Below are positions 1 through 64,000 of a stretch of 64,000 nucleotides of DNA, piece by piece. Under the pieces are notes generated by a model. The model did not search any database. It had not been told where the DNA came from and saw nothing but the letters and a program-made list of their open reading frames with translations. The stretch spans positions 1,302,001 through 1,366,000 of the forward strand of contig OZ287074.1 of the NCBI GenBank assembly GCA_965645245.1. Direction: 5' to 3'. Source of the stretch: Massalongia carnosa. Taxonomy: Eukaryota. Position numbers and translations under genes: made by a program. Numbering within the stretch: the stretch's first letter is position 1; the number at the start of each line of letters is the position of its first letter.

Positions 1-50
1 AAGAAACAATTGCTTCCGCGTTACCGATCTAGTAACAACGACAACAACAG

Positions 51-76
51 TAATAATAATAATAATAATAATAATA
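51..76. repeat. (AAT)n microsatellite
   Basis: Perfect TAA/AAT run read directly from the sequence. Confidence 0.95.
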
Positions 77-223
77 CTGATCCATCGCGACGACGAGATT
101 TGCGCCCGCACCGAACAACCAAAATACTGCGACCGGAGCCTTCGCACGACAAACACTTGGAAAACCCCGAATGGGATTAGGTGGGTTGGTAGGGCTGGAA
201 TGAGTGTTGTTGTTGAGGACCGG

Positions 224-224
<1 letters not shown>

Positions 225-257
<33 letters not shown>
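225..257. repeat. (CTT)11 microsatellite
   Basis: Perfect CTT run; accounts for the poly-Leu ORF 204..389. Confidence 0.95.
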
Positions 258-259
<2 letters not shown>

Positions 260-764
260 ATTCTTTCATACCTTCTTTACCCTTTTTTTTCTTAGTCTTC
301 CCCTCCCCCTTTCTTTATTGTCCAAATGTACCTGCGTCAAAGGAAGCCGAAAAAGAAGGGCTCATAACTGTATACCAACCAAAATCTAACCCCTATTGGA
401 GTTTTCGTTCTCTCGTCTTTTTCATCCATCACTTGGGTAGAACAGATGAACGGTTTTGGATGTATTGAGAAAAGAGAGTGAGAAATATATAAGACAGTTT
501 TTTTTTTTTTTAAAAACCAGAGGCTTCGAGAGGGTTCCGAACGCATCTCTCCCTTCCTCTTTCATCCATCCATCCACCTACACTCTCTCCTCCGTTCCGA
601 TTCCTCGATCCCACAAACCCTGACCACGCTATTCTACCCCCCCAAAAAACGTAAATGGGAAAAGAAAATAAAAAGCCAATAGCTAAAATTATCAAATAAC
701 CAATTTCCTCGCTAACTTCAATGATGGCGACAGTTAAAGATAAAGGGAGGTAAGTCGGTGGGTG

Positions 765-789
765 ATGAATGAATGAATGAATGAATGAA
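765..789. repeat. (ATGA)n microsatellite
   Basis: About 6 tandem ATGA units. Confidence 0.9.
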
Positions 790-1608
790 GCAAATATATA
801 AAGTAAATTTACGGCCCGCCCACGAATCACGAATCTGGAATTTACAGAAAAAAGCTCAAGTCTTTCGAATGACGCAGGGAAGACGCGAAAAAAGGGGGAG
901 AAATGAGAAGAGGAAGGGGAAGATGTAGATAGACGAAAGAGTAGGGTCTCTTCAATTTTTGTGAAGGTTTCTATTTATTTTCCATTCCCCCATTTCTCCT
1001 CCTCTCCTCTTCTACCTTCAAACCCCGATTTCCCCAATTACCAAGAATTGCAATCGTATGCTCGTCTTGTTTTTTATATTTTTTCTTCTTCAGGTTTTCT
1101 TTCTTCCAGTGCTTGGAGCGAAAGGGGAGTCGGTTTTAAAAATAGAGGAAGGGAGAGAGGGTTTGTGACTAGTCAGAGAGAGAAAGGGGTGAAAGGGAGG
1201 AGGATTGAGGATGATAATGCGCGTTTTTCGGGAAGGGGTGGCGTTTGGGATCACTGTGGATGCGTGAGTGGGTGAGGGGTGAGGATAGGAGGCGGAGGAG
1301 TGGAAGAGTGGAAGAGTGATGGGATGGATGTTGAGAGGGGTCGGAGAAGTGGTTAAGATGAGAAGAGGGAATTAGAGGGATTAAATATGAGTAGTGGAAG
1401 GAAGGGGGAAGGGGGGAGAAACAGACGGGATTGGGGGCGGAGGGGTGGGAGGGAGAGATGGAAAGGCAGATTAGAAGGGGAAACATGGATGGTTAATCTG
1501 AGGTTGCAATGAAATTAGTTAGGCACGCTGCATTGGGTTTGTGATATATGCCGTGGATTAATACGAAATAATGAAAATTTAATAATTTTAGAGAGATAAT
1601 ACCTTCAT

Positions 1609-2897
1609 CTACAGCTTCGACTGGTCCGAGTCGATCCTGATCGTCACTTTGCCCTAGAAGCGCACCACGTGTCAGCCTAAGAACCCAATCTAGCTAAAAG
1701 AAAGGATGCTTACGAGATGTTTCTTATCCCACTATCCATTAGTTAGCATGGTTAGCTCCCCCAAAGATTGATCTAGAGTTCCAACTTACCATATACTGAT
1801 ACGCTTCTCTCACCTCCTCGAAGCCAAACACCCGCTTATCGACCACGGGTTTGATCCTATTAGCGTCGATCGCACGACTCATCTCCTCGAACTGCAGCCG
1901 GCTTCCCACCAGCACCCCCCGCACGGTGAGGGAACCGGACAACACCTCCAAGAAGCCAGGCTGGTCTTTGGAAAATCCGCCCAGGAACCCGAGGATGGTG
2001 ATGACGCCCTCGATGATTGCCGCTTTGAACGATTGCTTCAACGTGTTGGGCCCCCCGACTTCGATCACGTGCTGCACCCCCGCTTGGTCAGGGGTCAGCG
2101 ACTTAGCAGTTTCCCCCCAGTTAGGGTCGTTTTTGTAGTTGAGCACGTGGTCGGCGCCGAGGCGTTTGAGGACCTCCGCTTTTTCGTCGCTGCTGGTGGT
2201 GGCAATAACGCGCGCGCCAGCAGCTTTGGCGAACTGGATGGCGTTAGACCAAATTGTTTTCAGGAATTTCGGGGCATTGAACATACCTGCAAAGCAAAGA
2301 TGCTCACCCCTCCGGTTCCTTGCGTCAGCACCGTGTCTCCAGGCTTCAAGGCTTTGTCCTCGAGTCCGTAGAGAGCGTTCCAAGCCGTCAGTGCGGCACA
2401 GCTAAGCGTACTTCCTTCCTTCAAGTCCAGAGTGGAAGGCAACCCCACAAGACCCTGCTCGTCGAATACTCCATACTGCCGCAACGTCCCATGGAGCCAG
2501 CCTCCCAAGCCGCTAGCCTTCGCAGCAGCAGTGAGATTCCCCGCTAAATGTTTCTGGTTGAAGAGAGTGACCACTCTGTCACCAGGCTTGAAGCGGGACG
2601 CCCTCGAGCCCACGGCCTCCACGATCCCTGCGCCATCCGAGAGAGGAACAAGCGGGGGGTCTTTGGCTTCAGGGTATGTACCCGGTTGGGGAATTAGCAG
2701 TGGCGGAGGACGTAGGATTTGGATTGGAGAAGTACTTTGGAAATGACCAGGTCTCGGTAGTTGAGCGAGGCATAGTAGAAGTGAACGAGAACGTCATGAT
2801 CGGCTAGTGGAGGGATCTTGGCAGATTTGTTCAATTCCAGCCCATCAAACCCGCCTTTGCGTTCAATGGTCCACTGCTGAGTATGTGAAGGCACCAT
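1609..2897 (-). CDS. Zinc-binding alcohol dehydrogenase/MDR-family (quinone oxidoreductase-like) protein, multi-exon, C-terminal PTS1
   Basis: ORF pieces 2694..2942 (ASLNYRD), 2260..2622 (CAALTAWNAL, TQGTGGVS) and 1739..2383 (VIEVGG) join across GT-AG introns; last exon reads GKVTIRIDSDQSKL*. Confidence 0.9.
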
Positions 2898-3444
2898 TGT
2901 CAGAGGGAGAGGATGGATGGAAAAGAAAAAGAGCGATGTCAAGACGAGACGGCTAGAGAGGATATATGTCTATTGACATCATGCCGAATATCTGTAGAAC
3001 GAATATAACGGCATCGTAGGAATCCTCCCCGGCCGCATACGAAGGAAGCATGACGTGCTCATCGGGGGAGATGCTTGACAATCATGACTGTTCCACGAAA
3101 AATGCTTCCTACACCTTTGGTGGCTGAGGGAGGAAATCTGTGCTTAACTAATCCAACATTACGCAGCAGCTTGGAGTGTGGAGGATCAATCACGATTAGT
3201 CATTCTACCTTCATCCCTGACTCCGAGTTCGGAACATGAACGATCTCTGGTGACACACTGGCGTCATGTTGATACCAAGCCTACAGCGCCACGAAACCGC
3301 AGTTCCAATCTCAGTCAATGATCAATGCGTGTTACAATGGTCGCTCCCTGGATCTCGTCACTCTCGCTTGCTAACCCAAAGCTTTCCTATGGTACGGCAT
3401 AGCCATTGCTATCCTGCAGCTACCTGGTATAGCACCAGAACCTT

Positions 3445-3959
3445 TTACGCCTGCAGTTCACCCTTGGCCACAAGAACTGTGATCGCTGAATGATCCCCCA
3501 TGCTGACCTGCTCGCCACCTGTATCCACCACACGAGCTTTCCCATCCTTCTTGATCGAGCCCGCCGAAGGCTCTCCCATCATACGAAGCTGTTCTTGGCG
3601 TATAGAGGCCGCGTCGTGCGTGAGGCCTTCCTTTTCGAGGTACTCGCTGAAGTGAGGTCAGTCGTTACCTGCCATGGTGGTACGTGCATGGAGATCGTTT
3701 TCATGGTGCTACGTGAAAGTCTCCAGTAAGCAGGCTTACCGATTCTCTGGCAGAGCGACCATGCTCGAGAAAGGGTCAGGTTCTTTTTTGAAATTCGTAG
3801 GCTGGCCCTGGGGATGAGGTTAGCTTGCTCAACATGTTCGCAGTGATCTCAGCGGCCTACAATGTCAAGGGGACGCTTCGACGCGCGAGAACGAGTGAAG
3901 ACGGATCCAAGACGTCGGAATCGACGTGCCAACGATCGAAGGTGCTGGAAACACCCCAT
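3445..3959 (-). CDS. Small 3-exon protein (122 aa) with MGC N-terminus and CRIB-like motif; not in the ORF track
   Basis: Exons 3959-3861, 3807-3740 and 3646-3445 join in frame. Introns GTAGGC..GCTAAC..CAG (53 nt) and GTAAGC..CTGAC..CAG (93 nt) are canonical. Confidence 0.7.
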
Positions 3960-4674
3960 GGCGTGTGTTCGAAGCGACTTCATGCAAGAGAATATTTAGG
4001 TGATTGAGGTCTGAAGTAGTAGGTGACAGTTGTAGGAATGGAAAAAAAGAAGACGGTAGACGAAGTATTGACACGCTATGTTCTATAGACGGACGCATGA
4101 AGCATGAAACGCAGTGAACGCAGGCGACAAAGAACGCTCAAAACGACCGGACGACGACAAGAGCCCTGGGAGAGTGATGACGTGAAAACGAAATTGCTGA
4201 TTGCTGGGTGTGTCCAGTTAAATGATGGCTCCGGAGGGACAGGGGCCCTTAAAGCGTTATTATATGAAGGGATCGGACGGACAACCAGAAATGAATGAAA
4301 ATGTCAGTCGATGAATAAATGTCTGTAAGGAAAAGGAACTGCGGAAATTGATTTGTCCCCAAAAGCTTCATTTCGTACAATTGCACAATTACCCGTGCAG
4401 ACTGCCACGCGACAGCTAAAGAGGTGAAACTGTGTTTTTGGTTGCCCAACATGACGACAGGAATGCTGGCAACCGAATGGATGGCTGGGCTGCCATTGCT
4501 CCAAGGTATAGATACAAATGTGCATAGAAATACCATTACCTAGTTACCAGGTGAAGTCAAAAACAACCGGACGGAACATGAGGATACCTCCAGCAGGAGT
4601 CCTGCCCTGGAGCCCCTTGCATTTCTGTAGCATTCTCCAACTCAAACCGCACATTCCAAGCCTCCTCCCCACCG

Positions 4675-6198
4675 TTAATGTGGATGCTCTTTGATATGAA
4701 AACTTTTCAGCTTCACGAACTGCTCGAAGCCAAATCTACTCAAAGTGACTCCCTTCCCTGAGTTTTTCCACCCCGTCCACGCAAGGTCCTACCCATATGT
4801 CAATCACTCAGAGCAAAAAGAAGAGGAAGAGGCCGGTAGGTAATTGTCTTACCGGGCTAGGGAAATCACATCGGTTGATAAAGACCGTGCCTGCGTCAAC
4901 CTGGTCAGCAAGTTGTTCGCCCATCCGTTCGTCCTTGGTCCAAATGCTGGCGGTGAGCCCAAACTCGCTATCGTTCATCAACCGGATGGCCTCTTCGTCG
5001 TTGCCAACCTTCATGACGGGTATGATGGGTCCAAACGTCTCGTCGTTCATCACGTCCATGTCGTGGGTCACGCCCGTCAGTAGCGTCGGCTTGACGTAAT
5101 TCCCTTCGAAAGGTAGGGACGAGAAGCTGGGGGTTTCCGGTGTTGCGTCTCTGGCGCCCTTCTCAAGTGCATCGTGGACGTGGGCGTTGATAAGGTGCAT
5201 CGACTTTTTCGACACCACGGGCCCAATCACGGTGTCTGGATCAAATGGGTCGCCAAGTCTGTAGCCTTTGAGCACGTCTTGTACGGCAGCGACGAACTCA
5301 TCGTGTATCTTTTCCGCAACGTAGACTCTCTCTATGCTACAGCAGCTTTGTCCGGAATTGAACACCGCTCCATCCACAATCTCCCTTGCTACCCATCTGA
5401 TATCTACATCTGCTCGCACATACGCCGGGTCCTTACCTCCAAGTTCGAGTCCGACCGGAACCACCCGATGAGCCGCCGCTTGTTGCACCTGGAGCCCTCC
5501 CGCCACCGAACCTGTAAAACAGATCAGTCGAATCTGCGGGGACCGCACGATGCTCTCCAAGCGTATCAATGATCCGCAGTGAAAAAACTGTATGACGTGG
5601 GCCGGGAGGCCCGCTTCGGCGAAGATGTGATGGATGTGTTCGACAATGGTAGGCGTTTGCGGCGAAGGCTTGAGGATGACAGAATTGCCCGCGAGGATGG
5701 CGGGTATGAGAGAATTAATCAGTATCAAATACGGATACTATCGAATCGTTACTCCCATCCCTTCACCGCAACCGAAATGCAAAGCGAGCCTACGTTCCAC
5801 GCAAAAATGATCAAGACCGGCCCCACTGGGGTTTTTCGGATGTACCGCTTGAAGCCCCTCTCCGGCTCGCCGTCTGTGTCCTGGAGCGCATCCTCGCTGA
5901 TTTTCAACAAATGCTCTGCTCGGGCAACGGCGGTGACGATCTCCTTGGCCGTGTACGCGATCGGTCGCCCCATCTGATGCGTGAGCTCCCACGCCAAGTC
6001 ATCTTGCTTCTGGTAGAGTAGACGGAGCGCCCGCCGCACGATTGCCTGGCGCTCCGCGAGCGAGGTGAGGCGAAAATCATTGAAGGCTTGCGTCGCGATG
6101 GCAGGGAGAAGGGCAACGTCGGCGTCGGAAAGACCGTTTCTCGTTATGATTGGCTGGTCGGTGATGGGCGAAACGGTAGTGAGGACTTCGACGGACAT
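4675..6198 (-). CDS. Aldehyde dehydrogenase, multi-exon
   Basis: Motifs AWN.P, ILKPS, FTGS, LELGGKDP, FNSGQSCC (catalytic Cys), ETFGP; last exon ends KSFHIKEHPH*. Confidence 0.93.
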
Positions 6199-6731
6199 AG
6201 TGGTTTTTCGATTGGGATATTTATCCAAACGCTTTACTCAGTGAATCGTTGCCATGTATTGTCTGTCTCCTTGACATCAAAACTGGTTCAAACTGTACTA
6301 TACAGGAAAAAACTGAAATTATCGCGTAGAGAAGGTAGGATCAACGTTTCATACAAAATCTACAACTCAACGCTGCAGGTATACTGCAAATGACCTTGGA
6401 CCTTAATACTTCTATTTCGCCGGCGAACTTTTGCTGGTGCTTTCTACAGATAATGTACAGAACCTATTCTAAATATTGGATAAAGTATCCCCGTCCTTTT
6501 TCTTTCCCTTCCCTTCAAAATGCCAACGAAGCGCTTGGACCGTCAGGTACGCCCGCTAAAGTTCTCCATAAAAAGAGGAAACATGAAATGTATATATCCG
6601 CAAAATGCAAAGGGTTTTGTACACCGTGAATGATGGCCGGAGAACTATATCAAATAGTCGCTATCAAACATTGATAAACCAAAACTAACATGGGATTCAT
6701 CGAATATTTCTTTCACCTCACGTTGGCGCAA

Positions 6732-9700
6732 TCAGGAGAAAAAGTACTGGCTATCTCGAAGCTTGGTAATGTCGAAGTTGCCCTGGGCAAACGTCAGCGA
6801 TTGATGGAGAAGATATTGAAAGGACTTGGGGTAAGAGGGAAACCTTTTTGGGCACCGGCGGAATGATCAATCGTCGCCAGAGCCATATTTTAGCATCTGG
6901 TGTTAATCGTTTGGTCTTCTCCTTCCTGTCTTTCTTACTATTGTCCAACTCCTCCTCTTCCACCTCCTCCACCTCCTCCAATTTTTCCTCTGCCTCCTCA
7001 ACTTGCTCATAGTAATTATCTCCGTCCTTCTCTGCAAGCTCATCATCCTCGATGTCCTTAAACGTGGCTTCTTGCGATTCTATGCCAGGGACTGCACTAC
7101 CAATTGACGGGTTCACGACCCCTTTCTCATCAAGGCTGGTAGCTTCGAGCTGGTGATCTATAGGTTGCTTAGGTCTTGTACCCCGCTGATCAAGCCCGCC
7201 CAAGATTGGAACGTCTCGGTCGGTGACTAGAGCCATGTCTTGCTCTTTAGCCACGTCTTCAAAAATCCTTCCAGCCGTGATCATGGACTCGCCTTCCAGC
7301 CTTTCCTGTGGTTTCTCTGAGGCAAGTAAATCTAAACGTCGTCGCTCCAACAGAAGCTCTCTCATACAAAGACTACCCTGCTGCTTAGATTGTTGCGATC
7401 GCCAAGCAGTAATTTTTAGACCCACCGCACTGGTTTTAGGCACAAGTGTGTACTGCAAGGAATGCCCATACCTTGCACGGAACTCGGCTGCGAGCCGGCC
7501 AATAATGTCCTCAGAATGCATTCGAATAAATGCGTCGCGGATGATCCTATTCATGGTGTCGACATCTCCAGCATGAGTCCAGAAGGAGTCGTGCACGGAG
7601 GCGAACTCAATTCCTAGCTCTGAACACTTCAAAGCAGTGAGCATCATGTGGGTCGCGTCAAGTGAGTGTATGAAGTTAGGTGGAAAAGCCTGAAGTTGTT
7701 TGCGGAGGTGTACCGGGTCCGAGACAGAAGGTGTTTTAATATGAATATGTTGCATGGTTGTTGGGACCCGAAACGTCTTGGATCGTCGATAATGTTGCAC
7801 AACAGGCATTTTGAGAGGGGAGGTCCAGATAACCACGTTTTTGAAAAGAGCCATTTCCATTTTGGAGGAGGTGAGTTTTTTGCTCTCTGACTTGTCGTTT
7901 TTCAGCCATGTTTTAGGGCTTTGGCCATTCGTCTGCTGTTCTAGACTTCTAATCTGTTCGATACTTACTGATCTAGATATTCGAAAGGCGCACTCCCCAA
8001 GCCAGAGTTGTATATCTCGTGCACCGTTAAACATCTGCTTTAGAGCTATGAAAATTTTAGTTACGATATATCGAGAAGCCAATTCAAGATTGGCCGTATC
8101 TGTGTCAGGAAAACCCTTCAAAACATCATCCAGCTGATTCCGAACCTGTTTCTTAGCACCGAGAAAAGTGACGCCGTAGACATTTGTCATTACGGTTTGT
8201 TTGACAACCTTCCTCGTAATCTTTCCTACCAAAAGCCCGGCAAGTATATCACCCTGGGCGGCGTCTTCAGCAATCTCGGCTTTAACGAGCTCAGCAACGC
8301 CCGTGTAGATATCTGAAGGCCGATCGCCTGGTTCTAAGTTGACTTGTCGTGCCCCAACAGCGTCACCCCCAAGTGCAGCGTAGTGCTGGAGGCCATTGCA
8401 AGTACCATCCTGATGTATAGGTAAGTGCGAAACGAACCGGTACGGGTCAGGTGATTCGAGCGCTTTTTTCAGCTCCATGCAAGCTCCAAGGCATTGCCAC
8501 GGGTCTTCACCTTGGAGCCACCATCTTGCTCCGCTCAAAGGATTGGATGCAGAATCAAACACATCGGGTAGATGATCCTCGGTGAACTTCAGCCTATCTG
8601 TGAAGCTCGCTTTATCGAACCCATATAGGTTGGCTACATGGATCTTCAGCCATCTTAACCCGCTTTCCCCAAGCTCTTTGCCTTTGTCAAACAGTAGTAG
8701 CCCTCTGCAAGGATCAGCGCTCATATGATTAAAAAACGGAACCATCGGGTAAGCTCGACCGCGAAAATCAAGATTGTGAGGGAAATAAAAGGTTTCGTCT
8801 AAATATGCTCGAGCTATTTCAAGTTGAAAATTCTGGAAACATCTTTGCGATCTCAATCCGGCAGAGAAATTTGCGATCTTTCTCTTCTCTTGCCACCATT
8901 TACGTCGTTCAGTCATGTCCTCTGGTAGAGAGGTCTCTGATGAAACCTCAGGCTCTGTGATTTCTGGGGCAAGCTTGCCTAAAGCTACACCTGAATTCCA
9001 ACCCTCCAACATTACCTCAAAAACCCCACGATTGATGCGCCAAGGTGTCTTTGATAAAACATCGAGGCCAGCAAACATCTGTTCCATATCACCATTATCT
9101 GATGCAGCCAAGGCGTATTTCTTTGATTGATAGTCACCGTTTTTAACGCGCACTGCGTTCACTGAATGTTTGAGGAAGGCGCCATCATCAAAGCCTGTCC
9201 AGGGCCGGGGCACTATGAGCATGGGCAAGTATTTGGACAAAGTAGAATCCAGGGGCTCTGTTGCCAGTTTCTTGACCATTGCTTTATTTAAACGTAGGAA
9301 GCCTATACGTTTTCCACCGGAATGCTGATAATTGTGCAAAAAAACAGCCTGAGACTCTTGGTGTACATTACCCGTCTGTGGATCTTTGCAGATAACTTCT
9401 ATTTTAGCCACAGATATCAGGAATGAGGTTAAAAGCGCACCGACTCTTGCTTTGGTACTCTGGCTCCATTTTGATAGCCGTTCGTCTTCCAGCATCCCGT
9501 TGGGTAAATCAACAAACCTACTTAAAGTATGGCGCGGTGAGCGTCTCTTGACCAAGCTTGATATTCCTCGAAGGTGCTGAGCTTGATCCATTTGCCGTCT
9601 GAACTTTTGCTTCTCACTCTTATGAATATTCGCAACCAAGTACTCGTTTTCTAGGGATTCTGCAGCATTCACAACTACTCTGGTTAGTGGTAAACCCTGC

Positions 9701-11208
9701 GGATCGTCCTTGTTCACACAAAGCAAGCTCATACAAGCCAAGATGGTCACAGCGGAAACTTTTTCCGGGGGAAGAAGCTGAAGGAATGGCCCATAAAAAC
9801 ATCGCTCCAGGTCCGCTTCACCCCTCGTTTGCTTTGATTCGGCTTCATTGGCTTTCACTATCTCTTCTTTAATCATGGTGGTTAATTTTTCGTGCCAAGT
9901 CCACATGCATGCCCCAATGTTGGCTTTCGATAGTCCAGCGTCAATTCCTATCCGCTTCAAGTTTTCGCTTTCAGAACGCCAACGTTCAATAGCAGCCGTT
10001 GTAGTGTCAGCTTCGAGCTGTCGTTGGCGCTTTACAGCAAAACACTCTCCTCTTTCCAGTTCCGTTGTGCCATGTCGACCAGCCAACAACTGCTTTGAAG
10101 TTTTAGAGAATATCGCCAACGCTTTCTTAAGTGCAGGGAAGTTGGTGCCTTTCTGCAACATTTCTTTCACTTTAGGGATATCAGTAGCGGTTTCAGCCGA
10201 CGGATGGATTAGCTGTGGCGTTGAATCTGTTAACATTGAGTCTCTATCTATTTCTTCATAGATTTCGCTGACGAGGTTTGGGGCGATCTATAAGCCCATC
10301 AGCCTTGGTCCCTGCCGAAGTATCTGCCCACATACCAACGTAGCCCTCCCAAAGTCTTGCTCGCTAGCCAGAATTTGTAGCCTTGCTAATGTTCCATCCA
10401 GGAGTCCAGCTTCATCTGCAAGAGAGAAATATCTTTTTATCGTCCGATTGGCCTTCGAGGCATTCGATTCTTGAAGGGCAGTATGTATCATGAAGGCGTA
10501 GGTGCTTGCATCCGCTATTACCCCAGCACCTCTTATATCTACTTCAAACCATTTATATACATCCCTTAACATGGTTTGATCCTTCGTCCGAACCACGATC
10601 TGAACAAGTTCTCTTAAGTAGTCGTTATGCGCAGCGATTAACTCAGGCGCTTCAGGCTTGAGTACGTGGTTCAATCTCCGCATTATAGTCGCGGCCCGTG
10701 GAAAGCGTCCTACTTGAAGACAGGCACGAAAAATTTCCATGATCTCTGGCATACTTCCACCAATTGCGCTCGGCGTATGAATCTTGAGCCTTGGCGGCCG
10801 GCTTGTAAGAGTATCATCAATAATGATGGGGTTTTCTGGGTCGAGTGGTCGAATAGTCGCTAAAGCAATTCGTTCGAGCCATGGGCGGGTAATGTTTGTC
10901 GGTTGTTGAAGAGCTACAGGCAAACCTTCGAATGGAACAAAGTCATCTGGCGGTATATTATACTCCGCTGGTGAAGCTGATGCGAGGCCTCGCGATTTTG
11001 ATAGCAGTTCGGCGGCAGTTAATTGAAATAGACTGGTCCGAATGTTAGGTTTCGATCTACGTTTATTTATGGTTGATGTCTTTCGAGAACGCGAGGCGAT
11101 TGTATACAAGAAGGGACATAGCCATGGCAAGTGTAGGCCATCTGAAGCATGTTGCCACTGTCTGAAGGTTTCTGCCTGTATTCTTTGCTTCGAGGCTCGA
11201 GCGAACAT
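6732..11208 (-). CDS. RPO41: Mitochondrial DNA-directed RNA polymerase (T7-like, nuclear-encoded)
   Basis: Motifs DFRGRAYP, HQDGTCNGLQHYAALG, RKVVKQTVMTNVYG, PPNFIHSLDA, SVHDSFWT, C-terminal SQYFFS*; N-terminal exon MFARASKQR resembles a mitochondrial presequence. Confidence 0.97.
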
Positions 11209-11331
11209 GTTCGAGGGAAGTTCACCATGAAGAAAACGAAGGATTAAGAGGCTCAAGAAAAATACCTTTGCAAAAGGAGATTTTCTTTACATGCGCTTGC
11301 CCACAGACCACCCGCGCCACAGCGAAGCCAC

Positions 11332-12380
11332 TTGCCTCAGTACCTCAGACGTGCGTGGGCTCTAGGAGCCGTCTAAGCCCCTCCAGGTTAGCCTATTTCG
11401 CTAAGCTCCTTCGGATTAGCGTCCCAGCTGACTAACGAAGCGCAAGGTGGTGATAGAAATTTGCCTCAGTACCTCAAACGTGCCCGGCTAAGCCCCTTCG
11501 GGTTAGCATTATAGAACTTAAGCCCCTTCGGGTTAACAGGCTGACTACGCACCACATCTGTAGCAAGTCTGAGCCCAAAACTCAAGATTACGGTCAGATA
11601 TGGCTTAACGATCATGACAAGAACGATTTTGACCTTATAGAACAACGTCACAACTTCATTATTTTCATGTTTGTAACGTCGTCGTCGCTTGATATGATCA
11701 TGATCAATGTATTTTTTATTTTTTCGTTATAAATTTCAATCTTTATTTATGTTTATTACGTGCAGAACAATTTTACATACATCTTGTTATTTTCGTTAAG
11801 TCGATTCTCGATTTTTATGCGAAGTGCAATCAGATTGTCCCACATGAACTTTACAACGAACAGGAATTTCAGGAAACTTTCTATACAAAGTCTACTTGAA
11901 TTCTTTCGAAGAAATAGCCCGTGTCAAACGAAAAAGCAAGACGTCAAAATGTCGAAAAATCGCAATAATACACGATTTATTACGAATATCTGACCGTAAT
12001 ATTGTGTTTTGCGCTCAGACGTGCTATCGCAGCCACGTTAGTCAGCTGGGACGCTAATCAGAAGGAGCTTAGCGAAATAGACTAACCCGGAGGGGCCAAG
12101 AGCCCACGCACGTCTGAGGTATTGCTACATAGTAGTACAGATGTGCTGCGTAGTCAGCCTGTTAACCCGAAGGGGCTTAACGTTCTGTAAGGCTAACCCG
12201 AAGGGACTTAACCGGGCACGTCTGAGGCAAGAAGCCACTAATTATTACAGATATATTATGTAATCACGCTCTTGTAGATATTTTGCCTGGCCAAGCCCCT
12301 TCGGGTTAACAGGCTAACTGTGCGACTAATCAGAAAGAGCTTAGCGAGATAGGCTAACCCGGAGGGGCATAGACGGCTCT
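11332..12380. mobile_element. Cluster of modular hairpin repeats (arms A and B in both orientations); probable non-autonomous element
   Basis: B' 11332-11437, A 11461-11562, B 12027-12125, A' 12136-12230, partial arms 12284-12380; a near-identical A+B copy lies at 57548-57748. Confidence 0.8.
11561..12026. mobile_element. MITE-like segment with 41-bp inverted repeats and AT-rich interior
   Basis: 11561-11601 TAGCAAGTCTGAGCCCAAAACTCAAGATTACGGTCAGATAT is the reverse complement of 11986-12026 with 4 mismatches; TA at both outer ends. Confidence 0.8.
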
Positions 12381-12831
12381 TAATAATTGTAGGTATTTCA
12401 TTTTATCATAACAACATAACAAACCACTCATCGGTCTTCAAGCGAAAACTCGCTGGCTGTATTTTTCATTATGCTTATTACTCACCAGATCTTCTTATGT
12501 TTATGGCTTAAACGATGAATATTGGTTTTTCAGCTACACGTCCTAGTCTGTCTGTTCTATGGCCAAGAAGATTTAGCGTTGTTTGTATTTCTTGGTTTGA
12601 TTGTTGTCCTTGCTTCTGCTCCGCTTTGTGAAAGTGTCTCAATCTAGATGCCATTGTGGTTAACCTGTTTTGTCTTCTTTGTATGTACTATGGGATCATT
12701 CAAAAATGATTCGTATCATGCATGCCTTTGTTGCTCTTGTTGCCTAGCATTGTGGTAGACAATATATAACCGGGCGAAATATAGATCCAATGTCTTCATA
12801 ATCTTCACGCAATCAAAACCAAACTTGAGCT

Positions 12832-13563
12832 ATGGATTTCCAAAACGGTATTCCATCGCAAAACGGAATCGACTCTTCAACTAAGAACAATAATGATGAG
12901 ATTCGTGACACTGTGGGTTTATTGATCATCGATCGGGATAATTTGAACGAAGAAGTTAAATACGCGAGGTCTACGATTCTTCAACTTGAAGAGCAGAACA
13001 AACAATTCGATCGTCTTCTCTGCGAATCGCAACTGAACCTGAAAATAGCCCTGTCGGTTAGGGAGATGCCTAAACCCAAATCTCCACTGGGTACGTCCTG
13101 GATAGGGGGTACATGGCTTTCTTCCTCCGCTGCCGCTCCACTTCTCGGCCCAGTGGAAGCCGCTTGGCAAAGTGGCCAAGCCCAAAGAGCTCTCATACTA
13201 CTGGGTCCAATTTTACAAGACGAAGTACTTCCCAGCAGCCAATATATCGAAGCAAAGCTCCTTTTGTCTGCTATTCTTAGATGTTCGGGAGATCCCAACC
13301 AATCTCTTCGTCACATTGAAGCTGCTCTGCAAATCGCTCTGGAAAAAGAACTGCATGAGCTGATAGGCAAGGCTCACTTTCATAGAGGACTCTGTTATCT
13401 CCACCTCGAGAGATATGCCGATGCTAGATGGTGCTTTGTATTGGGTGCGCATCTTAAAGGGCATGGGGAGATGATTGACGTCAACAGAGAGCACGCAGAG
13501 CTAAAGGCTCGAAACCTACCAGCAGGACACGTAGGCCGGACGCTCAATTTACGCGGTACTTGA
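12832..13563 (+). CDS. Hypothetical protein with coiled coil and TPR-like helical repeats, intronless
   Basis: 243-aa ATG ORF; TPR-like segment GKAHFHRGLCYLHLERYADARWCF. Confidence 0.7.
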   Translation: MDFQNGIPSQNGIDSSTKNNNDEIRDTVGLLIIDRDNLNEEVKYARSTILQLEEQNKQFDRLLCESQLNLKIALSVREMPKPKSPLGTSWIGGTWLSSSAAAPLLGPVEAAWQSGQAQRALILLGPILQDEVLPSSQYIEAKLLLSAILRCSGDPNQSLRHIEAALQIALEKELHELIGKAHFHRGLCYLHLERYADARWCFVLGAHLKGHGEMIDVNREHAELKARNLPAGHVGRTLNLRGT

Positions 13564-15968
13564 AGTGAGTTCTATATAACCTAACTTATAAGACCACATT
13601 GTTTAAAAATGTTGCCTCGTTCAGAAGATAGAAATACCGTACCATGCTTTCCTTGGTGGCAAAGCCCGTTTTGAGTTTAGTATGAATAGTTGATCATTAA
13701 GCATTGGTTATCGAATTTCCGTATCCGGAAGTTTTGGTCTTTCTTTGTGTGTTAGCTCTATAGGTTTACTTTGGATTTACATTCTTTCCTAAGCAAAGAT
13801 CCTTCTTTTGGGAGGACTATTAAGAGTCCATATCCCTCCTATAAAGATTCTTAATCTGGCTTAATGATACCATGTAATCTGCGTGCTTCTATTCACACTA
13901 TACTTGTGCATTATATATACCTAGTTATAAGCTGTCTCTATTTCTTCCCTACATTGCGTTCACAAGCTAAAGCTATGTCATTACTGAAAGAAGACCTCGA
14001 TACTCTTGTTCAATTAGCGGCTGCTGTTACTAACGATGTACCTTCATGGTTCTCTCGCATAGCTAATCCCGCCAAAAGCGTGTTTTAGCATGGAATTTGC
14101 ATCGCCAGACTCTTCACCATAGCTTTAGAACCCTCGGTTTACTAAACGTGTATTTAGCCGACAAGTCCGGCTTCGCGGCTTTTAACCCGCCGCTTTTCGC
14201 GAGAAACCCCGTTTCTATTATTTGCCCTTAAACTATAGTTTTATTTTTGGCTGTAGTTCCTCGTGGTTCGACCATTTCTCCTGAGTAGACTACACAAGGA
14301 TCATCGTCCTCGCTAACCCAATCCAAAAACCTAGCTTAAAGTCATCACGCTTACTTCCTCAAAGAAGATCGAGCTCACATCCAGCAGCATAATGCCCAAC
14401 CCTCAGAAACTGCCATCCGCCACCCGCAGCACCCCTTAATCACGCCTAGCCCTTCTGACTTACGGCACGCAATACCTCTACCCCTTCGCACTCCATCTCG
14501 GCATCTCTCGCTGCCCTCTCAAGCTCCTTGCCCTCTCGTTCTTCACCCTTGACCTCGTAAACCGCCATGTGCCCCGTCGTTCCTCCCCTGGTCCGCCCTC
14601 TGTTTTCATAGATCCCTCCAACCGACTATCCTGGAGCTGCGTCAACTGTTAAGCGAGGTATGTGAGGAAAAGACGGAAGGGGAGGAGAGCGGTAAAGGAG
14701 ATGAAGATAGAGTTAATGGTTCGGGATGTGAAAATGAGTGCGTTCAGGATGGGAAATGGTTGGAGGAGAAGATGGAAGAGGCGGAAGATCGAGATTGAGG
14801 TTTTGGTTTCGCAGGAATGTAGCAAGGGCGGAGCATCGCGAATGGAGACTCTAAAAGCAGGAGCGCGAGGTTGGCGATCGGGAAGGAAGCATCACTTACG
14901 TCAGCTTGTTAAGAGAATCCCGCGTCCGTGGAGATTGAAATGAAACTAGAGCCACGGAGAGGGGAGACTTGAAGCAGGTAGTTAGAAGATCTGTCTCTAT
15001 ATAAATATCCTTCGAAGAGCAGAAAAGGACGTTTCAGCAGGGTGATGGACGGAATAGGTATTTAGGTGGCAATGGGGTTTCGGAAGGGGCTAGTTGGGAA
15101 GGGTATTGAGGATAAGCACCTAGGTAGTGAAGATGTCGATGAGATTTATCTGCCCATCTTCATGATAGATACTGTTATCCGGTACCCCCACTTGGAGCTT
15201 TGGAGGTAGGGTGGGTAGGTGATTCGGTTGACGCTTTGTTTGTGGGGTTGGGGGAAAGAGAGATATAACCCGTTCTCAATGTGAAAATAATAGCAACAAT
15301 ATGAATTTATTGAACAAACGTGAACGGATTGCACAAGATATCGACGAGAACTTTGACGCTTTGTTGAAAAAGCATACAACCGTTCAATCCCTTTTTTTTC
15401 CTCCAACTAGCTGCTAACTAGGAAGCACGGGTTATCTATCGCATGTTGAAATCGTAGATGTAATAAATATTCAAGGATGACAAAAGCAATGAGGTCTGAA
15501 TGAACGTTGATAATGCTAGAAAAAGAAGCCAAATGAGATAACAACACCGGCTTTATTGAAAAGCTTATCAAATGCAAACGCTCTTTTTATTTCTTCAGCT
15601 GTATCGACGAATGTGGGTGAACTCATCGATGTATCTTTGGATCTAAATGCCTGGTTCTAGGTTTCGGTGACGTGGCTTTGTGGTGAGCTCTTTGCGCTTA
15701 GACGGTCGAGGTGGAGAAAGAGGAGGCTGCGCGAATGCAGGTTTTTGCATCTGATTCTCTGAAAGAATTATAGCTCATTGCCCACGGTACGGAACTTGCC
15801 CATAGGGCTAAAGGAGAGTGATTTGCACTCATCAAGCAACAATTTTGGTTGCTGCACTTAGCGTCAAAGCGCTAAGAAACACGTAATTAGGTGTAAACCC
15901 AATTTAAGGTATTCATCTGCAAAGAAGAATCCTAAAAAGATTGCGAGGACTCGGCCACCCGATTGCCT

Positions 15969-17027
15969 TCAAAGCATCTTCGCTCCTTCTTTTAAGGGCT
16001 TGAAGATTTTTGTCCAGAGCTCGGTCGCTTCACCTACGTAATATGTAAGACTAACGTCGGCCATGCTGGCGGTCGGCCCGCCGGCGAGGGTCTCAAGCTG
16101 AGAGATAATGTTCTCCAGGCCGAAGGCTTTTCCCGTAGCTTGAGTGAAGCCGGCTTCGAGCATGGCGTGAACGACGTGAATGTGGAAATGATAATATGTT
16201 GGTTGATCTGGATTCAGGTATTAGCCCTTGTATCATGCAGCGCCATAGGGTGGAAGGTTGCTACTCACAGTGCACGTATAGCTTCATCATATCTCGCTCA
16301 ATATCCGGGTACAGGTTCACAACTGCATCGAGGATTTTTTCTCGCATATGCTCTAACCATCCAACATGGTTTTTTTCTAAGTCTCGCAGGCTCCATATGT
16401 CTCTCCTATCCACCAGACCTAACAGATGCAAGCTTGTGACCGTCTTTCGGTCCCAATTCAAATCAGGCAAGAGCAGAAATCCATCATCTGGGTTTATGCC
16501 TTGACCCGGATCGCGCAACAGGACATCCTCCTGTTCCGTGCGCCCTTCGAGGATATTGAAAACCCAGTTCAAGCGGCCCTCATCTCTTTTATTCTGCATA
16601 TAAGGCCTCACATGGCTCCTATAGATTTCCGGCGTCTCGGTCACCATTCGAACGAGTTGTGGGGAATATTTCTTGATGTGCTGTTCGGTGCAGGGGTAGA
16701 TGAGATTCACTTTCAGATCTGGAACGCTGGCAGCTGCCTGACCGGACGAGGCAAGATACCAACGGTATATGTCATTATCGCCAAGGTTCTTAATATTAGC
16801 AAGGGCCGAGTGAAAGGTCTCCAGCGTTTTGACATCGTTGGGAAATGCAGCTCTTTCGGCAATGAGAAGAGCTGGAGAGCTGTCAATGGTGCCAAGGAGC
16901 GTGATCCGACGGCCGCCTTGATCTGTACGATCTGTAAGGATTGACGAGAGAAAATAAAGGCTTAAGCACCTTGATTCAACACTTTGCCTAGCTTAAAGCG
17001 TGGGATGAGAGCTTCCGCTGCCGTCAT
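15969..17027 (-). CDS. DCS1: m7GpppX diphosphatase (scavenger decapping enzyme, HIT family)
   Basis: LIYPCTEQHIKKYS, LNWVFNILEG, FLLLPDLNWD, SLRDL, and spliced HYQPTYYHFHIHVV HIT motif; start codon position approximate. Confidence 0.92.
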
Positions 17028-17369
17028 AACTACCAGTATTTGTTTGTTGCTTCTACCTTCTGTCGGATTTTGGGGCGTCACCGTCACTTTCAGTCAAACG
17101 ACAAGGGGCACTTCGTGGAGATAAAAGAGAGTGAAGAGTAACACAAGTTGCAGCAGAATTTAAATGGAATCTGCAAAGGCTCTTATGAGCGAGTCGACCG
17201 ATCGAAAGTGCGTGACACGAATAGTCGACATCCTCAGCCAAGTAGAAGATGTATGTATTAATTACATACACTAGCGTTTGAAGCTCACGTAACTTATTCA
17301 TCTTTTAGAGAGCTTCATATTTGTGACTTGAACGCAATTTGATCAACAACTTTCCGAAACGCTATCACA

Positions 17370-18634
17370 ATGCCCAGAACCATACCGTGGCTAAAAAACG
17401 AAGCCAAGCCGACAGTAAGACTTGCCCATATAAAGCCAGCAAAGAAGCTAAATGCCCTCAACTCCGACTCCGATACCAATCCAGCTCTTCTGCCCAGCAA
17501 AACAGATTCAAGGCGCGCAACTCTCCAGAGGCCAGGTTCATAGTCCCCACCTAGAAGTGTGAACCAGAATCTAATGTCATGGCAGTGCGGACGCCCTCTA
17601 CCTCTCCTCCACCAGCCCCACCAACCGAAGAGTGCCCCCCCTCTCTATGCCCCTTCTACAACTTTCAGAAACTAAATCCCCACTTTAGATTTATGTACCC
17701 TGGCTTTGATCGCGATGATATTTACATAATGGTGGAGGATGAATTCTACGCCGTAGCCAAAACATTCACCCAGCACCTCCATCACGCCGAATACGTGCGC
17801 CTCAAATCCCTGGCCAAAGAGCGCGTGGCCGCCTCCACATCCGCCACCTCATACACCAACACCATAACCCGCCCAATTGACTCTATCACAAAAATGCGTG
17901 CCGAGACTAAAAAGCGCAAGGACGCCGAGGTCCGCGACGCGCGCACCAAGTCAGCGCTACAGCAGCTCCGCAACCCGGCGGGAGTGCCGCGGCAGAAATC
18001 CTCAAGTAGCGATTCCGAGGGATTTTTGGATGTAGACGATGACGGAGCGCATTGGAAGGGAACCGCACTGCAGGGACTCATGAGCAGAGGGCCGCAAAAC
18101 CAACATACCTCCCTAATAGGCCTGCAAGGCGTCAAATCGAGCACTCGAGCCGCGGCCGGGTATTCAAAAGCACAAAACCATAATCGACCAGCGAATAACC
18201 CTGCCATTAAAACATTCGACCTGGCTCCCAAACCTCCAGCGAAGGAAGAGCGGAAACGACGCCTTCCCGAGACTACGGAACCGTCCACGGACGAGGGATC
18301 GGACACTGACGATCTGGATGCTCCAGTATCGAGACGGCCCGCTTCCAAACCAGCAGCGGAGCCCCCGCCTTCTCTCTCTTATCGCCCACCACCTCGCTCC
18401 ACTAAACCTCCCTCCTTAACCAGAACCATCCACCTCCCCCATCCGCTCCCTACCAAACCGTCCAAACTTTCACCCCAATCCAAAAGCCCTCCTAGCCGCC
18501 AACCTTTCCTCCATCAAACCGAAGCCGCGCGTCGGCGGCGCATGAAAGCTCGGCTGGCAAGGGAACAGGAGGAGCTGCGCAACAAGGGAGGAGTTGGTGG
18601 GGACGTGGATGAGATTCCGGTGTTTCTAGTTTGA
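17370..18634 (+). CDS. Hypothetical fungal protein, multi-exon
   Basis: First exon MPRTIPWL; folded-looking core DDIYIMVEDEFYAVAKTFTQHLHHAEY; low-complexity tail ending DEIPVFLV*. Confidence 0.75.
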
Positions 18635-19337
18635 GGAGCTCTGTCTTATGGGAGTGGGGTTTAACTGGGGAGGTTTTACAAAAAATAAGTTAATAAAAAC
18701 AGACAACCCTATTTACCTCCTTCCACCTCCCTCCCTATCCATCCATCCATCCATCCATTCAATCTTGTCCCCCAACACTTTCTTCTTCTCCCCACCCAGC
18801 CCATCCTCCCTCCCCCATCCGGGTCTCCATCCCCTCATTTAACCCAAATATCTAAAGTTCCTATTGGTTGGCTGGGTGGTTGGATAGTTGATTGGATGAT
18901 TGCTGCTAATGGATTGCTTATTATTGATTATCGATTATCTATTTAATTAATCCTCCTTCCTCCCCGGGGAAAAACGACGAAAGGCATGATGATATAAAAT
19001 AGAAAAAGAAAAGAGAACAAGGGCAGAAGGGGGGATTATTTGAGGAATCGAGTAATGAATGCAGAGCCCAGCAGAGCAGAGCAGAACCAGTTTCAGAAAG
19101 AGAGAGAGGAAGTGATAGAAGAAAGTTTTAACGAAAAAATATATTAATCTCCTTCCTCTCCCGTCCATTACTTTTTACGCACTAGAATTAAAAACGAAAT
19201 AAACAAAGAGACGTCCTCTATGTCCATCCAACCAATTCTGACCATCTCCCCTTAGAGTCGATCTTCAAACAAAATAACTCGTTCTGTCTCCCCCCCTTCT
19301 CTCTCTCACTCTTACTCTCAAACCCTCCCTCCAAAAT

Positions 19338-21059
19338 TTATAGCCCCTTCATCCCTCTCCTCAACCCCGCCTTCGCGATTCCAGGCTCCTCGCACAGTAG
19401 CCCAGAAAGCAAAGCGAAGCGATTGTTCGGGTCGAGACCTTCTTGCACACTAGTAGGTCGGGTGGTGATTAGGGCGCGCGCGCGCGCGCAAGGGTGTGGG
19501 GGGGCGGTGGCGAGGGTGGAACGGTAGGAAAAAAAGTCGGATGGGGTGGTAGGGATCGAGGCGGTGTTCTCGGTAATGGTAACCGTTGGAGAAGGTTTTG
19601 CGAAAGGGAAGAATGTTATTGGATGTAGCGGAGGAAAGTCGATGAGGTAATTCGGAGGGCGATTTGGAGCTATTGTGTTGGCCTTGGCGTTGGTGTTGGT
19701 GGGAAGAAGGCGCAAGTTCAGGGCGGAACGGAAAAAGGGACGGTACCGTCTGGGGGGTGATGACGGGGACGAATGGTCACGAGGGAGGTGTCGCGTATCC
19801 TTGACACCGACCCAGGGACTTGCGTATTCTTTTTTGGGGAGAGCCAGGCCTCGGGTGGTGCTAGGGGTGTAATGAGGTTCTTCGTAATTGATGCTCTGGC
19901 TAAAGGGTTTTTGGACGGCGCCAAATACAGGGGTATTATCGAGCCTTGTCTCCCAGTCAGCAACGCGCCGTTTGCAGTACTGATCGGGACTGTTTATCAG
20001 CCTAAGAGACGCATTCGGATCGACCATGAAATCGTCGTTGTAATCCTCGATCATTAGCAATGGCGGGGTTCCTACATCCGTGTCAAATTCGGAGAACCGG
20101 GTAGCGCCTTCTTCCCTGCCATAGTTATCGAGCTCGCTGCTGATGCCCGCTTCGCTTTCAGAGTCTTCCTCAATTTCCTCTAGCTTAGTGCCGGTTTGCC
20201 AGTCCCAGAGCTGGTTGTTGCGTACCATGACATTGTACGTGCGGCGATTGACGTAGCGCCAATACCCTACCATGCGGGCCATAGTTTCCCGGTTTTCGTT
20301 CTCAACGTCGTTGAGGTCTTTTTCGATGGCGTGTCTGAGGCGAGTGAATGTGTTTTGGCGTTCTTTGCTCTTGCCACTACTGGAGGCCAAGATCCCAAGT
20401 TTTCGCAGGATAGCTTGTAGATGGGAGCTGTCGAGGGTAGTGCAGGAGTTGTGAGCGTGGAGTTTATATTGCCTGGCAATTTTTTTACTCCGGATGGTTG
20501 AGCGAAGAGAGGCATATTTGCAGGTATTAGGGTTGAACGCGATGTTCGTGGCTATGGTAAGATTGTTCATGAGTCTGATAATACCTTCGACATCGTCGCC
20601 CTTGTTGCCTGAAGTTGTTTGAATCGGATGTAAAGCTTCTTGGATCCTGTCAAGTTCTCCGGCGGTGATTATTCCAAAGTTATTCTGGTGCTTCACAAAC
20701 TTCCCTTGCCCCTTCACTAACTTCGCGGCACTCAAGGCCTCCCTTTTGTTTGCCATAGCCAAGCCCTGGAAGTCCATGTCATCTTCAAATAAAGTACTAG
20801 TGTCGGCCCAATCGACCTCTTCATCCCCTTGTTTGCTGTGATCATTATCAGGCTTTAATGATTTAAATCCGGCACGTTTCCTGATTTTCCTTTTCTTACT
20901 TTGCAGCGGTCTCGCGTCTTCTTCGGTGGCTTTATCCAATAGCAAAAGCCTGCGTGTCAGTTGGGCAATCTCTCGATGTCTTTTATCATGGAGCTCGATG
21001 CTTTTTCGACACCTACTTACGTCAGCGTCTTTCTGTATGGGAATCCAATACTTCCACAT
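19338..21059 (-). CDS. Hypothetical protein (5' exon structure uncertain)
   Basis: 573-aa ORF with block ENENRETMARMVGYWRYVNRRTYNVMVRNNQLWDWQTG; splice signals upstream near 21.0-21.2 kb. Confidence 0.7.
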   Translation of the reverse strand: MWKYWIPIQKDADVSRCRKSIELHDKRHREIAQLTRRLLLLDKATEEDARPLQSKKRKIRKRAGFKSLKPDNDHSKQGDEEVDWADTSTLFEDDMDFQGLAMANKREALSAAKLVKGQGKFVKHQNNFGIITAGELDRIQEALHPIQTTSGNKGDDVEGIIRLMNNLTIATNIAFNPNTCKYASLRSTIRSKKIARQYKLHAHNSCTTLDSSHLQAILRKLGILASSSGKSKERQNTFTRLRHAIEKDLNDVENENRETMARMVGYWRYVNRRTYNVMVRNNQLWDWQTGTKLEEIEEDSESEAGISSELDNYGREEGATRFSEFDTDVGTPPLLMIEDYNDDFMVDPNASLRLINSPDQYCKRRVADWETRLDNTPVFGAVQKPFSQSINYEEPHYTPSTTRGLALPKKEYASPWVGVKDTRHLPRDHSSPSSPPRRYRPFFRSALNLRLLPTNTNAKANTIAPNRPPNYLIDFPPLHPITFFPFAKPSPTVTITENTASIPTTPSDFFSYRSTLATAPPHPCARARALITTRPTSVQEGLDPNNRFALLSGLLCEEPGIAKAGLRRGMKGL

Positions 21060-22581
21060 ACGCGTCGCATCTGTGGGAGTTGCCTGATAGCAAACAGGTG
21101 AGCACCACCATCAGCGGTAGGAAAATGACGACACCTACCTGGGTAGAAGAGAGTCTTGTGGTATTTGGAGCATACTTCTTCATGATTGCCAAAACATGTC
21201 TTCTTTGCGCGCGGGCTAGACAAGACAGTACCGCAGGTACCACATTTATGGTCTATATTCGTATAGTAAACCTTCGATTAGCAACGCAGCGATATTACAC
21301 AAGGGAAGTGATCGTACCTAAGCCATGGTTATTACTCTAGACATGTCAGTATTGACCTTCGACGGAGCTGGCTTACAGTTTTTTTTTTTCTGATAAAAAT
21401 CATACCTCCCATTTGTATAGCAGCTCGATTGGCATCTTGTTGAGTTATCCACGAAGCTGGACTGTCTGGCAAAACTTTTAAGAGCGCAGCGCCTAAAAAA
21501 AGGTAAGGTATACAAGATTATGCGTATTATGGCGGATGAAAGTAAGAGCAGCGAGATTTTGCGTTGCTAAGGTTATTGTGGATGAAGATGGGTGGCTGAA
21601 TGGTTTGGAACTCAGGGGGAGATAAGAATAGTGTTTACACAAATACGCGTAGCACAACCACACAACAACCAGTGAACGTGTCGACAAGGAACAATCCGTA
21701 TTGATGAAGGGAACATGTCACTCCATAACTCCAGGCACGATAGTTCTCTGGGATGAGCCACACCAGCTAGAACACTAATAACTTGATCTTCTGTCTTCGG
21801 CTTCCTTATCAAGCAGTTGATGACCCTCCTAAAAAGATATTTTCACGGGATATTTCTGGCAGTCATCAAATTCACCTGGGGGTTTTAGTTGTACCGTCTA
21901 CGCAGAACCGCTTATTGAAGTCGTGACCAGCCATGCATAGACAGGGTGGTTTGGCCGGAAGAGACTCGTGTCGACGACGGCTAACTTGATCAGTAGATCT
22001 AAGGTCCAAACTAAATGCGTACCAAAACGGCAGAGGTATCCGTCAGTCAAGGGCCAAAGATGAGGGCTCGTGGTTTGCCCCTTGAGTCTTGCTGGAGGTC
22101 TTGCAGGCAAGCGTTGTGATTGAAGAAAAGCGATATGGCTAAATCGATTGTCCGTATACATTCTAAGGTCAAAATGTTTTAAAACAAAAACCATGTGCGG
22201 TCCGCATCCGTCTGCAACAAGAGCGTTCTAGACTTTTACTCGACGAAGATTCCTATGTTCAAATGCCCATCAAGGCGAAACCTTAAGAAAGTATTTATGT
22301 CGGCCTGTAAACGGAACAGGAGGAGGAATAATCCTATATAGATGACTAGCTAAAAAACCAAATGTAAATACAGATATTGGAATACCCAACGAAAAGGAAA
22401 GATTTGAAGATTTTTAATAGGCAAAATGTGAAATTAATGAGTGGAATGGAAAATTGTTCGAAGGAAGAAAAATCACCTTGCATATCATATCGCATTAGAG
22501 TTCATTCAATATCCTCGAAAATCCCAAGAAAACTATTTTGAGGGCTTGTTGAAAGCTCCCAGTGTGAGGTTACTCACGAAG

Positions 22582-25500
22582 CTATAGCGTGGATTTGGAG
22601 TCGCGAACAAGGCGCGCCCCTACCCAGGGGAATAGGTAATTGCGCTGGTACCAATTGACGCTGAAAAATTAGCGTTTTCGAAATCCATACGTCTCTCAAC
22701 CTCAAACTTACAACGTTTTTCGTCCAGCAATTCGAGGGTGAGTTGCCCATGACCCGCCAAGCGTTATGTTGTGCTTGCCATCGAAGAAGTCGGCTATCAG
22801 GTGTAAGCTTTACCGAATAAAGACAAATCAACAATTAAGAATTCCCACCTGTATAGCCTGGATACAACTCCATCGGCCGAAATCCTTCTTGTGCTTCCAG
22901 AACTGTGCTCGTCCATTCCCACACACCACCCATTTCACAGCGACCAGATAACTTGTTGCCATTTTGGGTCACAGGCGTAGGATGGTAGTGTTTGAAACCC
23001 ACATTGCAGCCTTCGAGATTAGCGAATACCTGATACGGACTTGAGGACTTCTCAGCATCGCAAGAGTTGTCACGATAACGTTGAGATGGAGGCGATTCTT
23101 CAACGCCATTATTGGATAAATGTCTACTGAGCATCAGAACTCGAACATATGTTTAACTCAAAAACGTCATACCCATTAACAGCAGAAATGGTTCTTGTCT
23201 GCACTCCTTCTGCTTCTTTGTTTTTCAGCAAGTCGACATAACTGTAAATGCTCCAAACTTCCTCTGCATTAGGAATTCTTCCTCCCATCCACTTGGCGCA
23301 TCCGGCAAGCTCATCATATGACGCCATCACTGGCCAATCCAAAGCGTACTTTAATGGGATTTTCCCATACACAGTTTTCACGAATTTACCCTTTATATAA
23401 GAATCCGTTAATCGCTCACTGTAGCCGTTCATGTAGATGTTGTTAGTCCCTGCGGGCTGGTTATCTGATTGTTCAGCAGAGCCCACGTTGCTCTCCTCAA
23501 TAGATGTAGTCCAAATGGCAGGCAGGGTCTGCTGGTCAACATGCGCAAGATAACGTGCAAAATCTTCGTTGGTAATAGGTCTAGCCTTTGCCTCGAAAGC
23601 GGACACAATCGCTTGACGCTGTGGTGTCTCATTATCCCAGCCAAAATGATTATCAGAGCCAGAGTCAATCCCTAAATCATCTAGACCGAGGTTCAAATTT
23701 TGGGTAGGTATTTGAAACCACTCGTTCGGCACCCTATCCCTGCGTGCTCGTTCCGACAACGATGCAAAGTCCGGAGTAGTACCTGGGGGTGGAAGGGTTT
23801 TGTCACTTTGCACAAGCATATATAACAGCGTTTCCAAATGCATGGCTTTCACGGAATGACCATTAGTCAAACTCGAGTCAGCTATCAAAGCCTAGATAAC
23901 TTACCCTCATGTTCAAAGCAAAGCCATAACGAACGTCCTAAGCGCCGATTCGTTGTGGCAATGTTATCCGCAAAAAGCAACCGGACCTTCTCTCTGACTC
24001 GGTTTTGAAAGGAAAGGATTTCTTCCAATGAGGGCCAAGTATCCGGAATTTGGCTATGTGCATGGCAGTGCTCCGGATTATCCACGTCAGGGTCGATTCC
24101 CCGCTCAAAAATGTTACGAAAGTAGGTGGGTTTGGTTGGTGACCCTTTAATCGCTTTCGTGATGTGGATGTCCAGAAATGTAGGTATGTGTCCAATGTAG
24201 AAGATGCAGCAGTTTCGCAGTTTAATCGGTTTAGACAATAGCTCTTCTTCGGGGATCATCTGTCTTGTAACTATATCCCATGCTGCCCAGAGCTGTCGAA
24301 ACTCCTGAAAGGATGGAACAGACGTAGGAGCATAACTCTCCACGTCAAGAGGATATGATATTGTTGGAACGGAGAGTACATGTAGATCTACATCCATATG
24401 GTAAGTTCCAACAGGCTGTACCAATGAGCAGAGCAGAAATTATCAAACATCTTCCAACGGGAAGGAATATTGAGCCTAAGGTCATGATAAAAGTATTTAT
24501 AAGCCTTAAAGAGAGTGGATTTGGATTTTAGAAGGAAGTACATGGCAGAAAACCGACTGAAATGGAGGGAAAACTTCGATGCCAAAGTCTGCTTTCAAGG
24601 CCTTGCACCTCCTCCTCATGGGCTAATGTTGCTGGAAAGCAATTTTTGAAAATGCAACTTACGGTAGTCATCGTGAGCATTTTGGAATACAGCTTGCACG
24701 AAAAGGCCAGCTTCCTGCCACAGCTTGTTACTTTGAATTCTTGAATACTTATAGCTTTCCTCGATCAGGATCTTTTCTCCAGTTCTAACATAAACCCCGT
24801 CTATCATGACATCTGTGTTAGCGACGCAGAATGCCTGATGTCGTCCTGCAACCTCATCAAACTCCCCGATGATGTCCCAAACATCTTGTTTGAAGATGTC
24901 TTCATCAAGAAGGGCATTGGCATGGGCCAGACCATTCATATAGAATTCGCGAGTCTTCTCTTCCCTATCATTATATGCATGGTAAACTCTATTTTTGTCT
25001 TGACAGGCATCTAAACCGATCAATATTCTACCGTTTGGACCCAAGACATTCGCGAAGCTTTTGAGGAACCCAGCTGCTGCGGCTGGAGAAAAGTTGCCGA
25101 TAGACGTGCCCAACGAAATGACGAAAGTAGGGTATCCCGCATTCTTTGGCTCCTTCAGCCAGGCCAGCCCATCATCGTAAGTCCCATGAAGGCCTCGCAA
25201 TTTCACGTGTCGGTATTCAGCCTGCCCAGCAATTGAGAGCGTCCGCTTTAGCTCTGAAAGCGAGAGATCCAATGCGTAGTATTCAACGTTCTTTTCGGCT
25301 CTTTCCAACGCTTGTAGCAAAACATTGATTTTGCGGAGATTTCTGTTCTGCAATCAGCAATACGATTTCCACCTTTCCCCTGAAATCTTCTAGGGTCTCA
25401 AGGCCGTCAATCACGGTCTTCTTAGACTTAAAAGATTTGCGCGTACCCACTTCCCAGTTCTAGTATCCTAGAACCTGGACTGATTACTTTCGCTATATCG

Positions 25501-25739
25501 TCCGCATGGCTCTTAAGCACCTCGATTTCAGCATTAGTTAGATAATACTCATCTAAATATGTTATATCCTCGAATAGCTTTAACCCTTGCTCATCGTACA
25601 GTATCATCGTTGGGAGTTGCTTCTGCAATCCTGGACTTAGGCGTAGCATCGCATATATGTCGTTGCGGAGAGAAGCCCCAAAATCATTCCGGCAAATGTC
25701 TATGATCAATGTATCGCTGTGGCCATTTAGAAGCTTCAT
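22582..25739 (-). CDS. EGT1: Ergothioneine biosynthesis protein 1 (histidine trimethyltransferase fused to hercynylcysteine sulfoxide synthase)
   Basis: Methyltransferase motifs LYDEQGLKLFEDITYLDEYYLT, ELGSG, LGTSIGNF; DinB-like GHIPTF and FEHE/AMHLE iron ligands; FGE-sulfatase motifs GWDNE, GGVWEWT, NWYQRNY. Confidence 0.95.
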
Positions 25740-26901
25740 CGTCAAAGTCGATCAAGGTTCGAGGTGGTCTGGTAATCATGTAACGACTCGAGGTTGCGGC
25801 TAATATATCGAAATGCCTAGATAAAAAAGAGTAGGATATGACGCCAAGAGAGTTGTTGATATACAGCAAAGCCGGGTATTATTTAAACAGTGAGGAGATG
25901 ATAAGAGTGAGAGAGCAAACAGGCCCCGGGAGGAACAGCCGCTAATAGCGACATGTGGATGATAAATCCTCGCATCCGGCTGCAGGTGTGCTCATCATCT
26001 TCCCTTACCAGAACTAGCTGCCGGCGTAGTGCTCCTCCATCCATCATCTCGTAGCTAGAAATTCTCGAGAGACACGCCAATGGCCGATAGTTGAGTGACC
26101 AGAAGAGTAAAGTACGTAAAACAAAGCTTAATCGCATCGCTAAAGACGCTAGATAGACAAGCAGCCAAATCGATTTGCCGAAGGATACCCATCATTACAC
26201 GACGTCGGCGTCTAGTCGATGCCTGGAACCGCTGGGATTCCTAATCATATCTGATACAGCCCACGATTACAGCTTGGCGCCTATTCCACTATTTGCTGGA
26301 GCTTTGGATGATGTAAACCTTGTACTATATGGCGTGCAAGGAGCAGCTTTTCCAATACACTGGTTTCGTTGAGTGCCTCAGTGCGCTTGTTACATTTGTT
26401 ATAAGAACCGCTGGGGAACTGTACAGTCTATCTTATATTTCTTCTGGTTGATTTAGCAACGGGCAACCGTCTCCTGGACAATTATGTACTTGCAAAGGCC
26501 CCCCCAAAAACGGTCACAAATGGGTAAGACTTCGAAATTGTCGCCATCCATAAACTCGCCGGGTTTGCCGTGAAAGCCAGAAGACAAGATACTGGGTGAA
26601 TGTACTATTGGACCATATTACATTACATTCATTCTTGCCCGCAGTTCCCTGCATGCTTAACCAACCTGTCCCACCGAGTCAAATAACCAATCATTCGAGA
26701 CGAACGGTTCCATCCCCTTTACGAAACATCGTTCGGAACGTAAATGTTAGGAACCGACGCAACTTCTGTACAAGAAAGTATTATCAAATCAACCGCCGGG
26801 AAGACATCAAGAGTAGCCATATTCTCAACCTCCCCATGCTACATTAGTTTCGTAGACCATACCAGCTGGCGGAGCTACAAGCAACTTCCCCAAGGGTTCT
26901 T

Positions 26902-27998
26902 CTAATTGCATTTCCTGATCAATAAAGCGTTTATAGTGACTGGCGAGCACTGAGCGGCCCAGTACCTGTCATATAGGTTGTAGAAAGTGCCGCTTAGGCA
27001 TTGATAAAAGACGTTGGATCCACCTAGCGCGAGGGAACCGTTGTTACAGATCGAGAAACCGGCAGTTATAATAGCACCAGCCTGAGGAGGGCCATCGAAT
27101 TGGAATTGATAGTTCGCGGCGATGTACCCAACACGGCCCTGCTGATCTTTGAGAACTCCGTCCTCAAGGGTAATAGCGAGCGACCCTGGCTCATCGCAAT
27201 AAGACATAGCTAGAGTAGGAGGCGTCGCGTTCGAGGGGGTGGAGGAGGAGACAGGCCTAGCGGAAGAAGCAATTGGGGCGGAAGAAGCAATCGAAGCTGA
27301 AGTGGTAGAAGACGTTGTTGGTGCAACTGAAGCAGGAGACGAGGTGCTCGAGGTACTCGTAGAAGCAGATGTCACGGAGCTTTTGGGCGTACTTGTTGAG
27401 ACTGGGGCTGGGGCCGGCGTCTGAGAGACAGCCGGAACAGGTGCAAGGGTAGCTTTAGCGGTTGAGGTTGCAGGAACCTGTAGCTGACCGTCCTTTGTTT
27501 GTGTAGCCGGGGGTGCATTTACATTTAACTGGCCGTCGACAAGCTGTGTTGCTGGAGCGTAGTGGCAGTCACCAGTCTGGTTGACAGATAACATGGTTAC
27601 ATTATGTAGACTGCCTTGTACTTGGCCTAGCACATAGTTAGCAATCATGGTATTCCTCAGCTTCCACGCCTCCAGTTGGCTTACCATCTCCGATTTGCCG
27701 AACAAGGGCCACCGTCAGTGGACCACACCTGTGAATCACAACTTAGTTTCATTGTCTTCTAAGCTGAAATTGAATGCAATCCTTACACGACTGACGAAGT
27801 CGATACGTCTCTCTTGACTGCTGCAGCAGTTGTGCTCACGTTATGGACAGCAATACCAAAACTGCCAGCAAGTGTGGGCTGACATCCTGGTGGAGCAGGG
27901 TTGGTTGGGGAGATTTTGGCAGTGACAGCTTGTGGGAAGGCGACGGGGTTTGCCTTCACGAGAGCCGCAAGGGCAAGAATAGCAAAGCAATATTGCAT
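26902..27998 (-). CDS. PIR-family covalently linked cell-wall protein
   Basis: Signal peptide, KR Kex2 site, spliced QIGDGQVQ repeat plus DGQL repeats, Ser/Thr-rich stalk, C-terminal GYIAANYQFQFDGPPQAG four-Cys domain. Confidence 0.9.
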
Positions 27999-30900
27999 TT
28001 TGCGGTATTAATCGTGGTATTAGTATTAGGATGGTTTACAAGCAGAGAAACTGGCAATGCTATAGCAGTACTTGCAAGGAACAACGAGCGATGGAAGAGC
28101 GAGTGAACGAAGGTGCGTGTGTGTAAACAAAAGGAACGATTTTTTTTCCTTTCGAACGGACGGATAATATCTCCAGGAATGGGCGGGAGATTGAGACTTT
28201 ATTGTCAGCGTACTGATGCCCTATCTGTATGTACGCTGAGTCCGTAGCCAATCAGAAAAGGGGGCTGAATCTAAGGGGAAACCCAGCCCCCGCTAGTTCT
28301 GGTTACAACCAAGGTTGCTGGGAAGACTTTGCCGTCTGCTTGACCAGGTCAAGTCGGGATTGAGAAGCCATTGACCTCATCATTGGGTTAACGAGGCCAA
28401 ACGATAGGCGAGGAAATGTGGGTTTTCTTTGCCATATGATTGGATGATCGAATAAAGGAGGTCGGTTCTAAGAAATCGCTAACGGCTGGGGAATTGCGTT
28501 TCCAGAATGCTTCGGGAATAAATGCAAAAAAAATAATCGAACACCGAAGAGAAAGCCGTGATGACGAGTTTTTCTGAAAAGTTGCTTCGTACAACGGAGC
28601 AACATGATGGAACCCTCTGTGCTTTTTTTCATCGACGAGAACACCACGATTGTCGTTGTTCTCACTCATTTTGCCTTATTTACTCCGTAAACTCCGTATG
28701 CGCTGCTTATGCGGGTACTCCCCCTCTCCTGAATGTGACCTAATAGTCAGACGTGCATGAAGGGTAGACCAACCTCCCTGAAAGATATTCTCTCTTGTAA
28801 TTCCCCTGATTGAGATGCTTAACCCCGCTATGACGCACTCGACAAGGTACGAGGCCTCGGATCCTGACGACCGCCTTAACTTATCTACTTTGGGAGGTTG
28901 GCTGGGCGCCCTACACGGAGTAAGACGGAGAGAATGTCCGAGAATGGCCAAACGGAATATTCTAGATTGTTCCAGGTTCATAAATATTCGAAAGGTGGTC
29001 TAATCTTTACAGAGTACTTCGTACCACCACATAACTATGTGGATTGGTTCACGGTTGACATTGCTAGGCCAACCTCGGCGTCTCCAATGAGGGTGTTACA
29101 ACAAGATCTCCGATCTCATCACTCTCTTTCCTGCCTGCTTCTTGACTTTAGGAATTCGTCTTGTCGCAAATCGCCATTGGTTTTGGTCGTATTGTGGCTT
29201 TGACTTCTCATATCGCTGGACATCTCAATACTTGGTAGAGTACGTTGAGTTAGGTACGATTTAACAGAGCACTCCGCTTCAAGACTCTAACCTGCTTCAG
29301 AGCCAATGTGATGATACTTTTGGCGCCCGGAAAACGGTGTATCAATGCTCCGATGGATCCTGTTCTTCATTCAGGCCTTGCCAGCTCATGGAAATTAGCG
29401 GTTCCTATTTATCCTACGTACACACAAACCTTGCAACCCCCCGTTGTTATCACACATGAGTCTGATAGAATGAACTCATGTTAACATAGCAATATTGAAA
29501 AAAATATGTTGAACGGGGAGCCTATAAACCGTGCGCGATTCCTGGCTAAAATTGTGGTTTGGACCACGATATGTGAAAATAGAGTCAGGATCAGAGAAAA
29601 TTACTTATAAAAAGTCCATTGCGAAGCCTGACCGAATCCTTATGCAGGATATGAATCGCTCTCGACCAAGCTTGAGGAAGGCATGTACCCAGCTGGGAGA
29701 AAACCGTACTGGCACCATTCAATACCGCATTAGACTTTAGAAGGCATCGAACAGATAAGCCGTTGGAATCTTGCTCAAAGAATGTTAGCATAAAGAGAAC
29801 CAAAAGTGACCAAGATATTGGATTCGGATACATTATAAATAAGTAGAATCTTGGACACCTGGGTCACCTTTCGAGCACGTCGTGAACAATAGATTGCGGG
29901 ACTGGCATAAAGGTATGAAGAAACAACGATGCATAGGCGATGAGCCCAGAGACTAGAGATTCAAGGGCATCTCGTCCCACCATTTCAAGGACATATCATC
30001 TATGGAGTCGGTGCGAATACATCATCAGCATATTGTGGTCTCTTAGGATACCTCTATGGCTACACCGGACCAAGTCCTTCTCCTTACGTAGATTGAAGAC
30101 CGTCCTGCTAACCTATTTTCTGCTGTGCCACGCGAAAGTTTTCTTTTCGTGGTGATAATAACTAGTTGCTGTGCAATAGGTAAATGTTTCGTATCAAGCC
30201 TCTTACTAGGTAATATGGTTAAAGCAGCAAAGGCGTTAGACACCCAACACGAATGGGAGTATTTGAGTCTCAGAATCGATGTGCAACATGATCGTTCGTT
30301 TATATTGCACGAATTATATGAAACATTACCAGCTAAATACCTTTTTCGATGATTAGGTTCATTATATCGCCACTTCCCTGATACTGCAATTTCTAGGCTT
30401 TCTCTCCTCGTTACTCCCTGAGCTGCCATTCATTCTGTTGTTTTGCTTGTCGTTGCAGGCAGCAAATAACAGAAGACCTATCAGCTCCACCAGCCATGAT
30501 CTATATACAAAGGAGGTTCTTCTAAAGGGAACATCCTGCATCATATCTCCCGTTCTCTCATCGGAGTGGATATGCTTTGTTCTTAAAAACCGGCTACAGA
30601 TCGGGGATTGAATGTGAAGGGTGTTGTTGTCCTTCTTGGAAATACCTGTCAGCGCAACGTTCTTTTTACGCTTCTTTTGGTTTCATTGATTATTTTCCTA
30701 TTCATGTTTTAGTATTTGGAAAAGCATTCCCTTAGTGCCAGTACCAAATGCATGACAATTTCAATTTGCGCAAAAACAGATCCGTCTACTTGTATTTGGC
30801 CCCTTTCGCAGGACGCTCGGAATAAGAAAAATAGCTCATTATATTATTATTCGAATTCTATATACAATGTGGTCGAACCAATTAATGATACGCGAAGTAG

Positions 30901-31993
30901 AAAAGCAATAAGTGGACAGACGAAAGGGTATTTCAAATCGGAAATTTGGTGAACGAGACTCCTGTATACTTCATGTAAGTGTCCTTGCAAGCCGGCACTC
31001 GGGACATTTCTGATAGATTGACAATGAGAATATGGGTAAATATGTCTTGCCTCCGGCGGCAGTTCACCTAGATAATGGGCATGGATTGAGCATACCGTGA
31101 AAATCCATAATCTCTGTTCCGATCTCGTCGATCGCATTTGCTTTCGTATATAGTTTTCGTTGGCGAATGGCGTAAGGTTAAATTTCCCCTTTATTCCTAT
31201 TTCTTAAGGTATCTCCCTCGGTTTGCATCTGATCTTCAGCTTACTTGAAGGCGTAAAGTGGGGATAAAGATAAAACCAAAGGCCCTAGCTCAATCTATAA
31301 GAAGAGATTTCTACCAACCATTCAAGAATAAGGAAATTTAGCGTTGGCATGTAATGCAGTTACTCTAAGGACCCAAACGGTCCCAAGGAGTAAACAGGAT
31401 GGAAAAGACAAGCTTGGTAATTGCTCCTTCTCGTTGGTTGGGCAACTCTCTTAGTGGAGCTTGCTTCTGAAGTATAGTTGAGTGATGGCAGGAAGTTACG
31501 ATAGTCGCACTATCGTGAATATTCGCGCGCTACTGAGGGATAAGAGACGTACAAAGTAGTCAGTAGGTCACTGGCCAGGCCTCACGATGATCACCGGCTC
31601 TTATTGCAAACTGGACGCTTCCAACGGAAATCACCACTGAACGCTACTTTGGACCTCTTTTTTGCTTTTTCTTCATACTAACTTCTTTTCACAATGTTAT
31701 CTTGGAGAGCAGTAATTTTCCAAATTCAAATGGTAAAGACGACAAATCTCAGAACGAGAACTGTTACTCTATGAGATAGTGTTGTAGTACAGAGTATGTA
31801 CTCTTATATTCTATATTGTCGCCACGGGACGCTCGGGGAAATATATGGTAATTACTGTTCATGAAGCTAAGTGAGATCCCAAGCATCATCGACTTAACCA
31901 CAATGGCCTTTTGCAAGTACTTGCTACAGAAGCGCAGGTCAATACAGACGAAGAGGACATAAAACACTGGTCGTTGACAGCGCTTCTCACTAT

Positions 31994-33145
31994 CTACTGC
32001 TTGGATCCATTGGTAGTGTCGAAAAAGCTCTTTACACGTGCAATCACAATACCTTGATCTTCATCACTCAGTGTATAATACATCGGCAGTCGCACCAAGC
32101 GGTCGCTTTCTAAGGTGGTGTGAACTTCCTTGCCAGCAAATCGGCCCTGCTTCTGGCCCAGAGGCCGAGGGTGCAGCGGAACATAATGCGCTGAAGCCGT
32201 GATACCATCTTTCTTCATATGGCGAATGAATACATCTCGCTCTTCTTTGCTTTCTAGCCTGACGAAAAACATGTGCCCATTGTGCACTCGCCCCGCAGGA
32301 ACGACAGGAAGGCGCAGTTTCCCGGCCTCAGATAATGGTTGGAGCGCTGTAAAGTACGAGTCCCATAGTTGACGCCTCCGGGAGCTAATTCTATCCTCCT
32401 GTTCCAGCTGAGCCCAGAGATAGGCTGCTTGCACTTCCGACATGATGAAATTGCCGCCAATGTCGATCCATTCGTACTTGTCAACTTCCCCTCGGAAGAA
32501 TTGGCGCCGGTTGGTGCCGTTATCATAGACCACTTCAGCGCGTGTGACGAGGGATGGGTCGTTGATGACGACTGCTCCGCCCTGACCACCGGACGTGAAG
32601 TTTTTCGTCTCGTGAAAGCTGAAGCAGGAGATGTGGCCTATTGAACCTAGAGCTTTGGTCTTGTAGGTGGAAGTCAGGCACTGCGCAGCGTCTTCGACAA
32701 CGAGTAGGTTGTGCTTATTTGCCAACGCCATGATAAAATCCATATCGCATGCGACGCCCGCATAGTGAACCGGCACTATGGCGCGGGTCTTATTTGTGAT
32801 GGCAGCCTCAATCTTGGTATGATCCATGTTCATGGTTCCTTCCTCGATATCAACGAAAACCGCAGTAGCACCACGCAAAACGAACGCATTGACGGTGGAG
32901 ACGAAGGTATAACTTGGTACAATTACTTCGTCGCCCGGTTTGATATCCACCAGGATAGCCGCGACTTCAAGGGAGGAAGTACATGAGGTAGTTAGGAAAG
33001 CATTTCCACCTCCTAAGCGCTTTTCAATCCATTGCTGGCACCGGCGGGTATATTCTCCGTTTCCGCACAGGTGGGAGGTTTTCATGGCCTCCTTGATGTA
33101 GTCAACCTCGGTGCCGACGATAGGGGCCTCATTGAATGGTATCAT
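31994..33145 (-). CDS. wecE: (d)NDP-4-amino-4,6-dideoxygalactose transaminase (WecE/RffA, DegT/DnrJ/EryC1/StrS family), intronless
   Basis: MIPFN start, YTFVST.NAFVLRGA, VPVHYAGVAC, VVEDAAQ, CFSFHETKN (PLP lysine), GTNR.QFFRG.VDKY, QAAYLWAQLE match E. coli WecE motifs along the whole length. Confidence 0.93.
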   Translation of the reverse strand: MIPFNEAPIVGTEVDYIKEAMKTSHLCGNGEYTRRCQQWIEKRLGGGNAFLTTSCTSSLEVAAILVDIKPGDEVIVPSYTFVSTVNAFVLRGATAVFVDIEEGTMNMDHTKIEAAITNKTRAIVPVHYAGVACDMDFIMALANKHNLLVVEDAAQCLTSTYKTKALGSIGHISCFSFHETKNFTSGGQGGAVVINDPSLVTRAEVVYDNGTNRRQFFRGEVDKYEWIDIGGNFIMSEVQAAYLWAQLEQEDRISSRRRQLWDSYFTALQPLSEAGKLRLPVVPAGRVHNGHMFFVRLESKEERDVFIRHMKKDGITASAHYVPLHPRPLGQKQGRFAGKEVHTTLESDRLVRLPMYYTLSDEDQGIVIARVKSFFDTTNGSKQ

Positions 33146-33737
33146 TGTGCAGCGACTTGGAGAAGCAACTGTTCAGGGGCTTTGCGGAAGTCTGACAAGC
33201 CTAATTCAACCTTGTCCACTATCTTTTACACACAAGGAAAATCGGTCAGAACCCAAAAACCAAACAAAGAAGAGCAAACTATGACAGTCACGGCCTTTAG
33301 CAAAGAGTAGTATGCTGGAAAAAATGGAGCAGTTGAGGGTGAGTTTAAGTAGCGGATGAAGTCGTAAGGGTTACTCTAGATGCCAGCCAGGGGGAAACAC
33401 GATCTTAGGCGGGTAAGATTCACCAAGCTTTGCTAACATACCATCCTGCAAAGAAATACACTCTGCCTTGAAAGGACGGCCCTCGAGGCACTTACTCTAT
33501 GTATACTTCGTATTCTTCTTCTTCAAGGAAATACCATCACTAATGCTGCAAGTAGATGGATTGGCCTGACAAGGCATCGGATTGAATCAAACCAACTCAA
33601 CCTGCATCCTTAGCTGCATCTGCCTTGCAGGAAAATTCCCATCCGAAGGAATCCGGGGCCGTGCCTCAAGGCTTTCAACATATGGATCATATAGAGTATA
33701 CTTTGTAATCATTTAATCCGTCTCTCTGCACCTGCAT

Positions 33738-33769
33738 CGAGATAAGTCTGCAGCGAGATAAGCCTGCAG
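33738..33769. promoter_or_regulatory. 16-bp tandem duplication containing two AGATAAG GATA sites upstream of wecE
   Basis: CGAGATAAGTCTGCAG CGAGATAAGCCTGCAG, about 600 bp upstream of the ATG. Confidence 0.4.
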
Positions 33770-34574
33770 CGCGCCCCCTCGTTTCCGGTACTCTGGACAG
33801 TTGTGCATATAATCCCAGGGTCGCCAATCGCATAATCACCTCGCCAACATGAATCATCTGGGGTACGATACGAATCGTGGGTCGGTTTCTCCTACGGGGC
33901 TTAAGATCTCATCCCAAAACGCCATTATCACTAGGGTAGGTAAGGGAACGAACCTATGATAGGTACTGAGTAGCTATCTGTTACGCTAACCCTTGCCTTT
34001 TGTTATTTATTGCTTTATTTTCTTTTTTTTTCGTTTTATGTATACCTCTCTCCGCCATCGGAGACACCTTTAAAACGAACAAACTCGACGATACTCCCCG
34101 TACGGTGCTAGGAACGCCAACCAAAACCCGGTACGGTAACCAATAACGCATATACTCGTTCTTTCACTCATCCATCCATTTCCTCGTTTCAAGCCCCGCT
34201 TGCTTTGCATCCTCTTTGTTGTATCTTGCATCTCGATCTCTATACAGAATGCAGGTGTGTCTTACGCTTTTCTTTTCCAACCTGAGAGGTTGGGGGGGAA
34301 GGGAGGGGTTTACGTTGGATCTTCCGTGCTGTACGTGAGTTTTGCCTTTCGGCCTAATCCATAATACCGCGTAGGTGTGAAGATGGGAAGGAAGTGAAGC
34401 CGTCTGTCTGTTTATTTGGTTTTTTCAAGAACCTATTATGTGCCTACTCTATCTTAGCCGCATCGTCTCGCCTGGCACAAATATCCCGGGGGAAAAAACA
34501 ACCTTGTTGGCTATTCTAGTATCCACCTCCCTTCATAGGTCTCACGTTCCCTTCCCAACTACCCTCCCCTCTTA

Positions 34575-35827
34575 CTAACTTCCTCTCTTACCCTCCCCCG
34601 TCCACTCCCATAGCAGATCCTCGCCCGCACCCCGTACCAACACGTGAAAATGCTCCAAAGCGCCCACACTTTGCAGCGCTGTCCAATTCTTGAACCACAG
34701 AACCCGATCCTCGGCCGCCCCCGCTTCCTTGCCCTTCCCATCCCCGTCCCACTCCTGCTGCCGCTCCCGTGCCAGCCGCTTGACAAAAACGCGGTTCACG
34801 AACCCCTGCACTAGCGCCCACGCTTCCGGCACGAGGCTGCCGTCCGCGGTGTTCACGGCTAGGGGGGTCTTGAGCCAGACGACCATGTGGTCGATGTCGG
34901 GCGTGAAGCCGTAGGGCCAGTCGTTGCGGAGGATGCGGTAGTCGTGCGAGGATCCGAAGGGGGTGGGGTCGACGACTGCGAAGCGTGATTGCGGTTGTTG
35001 GGGTTGGTCTTGTGTGGCGGGTTCGGGCTGCCAGTGCAGGCGCTGCTGGCAGATGTAGGTCTGGATGCTGCCGTATTGGGCCTTGATGTCGCGGGACCAG
35101 GCGATGTAGCGGGCGAGCTGGGATGGGGTGCGGCGGAAGATGGAGAGGTCGTTTTTGGCTATTAGAGGGAGAAGGGAAAGGGGATCAAGCGGTAAGCTAA
35201 GTCGGACTGTTTGAGAGGATGGGGGGAAAATGGGGTTTTGGCTTGGAAAAAAAAAGCGAGTGTGGAAGAATATATATGAAGGAAGACAAATGGGGACGTT
35301 TCTTAAGGGGAGAAATAGAATGAATGAATCCCTCCTTCTGATCTGGTGCTCGCCGAAAGAAGATGGGAAAGCATGGGAAAACATGGTCGAGAAGCCTCCA
35401 TCTACGGGTAATTCTTATCCAGAGCACCATGGGGAAAAGAATAGAAAAAATAAAAGAAGGAAAGAACGGGAGGTGAAAATATCCTTCTTCTTCTTCTTCT
35501 TCCGCAATAGCAAAATCGGAGGGATCACTGCAAACAAGAACCCCTCCCCCTCTCAAAAATCCCCGGAACAGCAGAAAAATCAACGACGCCGCCAAACCAA
35601 CCAATATAAACCCCAAACCCCAAACCCAAAAAATCCTCAAACCATAAAAACCACGCACCGACAATCTCGCCCAACTCGGCCCACGTGTGCGGCACGAACT
35701 CCTCGTCCGTCTGCGACAGGATCAGACGATCTACATCCGTGAGGGGGAAGGGCGGGGGGGGGTCTTCTGGTTCTTCTTTATTTTGCGGGGGATCGACAGG
35801 GTGGGACCCGGAGGCCGGGTGGGCCAT
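34575..35827 (-). CDS. DUF3605 protein (GIG1-like, HIT-like HxH motif), two exons
   Basis: Exon 1 PPFPLTDVDR...PHTWAEL; exon 2 NDLSIFRRTPS, ILRNDWPYG, HMVVWLK, WFKNWTALQSVGALEHFHVLVR. Confidence 0.85.
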
Positions 35828-36215
35828 CTTGGAAGGACGAGACGGGACGGGAGGGAGGTCCGTTTGTCGGTTTCGGTGGTTTGCAGGTGCGTGATTTGGG
35901 GGGGGGGGGAGAAGGGGGGGAGAAGGGAGGAGTGTGTGTGTATGGGAAATGGAATGCAGGGGGAGAGGAGCGGCGTGTTGTGTTTATTAACTTGGTATTA
36001 TACTATGTTAGGGTTGAGATCCAAGAACCGATCAAACTTGACGGGTTTCCCCCTTACAAATAGTTACGATCAATACGCGAGATTTTGATCCCTCCGCGAC
36101 TGTACCTACCTACCGGCAAGTATTTACAGTATCCTCTGTACTGCAGGAGGTAGATGGTGATTTCAGGGAGTTATCTGAATGTATATGGGGGGCCGGGGAG
36201 ATATGGGGCAGGGAG

Positions 36216-36255
36216 AGCGTCCCGTTCATGCAGCGTCCCGTTCGTGCAGCGTCCC
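36216..36255. repeat. 16-bp tandem repeat (2.5 copies) upstream of the DUF3605 gene
   Basis: AGCGTCCCGTTCATGC AGCGTCCCGTTCGTGC AGCGTCCC. Confidence 0.8.
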
Positions 36256-38114
36256 ACGGATATTTGCTGCCTTGCAGCTAGTTTCCTCTCTTCGATACGA
36301 TCGGCCTGTATTACGTGTTTGCACCCCTCCATGATTGCAATGTGTACCGGAACGCTGTGCTAGAAACCGTACATCTCTGGCCCAATGTGCCGGATGAAAT
36401 CGAGCTGAAAAGTAGCGTTTCATATACCACTTGAAGCTTTAGTAGCTGGCTAACCTTGTGCTCCCGAGTTCGGAGGGCGATCCACCCCGGAAAAACACAT
36501 GTCTCCTTTAACCTCATCTTCCGTCAAACCCATAAACCTTGGAAACTACCTTGATCACCTCAGGCCTGACTAGCAAGTCCTGTTCTTCAAGGTTCTTGTG
36601 CGTTTCTTTGAGATATGGCTGCGTGTGGTGGTTTTCGAGTTCGACTTTGGACGCCCATCTATCACCAACTTGGATTTAGCCCATCCTAGCTGTTATTGGG
36701 CCATGATCTCCTTTTGAAATTCAAGCTGTGATTACGAAACAAAACATGTTTTGATAACTCAATGTAATGAGAAGACAACACAGAATACAGCAGGTAGACG
36801 GGGAGAGAAAAGTTTGCCGAGAACGGGCAAGAAATTGGAGAGGAAAGGGTGGGTGAGAGGGAACACAAACTCCTCGATTAGCACCAAATCTGGCACACCG
36901 CTTTCGTTATCCTTATCATGTTGCATCCAGACCGCATAGCGTAGGCACCCTTTTTCGTTTTCGTGAACATTTTTGGCAAGGGAGACAAGGATTTCTTGGA
37001 CCTAGGGATTTGTGGAGGGATCTTTTAGTTGTTGATAGCGTGAGAAGAGGGAGAAAAAAAGCGGGGAAGCTAAAAAAAAAAAAGTTCGAGACCATCAATC
37101 AAAAAATGAATGCGAAGGGCTTCAGGGATTCGAAGCAGAAACTGCAAGAAACAAATATCAAAACCCTAAGAGAAACGAAGATTGGGGAGAAGCAAGAAAC
37201 CAAGTGAGGAGACACATACGCGCTCGACCTTCCCAGCACGGGGCGAAAGGATGCAGACCATATTGACCGTATCTGACATCTCCCGCGCTGAGTTACGATT
37301 GAATGATTGGAAGCGGCCTCCTTTCTGACCCGAAATATTCGCGCAACCGATCTAATCTGGTTTCTTTGCCTGGAAAGACTCTAAAGTGCTCAACTGTTTC
37401 CAAGAAATCGACAAGGGAACGGCCTGAATAGTAAACACGAAGGGAGGGGAAATCAAACGAATCAGGCTTGCTATAAGATTTTCAAAGGGGCGTTTGTAAA
37501 GGATGGGACGAAAAGATACCGTGGTGGCTGTACTCGCTAGGATGTATGGTAACGGATTCTCTCTACCCAGTTTAGAGTATTATGTATGACCTTTCACCGT
37601 ACTTTGCAGGAGCACGGTCTAAGACGACAAACCCTTCCCATTCCCAGCCCGGCGGTCTTTCATGAACGAGCCAAGTGCCATAGATTCCGCCAGGTGCGGG
37701 GAGGAGCGCAGAAGAGTTGGAAGCGTTCGATGGCGTGATGTCAAGATCACGGAAAGTCTGCGGGGCTAGTGATTGATCGCATTGCTAGTTCATGCACATG
37801 CTAGCTGGAAGCTTTTGCACTTGCAGAACCCCGTAAAATAAAAATTCTCGCAACGCTGCACTTTGTAATCTGTACATGGTTATGATTTGGGCGTTTATCA
37901 TCAACTTGATGGAGCGCCGAGGAGGTAATGTGGATCCTTGCGTCCAAAGTTGCTTTGTTCCAAATTCATTTCATTGGTGCTGCTTAACGAATGCAAGACT
38001 TTTCCCTCTCCGTCTATTTCTAGTCCTTTTCCTAATTGAATTTTCATTGGTTTCGGACATGCCCCCAGGATCCTCCGACTTCACAACCTGTTCTCTAGCC
38101 TATTACCACTTGAG

Positions 38115-39434
38115 TTAGGATCCACCGTTCGTTTCTACACTGTTCGCGGTCGTGCCATTCGTAGCTACACCGGAGGGATTTGGATCAGACATTGGCACCC
38201 CCTTCGCAAAGACCTTCCCAACATCACCCCACCAGGTCTCGCCGTAGGCGGAATACCATGCAGCAGTTCTACGCAGGCCCTCTTCCATGGAAACGGTCTG
38301 CTCCCAACCTAACGACCGTAATTTGGAACAATCAAGACCACTGCCACGATCGTGAAAAGGTCGATCGGGCGCCGATTGAATCCATGCGTTCACATCAGTG
38401 GGACCAGGCGGTTGGATGAGAGTTAGAAGAGTAGAACATAGAGCTTTGTTGGTCAGCTCGTCTGGAGAGCCGAGATTATAGATTTCTCCGCCGATGCCGC
38501 GGTGGAGGAGGACGTTAAAAGCGTTGGCCGCGTCGCCGGCGTATAGATAGCGTCGTGTTTGATTGCCAGCCCCATAGAGCGGAAGCTTGAGGCCTCGTTT
38601 GAGCATCATGATGAATTTAGGGATTATCTCTGGACGTATCGTCAGTATATTCATTTCTGGATCTCGGAACATGCTGCATACTTTCAGGGAACTGATTTGG
38701 ACCGTAGACATTGTTGGATCTGACAATGATTGTTTCGAGCTCGTGAGTATTTCCAAAGGCTGTGACGAGCATTTCAGCTGCAGCTTTGCCTGCGCCATAG
38801 GGGTTCACAGGAGAGAGAGCACTGGTTTCTACATGGCCACTAGGACCAGCTTTCGTCGCTCCATAGGCCTCATACGATGACATGTGAATAAATCTCTTGA
38901 CACCGCAGGACTTGGCACTCTCCAATAGAACCTGAGTGCCATGGATATTCGTACTGGCAAACGCAAAAGGGCTAGTGAAACTTGCGTCAACAGAGGAATT
39001 TGCAGCTAAGTGAATTATGGTGTCAATATCGTGTTTGCGTAAGCACCTGGCAATGTCGTCTGGAGAAGTGATATCTCCTTGGAAAAAGGAAAAGTTTGGC
39101 CGTCCCTCAAGCATCTTGGTATTGTTCAGCGATGCGCCATAGTCCAGCTTGTCGAATGAAACGATTTGGTAACGTTCTGAGTAAGTGATAGCCAATGCGC
39201 GAATTACCCAGGACCCTCTAGCCGTTTATCATAAGCCGATTGCAATCTTCAATAAAGGAGTGGGGGAGGGCTGATAAATCAGGGGAGGTTGAGTTCTTGA
39301 CATATGAAGACATACATGAATCCATTGCCACCTGACACCATAATGTTCTTGACGCCGGTTGAAGGCGGAAACTTAGTGGTTTCATTGAGCGTTTGCTCAT
39401 CGATCAAGTTGTTGACGGGAGTCTTGAAATCCAT
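38115..39434 (-). CDS. NDP-glucose 4,6-dehydratase-like extended SDR (RmlB/TGDS family), 3 exons
   Basis: VSGGNGF(I) Rossmann motif, FDKLDY, IHLAANSSVDASF, NPYGAGK (YxxxK), RSNNVYGPNQFPE|KIIPKF, DRPFHD. Confidence 0.9.
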
Positions 39435-40235
39435 CGTTGATGAATAGAGAACCTTGAACACCACGAAGTCGTATGGCTAAACGTTTAAATCGATAGCTGA
39501 TGCAACGGTGGCGAGGACAATCCAATTTTATAATGTATGGATTGTGGTCCAGCCTCCTTGATTGTACCAAATATTGCGGGGACTGTTATTGAATAGCGAA
39601 ATGCGTTAAGATATGCAAGGCTATACAAGCTATGACAGGTAGCCCTCCCGGACCTCGTCCACAATAAGTCAACAGTTCAGTATCTTATTAAGGATAATTG
39701 TGATATTTTCTCGAGGGGTAGATGCACGAGGTAAGGCGCTATGTCTCCTCATTGACCGTTTAGATGCATATTCTGCAGAGCTAGTTCGTATCCACTGTGA
39801 TTGGCGTAAGTCTTCGGTCAGCCCAGTCTCTGTGTCTTCGGAGCTCATCTGCTGGGTAGATCTGATGGTAATATCTTGCAGATGATACGTTTGTTTGTTT
39901 AACGGAATCACCAGTAATTCTTCATATCTGGTGAGAAAGTAGAAAATTAGGTAGATAGAACGAAGCATACCCGGTACCTTCAGATAAGCAAATTTTGAGT
40001 CCATGGCGATATACCGAAAGACAATGAAGCGATAAGGGCTGCAGAAGTGACTTTCAAATATGTGGTACATATGCAGAGGGCGCTTGGTAAAAGGAAAAAA
40101 GTCAGAAACAGCTCATATATCATTAATGGATCCTGTAAATGGCAGGGGGAAAAGTCAATACTAGAATTAACAAAGAGTAATCGGGGCAACATATAATTTG
40201 TCAACACATACTTATTTAATACCTGCCAGATTTCA

Positions 40236-42279
40236 TCAGTATCCTGCAGGCTCCTGCTGTGCAGGAAATGCAGATTTTTCTAAATTCGACAAGCATGCTT
40301 GTTTCCAGTTGATAGGTGTGAACTTGTCTACAATTCTTTTGAAAGCTTCCTATAACCGTTTTCTATAATCAATAGAGTTGAATGTGATTTTAGTCTGATG
40401 GGTTATACAACTTACAAGCGTACAAAAGCTCTCATCCTCCTTCCAATGATCTCCCATTGTCTTACAGCCAGGAATGACTACAGGTCTGTCATTGTAACGA
40501 AGGCGTACGTAGAAGTCGCTCATATTTGCTGATGGAGAGCCGTTCACTTCCCTCACCAATCTCTCTAAAGCAATGCATATGTTAGTTTGAGTCCTTGAAA
40601 CCCTGCGCCAGGATATAGTTAGCGGGAAATACCTGGTTGTAGCTGTTGCTTTTCTGGCAGTTGAGCTGGTCGATTAGCATTCGGGCTGGAAGTAGATGTT
40701 TGTTGGCGTTGAGGGATTGGATCTTTGAACAACTCCACGGCTATAGAAGAAGTATAGGATGGCCAACCACCATTTTTGCCCTCCAAAGTGCCCAATGAAG
40801 CTAGCATGGCAGCAAGGGTGGAATCATGACCCCCAGACAAAGTGAACTTCAGAGGAGCCCTGTCGTCGCAGTTATCTTCATGATGCTCACCATATGTTCT
40901 AGCCATATGGAGGCTATCCGGTTCATTGTTGTGGACGCTCTGTATCATACGCTGGACGACTTCTCCGAGTAAGGCGCCTATACCAACAGTCCGATATTCT
41001 AGACTCTCTTTGTAGCCAGAATATTCCTCTTCTACTAAAATTCGGTCAATCATCTGGCGAGCTTTCGCATCATAGAACTCTTGAGGAAGATGAGTTTTGG
41101 AGCTCGGGGTTGCGAGTGTTGAATTGATTGTATCGTAGATGCCATGCAGCCGAGGAACCGAATTCACAGCGACACGTTGTTTTGCTGGCATCCAGCGTTG
41201 TATCAGTTCATTCACATAGCTCATCTCTTCCGACGAATCCCCTGTGTTGTGAGTTAGCTTGCATAGCGGGGTAGCCTCATCGATACTGTATTCACATTTT
41301 TCAGCGGTTCTTTGCGAGAAGGCCTTGAGTAACTGTTGCAGTCTCAGACAATGATCCTCATTGGGCAATAGAGTCTCGTCTGATATAGTCCGTGTGACAA
41401 TCACAGGCTGACGAAATCTTGCGCCTCTGGCGTAAGGGGGGTAAAGCTCCGAGAAAGTTTGCTGCAGAGAATCCAGGGCACGTGGAAATGGAGAAGCTCT
41501 TAGATAGATTGTGGACGCATCATTAATCACCTTGGGTAAGAAGCCTAGCTGATGCACATACAAATGGCGAAGCCGTTTTCCTAAAGCTGATGTTGTCTGA
41601 CGCCCCTTATCTGTGATTTCGGCCAAGTTGCTAGGAAAATCTTAGCCATTGGCCATCATTCTGACACTCGTACGTCTACCAGATGGCGTCCTCCGCTTCA
41701 GCTCCGTTAGAGGAGAATTGCACTCTATCATTTTCAGATGTTTTCAAATGTCGTTTCCATTCAAAACTACCCCAGCTATGGATGTCATTGTTGCTCATAA
41801 CAATACTCATCATATGTCTGGCGGAGTTACAGTATGGCCAGACTGATATCCAGTCAACATCTCAAGCAGACATATTCTGGAAGACGAAGAGAGTGACGAT
41901 ACGCACAAGCAGGGAGACCAGTCTGAGACAGGAAGATCAATGCCCCATGCTATCTAGAAAGTTTAAAGCTCACTCACATTTTGGAATCTTGCGACCTCCG
42001 GAGTTCTCTCACCTACAGAAACGTGTTAGCATATGTCCAAAGCATATGCTGAGATTCACGTTTTGAAAAAAATGAGGCTATACCATGCCGCATAAACTAT
42101 TAAACGTACGTCGAAATTAGCAAATCAAAGAGCATGTAACATCATACTTCAACTTCATTACCCGGACGAAGCTTTTCTTTGGAACCTACAACTTGAACGA
42201 GCTGGAGCTGCAAATTCTTTGGGTACAAATGCCGCAATTCTTCATCGCTGTATGGAGGTCGAGGCTGAAGAGTTGTCAT
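40236..42279 (-). CDS. Histidine acid phosphatase, multi-exon
   Basis: N-terminus MTTLQPRPPYSDEEL; spliced RHG|ERTP; ITDKG, LRASPFPRALDS, GHDST proton-donor motif; ends EPAGY*. Confidence 0.9.
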
Positions 42280-43735
42280 GATCGTGCTGTCAAGACGTCC
42301 TTGGGTTGAAGTTAATAACGTTATGGATATGAAAGAGATAACGATATCTGAATTACTTGAGAAGCTAAATATCTAGCTAGAGCGTATATGAAAAAGCTGT
42401 CTATTCCCCTGCTACTTTGGGCAAGACTACCTCATGCGGTTAGATTTAACCCGAAAAAGGGAAGGCGGGTTGCGGAACAGTACTGAATTATCAAATAATG
42501 CGGAGAGGACGCCGTACGGAAAGGACCAAAAAGAGGCACCTCACTGCGAGCATGCATTTCATCGTATGATATCGTAAAACTTTGCAGGCCTATTAATCAT
42601 ATCAACCATAGTCGATATCTCGAAACTTGCGTGCTTTTTCGCCCGTTTGCGGTGGGGGGAGGAGGTCTCTTCGCGAAGCATCAGATTTTCTTTGAAATCG
42701 TTCATAAGAGGTTTAGCGCGGACTCGATTGGGTTTACGGTACCTATCATAGCCTTTTCACCGCAGCTTTTTTCTATTTCAAGGTAAAGAATCTTCTCCAT
42801 CGCAGCTCCCTTCATGATGATGATGATGTATTCATACTCCGATATGACACCGGCCGTAGGCCGACCCATGCGGGCAAAGCTATCTGTCAGATAGATGATG
42901 ATGGGCGAAGACCTTGCTTGCTACTACAGAAAAGGGAGATGACTATATACAGAGTGACAGGGCTGAGGGCCGAGCTCGCTTAGTAATGCCCACTTTTGAC
43001 ACTATCTAAGTTATGTTACATGGAAAACCTTTCACAGGTGTAAAAACCATATCCCTTGATACCCGTCCGATGTGACTACGGGTCGACGTCGGGCGGGAGA
43101 CGCAGTGCAAAAGACGTGTGGGAACTGTAATGCCTTGTGAAAAGAGAAGAAAGAAAGAAAGGTTCAACTATTGTTGATTGTACAATAATGTTGATGCTAG
43201 TGAGAATTGATTCATTAAGCCTGTTTTCATTAGCCAAGCAATTAGTATCTTCAGAGTTTTTGATGATTCGGTCAGCTGCTGATAGTCGCTCGTGCCGGCG
43301 GCGCGAAACATCTGTTCTCTATTGTCAATAAGTCTGCAGAACATGATTACATGTTCTGGAGTTTGTCTGTGCCAGCCACATGAGCAGCCGGTGAGGTGAC
43401 GGAGGGCACCCGTCGCTTATAGAGGAAGTCAGCTAACCCGATTTTGCCAGTGCGGAGAGCAGCTCCCTTCATCTCAGCCAGCTAATAATTCTTTCTATGA
43501 CCCTTATCGGTGCCGTTACCTTCGCTTGCGCTGGGGGGGCTTTTAATTGGATGAATTGATTTGAATGCTTGAATTTGATTGGGCATGGGAACGACACAGG
43601 TCAGCCCGGGCAGGCCTAGGCACGTGACTCGGGGTCGGTGCTGAGGTGAGAACCTCATCTTCTAGGCCCGAGGCGTCTGCTGACGCTCAACGATCCGATA
43701 GATGATGCCCGACGGCAGTGCCCGACGGCGATGAT

Positions 43736-44902
43736 CTAGATGGAGGTGCCCGGCGGCGCTCCGGATCGATGCCCTGGTTGACCTGTACGCCCAATGGAAT
43801 GCCCAATTGAGTAGGGGTAGGAGTTTGTAGGATTCGTCTCGGCGACGATAGCACGTGGGACTGCTAGAGGGATGCCTTTTTGAAAACTGAGGTTCAAATT
43901 GAATAGTGAGGCCTGGGACGTCTGAAAGTATAGCTGAAACGCGTTTGATGACCATCTTCCAAGTCTCTGAATACTCTCATCCAGCATCCCGTGGTCGGCG
44001 GCGTGTTGTGCTGCTCCTTTTCTGAAGCTGTGTCCCGAGTATGCCGAGTCGTTGATGCCGGCGGCTATCAGTCTCTTTTTCAGGGATGCTATGACGGAGG
44101 CTCTGGTGAATGCGGTGCCGAGACGAAAAAGCGGGGATGTAGATGGCTGAGGATCATTTCTGAAAAGACGCCGTAGTGCTGTCACGGGGCAAGTGCTCTC
44201 ATTGGTCGCTGCCAGCACTATCTGAACTCCTGAGTGATTTGTGTCTGTTTTGCTTCTTTTGAGACGTAATGTCGCGTATTGATCGTTCTCGGCGAATGAG
44301 ATGTCACCTCGTGTAGGTTTCAATCTCTGAAAAGATGTCTTCTTACGATCGGCGACAGTGTAGGTGATTTCCCCGAGTCTGAGGAACCCTGCCCATGCAA
44401 CTTTGAATGTCGCGTCGATGTTGAGGTCTTCGGCCGAATGAGCGGGAATACTGGTGATTTTTGTCAGTAATTCTTTTGAAATGGGTAGGCGTCTTCTTTT
44501 TGTCTGAGAAAAGATCCTTTTTCCCCCTTTCAGCATCAATTGAAGTCTCGGCCCCTCGAATGGGGTGAGGCCGTATCCTCGGTCTACATGGTATGATCTG
44601 AGGCCGGCGAGGTAGCTCGCTGCCGTCTCTGGTTTTATCTTTCCCTGCTTGGGTGTGCCGCCCCCGTATAGTCGACCGGCTAGCCATTCCTCGAGGGACT
44701 CGGTTGTTGCAGGCCACGACGTGCGTCCCGTCGTCGCGCAGAATGCCTCGTATGAGTCGATCGCCGTCCCGTACCCTTTTCTCGTGTCCGCCGAGTGTCC
44801 GTGCCAGACGAGGCGTTTTACCAGGGCTGACCCTGGTGTGGAGGATAGGTAGGTGGAGGGAGGTTCATCGAATTGTATGGGTTCCGCCAATGAGGGCAAA
44901 AG
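43736..44902 (-). CDS. Tyrosine recombinase of the retrotransposon
   Basis: Catalytic set intact: FLRLGE (R), KRSKTD (K), GHSFRKG (HxxR), LGRWSS (W), FQLYF (Y). No AUG before residue ~121. Confidence 0.93.
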   Translation of the reverse strand, partial: LLPSLAEPIQFDEPPSTYLSSTPGSALVKRLVWHGHSADTRKGYGTAIDSYEAFCATTGRTSWPATTESLEEWLAGRLYGGGTPKQGKIKPETAASYLAGLRSYHVDRGYGLTPFEGPRLQLMLKGGKRIFSQTKRRRLPISKELLTKITSIPAHSAEDLNIDATFKVAWAGFLRLGEITYTVADRKKTSFQRLKPTRGDISFAENDQYATLRLKRSKTDTNHSGVQIVLAATNESTCPVTALRRLFRNDPQPSTSPLFRLGTAFTRASVIASLKKRLIAAGINDSAYSGHSFRKGAAQHAADHGMLDESIQRLGRWSSNAFQLYFQTSQASLFNLNLSFQKGIPLAVPRAIVAETNPTNSYPYSIGHSIGRTGQPGHRSGAPPGTSI

Positions 44903-46521
44903 TTAGCCAATCTTTCATCATCAAAACGTGACAGGGCATCTGCTAGTCCATTGGAAGTGCCACTGATCCATTGACAACGTAGTACGATGTCCCACTTTGC
45001 AGCTATGGACAGTATTTCTCGTAGAGGCGCGTTGGCCGGTCCCTTGAGGGTTAGATTCGTGAATCCTGTGTATGCTGTGTTGCTGTCGGTAAAGACAAGG
45101 ATCTGTCGATGTCGCCATGTCGGCGCCCATTTCTGAAGGATTAGAAGGATAGCCTCGACTTCTCAGACGTTTATGCTCGGTGATTCTTCCTGATTGAGGA
45201 CTAGGACTCGGGCCCTACATGCGTTTTTTTGATTCACGAGCTCGTTGTCTTGTTGAAAATAGCCTCCGAGACCCGTGAGGCATGCATCCGTATGCACCTT
45301 GATCGTGTCTCGTGTTGACGTCTCGAAGAAGACAATACCGTTGAAGTCCACTAAAAGTTTGTTCCACCAGATGAGATCCTGTCTGACCCATGTGGGAATT
45401 CTTCTTTTGACCCGACGATGACTGCCCGAGGGAAATGAGGCTATAAAATTCCAGAATAATCGTAAGAAGACTCGGCCCAATTTGACTGCCTGTGCGCAGA
45501 AGCTTAGGAAGCCCGCTATTGACTGCATGTCGCCGAGGCTGATTGTCGTCTCGTTTAGTGCCTTTGTAGTGATGATTCTCGCTTTTTCCAGCTTGTCCGC
45601 TGGCAGACGAATAAGACTGTTGATAGTGTCGACCTCGAGTCCGAAGACTGTCGCTGTCGTTCCCTCGGCGTCTTTTGAGTCGTTTCTCGCGATGCCGAGA
45701 ATGTCGGTGAGAATGTTGTAGGCTTTTGTTTCTTGGTGCAATCGTTCTGACGATGTCTCGGATGGGAAAATTGCAACGAAGTCGTCTAGATAGTGATGTA
45801 ATCTCCATTGTAGAAAGGATTCCAAAATCCAATGAAAGCCTTCCGCAAAAAGATTGAAGATGAACGGGGCCGTCGACAGTACGAACGAAAGGCATGTCTC
45901 GGTGTAGAATTCGTCATTCCATCCGAAACCCAGAAGCCATTGATGATGAGGTGCGACGGGAACGTTTCGAAAGGCGTCTTTGACGTCTCTTTTCACTATG
46001 ACAGCACCTTTGCCCTCTGACAGAATCAATTGACTAATGTCGTCGAGTCTGGCGTATTGTAATTTGGATGCCTCTTCTGGAATGTTGTCGTTGACTGATG
46101 TTTGATTGGGATGAGACAGATGATGAATGCGTCGCCATCCTCCGTCATGTTTCGGGACCAAGCCGAGGGGGGAGGCCACAAATGGCTGACTCGGGGCGGC
46201 TATTCGTCTGACTCGGCCCTTCCTGAGGTCCTCTTGAAGCTTATTCTCGATCGTTTCCGGGTCCTCATTCACTGATGTCAGATTTTTTTCGATCCGAAGG
46301 ATGTCTGTGGGGCCTTCGTATCCGATTTGTACTCCGAAACGAAGGATCATGGGCAGATGGACTCGGAGGGGGCCCGGATACTCTTGAAGTAGAGTTGCCC
46401 ATGCGGACGGTACGAGGGGAGATGGGCTGTCTTTCAAACGCTGACGAGATGCGTCTACGAGTTGAAACGAAGGGATTGTATTTGGTCTGATTGGTGCAGG
46501 TAAGCAGGGATGGGACGTCAT
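44818..46521 (-). pseudogene. Reverse transcriptase-RNase H (pol) with one in-frame TGA at 45163-45165
   Basis: VPKHDGGWRRIHHLS, KRDVKDAFR, HYLDD, HTDAC; the frame continues past the stop as SINV*EVEAI...FTDS...NGLADALSR to TAA at 44818. Confidence 0.9.
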
Positions 46522-46566
46522 GAATTCAGCTATTGAAGCTATTCTACTGCCTCCTGCACCAACCCC

Positions 46567-47580
46567 CTATTTCTTCGTTGGGCATGTCTTCTGGCCATGC
46601 CCAGCCGCGCCGCACGATTTGCATTTGTGCTGTCGGTAGCACGACGGCCAGGTGCAGGTGCCGCTGTTGTACTTGTCGCAGATTTCCCCCGCTGCCTTCT
46701 CGGCCCTCTCGGCCCTGTCTCCTCTCGGGATCGGTCGTCGGGACGGCGGGGATCGTGAGCGGCGACGGCGTAGGACTGTGAGGGGGGTGCAGAATCGAGC
46801 TTGGAATTCGTCGGGCATTTTCCATTGGGATGCGTCGGATGGCTGAGACGCGATGATGTGGGCGTGGGTTTCGATGGCGAGGGGGAGGACTGCTTCCTGC
46901 CACTCGTACACCTTGGCCAGCGTGAGGATTTTTCCGTGGAATGCCGACATGGTGGCGTGAAGCTGTTGACTCGATTTCCCGAAAAGACTGACCATGATCG
47001 AGGTGTAGTTGATGAAGCTCTCGGTCCAGACGTCATGAACTGTCTTTCCGAAATCTTTGTAGGTCCCGGACGCCTTTCTCAACCTCAAGGCGCCGTCTTC
47101 AATGCCGATGCGGTCTTGATCCTTGTATGACTCGTATTGCATGCCGTGCATGTGTCGGAGGCGGGAGAGGTTGATAGCTTTGAATTTATTTGAAAAGATC
47201 TTGATGATCTCGTCCTGTGGTAGGCCCGCGAAACGGGGTGCTATGCTTCTTACTTCGAGAGGGATCTCACCTAGGTCCTCGTCGTCATCGCCGACGACAC
47301 GACTCGGCTTGCCAGCAGGAATGACGACCGCTATTCGGGCGTCAGATTCTCGGCGCATGCAGTCGATTTCTAGCTGCATTTTTTCCACCTCCTTCTCGGC
47401 GACCAATGCCTTGGACTCGGCAATTCTAGCCTCAGCCTCGGCCGCCTTCGCTTCCGCCTCGGCTTTCTTCTTTTGTAGGGCGAAGATTTGATTGGATTGG
47501 GCCTGCGTCAATCCGACAATCTCCTGGGGGTCGGGGACTATGTCGTCCATCAAGGTGCTTTGGGAACGGGTGTTCGTCAT
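46567..47580 (-). CDS. Gag-like ORF1 with coiled coil and C-terminal CCCH + CCHC zinc fingers
   Basis: CDKYNSGTCTWPSCYRQH followed by CKSCGAAGHGQKTC; first ATG at 47580. Confidence 0.85.
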   Translation of the reverse strand: MTNTRSQSTLMDDIVPDPQEIVGLTQAQSNQIFALQKKKAEAEAKAAEAEARIAESKALVAEKEVEKMQLEIDCMRRESDARIAVVIPAGKPSRVVGDDDEDLGEIPLEVRSIAPRFAGLPQDEIIKIFSNKFKAINLSRLRHMHGMQYESYKDQDRIGIEDGALRLRKASGTYKDFGKTVHDVWTESFINYTSIMVSLFGKSSQQLHATMSAFHGKILTLAKVYEWQEAVLPLAIETHAHIIASQPSDASQWKMPDEFQARFCTPLTVLRRRRSRSPPSRRPIPRGDRAERAEKAAGEICDKYNSGTCTWPSCYRQHKCKSCGAAGHGQKTCPTKK

Positions 47581-47583
47581 TGG

Positions 47584-47706
47584 GAGGTAGGGGCACCGAG
47601 ACAACGTGAGGTCGACGACGAGTCAGTGAGATTGGAAAAGCAGCAAGCACTGACAGCGAGGTAGGGGCACCGAGACAACGTGGGGTCGACGACGAGTCAG
47701 TGAGAT
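47584..47706. repeat. 49-bp direct repeat in the retrotransposon 5' leader
   Basis: 47584-47632 and 47658-47706 differ at one base. Confidence 0.92.
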
Positions 47707-47869
47707 GGATGAGGCCGAGTGAGAAGAAGTGGATGAGGAAAGAATTTTCAGAGGGTGATTCTTAATTTACTTTGACTCAGGGGCCTCACGTGACATAGAA
47801 CCTTCTCATCTATTTTAGCTCTTCATGTCTCAACACGTTTTTGCTCTTACTCAGGCCTCCGCACGTTCC

Positions 47870-48400
47870 GTAAATCAAATCGAACGATGCCGCAAACATA
47901 TAAACAATAAGAAAAACTCGCCGTACGGCGTTTTTCGGGTAAGAATTCTTATTTGAATTTTGACGTTTTGATTAATTATTTCATTAGGTGCAAAAACAAA
48001 CTCCTGTTATTTATTCGCGATCCTGTTTTGTTTCTTCAGACGCTCTCATTTTTTCTTCTATCGTTATCGAGTGCAAAAATAAAATATTTATCGCTCGCAC
48101 GGGAAACGCTTGCTGAATATCAACGTGAACTCGATACAGGAATGTTAACGGAAGATATTTTGACGAAAAAAATTGACGATGATATAGATAAGACTCGAGA
48201 CGGACGAGCTTATAATCACGTCAAACGACATATAATAGAAAAATCGTGTTGAAAGGGAGAAAATGGAGTTGATTATTTTTACGCTTCTAGAGTGCCTTAT
48301 TATCGACAGCTTCGAGAAAATGAACGAATTCAAGATGCACGAGATCAAAAAGCTAAAGAAGCTATCTGAAAAGCGACGGAAAAAGAAAATTGATAACAGA
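47870..48400. mobile_element. Degenerate AT-rich repeat relic (RIP-like)
   Basis: Sharp drop in GC relative to the neighbouring element, many surviving C in CpG, broken reading frames; family not identifiable. Confidence 0.5.
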
Positions 48401-48409
48401 GGAGATAGA

Positions 48410-48820
48410 TATTGAGGTTATTCAAGAGGCTATCTGATAGCTATTTGGGAAACTATTTGGGAGACTATTTGAAAGGCTATTTGAAAAGCAGCGAAGATTA
48501 TCTGAGAGACTATTTGAAAGGCTAATTGAAAAGTTATTTGGGAGGCTATTTGAAGAATTATTTGAAAAGCAGCGCAGAATATCTGAAAGGCTATTTGAAA
48601 GGCTATTTGAGAGACTATTTGAAAGCGGTGAAGACTATCTGAGAGGCTATTTGAAAGGCTTTATGCGAGGCTATTTGAAAGGCTATTTGGGAGGCTATTT
48701 GAGATGCTATCTGAAAAGCAGCGGAGACTATTTGGGAGGCTATTTGGGGAATATTTGGGAGGCTATTTGGAAGATATTTGAGGAGATAATTGAAAGGCTA
48801 TTTGGGAGACTATTTGTTGA
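48410..48820. repeat. Degenerate 12-bp minisatellite (GAAAGGCTATTT / GGGAGGCTATTT)
   Basis: Many GGCTATTTG/GACTATTTG units at about 12-bp period, with interspersed AAAGCAGCG variants. Confidence 0.9.
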
Positions 48821-49790
48821 AATAGGTGTATGACTATGGCTATATGGCTATGTAATAATAAAGGTATGTATGACCGTGATGTTAAGGATGAAGAGTTGCT
48901 AGGCAGCAATCTTTTCCTATTACTGGTCACCCCCTTCTAAGCGAGGTGATCTTATCTTATCTTGGGACTAAGCCTAATGCGGCATCTACGGTTTCCGTAG
49001 ATGATCTGTCCATCTAGGGCAGCCGTAGGTGCTATGTTCATCTTACTGATAGGTGTTCATTGTGCTGGTAGGAATTGGATATTCAACACTATTTGAAAGA
49101 TGCTTTGGCGAGTGCCAAGGAGGAGATGGCGCAGGGCCGTTGCGGAGCGAAGCGGAGCAGGTCCGGAGCAGAAATCAGAGATATTTTGAGATTCGCATGA
49201 AAAAATAGCAAGCCAAATAGTAGGTAAATGAAAAGTAGTAGTAAATTAGATTTTTTCATTCGAAACATCTCAGGTCTGAGATGGCACTGTCTCGTATATA
49301 TACCCTTGAGAAGCGAAACGGCTTGCATGACCCTAGAGGCCGATAATGCATCCTAGATGCATTCTCATAATATTAGGGTGTTTTAAAGAGGCCATGTTGT
49401 TAAGGGAATCTAGCTCCTAGGTACATACCTATACCTCCGTTAAGGAGGAAAGATTGTCAAATACGTATGGGTTTGTCTTTTTGGAGTGCTATATAAACTA
49501 GTGACTAGTAAGATAATCCAGCTCTTCATTGAGAATGGTACTGCAACTATCACATCGGTTCATACTACCGTAAGTACTCTGTACAGAGCACCACCAGATT
49601 ATGCTATGAAAAAGATTGCTGCGCTATTGTACTTTACAAACGAGTAAAACTCATTGTCATCAACTTCGTTAAACACTACCCCGCTGAATTTTCATAATAC
49701 CGCATGATAAAATCACTATCGTTGTGGCTCAACATACTTTTTAGATTTCTATCCGTATTAATCGAAATGGTCTTTATCCTGCCAACTATC

Positions 49791-51628
49791 TCATGGTCCA
49801 CTGAAATCTCCATGCATCTTTCCCTTTCTTTTCATAGATCCGCCTGTGTAGTAGAAAACTGGTACACCTCCCAGAAGACAGAGACAAGCCAGCGTGCCAG
49901 CAGTGATTTGCCAGTCAGTTTTCTCGAAAAAAAAACCACTCCATGCTGGTCCAAACACCGTGGCAAGTCCCAGGGCAGCATCAAAGAGGGAATAGGTTTG
50001 TGCGAACGCGCCTACTTTCCCAAAGGTATTTGGGTTAGCTTCCGCAAGGACTCCAACTTCATAGAACATGTCTGCAGCAAGCGGCGCAAGGATGAGGTTG
50101 AGACCAATACCTGCAGAAGCTTTTAGCTACGGTAATTTTTAAGTCTCTGGGAGATTTACCAATGAGGACGAGCAGGACCGCTAGCAAAATTTTATCACCC
50201 ATACGATCATCCGTAACAAATCCCATCAGCGCAAGCGAGGGTGTAGTAAGGACAAATCCACATAAGGCGATAGTCTTGGTACCATAGCGGTCTGAAAGTG
50301 CGCCGATAACAGTACCAAGCAAAGAAGGTATCGTTATGGCTAAGAATATCAGGCCCGCACCCGAGGAAGTCCAGTGGAATGTACGTTTCACGAATAGTGG
50401 AAGAATCGCATCAAAAGAGGCAATAAGAACGGTATGAGTAAAACAGCCATAGACTGCTGCCCTGAGCCGTGGGGAGCGTAATAAAATGGTCATTATTGGA
50501 AATTTCTTAGCAAACCATGATTTGGTGTGTTGTGGGGCATGAAGCAGTGAGGAGGTCTCATCAGGCTCCGATACCTCTTGGATTGATTCGCTCCCGAACC
50601 CAGTTGAACTACCTTCTGATTGAGAATTGCTATCACGGGGTGGTATAGGCTCGGGCTCTCCACAGTTGGTCTCCTCAGCCCAATTTATGTAGCTATGAGC
50701 TTCATTCGTGAGCCATTTGGCTGCTCTTTTTTTCTCAACCATAACTATCCTTAGGATGAAGTCAACGCCAATCACCCCCAGAACGACGGCGAAAACAGCA
50801 TAGTAACCTGCTCGTTCGTAAATAACGCCGGCCAAGAAGGGGCCGATAAGAGCACCCAGGTTCATTCCGCTTAAGATGAAACCCATCCTAACGGCGTCTT
50901 AGCAAGTTCACCTATCTTTACATTTAGGAGGACAGTACCAAGACCCGACCTCCTCGGGACGAACTGTGTCCGCGATGAGGGCCAGACCAGCGGTGTATAT
51001 GATACTAGCGGAGAAGCCTTGAAAAGCCCGTGCAATTACTAGAACCCACGGAGCATGTCCTATGCAAAAGAGGACCGTGGCAACAAACGCAAGGACAAGT
51101 CCTACAAGGAAAGGGATTTGTCGAGATGAACTTCGATCGGCAGCCCAGCCAGCGATTGCTAAGAATCGTTAACGACTTTGGTTTGGTAGTAGCTGAAAGT
51201 TATCCTACGAGCACCGAGAGCCATTGTGATCCCGAAGACTATCAAAAGCGTTGAGAGCCAAAATTGAACTACAAGAGGTTATACCAAAGAACATAAACAT
51301 CAAGATTACCAGGTCAGAGCATACCATCTTTCTCCGGTACCCCCAATCGATCCACCAACGAGAAGGGCAAGACAGGGACGACCTATATGGTTCAGCCAAC
51401 GGCGAAGGGCTTGCATAAGTTGGACCTACAGTCGAGTAGAGGAAGCCATCCTAAACACAGAATATCAGTTTCATTGCTTAAAAGGTTGCGATAGCTGAAG
51501 CTGCTGACAGTAAAGGCCGCGACAAATGCGGTGATTCCAATCAGTCCTTTGGAGGATCTGATTTTAAGCCAGACTGGAGGCTTATGCTCATGGCACGCCG
51601 GCGCAAACGGTTCCTGTGGTTCGATCAT
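49791..51628 (-). CDS. MFS transporter (vesicular amine transporter-like), multi-exon
   Basis: WLKIRSSK N-terminus, GWAADRSSSR, ARAFQGFSA, MGFILSGMNLGALIGPFLAG, GALSDRYG, AQTYSLFD. Confidence 0.88.
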
Positions 51629-53257
51629 TGTCTCGACATCCGCTTTCATGTATAAGTGTGAAAAGAGTTCTACAACCACAAGCCTCAATGACTGAGCCGT
51701 TCAGCGCCGAGGATAATGATCGCAGAAAATATGCAGGCTGGAAGCAGCATCATGTGCATTACAGAAAATAAGTTACAGGGTACCTAATTACGCAATACTC
51801 TGTAACCGGGTTGAAGTTTCTCATACATCCAGGGACGCTTGTTCATTTTGGGAATTATGATTATTCCACTCCACTTCCCTGTTCTATTCAGAAGTTAGCC
51901 TAAAACCGGAAAGGGTGAGAGGTTACCAGGGTTAGTTAGAGTTAAGGTTGATCAACTTACTAGCTCTGTATCTCTTGGCCTTTGGCACCGACAGATCGTT
52001 ACCCTGTTCATGTTACCGCTCCACCTGAGGGTCCGGACTATTATCCCTGATATCATGACATAACTTTCCGAGGGGCAAGAACGCCACCCGTTCTACTGTA
52101 TTTGCAGGATCGAATTAAGAGTTTCCAGCCGAGCCTGAGCCTCTGTCAGCTGAAGCATGGATCGGATATAAAGTACTCCATACCTGGCTTAAGATTACGC
52201 CACATTCTGTACGAAAGGCAAAAGGTCAAGATTGAGGCTTCTATGAACTCTTCATAGTCTCACCGCTTCCAACGAGTTCATCCAATTGATTTCAACCCTT
52301 CCCGGTGCTAAATGTAAACTGCTGAGAGTTTTGGCTGCCTGTCAGATAGGAGAATCGTTATTTAAACCTTCAGCATCTTATCGTTTATGAAGCTGGATTA
52401 GCCCACAGGGATATCAAAAGCAGCGTAACCAAGATTGTTGCCGATGACCCACTACTGCAGGCTATGTACGGAAGTTACCACTTTGACTATCATAGTAATA
52501 GTATTTGATTATTATAACAATAATGATACAAATTTGGATGACACTTGAAAAATATTAAAATCTAACCGAGTGAAAAACGCTGTCTACTTAGTAAGTGCAT
52601 GTTCAACACTAGATAACTTTAGCACTAGCTTGCAGTAGTCTAGCATGCAGTATTGGATTATCAAAGTCTCAGAAGCGAGAATGGATTTCGCCTAGACAGG
52701 TCTAGACTGCACACTTGAGGATGCATCCTTCAGCCTTCATGCATTGAGCTTCTTGTGGGATGGATGACGGCGTGACTGAAGCACTGGGTCTGAGAGGCCA
52801 TTGCGCCAGAAAACTAGGGACTGCTAAGAGAGAAACGCTTAGAGGCACCATCCTCTGTAGATGCGATGAATGGTAGGCTACTTTGTACAAACTGAAACAG
52901 TTGACCCCTATGCGATGCACAAGCTCTACAAGAATAACAAATAGACAACGAGATGGTATAAATGCATAGGTACCTTATTTAGGTTCTCCTTGTAAAACAG
53001 AAGGTTGTATTATTACAGAGTACTTGTCATGTCCTCGCGCTTTGTTTGCTCAAAGTTGCTAGTAAGTATACCATGAAACATATCTTAGTTTTGGTGAACA
53101 GATATTCTGGAGGAACACACAAAGTCTGCATCTCCGGTGCGAGTTTGATGGTGGCTCTTTGATTGTATCACCTAGTAATCGATAGATGTAACTGAGAAAG
53201 TGGCTGGACAATTAACGGACGCCCAAAGGAAATCCTTAAAAAGGAGCAAAACGAACC

Positions 53258-54425
53258 TCATAAGGAATCTAAACCAATACCAGAGAACTTTAAGCGTTCT
53301 TGTATGTAGCAGAGGCAAACCAAATCAAACTCGGAGAGCTCCTTGCGCTGCGAGAAATGGCTGTATAGGGTATTGAAGGCACTGACAGCCTCCAAATAGG
53401 TCGGCTGACTTTCCACTTGATAATTCCCAAAATCCGTGATATTTGTTGAATCCGACCACCAAGCTGCTGTACCGGTGGATATACCCCTTTGTTCTTGAGA
53501 TTTCACGCCTACCCAGTTCGGGATTTGATAGCTATCCTCCTGTTGCGGCAAGGTGTCCTGATGCATTGCTAAGGCTTGTGACCTCCATGTGAGAAGATCT
53601 GTAGAATGAATGCCGTCTATCATGAATGAGAAATTGCCGGAAAGGGAACTATTCGAGTCTGAGGGGAGTATGATCAGATCATAGATATAGCCAACGTCTT
53701 TGGCTGACTGGTAGGCGCGGGGGACCATCAAGGACTCAGTACTTACCCGTAGGTGAGCTTGAAGAGTCGGTATAGCCACTCCATCTAAGATCTTCTGTAA
53801 TTTCTCCTATAACAGGTCGACTGTTCTGTCTCCATGCGGATGCTGAAAGCATCCCCGCTTGTTTTCTGATCATATTCCTTGTAATAGGAACACCCTCCTT
53901 CTGTCTAGCATGAGACCGGATTGACAGGGTGTGTTGTACATCTAGTATTTGCGTTCGTGGATAAAGTACCTCATGGAATGGAAAAGCTTCATAGTCTCCA
54001 ATAAAATGTAAACGTTGAAAGTGGGTTTGATGAACAATCTTGGAGACGGTACTGCATTCTATATTAACGAAGCCGCGGAGCTTATCTCAAAATAACCAAG
54101 CGTCACCATACCTCCTCTCAATCCCAAAAAATGCTATTCCGATCCAATCCTGTTAGCCATAATGATACCTCATAGGTAACTTACCAAGACCTTCATGCCA
54201 TAAACGGTCTAAGGCTACTTGTCGAGACGTACCTGCGATATCCAAATGTGTGACATGAGGGTTTTCTTTATGATAGCGCCATATCTGGGCTTTCTCCGTT
54301 TGGGTCAAAGGTTTTTTTCGACATTGATTAGGTCCAGGCCTGGGCTGTGGAAGAGTCGATAACATCATGTCTGCGTTTACACTTTGAACAATCAAATGGC
54401 GTTCTTTGCAGCTCACCATCCCCAA
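53258..54425 (-). CDS. Hypothetical protein with a CENP-B-type N-terminal HTH-like segment; structure uncertain, possibly decayed
   Basis: RKKPLTQTEKAQIWRYHKENPHVTHLDIA resembles fungal CENP-B/ARS-binding HTH; C-terminal ORF 53258..53779 (PTYLEAVSAFNTL); exon joins not resolved. Confidence 0.45.
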
Positions 54426-56037
54426 GGTATGATGCGATCTTGGACATTGAAACCTTTACGATGACTGAAAATTTGCACCGATTAATACGGTTTCCGGACG
54501 CTAGGTATCAGTAGATGAGCAAGCTCTGATTGGATTCACTGAACCGCGCCAGCAAAGAACTTTTCGACAGGCGGGAGCCATTTTCCACATTGTGTCCTTT
54601 GAAGACACTGACGATGATGGGCAGACCGAGGTGCTGCAGCGCTACGGAGCATATGCGCGGCTAGCAAATTTGACCAATACATGTCCGGACCTGGTACTGA
54701 TCTTAAGAGAACAGTTTTTGCTGCGATAGCAATTATTGGTGGGTGTTTAGCAATGGTGGATGACCTCAAATCTTTCAACAGCCCCTCATTGAGAGGCTCT
54801 TCCCCAACTTCCAGCTGTTCTTCGTAGACAATGGAAGTTCAAGCATTGAAGCCTGTTGCATGGGTTCAAGTACTCACTAAAGTACGACAAAGTCAACTAG
54901 GCTAACTTAGCGGAGCGGAAACAATAGCTCTTGAACCTTGAAGTCGATACTAGGAGGAAGTAAAACCTAGTTACTTTGGAGTATTGAGTCGCCATACTCC
55001 AGATGTTCATCCAGTTGATACAAAACAACCTTGATATTGGCTGCTCGTCAAAGCTGAAAGAAGTGCGAGCCTAGTGGGATGAGGTGAGCTGAAAGGGATA
55101 TAGATACTCTGTACAGAGTACAGAGTACTGTGACAGGCCAGAATACACGCGAAGCCAAAACTAAGTAAGCTTGCGAAGTTTCGGTTTTGTTCGGACGCAG
55201 AGCCTCAGCGTGGCTTGCATTAGTATAAATGGACCCAAAATCTGTTGGTTGCATTCGTTTCCATGACTGCACACCCTCCCGAACGCAGATGACCGTGGTG
55301 TCTAAGGATTGGTTGAGAATTCAAGAAAAGGATGGCTTGGTTCGCTTCCCGGAGCAAAATTACCCTACCTATGGTGACAATCTTGCCTCATATCTATAGT
55401 CAGGTTATCCTCAGAATTTTTAGGCTGGCTACACATGTAACGTAGTCTATTCAGAGTATCTGCCGAGATTTGCATCTCATCATGTCTACAGTTTGGGTCG
55501 AACGCACACCTCATGCACAAACCATGGGCTGGTTAACTCCGGATACACCTTCCTTGGGAGCCAACTGCGCAAGCCAGTATGGTTGGAGCCAACCGTGCTA
55601 TCCTTTTTAAAGCTGAAAAGCACGCCACCGCACCTTTCACCCGAGTTAGGACCCAGGATGCAGCTGAGGGGTGTCATATTGCTCGAGACCATTAATTGTT
55701 CAAGACATGAGATCTGCCGATTCCCACCTATGTAAAAAGAAATTCCTGAAAACACAATATAACATTCAGACATTGGTTTTCATTCATTTCTTTCAGCTAG
55801 AGTCTATCAAACGACATCATGCATTTTCTCTATGTGATCATGTGTCGCTGTAGGTTGGAATCACAGCCTAGAGGCTTCTTCAGACGGGACTGTGAACCGA
55901 GGAAGGGATGGTCGAGATCAGATGTTTTCAACATATTCTTCGATCCTACGTCTAGGACAGGAACTATATGTAATCCTACCAAGGCGTTTCTACTCTGAAT
56001 ACCAATCGAGCTGGAGCGTACAGCTAAGTACTACTTG

Positions 56038-57251
56038 CTAGTAGAACTTAACGCCAAAAGTAGGACCCAAATCCACAGTGCGGCCATCCTTTCCTTGGTC
56101 AAGGCCATTCAGAGCCTCAAAATCCTCTTGGGATAGCTTCTGCACATTCAGGTTGCCCCTGATCCGCTCTGAGTGGCAGGTTAGCTCTGATCACCTAAAA
56201 AATAACACTCGCATTGCTTACCAGCGTCTTGGCTCTTTCCTAGTGGAATCGTTCCCCTCTGCACCGCCCAACTCTGCAACAGCTGCCCTATCCCCAGTCC
56301 ATTCTTTGCCGCAATTTTCTTTACAACGGGATCTTCTACTAAGCGTTTCCCGCTAGTCCCTGGCCCTGCGAACGGGCAATACACTGTGGCCAAGATACCT
56401 TGGTCTTTCATGAAACTCAGCAGCTGCGTATTAGGGAACCACGGGTGCGCCTCCACCTGGTTACATGACACAGGCACTTCGCCGCCCACTGAAAGAACTT
56501 CCTGCAGCTGCTCGGTATTGAAATTTGACACCCCTACCGCCTGCACTTTGCCTGTGCCAACTAATTTCTGCATTGCTCGCCATGTTGGCTTATAACTCCC
56601 ATTGTTCCCGTTAGCCACGGCAATCGACTCCGCCGTGTGTGTCCAGTCAACTACCGGCTTCCCATTGACATCCGTGACGATGGCCTTATCATCATTTGTT
56701 GCGTCTGGGAATGCCTTCGCGCTGTCGATGCGGTCGGCTCGCACTTGAAGCGTGACAGGCCAGTGCGCAAGGAAGAGGTCGATATGATCGAGCCCCATAC
56801 CACTTAAACATTTATCTAGGCATGTCTCCACATTCTCGGGGGCGCCGAAGTTTGGCCAGAATTTGGACGTTATAAAGATTTCCGCACGTGGAACCCCGGA
56901 ATCGCGAATCGCCGCTCCTACTTGGTCGTCGACCTGGGACTCTCGCTTGGAGTAAGCAAGAAACCCCTTTTATTCATGAAGCTTCAACTCAGACTTATGA
57001 GGGGAGGCAAGCGAACCAGGCGTTGTGTAAAGCAAAGGAGCCTTCCAAGCGAGTTCATGCCTGTAGGAAAAACTCCCACGTACCCCATAATTCCACGCGC
57101 AATCCAAATGCCGGTAACCAGCTTTCAGTGCCGTGAGCGTGGCCTCGTAGCACCAGTTCGTACTTCCAGCTGCCCAGGTGCCGAACCCGACAGCTGGAAC
57201 AGCGATTTCGCCCCCAGAGGCTCTAAGGGGGAAGGTTTTCGGAAGGGCCAT
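56038..57251 (-). CDS. Aldo-keto reductase, multi-exon
   Basis: PAVGFGTW, GYRHLDCAWNYG, FITSKFW, DLFLAHWP, VGVSNF, NQVEAHPW, IPLGKS; ends FGVKFY*. Confidence 0.93.
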
Positions 57252-57547
57252 TTCTTTCCAGGAGGAGAAAGTAAGGGATTGGGGGAGGGGTGTGAGGGAA
57301 GGTTGTAGGTGTAGAGGTCGTCTGGGCGCAGGTAGGACGGCAGGACGGACTACAAGATGGTGGAGTATGAGGTTGGGTAGAAAGCGCAGGATACTGGCTG
57401 ATTATTGAAGAAACGAATGAAGGTGGGAAGGAAAGATTTCGTAATCCATAGTATGTTGAGATCGGAAACTACATCTTTCTCTCTTGCTCAGGTCTTTGGT
57501 CCCACCTCCCAAAGGCATAAATACCCCGCCACTCCGCATGCTACTCG

Positions 57548-57748
57548 TTGCCTCAGTACCTCAGACGTGCCCGGCTAAGCCCCTTCGGGTTAGCCTTACA
57601 GAACGTTAAGCCCCTTCGGGTTAACAGGCTGACTACGCAGCACCGTGCTATCGCAGCCACGTTAGTCAGCTAGGACGCTAATCCGAAGGAGCTTAGCGAA
57701 ATAGGCTAACCTGGAGGGGCTTAGACGGCTTCTAGAGCCCCCCACGCA
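57548..57748 (+). mobile_element. Second copy of the modular hairpin element (arm A fused to arm B)
   Basis: Nearly identical to 11461-11555 plus 12020-12110, without the inner TIR segment. Confidence 0.88.
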
Positions 57749-57959
57749 ATCAGCCGAGGGACGGCCCGGGTGAGAAGGGTGGACACAGGACTTCACCCCA
57801 TTGTCTTAGAGTGCGACTGCATCATATGACTATAGCTTTTATCGGTCACATTGATCGGTTTATCCGGTTTGATCACTAGGGCACTTGATCGACAAAGCCC
57901 GTCGTTGTAAATAGATAGACAAAGTCTATAATGGCGTTTTGGGGGAGATAGCTTTGGTT

Positions 57960-60165
57960 ATGGCGAATCATGAAGCGTATGCATATGGACCTTTATGTGA
58001 AGGGGAATCGTCCGCAACCGTCAACAGTCTGGCTACATCGATTGAAGATATAAACGGGCTCTCGGACACGGACAACCCTCAAACTCCTACGTCAGCCGAT
58101 GATAAACACAAATACCAGCGGGGGTTTCTTGCCGAGTTGCAGGACATGAAGAGCAATGCAATTCTTCGCGCCCAGGGCCACGAGGCGACCATGCGCAGAT
58201 CGTTCTCACCTCTCGCTGCCCTGGGGCTAGGTTTTAGGCATGTCTATATATGACTGTTATCAAAGGTGAAAAGCTGATAAACGGGGTGATGGCTATAGCA
58301 TCACCAACTCCTGGGTTGGTTATCTTAGTTGCTTTAGACAGAACCTGGCATACGGCGGTCCACGGAATGTGGTATTTGGGCTTTTGATTGCTACCTTTGT
58401 GCAATGGACCATAACTCTTGGACTATCCGAAGTTGCCTCTTGTTTTCCTTCCTCCGGCGTAAGTTAAAGATATGTTCTCATGGAAACCATTTCGCTGAAC
58501 TCGTTCGTTTAAAAAGGGGCAATACCATTTTGTTTTCATTCTGGCTCCAAAGAAATTTAAAAGATTTACCGCATTTGTAATCGGCTGGATGAACTTGCTT
58601 GGCTGGTCGATAGCTACCTGTTCCGGGGTTTCCGTGGTTGTGGCATCAATTTCCGGGATGGTAGCTTTTTTAGACAATTCGTTCCAACCCACGCCCTGGC
58701 AGCTATATCTTATGTATCTTGCAACGGCATTTTTAAGCGGTGAGGCTGTCTGAAGTTTTCAAGGTCTAGCAGCTGATTGACGAGGACTTAGTTTTACCAC
58801 TGTTCCTGGGTCCTCGCCAGATACCCAAGATTTTGCAAGCCAGCCTTGCTTTCTCTGTAACAGGCTTCTTCGTTGTCTTCGCCTTGGTCTTGATTCTGAG
58901 GGAAAACGTGCAGCCGGCTTCTTCAATCAGTAGGTCACAAGCTGGTACTAGTGGTTGGGGAATGGGGACTGCGTGGATGATGGGGATTGGAAATGCTATG
59001 TAAGATGAGTGATTTCAATTAGATCTTGGGACTCTGGCTCAACAAAAGGCTAGGTATGCCTACAGCGGCACAGACGCGGTTATACACATAGCAGAGGAGA
59101 TGAATCACCCCGAACGGAAACTACCCCAAGCTATGTAAGGACTGTTCAACACCAGTCCTTCAGGCATCCTGCGCTAACATAAGTATTTCGGAAGGAATCT
59201 TACCATAGCGATCGGTTTCATGACCGCCTTCCCGTTATTGCTCGTGATGATGCTCTCTATGAGTGATATCGAGGCTGTGCTGAATTCTCAGTTGCCATAC
59301 GCCGAACTCTTCTACCAAATCACTAAAAATAGAACAGTGACTATCATCATCATGGCCTGGGTGACTCTTGTCCTTTTTTGTAAGTCTTGTCTTAACGCAG
59401 GCAGCACTCCCTCCAGTCCAAACCAACATACATCTAACTTCCCCTTAACAGCAGCCCTTATTGGCCAATGGGTGACATGCGGGCGTCTAGCGTGGGCTTT
59501 CGCTAGAGATGTAGATTTCTCCTCTACTTTCTGTATCAGCACTCAGCTTAACATCGTTTTTCGCTAATAACAACCACTCCCCCAGCGTGGACTGCCTTAC
59601 TCCACCTTTTTTGCGTACGTTAGCGAACGTCACGAGTTTCCCCTCCGCACCACCCTCCTAGCCCTATCATTTTGCTCCCTCTATGGCCTTCTCTACCTCT
59701 TCAACACCACCGCTTTCAATTCTATCATCACCTCCGCGGTCTTATGCCTCGTAAGTTTTCTCCTTCCCTCACCTCCTTTTCATCTTCCTCAACCCAAGGT
59801 TCTAAACAATGGCAATCTCATCTAAACATATCTTACTTGTCTCCTGTCAGAACCTAACCTACGCCATACCTCAACTGTTAATCACCCTCCGCGGTCGCGC
59901 CCGTGTCCTTCCCGCCCACGCCTTCCGCCTTGGCCGCCTCGGCGCTCTCTGTAACGTGCTCTCCCCCCCATTTGTTTTCGCACTTGCTATATTCGTAGCG
60001 CTGCCGCCGCAGCTGCCCGTCTCAATGGCGAACGCAAATTACACGCCAGTGGTACTGGTAGGTTTGCTGGGCGCGATTTTGGGCATGTGGTTTTCGAGGG
60101 TTGGAAAGGGGTTCGAGGGGCCGAGGATTGATTGGGAGGCGCTTGGGGAAGGAAAGAGTGTGTGA
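57960..60165 (+). CDS. Amino acid/choline/GABA permease (APC family), multi-exon
   Basis: RSFSPLAALGLGF, LSEVASCFPSSG|GQYHFV, GTDAVIHIAEEM, RLAWAFARD, NLTYAIPQ, FEGP. Confidence 0.9.
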
Positions 60166-61005
60166 TGGTTTGATTATCGATGTTCCTGTTGTGGCTACGC
60201 GACGAAACAAGCAGCAGCTTTTTTAGGGGTTTATTGTGGGGATACCGGTTTGGATGGAAGCATATAACCATTTTTGGTGAATTCTCTTCTTTTGGCTCTT
60301 CCACTTCTGCGTCTTAACTTGCGTAATTTCCCGCTATAGACTTTGTGATCCGCATATCTTCCGGGGCCTCTCTTTACCAGATCTTACGGGGTTCCATTTT
60401 GTTCTTCCGAACCATTGCGTACCATATTCTTCTATAGTAGGCATTCAGGGGTAAGGGGGGGAATAGGAGGGTTCGGCAGCGATTCTGGAGAGATGTCTTT
60501 CGCGGGCAGAGAGACTGAAAAGCTGGGGAAGTTACATTTGTGCTGGAGAGTGGTTTACCGCTCTCTCTCAGAACTTGGCGAGCTGTGGAGGTGAGAGAGG
60601 GTGTTTTCTAGAGTCTAGGGAGAAGAGGAGAGGACGGGAAGTGGAGACGGGCATACACGCAAAGGGAGGCGAGATGTCTATGTTGCGTATGTAGGTAGCT
60701 ATGGCCTGGTAAGGTGTTATGCGGCGCGTTCTCTTTTCTCGAATAAATAATCTTTGTAAAGACATCCATATTAGGAGGATTGAGGATCTGCTATGGTTTT
60801 TCGGGGGTAACTTGTAGATTAGTTAAATCTAGTAGCAAGTGAAATGTCTATACAGTTCTAGAGTTCCTGATTATTTGTTCCTGAAGCAACCAACCAGTTT
60901 ACCAGTTGCGCCGTTGCGCCGCTGACCACACCACCGAAGTTGTTTTTGAACTTTCATTCTGATCGCATGCTTACGAGGCAGCGAACATTTACCTTCCACC
61001 TCCAA

Positions 61006-62225
61006 ATGCATCCTTACATCGCTGTTCCAGCCATTGTTGCCTTGGTACTACGGGCCTATCAGAAGAAATCTTTATCGCTGGCAGGCCTAGTTGTTGCAGC
61101 CTTAACAGCAACGATCCATGCCCTACATCCATGGAGTGTTTTCTTTGCTTTGCTCGGTGTGTTTTTCATAGGGGGCACTAGCGTCACAAAAGTACCGCTC
61201 CCTTCTTGCAGCACATCTAGTCCTGGCCTATTGGTTTCTAGAATCTGACGTTCGAACTAGGTTAAGCATGATGTGAAATCTCGACTGACACTTTCCTCGA
61301 CTGGCGCAACGGGGGGAGAAGGGGCGCGAACGTATATCCAAGTGCTGGCAAATTCAGCTGTAGCGTCGGTATTGATTCTTCTACATTACCGCCAGCTGCA
61401 CGCCAAAGATTATGCAAGCCAGGAGTGCTGGTCTTATGGGGAGGGTTTAGTGGTTGTGGGCATTGTGAGGTACTCTTCATAACTCCATTTACGTTCCGCT
61501 CTGCGTACCGCTGACCCGAACTGTACAGCAACTACGCAGCCGTAGCAGCCGACACCTTCTCTTCTGAACTGGGCATTCTTTCCAAAACTAAACCTAGGCT
61601 CCTGACGTCCTGGAACTTCCGCCATGTGCCTCCTGGGACGAACGGCGGAGTGACGGGGTTAGGAACCATGGCAGGCTTTCTGGGGGCCTTTACAATCGCT
61701 TTGACCTCGGCGGTTTTACTCCCATTCTGCTCCCATGGGTCAACGTCAAGGTTGGGAAAGGTTTTTGGTGATGCAAATGCCAGAAATCATGGCAAAATCA
61801 GTTGGGGTTGGCAGGAAAAGATCCTATGGACGCTTGCTGTGACGGTATGGGGAGGGCTTGGAAGTCTGCTCGACAGCGCTTTAGGAGGCTGGCTTCAGGC
61901 TAGCGTCGTTGATACGCGGACGGGCAAGGTCATTGAGGGGACGGGCGGGAAGAAGGTTCTTACCCATCCTTTTGAGACTTTGCTAAATTCTATAGCGGAA
62001 GAGTATAAATTGACTGACTTATGCCGTGATACATAGGTGCTTGTGGCCGGAGCCCGCACACACGTTGTCAAGAATGATGCACAAGCAAGCCGGAGAGTGG
62101 AGAGCGGACTGGGTTTGCTGGATAACAATGGTGTTAATTTCCTCATGGCGTTCCTGATGAGTCTAGGTGGCATGCTTCTTGCCGGTTATGTCTGGAAGGT
62201 GCCTCTGAGTAGCATCGTTACCTGA
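61006..62225 (+). CDS. DUF92/TMEM19-family integral membrane protein
   Basis: KKSLSLAG, GARTYIQVLANS, YAAVAADTFSSELG, VPPGTNGGVT, GSLLDSALGGWLQ, LLDNNGVNFL. Confidence 0.9.
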
Positions 62226-63461
62226 GTTACTAGCATTTTTGTGCTCTGCTTTCTGCTGCTTTGCGGTGGTCTGAGCTTATCTTCGTTTCTTATTTTTCTC
62301 CCTCATGACTGTTCGGATATTTTGTTATGTCGTCCGGTTGTATCGCTACAGACAATTCCACCCCAACTACCTCACCTCGTCAAATACCCCTAAATACCTC
62401 GTCTCTTACTAGGACTCCGCGTTCTCCTAAACCCAACCCAATTCCAACAACCAACAACTAAATATCAAACAAGTCCCCAGCTACCTACCCCAGCTACATA
62501 CTAAATCACCTCTCCCCACTCTATTAATTACCGCATCCATCATAAACGACCTAGATACGTAGGTAGATAGGCAAGTAGAGACATTTCAACTCAAATCCTC
62601 GTACAGCTCGAGTCTTTTCTTTTCTTTTCGTTTTTTTAACGATGCGCGGGGGATGAGAGGAGAAGAAAAGCGAGAAAAGGGAAGGGAAGAAAAACCTACC
62701 TAGGCACCTTTACAACCCCCACCCGGGGTTGTCCTACTCACTCCTCATCCATGCTTTATTTCTTGCTTGCCTGGCTTGGTTCTGCTATCTGACCGATCAT
62801 TTCGTTTCGTTTTTCATATGCGAAAGAGGAAAAGAGAAAGAATAACACCATGAAAAAATCCAAAAAATCCCCCCAAAAAATCGCTGCGTGAGAAGCCTAA
62901 AATTCGCCCCCAAAGCCGTAGGTTCGAAGGGAGGGGGCTTTGCATGGTAACACCTAGCGATCGGGCAAAACAGATAACGCGCTATACCCCTGCCTACATC
63001 TCTCTCTCCCTCCTTCCCCTTTATACCTATCCCCATTCCTAGCGGGTAGAAGGAAACTAGCGGATTGATTGTGGGTCGCCTTTGGAGCTGGGGAGGAATG
63101 AATGGGACGAATGTGTGAATGGGGATGTTTTGGGGATTTGGGGCTAAGGGAAAGGGAGAGATGGAGAAATAAGGAGGGATGTATGTATGGGGCTGGTTGT
63201 AACTGATAGTTGGGGTTGAAAACGAGGATGATGCTATTGAATGGCGATGGATAGAGGATTAAAGTTACTGCGAGAGATGGGAGCGCCTGGATTCTCTCTG
63301 GTCGATACGAGTATCTATCGCCCATTGGTTTTCCTATCCTGTAGTCCGCCGAGCGGAACCCCCCGCAGCGCCGTGTCTAATGCATTCCTTCCAGGCCCAA
63401 CCAAATGCAATACAAAACCACCCTACTATGGGTGATATGTCCAATCCCTATTTCCTGTACA

Positions 63462-64000
63462 TCAATCGAGCGTGGGCGCCAGCGCCAACAGGCTGAACCT
63501 CAAATCCCCTCCCCCTCCGCTCCCCTCCATCTCCTCCTGCTTCAAGAATCGCTTCACCCCCAACGTCAGCGCCTTCGCCGACAACACATCATCTCCCTCG
63601 TCCAAACGCCCACGATTCAGCGGGCCCTTGCGCCGCCCATCGAGTTCCCATAGGTTTCCTTGCGCCGACTTGATGAAGGCGACGAAATGATGCTCCACGT
63701 TATCCGTGGCGAGCGGGGGCGCGGTGTCACCTTGCACTGCAGCGGAGGCGTGCGCTTGCGCGATTATGGTTGAGGTTTCGATCAGCCGGGCACGGGGAAG
63801 AGGGAGGAGAGGGGTGGCGTCTGTGATGAGCTTTGCAAGAGGGGTGTCGAGTGCTGTGAGGGGTTTAGGAATATACTGTTAGAGAGTGAATCTTTTAAAA
63901 CAATATGCGTGCGTGCGTGTGGGCGTTCGGAGGCAAAGGGAGTCCCTACCAATGTAATCCCTCGCGGAGCCGTTGCAAGCGAGGTGCAACAGGCCCATCA
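63462..64000 (-). CDS. YUH1: Ubiquitin C-terminal hydrolase (peptidase C12), 3' part only
   Basis: GLLHLACNG, AHASAAVQGDT, HHFVAF (catalytic His), LWELDGRRKGP (catalytic Asp), LRFSLLALAP; the gene runs off the window. Confidence 0.88.

Follow-up and report, generated by a model that had tools for sequence, protein, structure and literature searches.

The window analyzed in this study is a 64,000-nt stretch of a Massalongia carnosa contig (OZ287074.1), in which three copies of one non-autonomous element are present within 11332-12382 and a fourth at 57548-57748. The first three form a cluster that is an outer copy enclosing another copy, followed by a truncated copy. The cluster is located between two divergent ORFs. 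Full tips start at 11332, 11461 (one mismatch) and 57548, and inverted tips were found in a short form (TTGCCTCAGACGTGC) at 12230 and in a damaged form at 12122. The tip core CTCAGACGTGC occurs eight times in the window with at most one mismatch, seven of them at 11344-12226 and 57560; the shuffle control gave a mean of 0.65, and none of 100 shuffles reached eight. The hairpin core AAGCCCCTTCGGGTTA occurs 14 times with at most three mismatches against 0.48 expected, and all 14 matches are confined to 11375-12370 and 57577-57722. These counts demonstrated that the modular repeat of tip and hairpins described in the original prediction is real. A search of Rfam over 11200-12500 gave no match at E <= 1, and Pfam annotation of 14 window ORFs returned no transposase and only an unrelated reverse transcriptase, as expected from the earlier statement that the window holds no cognate transposase.

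The outer copy (11332-12230, minus strand, 899 bp) has tips at both ends and a perfect 8-bp flanking repeat, the left target-site duplication GAAGCCAC at 11324-11331 being identical to the right one at 12231-12238. In run X2, the depth rises from 858.8 to 102,205-360,953 over a span matching 11332-12230 exactly, and loose ends of the read-contig alignment fall at 11331/11332 and at 12227, after which other genomic copies run on with TACTGAGGCAA. The left end is of B type and the right end of A type with the short-form tip, and another copy is enclosed between them. The B-type end module (11332-11437, plus strand) comprises the 23-nt tip and palindromes at 11375-11390 and 11403-11418, takes part in inverted repeats I1 and I6, and loses its likeness to other copies at 11437, where loose ends occur. 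A filler at 11438-11460, without counterpart in other copies, separates it from the tip of the inner copy; its depth in run X2 (712) is at single-copy level. The A-type end module (12136-12230, minus strand; repeats I3 and I4) carries palindromes at 12163-12178 and 12194-12209.

The inner copy (11461-12122, plus strand, ~662 bp) consists of an A-type end, an AT-rich interior and a B-type end. Its tip at 11461-11483 (direct repeat D5) is followed by palindromes at 11490-11505 and 11520-11535 and by an inverted tip core at 11563-11573; a direct inner core lies at 12014-12024, and the B end at 12036-12122 matches 11338-11437 in inverted orientation (repeats I1 and I6). The right tip is damaged and the flanks ATAGAAAT and TGCTACAT do not match, so there is no target duplication, and for these two reasons nesting of the inner copy by normal insertion is not proven. 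The third, truncated short copy (12282-12382, plus strand; repeats D4, I2, I7 and I10) retains a tip remnant, a single A-type palindrome and a B-type end in inverted orientation, with palindromes at 12293-12308 and 12355-12370, and its right tip is missing; the depth over 12320-12420 is ~20x that of the flank in run X2. In the short-form copy at 57548-57748 (plus strand), an A end is joined straight to an inverted B end, a junction form that recurs in other genomic copies (joint 11436>12145). The arms had been read as B', A, B, A' in the cluster and as A+B 46 kb away. All of these arms are present; we reinterpret the former as the outer copy enclosing the inner copy, and the latter as the short-form copy, which is without the last ~21 nt of its right tip.

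Copy Number and Genomic Context

The repeat is a high-copy, non-autonomous, MITE-like class II DNA transposon family of a lichen-type fungus. Read-contig depth across the element was ~60-420x that of the flanks in three runs (250-1129 contig pieces per run), and many internal-deletion joints were seen in the alignments. The 23-nt tip TTGCCTCAGTACCTCAGACGTGC was found in more than 122 metagenome stretches beside ordinary fungal genes, its flanks there encoding ordinary fungal proteins. The many copies, the depth and the spread of the tip bear out the earlier suggestion of a non-autonomous mobile element. A total of 152 tips were counted in the window and 122 loci, and pairing of tips at most 3 kb apart gave 25 copies with the tip inverted at opposite ends, which identifies it as a terminal inverted repeat. 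The element ends are the inverted repeat TTGCCTCAG(TACCTCAG)ACGTGC, so that the termini read TTGCC...GGCAA. Complete copies span 102-1470 bp, and internal deletions and nesting account for the differences among copies.

Long copies fall into two sets. Loci L002, L065 and L044, which L068 resembles in part, are alike over 1.5-3 kb inside the tip while occupying different sites, and the same holds within a separate set of L016, L074 and L079. These copies are AT-rich (GC 17-38%) and contained no ORFs, and 18 frames from three loci, with stops read as X, matched no Pfam family; an enclosed Rep/helicase, HUH, YR or DDE ORF was accordingly not seen in them.

Searches of the literature with the tip and hairpin strings gave no match beyond two unrelated primers, and one survey of a lichen fungus gives MITEs only as a class (PMC8773270). 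The present analysis documents an abundant DNA-transposon family of lichen-type fungi that we did not find in print in the literature searched. The identity of the 23-nt tip between the window and many metagenome assemblies suggests either that the transposase is conserved or that the family has passed between species, and it offers a way to find that transposase. In addition, copies sit between genes; as the window cluster has divergent ORFs on its two sides, the family may affect promoters.

Target-Site Duplications and Probable Cut-and-Paste Movement

A perfect 8/8 flanking repeat accompanied 18 of the 25 pairs of tips. Merging of the same sites across assemblies gave 17 distinct insertions, including the outer copy of the window, of which 16 are perfect and one matches at 7/8. 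The ninth base matches at 5/17 and 4/17 sites, which is the chance level, and offset controls never exceeded 5/8 in 241 comparisons. No target consensus was seen among the 17 duplications.

Inverted tips combined with an exact 8-bp duplication imply a staggered cut of 8 bp, as in cut-and-paste (DDE-type) transposition, and we assign a probability of about 0.8 to this core reading, in which a non-autonomous transposon that has terminal inverted repeats and duplicates 8 bp is moved in this way. The element shows the inverted tips, the duplication of fixed length, the non-coding content, the small size and the high copy number that define a MITE among class II elements with terminal inverted repeats. 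Under cut-and-paste movement, a DDE-type transposase making 8-bp staggered cuts would move the element in trans, and the repeated tip core would be its putative binding site, several per end. Subterminal repeats of transposase binding sites are found in hAT, Mutator and P elements.

Traces of departure were looked for as well. In-silico empty sites of the 17 insertions were bridged in none of the loci, a result of little weight as the loci were all selected by the tip; among the 15 joints listed, out of 51, none skips the entire outer copy; and no excision footprints were seen in the read-contig joints listed or in the tip-selected loci.

Superfamily of the Transposase

Among the non-redundant locus ORFs of at least 220 aa, 50 of 64 were screened, namely all except the 14 shortest (220-240 aa), and they showed host-type domains or nothing. 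Rep/helicase, MULE and hAT domains were found neither in the window ORFs nor in these screened locus ORFs, nor in the frames of the three long copies. We assign the element to no superfamily, although the length of its duplication is like that of hAT.

We put the chances of a hAT-like DDE-type transposase at about even. Duplications of 8 bp and YARNG tips are typical of hAT elements according to PMC3014272; the former were observed at 17 sites, and the tip TTGCC departs from YARNG at positions 2 and 5. Fungal MITEs have been sorted by duplication and inverted repeat into hAT with 8 bp and Mutator with 9 bp plus ~115-bp repeats, and hAT MITEs such as EFT-11m of Epichloe resemble the present family in being non-coding, high-copy and heterogeneous in size (PMC3227409). 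They are also alike in the short conserved inverted repeat, the exact 8-bp duplication and the subterminal repetition of a tip-related motif. Unlike hAT MITEs, the element has ends closed by an inverted tip core and palindromes that change on both sides together, and no hAT transposase was linked to the tip in the ORFs screened. Both hAT and MULE are ubiquitous in fungi, and P and Merlin rare, according to PMC5751038.

Another or an undescribed superfamily with 8-bp cut-and-paste, whether P, Zisupton/KDZ-like or new, is possible, and we hold it tentatively. The departure of the tip from YARNG (as given in PMC3014272) is in its favor, together with the lack of a target consensus among 17 sites, the lack of a transposase in the window ORFs, screened locus ORFs and three long copies, and the absence of tip and hairpin strings from the searched literature. 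It is weakened by the fact that, among fungal families with 8-bp duplications, hAT is the common one. P elements duplicate 8 bp of target, have an inverted repeat of ~30 bp and carry a further short inverted repeat ~100 bp in from each end. The element resembles them in these three respects, but shares no sequence likeness with them, and no THAP transposase was seen in the ORFs screened. PMC5751038 reports fungal P elements only from Pucciniales and Allomyces, describes P, Merlin, Sola3 and Novosib as rare or absent in Dikarya, and gives KDZ (Zisupton) as mainly from Basidiomycota and early-diverging fungi, all of which also counts against this assignment. Dici was considered as a relative and ruled out, since it makes a TA duplication (PMC13469147).

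MULEs typically have inverted repeats of more than 100 bp, and their duplications are variable at 8-10 bp, usually 9 or more. A foldback-type MITE of the Mutator-like group, whose MULE transposase would bind long structured inverted ends with subterminal repeats, is improbable in our judgment. Duplications of 8 bp lie at the lower edge of the MULE range, and ends alike over ~70-85 nt occur in some subfamilies (L014, L121). Muta1 offers a parallel among foldback MULEs: it has long structured ends, a 145-bp repeat, duplications of 8 or 9 bp, subterminal repeats required by the transposase, and a palindromic pattern that matters for binding, such that restoring the palindromic terminal motif restores binding (PMC5499845). 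MULEs are, moreover, among the families ubiquitous in fungi (PMC5751038). On the other hand, our sites show 8 bp in 17/17 cases with no 9-bp cases above chance, Mutator MITEs of fungi are listed with 9 bp in PMC3227409, most elements have only the 23-nt tip plus scattered motifs common to both ends, and the window ORFs and screened locus ORFs contained no MULE domain. Muta1 itself (PMC5499845) also differs by its duplication of 8 or 9 bp, its tandem 12-mer repeats and a palindrome that is the 10-bp terminal motif, whereas the present element is strictly 8 bp and its palindromes are internal to the end.

Palindromes in the End Modules

Each end of the element is a module of ~95-110 nt that contains the tip, between one and three palindromes, and an inverted tip core (GCACGTCTGAG-CGCAAAAC). 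Among 126 unique ends, 101 have the inverted core no more than 200 nt from the tip (median position 95 nt; shuffle mean 2.5), 13 of these 101 being ends where the inverted core is the far tip of a tiny element. The principal palindrome, GCTAACCC-loop-GGGTTAGC, frequently carries a bulge of one base. Hairpin variants noted earlier, GGCTAA..TTAGCC, GTTAA..TTAAC and CGCTAA-gc-TCC-ttc-GGA-TTAGCG, are all present in the sequence, and the opposite-strand loops C-GAA-G and C-GGA-G were confirmed in the window. The C-GNA-G triloop is not family-wide; the loops of other subfamilies are tatc, tatttc, tat, and ttc with a G-C closing pair. The proposed geometry of a 2-nt bulge and a 3-nt loop fits, yet a 1-nt bulge and a 4-nt loop fit equally well, and ViennaRNA with DNA parameters gave a different form, with a 5-bp stem followed by a 2-bp one and a 5-nt loop.

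The palindromes of different subfamilies are set apart by two-sided changes that go beyond the substitutions first noted, and the claim of compensatory substitutions therefore stands across subfamilies and distinct flanks. Paired changes were counted per distinct flanks by a script, because hairpins with and without the bulge had come out of register in the MAFFT alignment. The reference form GCTAA-g-CCC..GGG-TTAGC was found with 21 distinct flanks. Changes on both sides gave GCTAG-CCC..GGG-CTAGC (A:T to G:C, 14 distinct flanks), GCTAA-ACC..GGT-TTAGC (C:G to A:T, about 6 distinct flanks), GTTAA..TTAAC (2 distinct flanks), CCAA..TTGG (3 loci) and TCC..GGA in the window. One-sided variants were observed in spreading lineages as well, namely GCCAA..TTAGC (7 flanks) and ..TTAGT (5 + 3 flanks). 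Three pair-breaking positions of the window are private to this copy, and at each of them the base carried by most of the family re-forms the pair (11385 A>G, 11508 A>C, 12060 A>C). Flank pairs outside G-CTAA..TTAG-C showed no covariation (17/55 against 14.2 expected). In addition, the hairpin was found in both orientations relative to the tip, four flanks being flipped.

By themselves, the palindromes are thermodynamically unremarkable and the folding signal is weak. For the 60 nt after the tip, the median z was -0.58 across 36 subfamilies, whereas 40 flank controls gave -0.04 (Mann-Whitney p = 0.006), and only 7/36 subfamilies reached z <= -2. Perfect stems of at least 6 bp were present in 7/37 subfamilies against a shuffle mean of 2.3 and a maximum of 8, a weak enrichment.

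Whether the palindromes matter for transposition is, in our estimate, close to a coin toss. If they do, they would be structure-dependent recognition or architectural sites, whose effect could come from a cruciform or hairpin form, or from a palindromic pattern like that of the terminal motif of Muta1. The contrary reading, a question apart from that of the superfamily, gives the palindromes no part in transposition: their symmetry would come from mutation bias (hairpin-templated correction of quasi-palindromes, or context-dependent C-to-T change on both arms), or they would be sites for a host DNA-binding dimer. We regard this as rather unlikely. A strong transition bias is seen in two subfamilies, where 145/189 and 36/39 of the variable columns are transitions, many of them in CpA/TpG and CpG contexts, and two of the three paired changes in the window are C:G to T:A, the direction of this bias; the weak thermodynamic signal and the spread of one-sided variants agree with it too. 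The paired changes A:T to G:C (14 flanks) and T:A to C:G, however, oppose the bias, and those from C:G to A:T are transversions. Furthermore, the palindrome keeps the same position in nearly all subfamilies although sequences differ, and one element holds different variants, a coexistence that also speaks against a change in protein specificity. Palindromes that covary, flip and multiply constitute a natural mutational series with which reading of DNA shape by a cut-and-paste transposase could be tested, a matter that to our knowledge has been addressed so far only for the Muta1 terminal motif.

Predicted Folding of the Ends

Whole ends were also folded as single strands. Among 16 subfamily representatives, 15 close the module by pairing of the tip core with its inverted copy, a closure that is partly by construction as the ends folded were picked for containing the inverted core, and z <= -2 was obtained in 13/16. 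In the window, the result is mixed, as the A ends fold no better than shuffles (z -0.69, +0.20, -0.84) and only the B end does (z -3.05). A bolder idea, and a long shot in our view, is that the ~100-nt ends of this eukaryotic transposon with 8-bp duplication may be read as folded DNA and not as duplex: a closed three-way junction, built by pairing of the tip with its inverted copy around small hairpins maintained through compensatory changes, would arise as a cruciform or where replication exposes single strands, and would be recognized by an unclassified transposase. If true, recognition of folded ends might also explain how the family came to number hundreds of copies.

IS200/IS605 and REP elements belong to prokaryote genomes and insert beside a short specific target, and Helitron or Helentron ends read 5'-TC...CTRR-3' or are asymmetric inverted repeats with a 3' hairpin; we know of no such single-strand element, of HUH, IS200/IS605, REP or Helitron type, with this kind of target duplication or with inverted tips. 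The original prediction had favored an element that moves in the form of folded single strands, through an HUH enzyme (IS200/IS605, REP), an integron-type enzyme or a Helitron-type Rep/helicase recognizing bulged subterminal hairpins; although hairpins with two-sided changes lie near both ends, some subterminal hairpins being bulged in IS200/IS605, REP/BIME and Helitron ends as well, and the ends can fold into closed branched structures, this is extremely improbable given terminal inverted repeats with an exact 8-bp duplication at 17 sites, hairpin orientation flipped relative to the tip at four flanks, and zero exact matches of the tip in prokaryotes (one genome each of 185,579 species) and in viral contigs. 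The 8-bp duplications vary in sequence and the flanks are fungal, which sets the element apart from IS200/IS605 and REP/BIME, and the ends TTGCC...GGCAA with their duplications set it apart from Helitrons and Helentrons.

Parvovirus inverted terminal repeats form an outer stem enclosing two small hairpins, a T- or Y-shaped three-way junction. The resemblance of the predicted single-strand fold of the element ends to them is a structural analogy only, the element, unlike a parvovirus, being a chromosomal transposon with target duplications.

Copies in the Window and Their Abundance

A repeat finder recovered the nested direct and inverted repeats described in the original prediction, and the hairpin variants it quoted, with C-GAA-G and C-GGA-G loops on the opposite strand, were found in the window. 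The tip core CTCAGACGTGC matched eight times in the 64-kb window with at most one mismatch (shuffle mean 0.65; none of 100 shuffles reached eight). The hairpin core AAGCCCCTTCGGGTTA matched 14 times with up to three mismatches against 0.48 expected, and all 14 matches were confined to 11375-12370 or 57577-57722. As for the proposed bulged geometry, the hairpins held but the unique assignment of bulge and loop did not, since a bulge of one base combined with a loop of four is equally good; ViennaRNA with DNA parameters drew the inner stem of the window hairpins shorter.

The simplest form of the element lies at 57548-57748, where an A-type end, consisting of the tip and two palindromes, is fused directly to an inverted end of the other kind, the B type, with the final ∼21 nt absent. 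An outer copy at 11332-12230 carries GAAGCCAC on either flank (11324-31 and 12231-38) and includes 23 single-copy bases (11438-11460) followed by an inner copy (11461-12122) with an AT-rich interior of ∼470 bp. The left tip of the inner copy is clean; because its right tip is damaged and it has no flanking repeat, nesting through normal insertion is likely, not proven. A third copy (∼12282-12382) is incomplete at either end. This 11.3-kb cluster is located between two divergent ORFs, a single-subunit RNA polymerase ORF on the minus strand, which ends at 11286, and a TPR ORF starting at 12829. Elsewhere, adjacent long ORFs on the minus strand (43736-47622), with an RVT_1 domain in 45163-46566 (E 7e-10), are a retroelement remnant unrelated to the transposon family.

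Contigs from four public sequencing runs were aligned to window positions 10300-13300, with 88-1129 pieces per run. Summed depth, which is no copy number and was taken only as "hundreds of pieces", rose exactly across 11310-12218 to 60-420 times the flank level; in one run, X2, it was 858.8 in the flank and 102,205-360,953 in the element. Loose ends with unrelated continuations were observed at 11331/11332, at 11460/11461 and after 12227, and many joints matched internal-deletion variants, the short A-plus-B form among them. At least 122 metagenome-contig stretches (hereafter loci, numbered with L) contained the exact 23-nt tip. The family is high-copy and mobile. Among ORFs adjoining the copies, of which 50 of the 64 non-redundant ones of at least 220 aa were searched for domains, ordinary fungal domains were encountered (for example Zn2Cys6, HeLo, P450, photolyase and transketolase), and the runs containing the window sequence were labelled lichen metagenome or bore coded organism names.

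Target Site Duplication and Transposition Mechanism

Identical 8-mers flanked 18 of 25 pairs of plus and minus tips, and one pair matched at 7/8. After tips with up to three mismatches were admitted and the same site in different assemblies was merged, 17 distinct insertion sites were obtained, 16 with a perfect 8-bp duplication and one at 7/8. The ninth base matched at 5/17 and 4/17 sites, which is the chance level; offset controls reached at best 5/8 among 241 comparisons, and the duplicated 8-mers differed at every site without consensus. Inverted tips together with an exact 8-bp duplication are the hallmark of cut-and-paste transposition in which the transposase staggers its cuts by 8 bp. 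The original prediction had compared the element, taken to be recognised as folded ssDNA, with targets of HUH transposases and integron integrases and with Helitrons. A mechanism of these types is contradicted by the inverted tips and the duplication at these 17 sites; IS200/IS605, REP, integron-type and Helitron insertion is not known to produce such a duplication or inverted tips, and it is incompatible with both. No exact copy of the tip was present in a viral contig collection or in 185,579 prokaryote species, each represented by a single genome.

Complete copies measured 102, ∼166-208, ∼607-637, 692, ∼794-806, 899 and 1470 bp, and copies of one size class were 80-95% alike. Tiny elements of ∼80-102 bp (L039:3001-3102 and L106:301-380) contain little beyond two tips and one hairpin, the L039 element being flanked by a perfect duplication of 8 bp (TCTGAGCT). 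At L042:3001-3692, the target duplication TGCGTAGT falls within GCTGACTACGCA, a conserved motif belonging to another copy, and this locus is a second case of a family member inserted into another member. The tip itself is either short (TTGCCTCAGACGTGC) or longer by 8 bases (TACCTCAG), as compared between window 12216-12230 and 11332-11354 and also at L039:3089-3102. The 8-base insert, which has the same length as the target duplication, might be an old footprint.

Parentless fungal MITEs are conventionally classed by duplication and repeat features; in Epichloe, MITEs with 8 bp were assigned to hAT and those with 9 bp and ∼115-bp repeats to Mutator (PMC3227409). Typical hAT elements are described as having YARNG at their termini and duplicating 8 bp of target (PMC3014272). 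The duplication of our family fits this description, whereas its tip, TTGCC, does not. No transposase was found among the window ORFs, in agreement with the prediction that the window holds no cognate enzyme, or among the 50 of 64 non-redundant locus ORFs (at least 220 aa) searched for domains. Because the duplication fits hAT, the tip does not and no transposase is linked to the family, we infer only that its mode of action resembles that of hAT-type elements and claim no superfamily membership; the probability of a hAT-like superfamily is roughly 0.5. Another or a new superfamily, toward which the tip would point, is possible but less probable; passages of a survey of fungal cut-and-paste elements place P elements only in Pucciniales and Allomyces, give Merlin, Sola3 and Novosib as rare or absent in Dikarya, and assign KDZ (Zisupton) mainly to Basidiomycota and early-diverging fungi, with hAT and MULE ubiquitous (PMC5751038). 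A MULE seems quite unlikely, given the 9-bp duplications of the Mutator MITEs, even if Muta1 is described as a MULE with 8- or 9-bp duplications (PMC5499845).

Several long copies at different sites were alike over 1.5-3 kb inward from the tip, with a GC content of 17-38%. Copies extending more than 3 kb inward were L002:3001-6023, L065:3001-6023, L044:2916-5938 and L068:3001-6023, and also L016, L074 and L079, the last three being 97% alike across 1.5 kb. The long copies had no ORFs, and 18 frames from three of these loci, read with stops as X, matched no Pfam family. They may represent autonomous relatives that have decayed, or large relatives that are non-autonomous.

Architecture of the Element Ends

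The 23-nt tip was common to all 152 tips of the window and the loci. The ∼100 nt beyond it formed ∼37-39 sequence clusters with a common plan, in which an optional small hairpin adjoins the tip (e.g., AAGCCAC-aa-GTGGCTT, GGCCAGC-aa-GCTGGTC or GGCCGG-taag-CCGGCC), followed by the main palindrome, often GCTGACTACGCAGC, and then by GCACGTCTGAG-CGCAAAAC, an inner inverted copy of the tip in its short form. When scoring allowed for C-to-T decay, the inverted core was no farther than 200 nt from the tip in 101/126 unique ends (median 95 nt from the tip; shuffle mean 2.5), being the far tip of a tiny element in 13 of those 101; the direct orientation was found in three ends only. Sixteen subfamily representatives were folded as ssDNA, after exclusion of one further sequence that was an internal mis-hit in L012. 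The tip core paired with its inverted copy and closed the module in 15/16, with an outer stem surrounding the small hairpins, a closure that is partly by construction since these ends were picked for having the inverted core; z was ≤ -2 in 13/16 and ≤ -3 in 8/16. The window B end folded well (z -3.05), and the window A ends did not (z -0.69, +0.20 and -0.84). In L047, whose tip is at 2667 (minus strand), at least four tandem hairpin units (GCTAAGCCCCTTCGG...) with CTGCCCT spacers lie in the ∼130 nt that follow the tip inward; here amplification has affected the hairpin module itself.

MITEs that duplicate 8 bp are already known, fungi included. New are the family itself, its atypical tip, the conservation of this tip across assemblies, and a closed, palindrome-bearing end module with two-sided substitutions. 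The family strings had no match in Rfam and were absent from the searched literature; related families could be listed in the supplementary tables of the cited surveys.

The family thus combines inverted tips and an exact duplication of 8 bp with many copies, a conserved end module and no coding capacity. A DDE transposase supplied in trans would bind the tip core, which is present twice, at the tip and inverted ∼95 nt inside, an arrangement reminiscent of the subterminal repeats to which hAT, MULE and P transposases bind. Recognition or assembly may be aided by the palindromes that lie between these cores, possibly as a symmetric site in the duplex, by extrusion of a cruciform, or through a palindromic pattern like that demonstrated for the terminal motif of Muta1 (PMC5499845). 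In the first ∼60 nt past the tip of L054 and L117, the bulged hairpin is flipped (GCTAACCCGAAGGGGCTTAGC) relative to the tip. This flipping in some subfamilies speaks for a duplex or a cruciform rather than for a hairpin specific to one strand.

Paired Changes in the Palindromes

Variants of the main palindrome were tallied by distinct flanks as a proxy for independent insertions. The reference form, GCTAA-g-CCC-cttc-GGG-TTAGC, had 21 distinct flanks. Two-sided changes were represented by GCTAG-CCC-tatc-GGG-CTAGC (14 flanks), GCTAA-ACC-tatttc-GGT-TTAGC with close kin (∼6), GTTAA..TTAAC (2; the window's variant) and, in the window, GCTAA-gc-TCC-ttc-GGA-TTAGC; one-sided changes were GCCAA-g-CCC..TTAGC (7) and ..TTAGT (3). 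GCTAA-CCCG-ttc-CGGG-TTAGT had five flanks and the bulged form in flipped orientation four, and a CCAA..TTGG palindrome was present at three loci. Altogether, at least five stem positions were altered on both sides with complementarity kept, confirming the compensatory substitutions described in the original prediction. Different variants were present together in one element, and the pair-breaking bases at 11385, 11508 and 12060 were private to the window copies, nearly all other copies having the pair-restoring base.

The symmetry could be purely mutational in origin, which we consider rather unlikely. Transitions accounted for 145/189 and 36/39 variable columns in two subfamilies (complete ∼800-bp copies L046, L061, L012 and L049; 637-bp copies L051 and L073), and two of the five two-sided changes, C:G to T:A, follow the direction of this bias; the other three (A:T to G:C, T:A to C:G and C:G to A:T) run against it or are transversions. 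Transitions were frequent at CpA/TpG and CpG, similar to repeat-induced point mutation or methyl-C decay. One-sided variants have spread too, which counts against a strong structural reading, and the pairs just outside G-CTAA..TTAG-C showed no covariation (17/55 vs. 14.2 expected). Perfect stems of at least 6 bp were mildly enriched (7/37 clusters; shuffle mean 2.3, maximum 8), and the 60 nt past the tip folded slightly better than shuffles (median z -0.58 vs. -0.04 in flanks, p = 0.006; z ≤ -2 in 7/36). As these folding and perfect-stem signals are weak, the case for maintenance of the palindrome is based on the substitution pattern and not on folding energy.

In all main palindromes, e.g., at window 57577-57592, both half-sites, CTAACCC and GGGTTAG, correspond to permuted TTAGGG, the telomere repeat of filamentous fungi. 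As palindrome variants such as CTAGCCC and CTAAACC deviate from the telomere repeat, this likeness may be due to chance or may point to binding by a Myb-type protein.

Follow-up and report, generated by a model that had tools for sequence, protein, structure and literature searches.

The window analysed here, a 64,000-nucleotide stretch of the Massalongia carnosa genome, carries the following features, with positions counted along the window:

31994..33145, minus strand: WecE-type PLP sugar aminotransferase, intronless, 383 aa (PRK11706, TIGR02379)
34575..35827, minus strand: DUF3605/GIG1/HTC-family histidine-triad protein, 250 aa, two exons, 35827-35659 and 35158-34575 (PF12239, E 2.7e-47)
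36514..37279, minus strand: small ABM-like gene, about 111 aa, three exons (open GT-AG model; its second exon matches Pfam ABM at E 0.034, below the cut-off)
38115..39434, minus strand: RmlB-fold NDP-sugar SDR of an "SYE" subfamily, 389 aa, three exons, 39434-39316, 39217-38682 and 38629-38115
38872..38874, minus strand: codon of Tyr155, at the site where 4,6-dehydratases carry their catalytic acid, an Asp (E. coli RffG D135)
38340..38342, minus strand: codon of Ser315, aligned with E. coli GalE Tyr299, a Tyr in canonical dehydratases (3/3 MAFFT modes agree)
40236..42279, minus strand: histidine acid phosphatase, ACP6-like, about 525 aa (Pfam His_Phos_2; the model contains RHGE and HD motifs)
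42435..49267, minus strand: high-copy repeat block with a DIRS/Ngaro-type tyrosine-recombinase retroelement and a 12-bp-period array (RVT_1, XerD-like, depth jump, repeats)
47622-43736, minus strand: gag-like, RT and YR frames of the retroelement (RVT_1; XerD-like)
49791..51649, minus strand: MFS transporter, about 513 aa (weak VMAT-like match)

The gene models of WecE, DUF3605, the SDR, the histidine phosphatase and the MFS transporter all have an open spliced frame, with alternative models possible for the short 5' exons of the last two. A first-pass annotation had described these five as a cluster of consecutive minus-strand genes. All five are real and share the strand, but they are not consecutive, as the overlooked ABM-like gene at 37279-36514 intervenes, and the core consists of three genes (WecE, SDR and DUF3605) rather than five. 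The ABM-like gene is only a putative candidate for membership; at locus L018, from another fungus, it is absent upstream of DUF3605. The AKR named in the same annotation was recovered, whereas its "HTH protein" came down to a weak Tc5-transposase HTH match (E 0.026). The region is not an assembly artefact, since a 30-kb contig from run X1, possibly the source sample itself, is identical to positions 31900-42434 with 0 differences, and a lichen metagenome from a separate study, run X4, spans the genes and shows few differences. The transposon block reported between the phosphatase and the MFS gene is indeed a tyrosine-recombinase retroelement, with 36 near-full copies at 98-100% (self included) among 36 scored candidates of 149, and the whole repeat block lies outside the module.

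The histidine phosphatase and the MFS transporter, both correctly called as genes, are probably bystanders. The phosphatase has acid phosphatases and ACP6 as its PDB matches and a paralogue on C14 (48-57%), and for the MFS protein the genome holds 10 other matches, the best at 57%; among PDB entries it comes closest, though weakly (E 5.6e-4), to vesicular amine transporters. At L018, the sole related locus that was readable, both genes are missing and a different MFS gene lies in the opposite orientation. Linkage does not support the pair as members of the module.

The identification of a WecE-like transaminase stands firmly, as both profiles score above their curated cut-offs (PRK11706, 592.5 bits against 375; TIGR02379, 582.6 against 434.85). 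The best PDB match was E. coli WecE (E 1.9e-158), with an identity of 63% to the E. coli protein and of 61-63% to WecE of Enterobacterales. Residues K181, D152, H320, Y321, Y224, R213 and R352 (E. coli numbering) are conserved in 36/36 fungal-type WecE sequences; the set comprises the PLP residue Lys181, Asp152 and residues of the nucleotide site. E188Q and S232N are fixed in the same 36 sequences. The window protein groups in a single fungal-type clade of bacterial origin, and its comparison with L012 gave a dN of 0.15 and a dS of about 2.1. Sequence comparison thus shows a single entry of WecE from bacteria into fungi and its maintenance by purifying selection; the transfer apparently took place long ago. 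According to its annotation the native substrate is a 4-keto-6-deoxy sugar; WecE converts dTDP-4-keto-6-deoxyglucose to the galacto amine, an activity that the fungal enzyme may share. Among the 44 window frames scanned, neither the ECA operon context (rffC/wecD, wzxE, wecF) nor a sugar kinase or glycosidase was found, and the earlier statement that no glycosyltransferase or WecD-like acetyltransferase is visible held for the same frames, with no acetyltransferase of any kind among them.

The SDR departs from what had been annotated. It contains the GxxGxxG and [ST]xnYx3K motifs of the extended-SDR fold and retains the triad S154/Y180/K184 as well as E156, and the predicted structure of its Psora orthologue (P0139, pLDDT 91.8) has RmlB-type dehydratases as best fold matches. 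However, it reads S-S-Y-E where 4,6-dehydratases read S-T-D-E, so that their Asp-Glu pair is missing; the [ST]SE motif of the Glu-only GDP-mannose 4,6-dehydratase is missing too, with the Glu nevertheless present. UDP/dTDP-glucose dehydratases are listed as [ST]DE and [ST]YE is not in that table (PMC8987622, Table 1), and a Cys/Glu enzyme, TunA, is a 5,6-dehydratase (PMC8987622). A canonical 4,6-dehydratase supplying 4-keto-6-deoxyglucose, formerly considered the strong part of the proposal, therefore fails on the catalytic motif. Among 271 SDR homologues, 249 carry TDE and 8 carry SYE, and Asp occupies the catalytic position in all 47 canonical rows of alignment A2. Fifteen non-TDE sequences form one clade (SH-aLRT 98), in which seven variants besides SYE occur (SGE, SGT twice, SAE, SAD twice and SAM), of which five lack the Glu base. 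As YxxxK is present in 15/15, conservation extends to the redox triad but not to the dehydration pair. SYE itself is fixed in Zopfia, Psora and the window. The SDR is thus shown to be paralogous to fungal UDP-glucose 4,6-dehydratase, with the dehydration acid lost and the redox triad kept.

Dehydration is still conceivable, because the Glu base is present in 9/9 SYE sequences, the window's included, and GDP-mannose dehydratase dehydrates by Glu alone (PMC8987622). With Glu156 alone, or Tyr155 as the acid, the SDR would form the keto-deoxy sugar and WecE would yield UDP-4-amino-4,6-dideoxygalactose or its 2-acetamido form. The ancestry of the SDR, the modelled fold matches, the native substrate of WecE and a redox-neutral reaction in which NAD recycling is unnecessary all favour this chemistry. 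We consider it unlikely, although worth serious attention, given the near-universal Asp among homologues, the occurrence of Tyr at that site in no tabulated dehydratase (PMC8987622) and the existence of clade-mates that lack Glu too, one of them size-matched to a DUF3605 contig.

Genome searches, which are lower bounds, found no other RmlB-like gene or canonical dehydratase. The UDP-rhamnose epimerase/reductase, already said to be missing from the window, was not found genome-wide either: none of four PF04321 matches is an epimerase/reductase and the ER half of a plant-type RHM (P0425) had no match, again as lower bounds. The proposed hybrid of a bacterial-type WecE and an intron-bearing fungal SDR is supported, and the suggested detoxification of UDP-4-keto-6-deoxyglucose is unlikely because these genome searches found no canonical producer of this compound.

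Additionally, the GalE Y299 column holds Tyr in RffG and in 6/6 canonical fungal enzymes, and Ser or Gln in 5/5 SYE enzymes. Under a "gatekeeper" rule derived from epimerases that flip the sugar, Ser or Cys at this position lets UDP-GlcNAc in (PMC5349592). UDP-GlcNAc and UDP-glucose are judged about equally likely as substrates. In a non-flipping SDR the equivalent wall may face C6, so the change from Tyr to Ser may simply make room for the new Tyr155. Ser315 also falls by eye at the column of the Arg conserved in UDP-glucuronate decarboxylases (ArnA/UXS/EvdS6; ArnA R619), with three MAFFT modes placing ArnA differently, and this register would speak against an ArnA/ArnB-like route from UDP-glucuronate by oxidative decarboxylation to UDP-4-ketoxylose and on, through WecE, to UDP-4-amino-4-deoxy-L-arabinose. 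This route is highly improbable in our estimation, even though the RmlB-like decarboxylase EvdS6 ranked 6th in the fold search, the genome has four UDP-glucose/GDP-mannose dehydrogenase-family matches and, in the available part of PMC10338323, ArnA, CalS9 and AtmS9 release a 4-ketopentose for PLP enzymes; the same part records that EvdS6 R279A still forms the keto product.

The third protein matched PF12239 and, as its sole PDB match, yeast YPL067C/5KCI, with three histidines conserved, which bears out its description as HIT-like, the family being the histidine-triad-with-channel one (PMC5028414). In the portions of the literature accessible to us, GIG1 homologues are induced by GlcNAc in Candida and Trichoderma, the Yarrowia homologue is co-regulated with GlcNAc genes, and neither a transferase activity of HTC proteins nor enzyme partners or a substrate of Gig1/Htc1 are reported. 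Action as a nucleotide-sugar hydrolase or transferase is proposed here and is not established for the family. The window copy places among ordinary vertical orthologues rather than as a cluster-specific duplicate, and many close matches come from Aspergillus and Onygenales, taxa with no WecE among the 120 matches listed; it may therefore be an old neighbour. To regard it as a possible bystander, as had been allowed, is nevertheless unlikely to be right, since it is the best-documented partner of WecE.

Co-localised homologues, the check first advised, were found in other fungi. At L018, WecE is immediately preceded by a DUF3605 gene in the same orientation, and this adjacency is retained although the flanking genes differ from those of the window; no SDR was found there within 3.7 kb upstream. 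Elsewhere linkage was mostly read indirectly, from contigs of identical bp size in separate match lists. Among the matches listed, 7/71 WecE-bearing contigs, one of them of 3,445 bp, equal in size one of 119 DUF3605-bearing contigs (against a jitter-null mean of 0.12 and a maximum of 3 in 20,000), 2/71 equal one of 20 non-TDE SDR contigs (null 0.03), and 2/20 non-TDE SDR contigs equal a DUF3605 contig, one carrying a Glu-less clade-mate of the SYE SDR. No size match occurred against the 114 canonical dehydratase contigs listed, a weak control because these are mostly from other assemblies than the WecE set. In Zopfia, an SYE SDR (KAF2184545.1) and a DUF3605 protein (KAF2184540.1) lie five accessions apart on the same scaffold; the 120 WecE matches listed included none of Zopfia or Psora. 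The three genes recur together: on mostly indirect sequence evidence, WecE and DUF3605 are linked in about seven other lineages, and WecE and the SDR on two other contigs.

This linkage could be passive, WecE having settled in an ancestor next to a housekeeping GIG1 orthologue, with separately functioning genes and the SDR as a drifting paralogue. The vertical descent of DUF3605 fits, as do the failure to find a promoter motif common to the module genes and the minority of homologues linked (among the matches listed, 64/71 WecE contigs have no DUF3605 match and 69/71 no SDR match). We find passive microsynteny quite improbable, as adjacency survives changed flanks, linkage is scattered over several branches of the WecE tree and SDR-DUF3605 linkage occurs in a Dothideomycete, SYE is fixed in three lineages, and WecE requires a 4-keto donor, for which the genome searches yielded no other candidate.

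We tentatively propose, at somewhat below an even chance, that WecE, the SYE-type SDR and DUF3605 constitute a three-gene nucleotide-sugar module conserved in lichen-forming and certain other ascomycetes, performing C4 oxidation without dehydration, amination and nucleotide cleavage. The SDR with NAD+ would oxidise a UDP-hexose or UDP-GlcNAc at C4 with the C6 hydroxyl retained, and WecE with PLP and glutamate would capture the resulting ketone, giving a UDP-4-amino-4-deoxy sugar of galacto configuration provided that the stereochemistry of E. coli is retained; cleavage by the histidine-triad protein would draw the unfavourable oxidation onward. Extended SDRs usually bind NAD tightly, so turnover would need NADH release or recycling. 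For an SDR with the redox triad only, reduction is the favourable direction, and the trio might instead run as a Leloir-like salvage or detoxification in which DUF3605 moves UMP onto a scavenged bacterial 4-amino sugar 1-phosphate, WecE takes off the amine and the 4-keto sugar is reduced by the SDR. The response of GIG1 homologues to GlcNAc, a catabolic cue, and the scanned frames free of glycosyltransferase and acetyltransferase agree with salvage, which is very improbable all the same, as those frames also hold no sugar kinase or glycosidase and transferase activity goes unreported in the HTC texts available.

The amino sugar that the oxidising and aminating trio would make is probably new to fungi, and may appear in lichen glycans or metabolites. 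A more speculative and distinctly unlikely extension is that UDP-GlcNAc becomes a UDP-4-amino-4-deoxy-N-acetylhexosamine without the O4 needed by chitin chains, which would be a terminator of these chains, or a modulator of chitin synthase, made by the fungus itself, and for which Gig1/HTC would serve as nucleotide-cleaving safety valve. If true, this would define a new non-dehydrating SDR class, give the Gig1/Htc1 family its first biochemical function and could account for the Gig1 requirement in normal nikkomycin Z sensitivity.

No description of a fungal WecE, or of a 4-amino-sugar nucleotide pathway in fungi, was found in the open-access PMC/bioRxiv literature, and the module would represent a bacterial envelope enzyme recruited by fungi. 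The closest known system is E. coli RffG and WecE (dTDP-Fuc4N, enterobacterial common antigen), similar in its WecE, catalytic residues and RmlB-fold partner. The partner here is fungal, intron-bearing and without the catalytic Asp, wecD/rffC, flippase and transferase are missing, and the fungal WecE bears its two fixed substitutions. The SDR belongs to the same dehydratase family as the fungal UDP-rhamnose pathway of Botrytis (53-59% identity over exon 2; PMC5698552, available in part) and differs in TDE to SYE, in RY to GS and in the epimerase/reductase not found in the genome; it resembles 4,6-dehydratases without their catalytic acid. In ArnA/ArnB, CalS9 and AtmS9 an SDR likewise oxidises C4 and passes the ketone to a DegT-family enzyme, but those decarboxylate glucuronate and carry a conserved Arg apparently absent here (PMC10338323, available in part). 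Similarly, the partly available account of dinoflagellate mviM/wecE (PMC2064935) describes a bacterial DegT-family gene transferred, with a dehydrogenase partner, to a eukaryote, although of an FdtB/QdtB/DesV-like subfamily, with a Gfo/Idh/MocA partner and outside the fungi.

The bacterial RifL/RifK/RifM kanosamine and AprD5/AprL apramycin routes oxidise an NDP-hexose, transaminate it and release the amino sugar. The same logic is proposed here with release by the HTC protein; the kanosamine route acts at C3 with a Gfo/Idh/MocA dehydrogenase, and the phosphatase and exporter that a cluster of this type would keep beside the transaminase are absent at L018, the one related locus that was readable. 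Finally, Candida Gig1 and yeast Htc1 share the DUF3605 family and three histidines with the window member, which adjoins NDP-sugar enzymes, and this placement opens the function of the family to a three-enzyme test.

The window maps to contig C8 in a fungal genome of 52 Mb, and its genes were found near-identical in a lichen metagenome from another study. On re-checking the genes of the first-pass annotation, the family assignments held and every gene model was an open spliced frame; a small gene resembling antibiotic biosynthesis monooxygenases (ABM) had been overlooked. The features are as follows:

51649-49791, minus strand: MFS transporter, rightmost gene of the series
42435-49267: repeat block with a tyrosine-recombinase retroelement, between the MFS and phosphatase genes
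48418-48836: degenerate array with a 12-bp period and about 22 copies, lying in the repeat block
42279-40236, minus strand: histidine phosphatase
39434-38115, minus strand: RmlB-like SDR
37279-36514, minus strand: ABM-like gene of about 111 aa in 3 exons, weak ABM match, within the module
35827-34575, minus strand: DUF3605
33145-31994, minus strand: WecE, intronless, leftmost of the series
53258-54455, minus strand: gene with a weak Tc5-transposase HTH match
22835-25751, minus strand: frames with Methyltransf_33, DinB_2 and FGE-sulfatase, which we take to be an Egt1-like ergothioneine synthase
6751-11286, minus strand: single-subunit, mitochondrial-type RNA polymerase
about 16261-16992: DcpS
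26902-27714: PIR1-like wall protein

The gene at 53258-54455 had been called an HTH protein; its one match, to the Tc5-transposase HTH, is weak (E 0.026), and the gene may be a transposon relic. Four matches to the UDP-glucose/GDP-mannose dehydrogenase family lie elsewhere in the genome, on contigs C7, C9 and C6 (L041, L042), the two on C7 with identical scores.

The retroelement in the repeat block inserted recently and belongs to a young DIRS/Ngaro-type family, of which the genome holds at least 36 near-full copies at 98-100% identity. The copy in the window has frames at 45163-46566 and 44921-45214 split by a stop, and in run X4, from the lichen metagenome, there was no cover over 43852-47171 and no contig spanning the block that would show an empty site. 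The phosphatase, which resembles the ACP6 type, has a paralogue on contig C14, and the MFS transporter has 10 further matches elsewhere in the genome. Neither gene was seen in L018, the one related locus from another fungus with usable flanks. Their proposed membership of the cluster is unsupported, not disproved.

The aminotransferase scored above both WecE profile cut-offs, E. coli WecE is its closest relative with a solved structure, and an ESM Atlas query returned bacterial WecE clusters. Among the best 120 of 7,933 matches, 36 (the window protein included) were not Enterobacterales-like, and one of them carried an organism name, that of the lichen fungus Peltula. These 36 sequences and the WecE of the related locus L012 formed a single clade with SH-aLRT values of 100 and 90 in two quick trees, the first of which took in 42 of the 84 bacterial-type rows. 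We infer that the 36 are fungal-type from their place in the tree, from the one record named as Peltula and from the introns in the genes next to WecE in L018. Their clade was sister to Enterobacterales in the first tree (support 98) and part of an open three-way fork in the second, with ArnB as outgroup. The gene is of bacterial origin, and a single ancient transfer is the simplest reading of its history. It has been kept under purifying selection, with dN/dS of about 0.07 between the window gene and that of L012, and the key residues are identical in 36 of 36 fungal-type sequences. Relative to E. coli, E188Q, S232N, E208D and P53T were present in all 36 (P0001-P0031, P0050, P0065, P0098, P0103, P0117) and Q155P in 27; E188Q may be a sign of a changed sugar pocket.

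The SDR departs from the canonical dehydratases at the active site. Aligned with solved RmlB enzymes, it reads SSYE at the STDE position; TDE was found in 249 of 271 SDR homologues and SYE in 8, those of Psora testacea and Zopfia rhizophila included. In this dehydratase class the acid is Asp and the base Glu according to a review, whose table holds no Tyr variant (PMC8987622). Judged by its sequence, the SDR falls outside the [ST]DE dehydratases, which speaks against the chemistry of the first-pass annotation, a canonical dehydratase supplying WecE for a 4-amino-4,6-dideoxy sugar. The SYE proteins group with seven other non-TDE sequences in a single clade that descends from the fungal dehydratases (support 98). 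YxxxK is present in all seven and the Glu is also gone from five. Dehydration by means of the Glu alone, a residue that SYE retains, is considered unlikely. The seven are a derived subclade of the SYE SDRs that lacks the Tyr and often the Glu (SGT, SAM, SAE, SGE, SAD: P0402, P0405, P0407, P0410, P0413, P0463, P0491).

In the SYE subfamily, Gly-Ser also stands where the NDxRY motif has its conserved Arg-Tyr, and the Tyr of this motif fell in the GalE Tyr299 column in three of three alignment modes. Replacement of GalE Tyr299 by Ser or Cys lets UDP-GlcNAc in (PMC5349592, PMC12820599), a rule from epimerases that may not carry over to this SDR. The fold was taken from the full-length model of the Psora orthologue P0139, an exon-only model (pLDDT 66.9) being set aside. 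An ESM Atlas query with the SDR brought up generic dehydratase clusters, and no relatives were seen on the two candidate viral contigs scanned. Neither a further RmlB-like gene nor a rhamnose epimerase/reductase turned up in genome-wide searches, which give lower bounds. Locus L005 was considered for the latter and dropped, being presumably MAT2B-like.

The genes are linked recurrently. A metagenome scan yielded 2 fungal loci among 10, with usable flanks in L018 only; there DUF3605 directly precedes WecE in the same orientation, and the contig ends inside WecE. At 862-2691 (minus strand) of L018, an MFS gene stands divergently upstream of this pair; since it differs from that of the window, the transporter was perhaps recruited independently, or is there by chance. 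In Zopfia, accession evidence places the SDR KAF2184545.1 and DUF3605 KAF2184540.1 on one scaffold. Linkage was also measured indirectly, as equal sizes of the longest contig (one per homologue) between homologue lists. Among the matches listed, sizes agreed between WecE and DUF3605 in 7 of 71 (null 0.12), one of them (15,993) being the L018 lineage, between WecE and non-TDE SDRs in 2 of 71 (null 0.03), between non-TDE SDRs and DUF3605 in 2 of 20, and for none of 114 canonical dehydratases. The derived SDR P0407 shares its longest-contig size with DUF3605 P0340. The unmatched WecE (64 of 71 against DUF3605, 69 of 71 against the SDR) are uninformative, because the comparison covered the best 120 of 263 DUF3605 matches, SDRs whose exon-length fragments were reachable solely via 50%-cluster representatives, and the longest contig only. 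Among the best 120 of 7,933 WecE matches, none came from Zopfia or Psora. Upstream, blastn-short found no conserved element, and an Ndt80-type motif occurred twice in 7 regions (background 0.61 per kb). Passive linkage of the genes is improbable. WecE, SDR and DUF3605 are a real, conserved three-gene module, and very probably a functional trio.

The window DUF3605 is an ordinary orthologue of Aspergillus "GIG1 family" proteins, with a second, distant copy on contig C4. A cluster-dedicated duplicate was ruled out because the linked copies formed no clade of their own in the tree (68 of 122 rows used). The family is that of histidine-triad-with-channel proteins (PMC5028414).

Tentatively, and with slightly less than an even chance, we favour a non-dehydrating route. 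The SDR would use NAD+ to oxidise a UDP-sugar at C4, WecE would aminate the ketone, and DUF3605, as a histidine-triad-with-channel protein, would cleave the nucleotide. GlcNAc induction of GIG1 homologues (PMC12176254, PMC8658026) and the Ser in the pocket wall lean towards UDP-GlcNAc as the substrate; SDR ancestry would favour UDP-glucose. The same genes working in reverse, as salvage, appear quite improbable, and decarboxylation leading to Ara4N, for which PMC10338323 offers the comparison, very improbable. UDP-4-keto-6-deoxyglucose is toxic in Botrytis (PMC5698552), which would favour tight coupling of any 4-keto-releasing enzyme to a trap. Detoxification of this compound, suggested earlier as a role, is not supported because no canonical source of it was found in the genome.

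No description of this fungal cluster was found among the open-access papers listed on fungal WecE, lichen HGT and DUF3605/GIG1/HTC1/YPL067C; subscription journals and supplementary HGT tables could list the gene. The trio is an undescribed version of a pathway type already known, and the chemistry favoured for it is unlike that first proposed. It would work in the manner of bacterial systems in which a keto-forming SDR is paired with a DegT aminotransferase. Its aminotransferase is a WecE member by profile, and its SDR lacks the [ST]DE of the dehydratases.

Follow-up and report, generated by a model that had tools for sequence, protein, structure and literature searches.

A gag-pol junction with a candidate readthrough stop codon in a Ngaro-like tyrosine-recombinase retrotransposon of a fungal host

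Described systems and the element in the window

In the gammaretrovirus MuLV, gag and pol occupy one frame, the UAG between them is followed by G, and a compact pseudoknot separated from the stop by 8 nt completes a type III signal that yields a small share of Gag-Pol fusion, as described in PMC3542737. The same source sets out the type I and II readthrough motifs, places known stimulators typically ~8 nt from the stop, and lists UAG-GGG as a natural context (its Table 5), UAG-GGG/UAG-GGR sites being those of rice stripe necrosis benyvirus and Tombusviridae. Alphaviruses and plant viruses are described as having extended 3' stem-loops just past a leaky stop, starting ~8 nt from it (Firth et al. 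2011, PMC3159437), while the UGA CU(A) core motif, known from fungal and animal genes and functional in the basidiomycete fungus Ustilago maydis, yields peroxisomal isoforms (Stiebler et al. 2014, PMC4207609). Among fungal retroelements, Tca2 of Candida albicans (Ty1/copia) is reported to have gag-UGA-pol in frame, a predicted pseudoknot, and Pol made from gag-pol RNA; however, its junction alone gave no readthrough in S. cerevisiae reporters and held an internal promoter (PMC2194720), a warning that architecture is no proof of mechanism. Fungal Ngaro and DIRS elements carry gag, RT/RNase H and a tyrosine recombinase (YR), without a methyltransferase and often with a frameshifted YR ORF (Muszewska et al. 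2013, PMC3783388); that paper nowhere uses 'stop codon' or 'readthrough' and is silent on gag-pol coupling. For DIRS1-type elements, the ORFs are described as overlapping. The control of the Gag:Pol ratio in YR retrotransposons has been scarcely studied.

The element found in the window, by which we mean the whole 64-kb stretch of DNA that was analysed, is a Ngaro-like YR retrotransposon on the minus strand, in a fungal host (Table 1). Its gene set is Ngaro-like: a gag that carries a CCHC knuckle, an RT/RNase H and, in the -1 frame, a tyrosine recombinase. Neither a methyltransferase nor a protease was matched by Pfam in the four ORFs of the element, the absence of a methyltransferase separating it from DIRS1, and as the YR ORF overlaps that of RNase H there is no space for a further domain. 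In pol, RVT_1 scored 39.3 bits (cutoff 29.6, E 7e-10), and the RNase H part aligned with relatives carrying PF17917. The gag ORF had no Pfam match and was recognised by a gag HMM trained on 23 upstream ORFs; its C-terminus shows a CCCH-like finger and then the CCHC knuckle (CKSCGAAGHGQKTC), 5 residues upstream of the stop. The first Met of the recombinase ORF lies ~120 codons in, and the Phage_integrase match was weak (18.7 bits, under the cutoff of 27.1, E 0.0016). Its translation contains a readable HSFR...GRW...Y, which would be the catalytic motif. No slippery heptamer was found in the pol/YR overlap of the window.

Between RT and RNase H there is a second in-frame stop (45165-45163), which had been overlooked in the preliminary description of this DNA. 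It is private to the window copy, position 45165 being G and not A (plus strand) in the contigs of all four public runs, and an intact homologue (P0001), with a 567-aa ORF 98% identical to window pol, has R at the same place. Because of this nonsense codon the window copy is inactive. Among 22 public runs no RNA source was listed, and other copies in the genome were viewed through Logan contigs of the four runs, which are DNA, not RNA; within the 64-kb window there was no second copy. The 49-nt repeat region varies by indels among copies. Split direct repeats of the form A1-[ORFs]-B1-A2-B2 were not found in the window copy, which has only the 49-nt tandem pair 5' of gag; they were present in the relative L036 (A1 35-198 = A2 4423-4585; B1 4322-4373 = B2 4734-4785), in a comparison where the contigs of most relatives stop short of the element termini. 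An Rfam search over 43400-47900 gave no match at E<=1, and a low-energy region at 43570-43740 was rejected as a structured element, as composition accounts for its fold (z -1.1; 24/200 shuffles equally good).

Table 1. Features of the element and of its gag-pol junction (window coordinates)
Feature	Position	Strand	Remarks
gag-like ORF	46567..47580	-	first ATG at 47580 to UAG; gag HMM match
gag terminator UAG, candidate readthrough site	46567..46569	-	context AAG AAA UAG GGG
15-codon in-frame linker (GVGAGGSRIASIAEF)	46522..46566	-	last residues align with conserved Pol N-terminal motif
First in-frame AUG after the stop	46519..46521	-	in the loop of the predicted stem; not conserved in relatives
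Predicted stem, 5' arm (GGUUGGUGCAGGAGGCAG)	46547..46564	-	begins 2 nt past the stop
Predicted stem, 3' arm (CUGCUUACCUGCACCAAUC)	46489..46507	-	within C-L-P-A-P-I codons of conserved Pol N-terminus
RT/RNase H (pol) frame	44818..46566	-	terminates at stop 44820-44818; private nonsense codon 45165-45163
Tyrosine recombinase ORF	43736..44902	-	-1 frame of pol, 85-nt overlap with pol
Two 49-nt direct repeats, 98% identical	47584..47706	-	just 5' of gag AUG

The gag-pol junction in the window and its relatives

The preliminary description had gag and pol in frame across one UAG, with exactly 15 sense codons before an ATG, and the minus-strand reading confirms each of these points (...AAG AAA TAG GGG GTT GGT GCA GGA GGC AGT AGA ATA GCT TCA ATA GCT GAA TTC ATG ACG...). 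Taken from stop to stop, the gag ORF (47622..46570, 351 aa) and the RT ORF (46566..45166, 467 aa) share a frame. In the contigs of all four public runs that cover the site the gag UAG is unchanged, and neither it nor either stem arm has a listed difference; the other in-frame stop (45165) is missing from all four. The conserved N-terminal motif of Pol reads l..F(L/I)xxxxCxPAPxRPNT. At the position of the window's 'pol AUG' the relatives have I or L, and conservation extends to the codon preceding it.

Junctions were surveyed in 80 related loci and the window (81 in all), and 59 were classifiable, having the C-terminus of gag as well as the N-terminus of pol: 58 metagenome relatives with 34-54% Pol identity, and the window. 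Closer relatives than these are P0002-P0006 (56-59% identity), and the P0001 cluster has 59 members. None of the 59 was fused or had a sense codon at the stop, as expected from the preliminary description, and the frame arrangement that it reported held in most, 35 junctions being in frame with exactly one stop, but 14 were out of frame, so that an in-frame single stop is not universal; a further 10 were in frame with 2-6 stops. The out-of-frame junctions lay mostly within one decayed-looking clade (three with a -1 overlap, two with a +1 overlap, nine with a +1 shift and a gap). The three -1-overlap relatives contain no slippery heptamer, and GT..AG pairs could be drawn in four of the nine +1-gap loci, none of them convincing. 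Where both ORFs were largely intact, 18 of 25 loci were in frame with one stop, and on a Pol tree that included 50 of the 59 junctions this state was found in two deep clades; the loci are mutually related, and the counts are therefore not of independent events. Another collection supplied two further classifiable loci, both of which agree but are near kin of L023 and L007, and none of the 31 pattern matches from a scan of viral_contigs was a relative.

In the relatives, the stop follows 3-10 residues past the homologous CCCH+CCHC C-terminus of gag, and in 18 of the 35 in-frame single-stop junctions no AUG occurs between it and the conserved Pol motif. Indels in the linker are multiples of 3, and similarity runs from the first post-stop codon onward. 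Linker pN/pS was 0.27-0.60 in seven of 11 locus pairs (the L007/L008/L010, L005/L006 and L034/L036/L046 groups) and 0.77-1.54 in the other four (L053/L064, L052/L063, L043/L049, L043/L079), values in which pN is lowered because the codon alignments were protein-guided. On these comparisons, the linker codons look translated and under selection.

Stops in the 35 in-frame junctions were TAG (17), TGA (17) and TAA (1), and the +4 base was C in 21, G in 11, T in two and A in one. UAG-CAA accounted for seven junctions, including UAG-CAA-UUA in L002, and UGA-CU for eight, or 8/17 of the UGA stops (five CUA and three CUC, with UGA-CUAG in three); AAA was the final sense codon in 12. As sequence contexts, UAG-CAA, UGA-CU(A) and stop-G match published leaky types.

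The predicted stem-loop after the gag stop

The 18-bp stem first described, with two G-U pairs and the pol AUG in its loop, was recovered when the fold was recomputed, with one bulged A at 46501 and with two extra pairs provided by the G of the stop and the G that follows. The 96-nt fold had a predicted energy of -34.5 kcal/mol, where shuffled sequences averaged -21.8 (z -3.92), and none of 200 dinucleotide shuffles was as stable; z for the stem was -3.9 to -4.6. In its 301-nt context the stem was present in both the MFE and centroid structures (z -2.42; 2/100 shuffles as good), and the 93-nt post-stop window ranked 11th-12th among 820 sliding windows along the element. By these fold predictions, the stem exceeds chance expectation.

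Across nine loci with linkers of 75 to 171 nt, the best partner of the first 24 nt after the stop was sought, and that just 5' of the RPN codons ranked 1 of 130 windows in the window element, L015, L023, L035, L005 and L003, 4 in L020, 6 in L006 and 12 in L004. Cognate arm pairs outperformed non-cognate pairs (0/10,000 permutations), and when each 5' arm was compared with all 3' arms the cognate ranked 1-4 of 35 in the window element, L015, L023, L005, L006, L004 and L003. Composition accounts for part of the pairing signal, since a G-rich 5' arm forms favourable pairs with whatever Pro-codon-rich partner it is given (mean non-cognate energies from -16 to -23 kcal/mol). With flanks included, the linker-closing pairs were retained only in the window element, L004, L023, L015 and L003, and were lost in L005, L006, L035 and L020. 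When the nine stop-to-RPN segments were aligned with MAFFT the stops fell outside one common column, which makes pair counting and a covariance model unusable, and the pair L023 and L082, with only 3 differences in 186 nt, provides no real covariation test. Conservation of the stem was partial: the predicted architecture is kept in part of the window's stop-G subclade, in some members of which the conserved PAP/RPN codons are the pairing partner of the first post-stop bases, but it is absent from the UAG-CAA and UGA-CU lineages, where a stemless junction is what the published readthrough classes predict.

Proposed readthrough, its rivals and the described systems

From the observed frame, stop, contexts and predicted stem, and the conservation of these, we infer ribosomal readthrough and its stimulation by the stem. 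Since gag and pol are in frame across one leak-prone stop, readthrough would be the most likely route to Pol, and we consider it probable that Pol of this Ngaro-type element is made as a Gag-Pol fusion by programmed readthrough of a family-conserved gag UAG. The proposal of the preliminary description is in this respect supported, at the level of sequence, by the shared frame, the single stop, the want of a conserved Pol AUG and the leaky contexts across relatives; what marks a readthrough site appears to be present, namely an in-frame downstream ORF that is coding from the stop, a conserved stop, and a leak-prone context or 3' structure. The UAG would be a genuine gag terminator of the family, and Pol (RT/RNase H) would follow in the frame of gag, with no conserved start codon of its own. 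A minority of ribosomes would decode the stop with a near-cognate tRNA, producing the fusion, and this would fix a high Gag:Pol ratio, as in gammaretroviruses. The signal in the window would be like 'type III', with an A-rich 5' context (AAG AAA), UAG-GGG and a long stem-loop. With the stop in the A site, the lower half of a stem that starts 2 nt after it would be melted, and the upper ~11 bp would remain paired at the mRNA entry channel. Sister lineages may use UAG-CAA (type I-like) or UGA-CU(A) (type II-like) at the homologous junction, in both cases without a stem.

Separate translation of Pol, from AUG 46521 or a non-AUG start, by termination-reinitiation, leaky scanning or an internal promoter/subgenomic RNA, would make the shared frame incidental. 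An in-frame AUG does lie 15 codons past the stop, gene callers begin the intact homologue P0001 there, and the Tca2 junction, according to PMC2194720, held a cryptic promoter while readthrough went undetected; yet that AUG is replaced by I or L in relatives, about half of the single-stop junctions have none before the Pol motif, it is enclosed in a stable predicted stem-loop, and protein-level conservation with in-frame indels begins directly at the stop. With a separate start there would be no reason for 35 of the 59 junctions to keep a common frame and just one stop, and we regard such a start as improbable. Bypass of the stop other than by near-cognate decoding, whether by splicing of a small intron, by RNA editing or by some other non-canonical route, appears more improbable still. 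It recalls the conclusion drawn for Tca2, that a 'non-canonical' bypass is required (PMC2194720), and frame-fusing GT..AG pairs can be drawn in the out-of-frame loci L058, L059, L078 and L051, but splicing would call neither for frame conservation past the stop nor for leaky contexts like UAG-CAA and UGA-CU, the linker is conserved as protein directly after the stop, and the contigs of the four runs (DNA, not RNA) contain no joint across the junction. As for the stop having arisen by accident as a nonsense mutation, in a degenerate copy of an element whose gag-pol is normally fused, the window copy has a private nonsense codon elsewhere (45165), but this explanation is scarcely credible given that no fused junction occurs among the 59, that the UAG is in the contigs of 4/4 runs, and that the homologous stop is retained in related loci.

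The role of the stem is a different matter. Context alone might drive readthrough, with the stem serving RNA packaging or dimerisation, reverse transcription as a cis element, or masking of the AUG, or arising in part simply because G-rich codons of the linker lie opposite Pro codons, and this account is unlikely, though less so than the other three. A spacer of zero to 2 nt is atypical of stimulators, the UAG-CAA and UGA-CU lineages do without a stem, non-cognate arms also form fairly stable pairs, closing pairs disappear in four of nine loci once flanks are added, and the one close pair available differs at just 3 nucleotides, too few for a real covariation test. On the other hand, the stem accompanies stop-G contexts, which alone are not known as leaky, its position from the stop to the PAP/RPN codons is kept over linkers of 75-171 nt with differing arm sequences, and cognate arms rank 1-4 of 35 in the seven loci named above.

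A broader reading is that a wide fungal Ngaro-type clade depends wholly on readthrough for Pol and holds all three viral signal classes at one homologous junction. The stop-G stem would then be a stimulator of new design, beginning immediately at the stop and closing off the whole linker against the PAP/RPN codons of Pol, an RNA signal thereby tied to protein sequence, and with the conserved -1 recombinase overlap there would be two recoding events per element. We put this forward tentatively, as possible but rather doubtful. If the junction does hold a conserved leaky stop, fungi would offer signals resembling types I, II and III side by side at a homologous site, a natural series handy for testing the trade-off between context and structure in eukaryotic termination. 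Gene callers split or truncate the junction ORFs, P0001 having been begun at the non-conserved AUG and P0025 modelled as a fusion, and treating the junction as a readthrough site would improve the annotation of fungal YR elements. Readthrough may be new for YR retrotransposons: no statement on gag-pol readthrough was found in the covered portions of the literature on Ngaro, DIRS and tyrosine-recombinase elements, including PMC8547959, PMC3783388, PMC8226300 and PMC12440569.

Compared with the described systems, the window element resembles fungal Ngaro/DIRS elements in gene content, and their split direct repeats are matched in L036. With Tca2 it shares a fungal retroelement's in-frame gag-stop-pol, Tca2 being an LTR element. 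The UGA CU(A) motif is matched by the sister lineages and not by the window (UAG-GGG), and in the genes described it does not serve Gag-Pol. The alphavirus and plant-virus signals are alike in having a long stem-loop just past a leaky stop; they belong to RNA viruses, while the stem in the window is predicted from sequence. The likeness to MuLV lies in the single frame, UAG followed by G, the 3' structure and the logic of a minor fusion product, whereas the window has a predicted long stem-loop 2 nt past the stop where MuLV has its spaced pseudoknot (the fold prediction not being pseudoknot-specific), a 3' arm within conserved Pol codons, no Rfam match, a fungal host, a tyrosine recombinase and neither protease nor DDE integrase. 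A conserved in-frame leaky stop, if true, would group YR retrotransposons with gammaretroviruses and many RNA viruses.

The window element and its gag-pol junction

The gene set of the window element is that of a Ngaro-type tyrosine-recombinase retrotransposon. The gag ORF carries a CCCH-like finger and a CCHC knuckle at its C-terminal end; the frame after it gave a reverse transcriptase (RT) match (Pfam RVT_1) and runs on, past a second in-frame stop, into an RNase H-like part; and a recombinase ORF of 388 codons, lying in the -1 frame and overlapping the end of the RT/RNase H frame by 85 nt, gave a weak Pfam Phage_integrase match, with HSFR...GRW...Y visible in translation. No methyltransferase, protease or DDE integrase was found in the element. 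Around the window copy the repeat search found a tandem pair of 49 nt on the 5' side of gag and no split direct repeats; a related metagenome locus, L036, has the Ngaro A1...B1-A2-B2 repeat arrangement. At the 49-nt repeat region, other copies differ from the window by a 17-nt insertion, by single-base insertions and by a 59-nt skip. The first Met of the recombinase ORF lies about 120 codons in, the pol/recombinase overlap of the window has no canonical X_XXY_YYZ heptamer, and the -1 relation was present in 8 of 12 relatives checked (L002, L004, L007, L014, L018, L026, L036 and L053). This overlap may be a second recoding site.

The preliminary description had placed gag and pol in frame across one UAG, followed by a stem of about 18 bp enclosing the pol AUG, and both features were recovered. 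On the minus strand the junction reads AAG AAA TAG GGG GTT GGT GCA GGA GGC AGT AGA ATA GCT TCA ATA GCT GAA TTC ATG, with a 15-codon linker between TAG and ATG, and the sequence and the stop-to-stop ORFs agree on a single frame split by one stop. ViennaRNA reproduced the stem, with the ATG inside its loop; 46575-46480 folded at -34.5 kcal/mol, whereas its shuffles averaged -21.8 (z -3.92) and none of the 200 reached that energy. The stem was retained in the MFE and centroid structures of a 301-nt context, and the post-stop window ranked 11th-12th in folding among 820 windows spanning the element.

Features of the window element and their positions
Feature	Position	Strand	Basis or remark
gag stop TAG	46569-46567	minus	sequence read
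First downstream in-frame ATG	46521-46519	minus	sequence read
Upstream stop-to-stop ORF, 351 codons	47622..46570	minus	same frame as 467-codon ORF
Downstream stop-to-stop ORF, 467 codons	46566..45166	minus	same frame as 351-codon ORF
Predicted stem, 18 bp, one bulged A	46564-46547 with 46507-46489	minus	ViennaRNA fold of 46575-46480
Recombinase ORF / RT-RNase H overlap	44818-44902	minus	
49-nt direct repeat pair	47584-47632 / 47658-47706		98% identical, 74-nt spacing, immediately 5' of gag AUG
Degenerate tandem array	48418-48830		12-nt period, ~20 copies, units like CTATTTGAAAGG; adjoins element's 5' side

The closest protein match to the window Pol, P0001 (98% identity, representing 59 member sequences), is an unbroken RT/RNase H of 567 aa and carries R at the site of the second stop of the window (45165-45163). 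When contigs of four public runs were compared with 44700-47700, position 45165 was G rather than A (+ strand) in every run, so this stop, which separates RT from RNase H, is confined to the window copy. The stretch 46394-46620 is also covered by contigs of each run, with no difference listed there; the family therefore keeps the gag UAG together with both arms of the stem. The window copy is dead; its gag stop, by contrast, is not a lesion.

Frame relation of gag and pol among relatives

A Pol alignment of 33 sequences chosen among the 120 matches listed retrieved 80 metagenome loci (34-54% identity), their Pol N-terminus and gag C-terminus being located by HMMs built in this analysis. With the window this gave 81 junctions, 59 classifiable and 22 incomplete. 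The in-frame layout held in most of the relatives checked: exactly one in-frame stop separated the genes in 35 of 59 junctions and none was fused. A further 10 were in frame with 2-6 stops, three were in the -1 frame with overlap (L012, L016, L041), two in the +1 frame with overlap (L060, L066), and nine in the +1 frame with a gap (L037, L050, L051, L058, L059, L062, L071, L074, L078). Both ORFs were largely intact at 25 junctions, 18 of them in frame with one stop. On the Pol tree (50 of the 59 junctions) two clades with a deep split between them consist mostly of junctions with the in-frame single stop, and most exceptions fall in a third, of long fungal contigs with many copies carrying several stops. 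The three -1 loci had no slippery heptamer and the +1-gap loci no convincing intron; this out-of-frame minority may have decayed or may be expressed in some other way.

Two further classifiable loci, on MAG-binned contigs and close kin of L023 and L007, were in frame with one stop. Three contigs of this eukaryotic family (L081-L083) sit in bacterial MAGs, Kribbellaceae and Solirubrobacteraceae according to the record titles, which presumably reflects binning contamination. In the contigs of L014, L023 and L026 the first and last 115-837 nt are 100% identical, consistent with assembled tandem or circular forms, or with terminal repeats.

Distribution of the predicted stem

Folds of the 90 nt after the stop gave z values with a median of -0.33 across the 35 one-stop junctions, the lowest being those of the window (-4.6), L001 (-3.3), L015 (-3.1), L026 (-2.9) and L004 (-2.6). 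Pairing of the 30 nt that follow the stop with the 42-nt stretch that ends at the RPN codons was strong (-25 to -32 kcal/mol) in the window, L023, L005, L015, L006, L035 and L004, non-cognate means being -16 to -23 kcal/mol. When every 5' arm was tried on all 35 3' arms, its cognate partner ranked 1-4 in the window, L015, L023, L005, L006, L004 and L003, and 6 in L035; overall, cognate pairing exceeded non-cognate in 10,000 of 10,000 permutations. The 5' arms are G-rich and the 3' arms are Pro/Arg codons of the conserved motif, so composition contributes to this signal.

A scan of the first 24 nt after the stop against 130 downstream windows placed the best partner immediately 5' of RPN in the window, L015, L023, L035, L005 and L003, six loci in all; the partner at that place had rank 4 in L020, 6 in L006 and 12 in L004; linkers of these nine are 75-171 nt long. 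Among the other 25 loci, L026 and L042 ranked 6 and the remaining 23 ranked 9-113. Folded alone, stop to RPN, the whole linker was closed in seven loci; once flanks of 30 and 60 nt were added, the closing pairs were kept in the window, L004, L023, L015 and L003, and lost in L005, L006, L035 and L020. The proposed conservation of the stem thus stood in part: as a predicted architecture it is conserved in part of one subclade, kept with flanks in only five of the nine loci.

Candidate mechanism and known readthrough signals

Programmed readthrough of the gag stop, yielding a Gag-Pol fusion through lineage-specific signals, is the most economical reading and a probable one. With the UAG in the A site, the first ~9 nt of the stem would lie inside the ribosome, and ~11 bp, roughly GCAGG-AGGCAG / CUGCUU-A-CCUGC, would remain folded at the entry channel. 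For a stimulatory role of the stem the chances appear about even, another role for it being the rival. Both estimates are held at these levels because Tca2, a Candida albicans Ty1/copia element with a gag-UGA-pol layout and a predicted pseudoknot, indicates, in the available text of PMC2194720, that such a layout and structure can fail a reporter test.

Independent initiation of Pol could use the in-frame AUG of the window, but this AUG is missing or unconserved in relatives, which argues against it. Its position is I or L in relatives, the conserved motif l..F(L/I)xxxxCxPAPxRPNT starts upstream of it, within the linker, and in 18 of the 35 in-frame relatives no AUG lies between stop and motif. 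As a check on whether the linker is translated, pN/pS was taken over it; the value, from protein-guided alignments of 11 pairs of related loci in which pN is biased downward, was 0.27-0.60 in seven pairs (L007/L008/L010, L005/L006 and L034/L036/L046 groups), where indels were multiples of three and similarity began at the first post-stop codon, and 0.77-1.54 in four (L053/L064, L052/L063, L043/L049, L043/L079). Bypass of the stop by splicing or another route found no support in the DNA sequences compared.

The stop was TAG in 17 of the 35 one-stop junctions, TGA in 17 and TAA in one, followed by C (21), G (11), T (2) or A (1), and AAA was the last sense codon in 12. UAG-CAA occurred in seven, including UAG-CAA-UUA in L002, the tobamovirus type I motif; UGA-CU, the type II context, occurred in eight (five CUA, three of those CUAG); and type III combines UAG with a G on its 3' side and RNA structure of some kind (the three types as defined in PMC3542737). 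The UGA-CU(A) core motif drove readthrough experimentally in the fungus Ustilago maydis, according to the available part of PMC4207609. The window, with AAA-UAG-GGG, is in the stop-G group, the counterpart of the type III class.

That gammaretroviruses make Gag-Pol by readthrough is textbook knowledge, and the mechanism is also known from other retroelements and viruses. Full-text searches turned up no statement of it for Ngaro/DIRS elements; the founding papers and a 2015 review may describe an in-frame stop. The available text of a fungal survey of these elements leaves readthrough unmentioned (PMC3783388). Compared with the known systems, two features are possibly new: a stem that has a zero-to-2-nt spacer and is anchored in Pol codons that are conserved, and a single homologous junction at which type I, II and III-like signals coexist.
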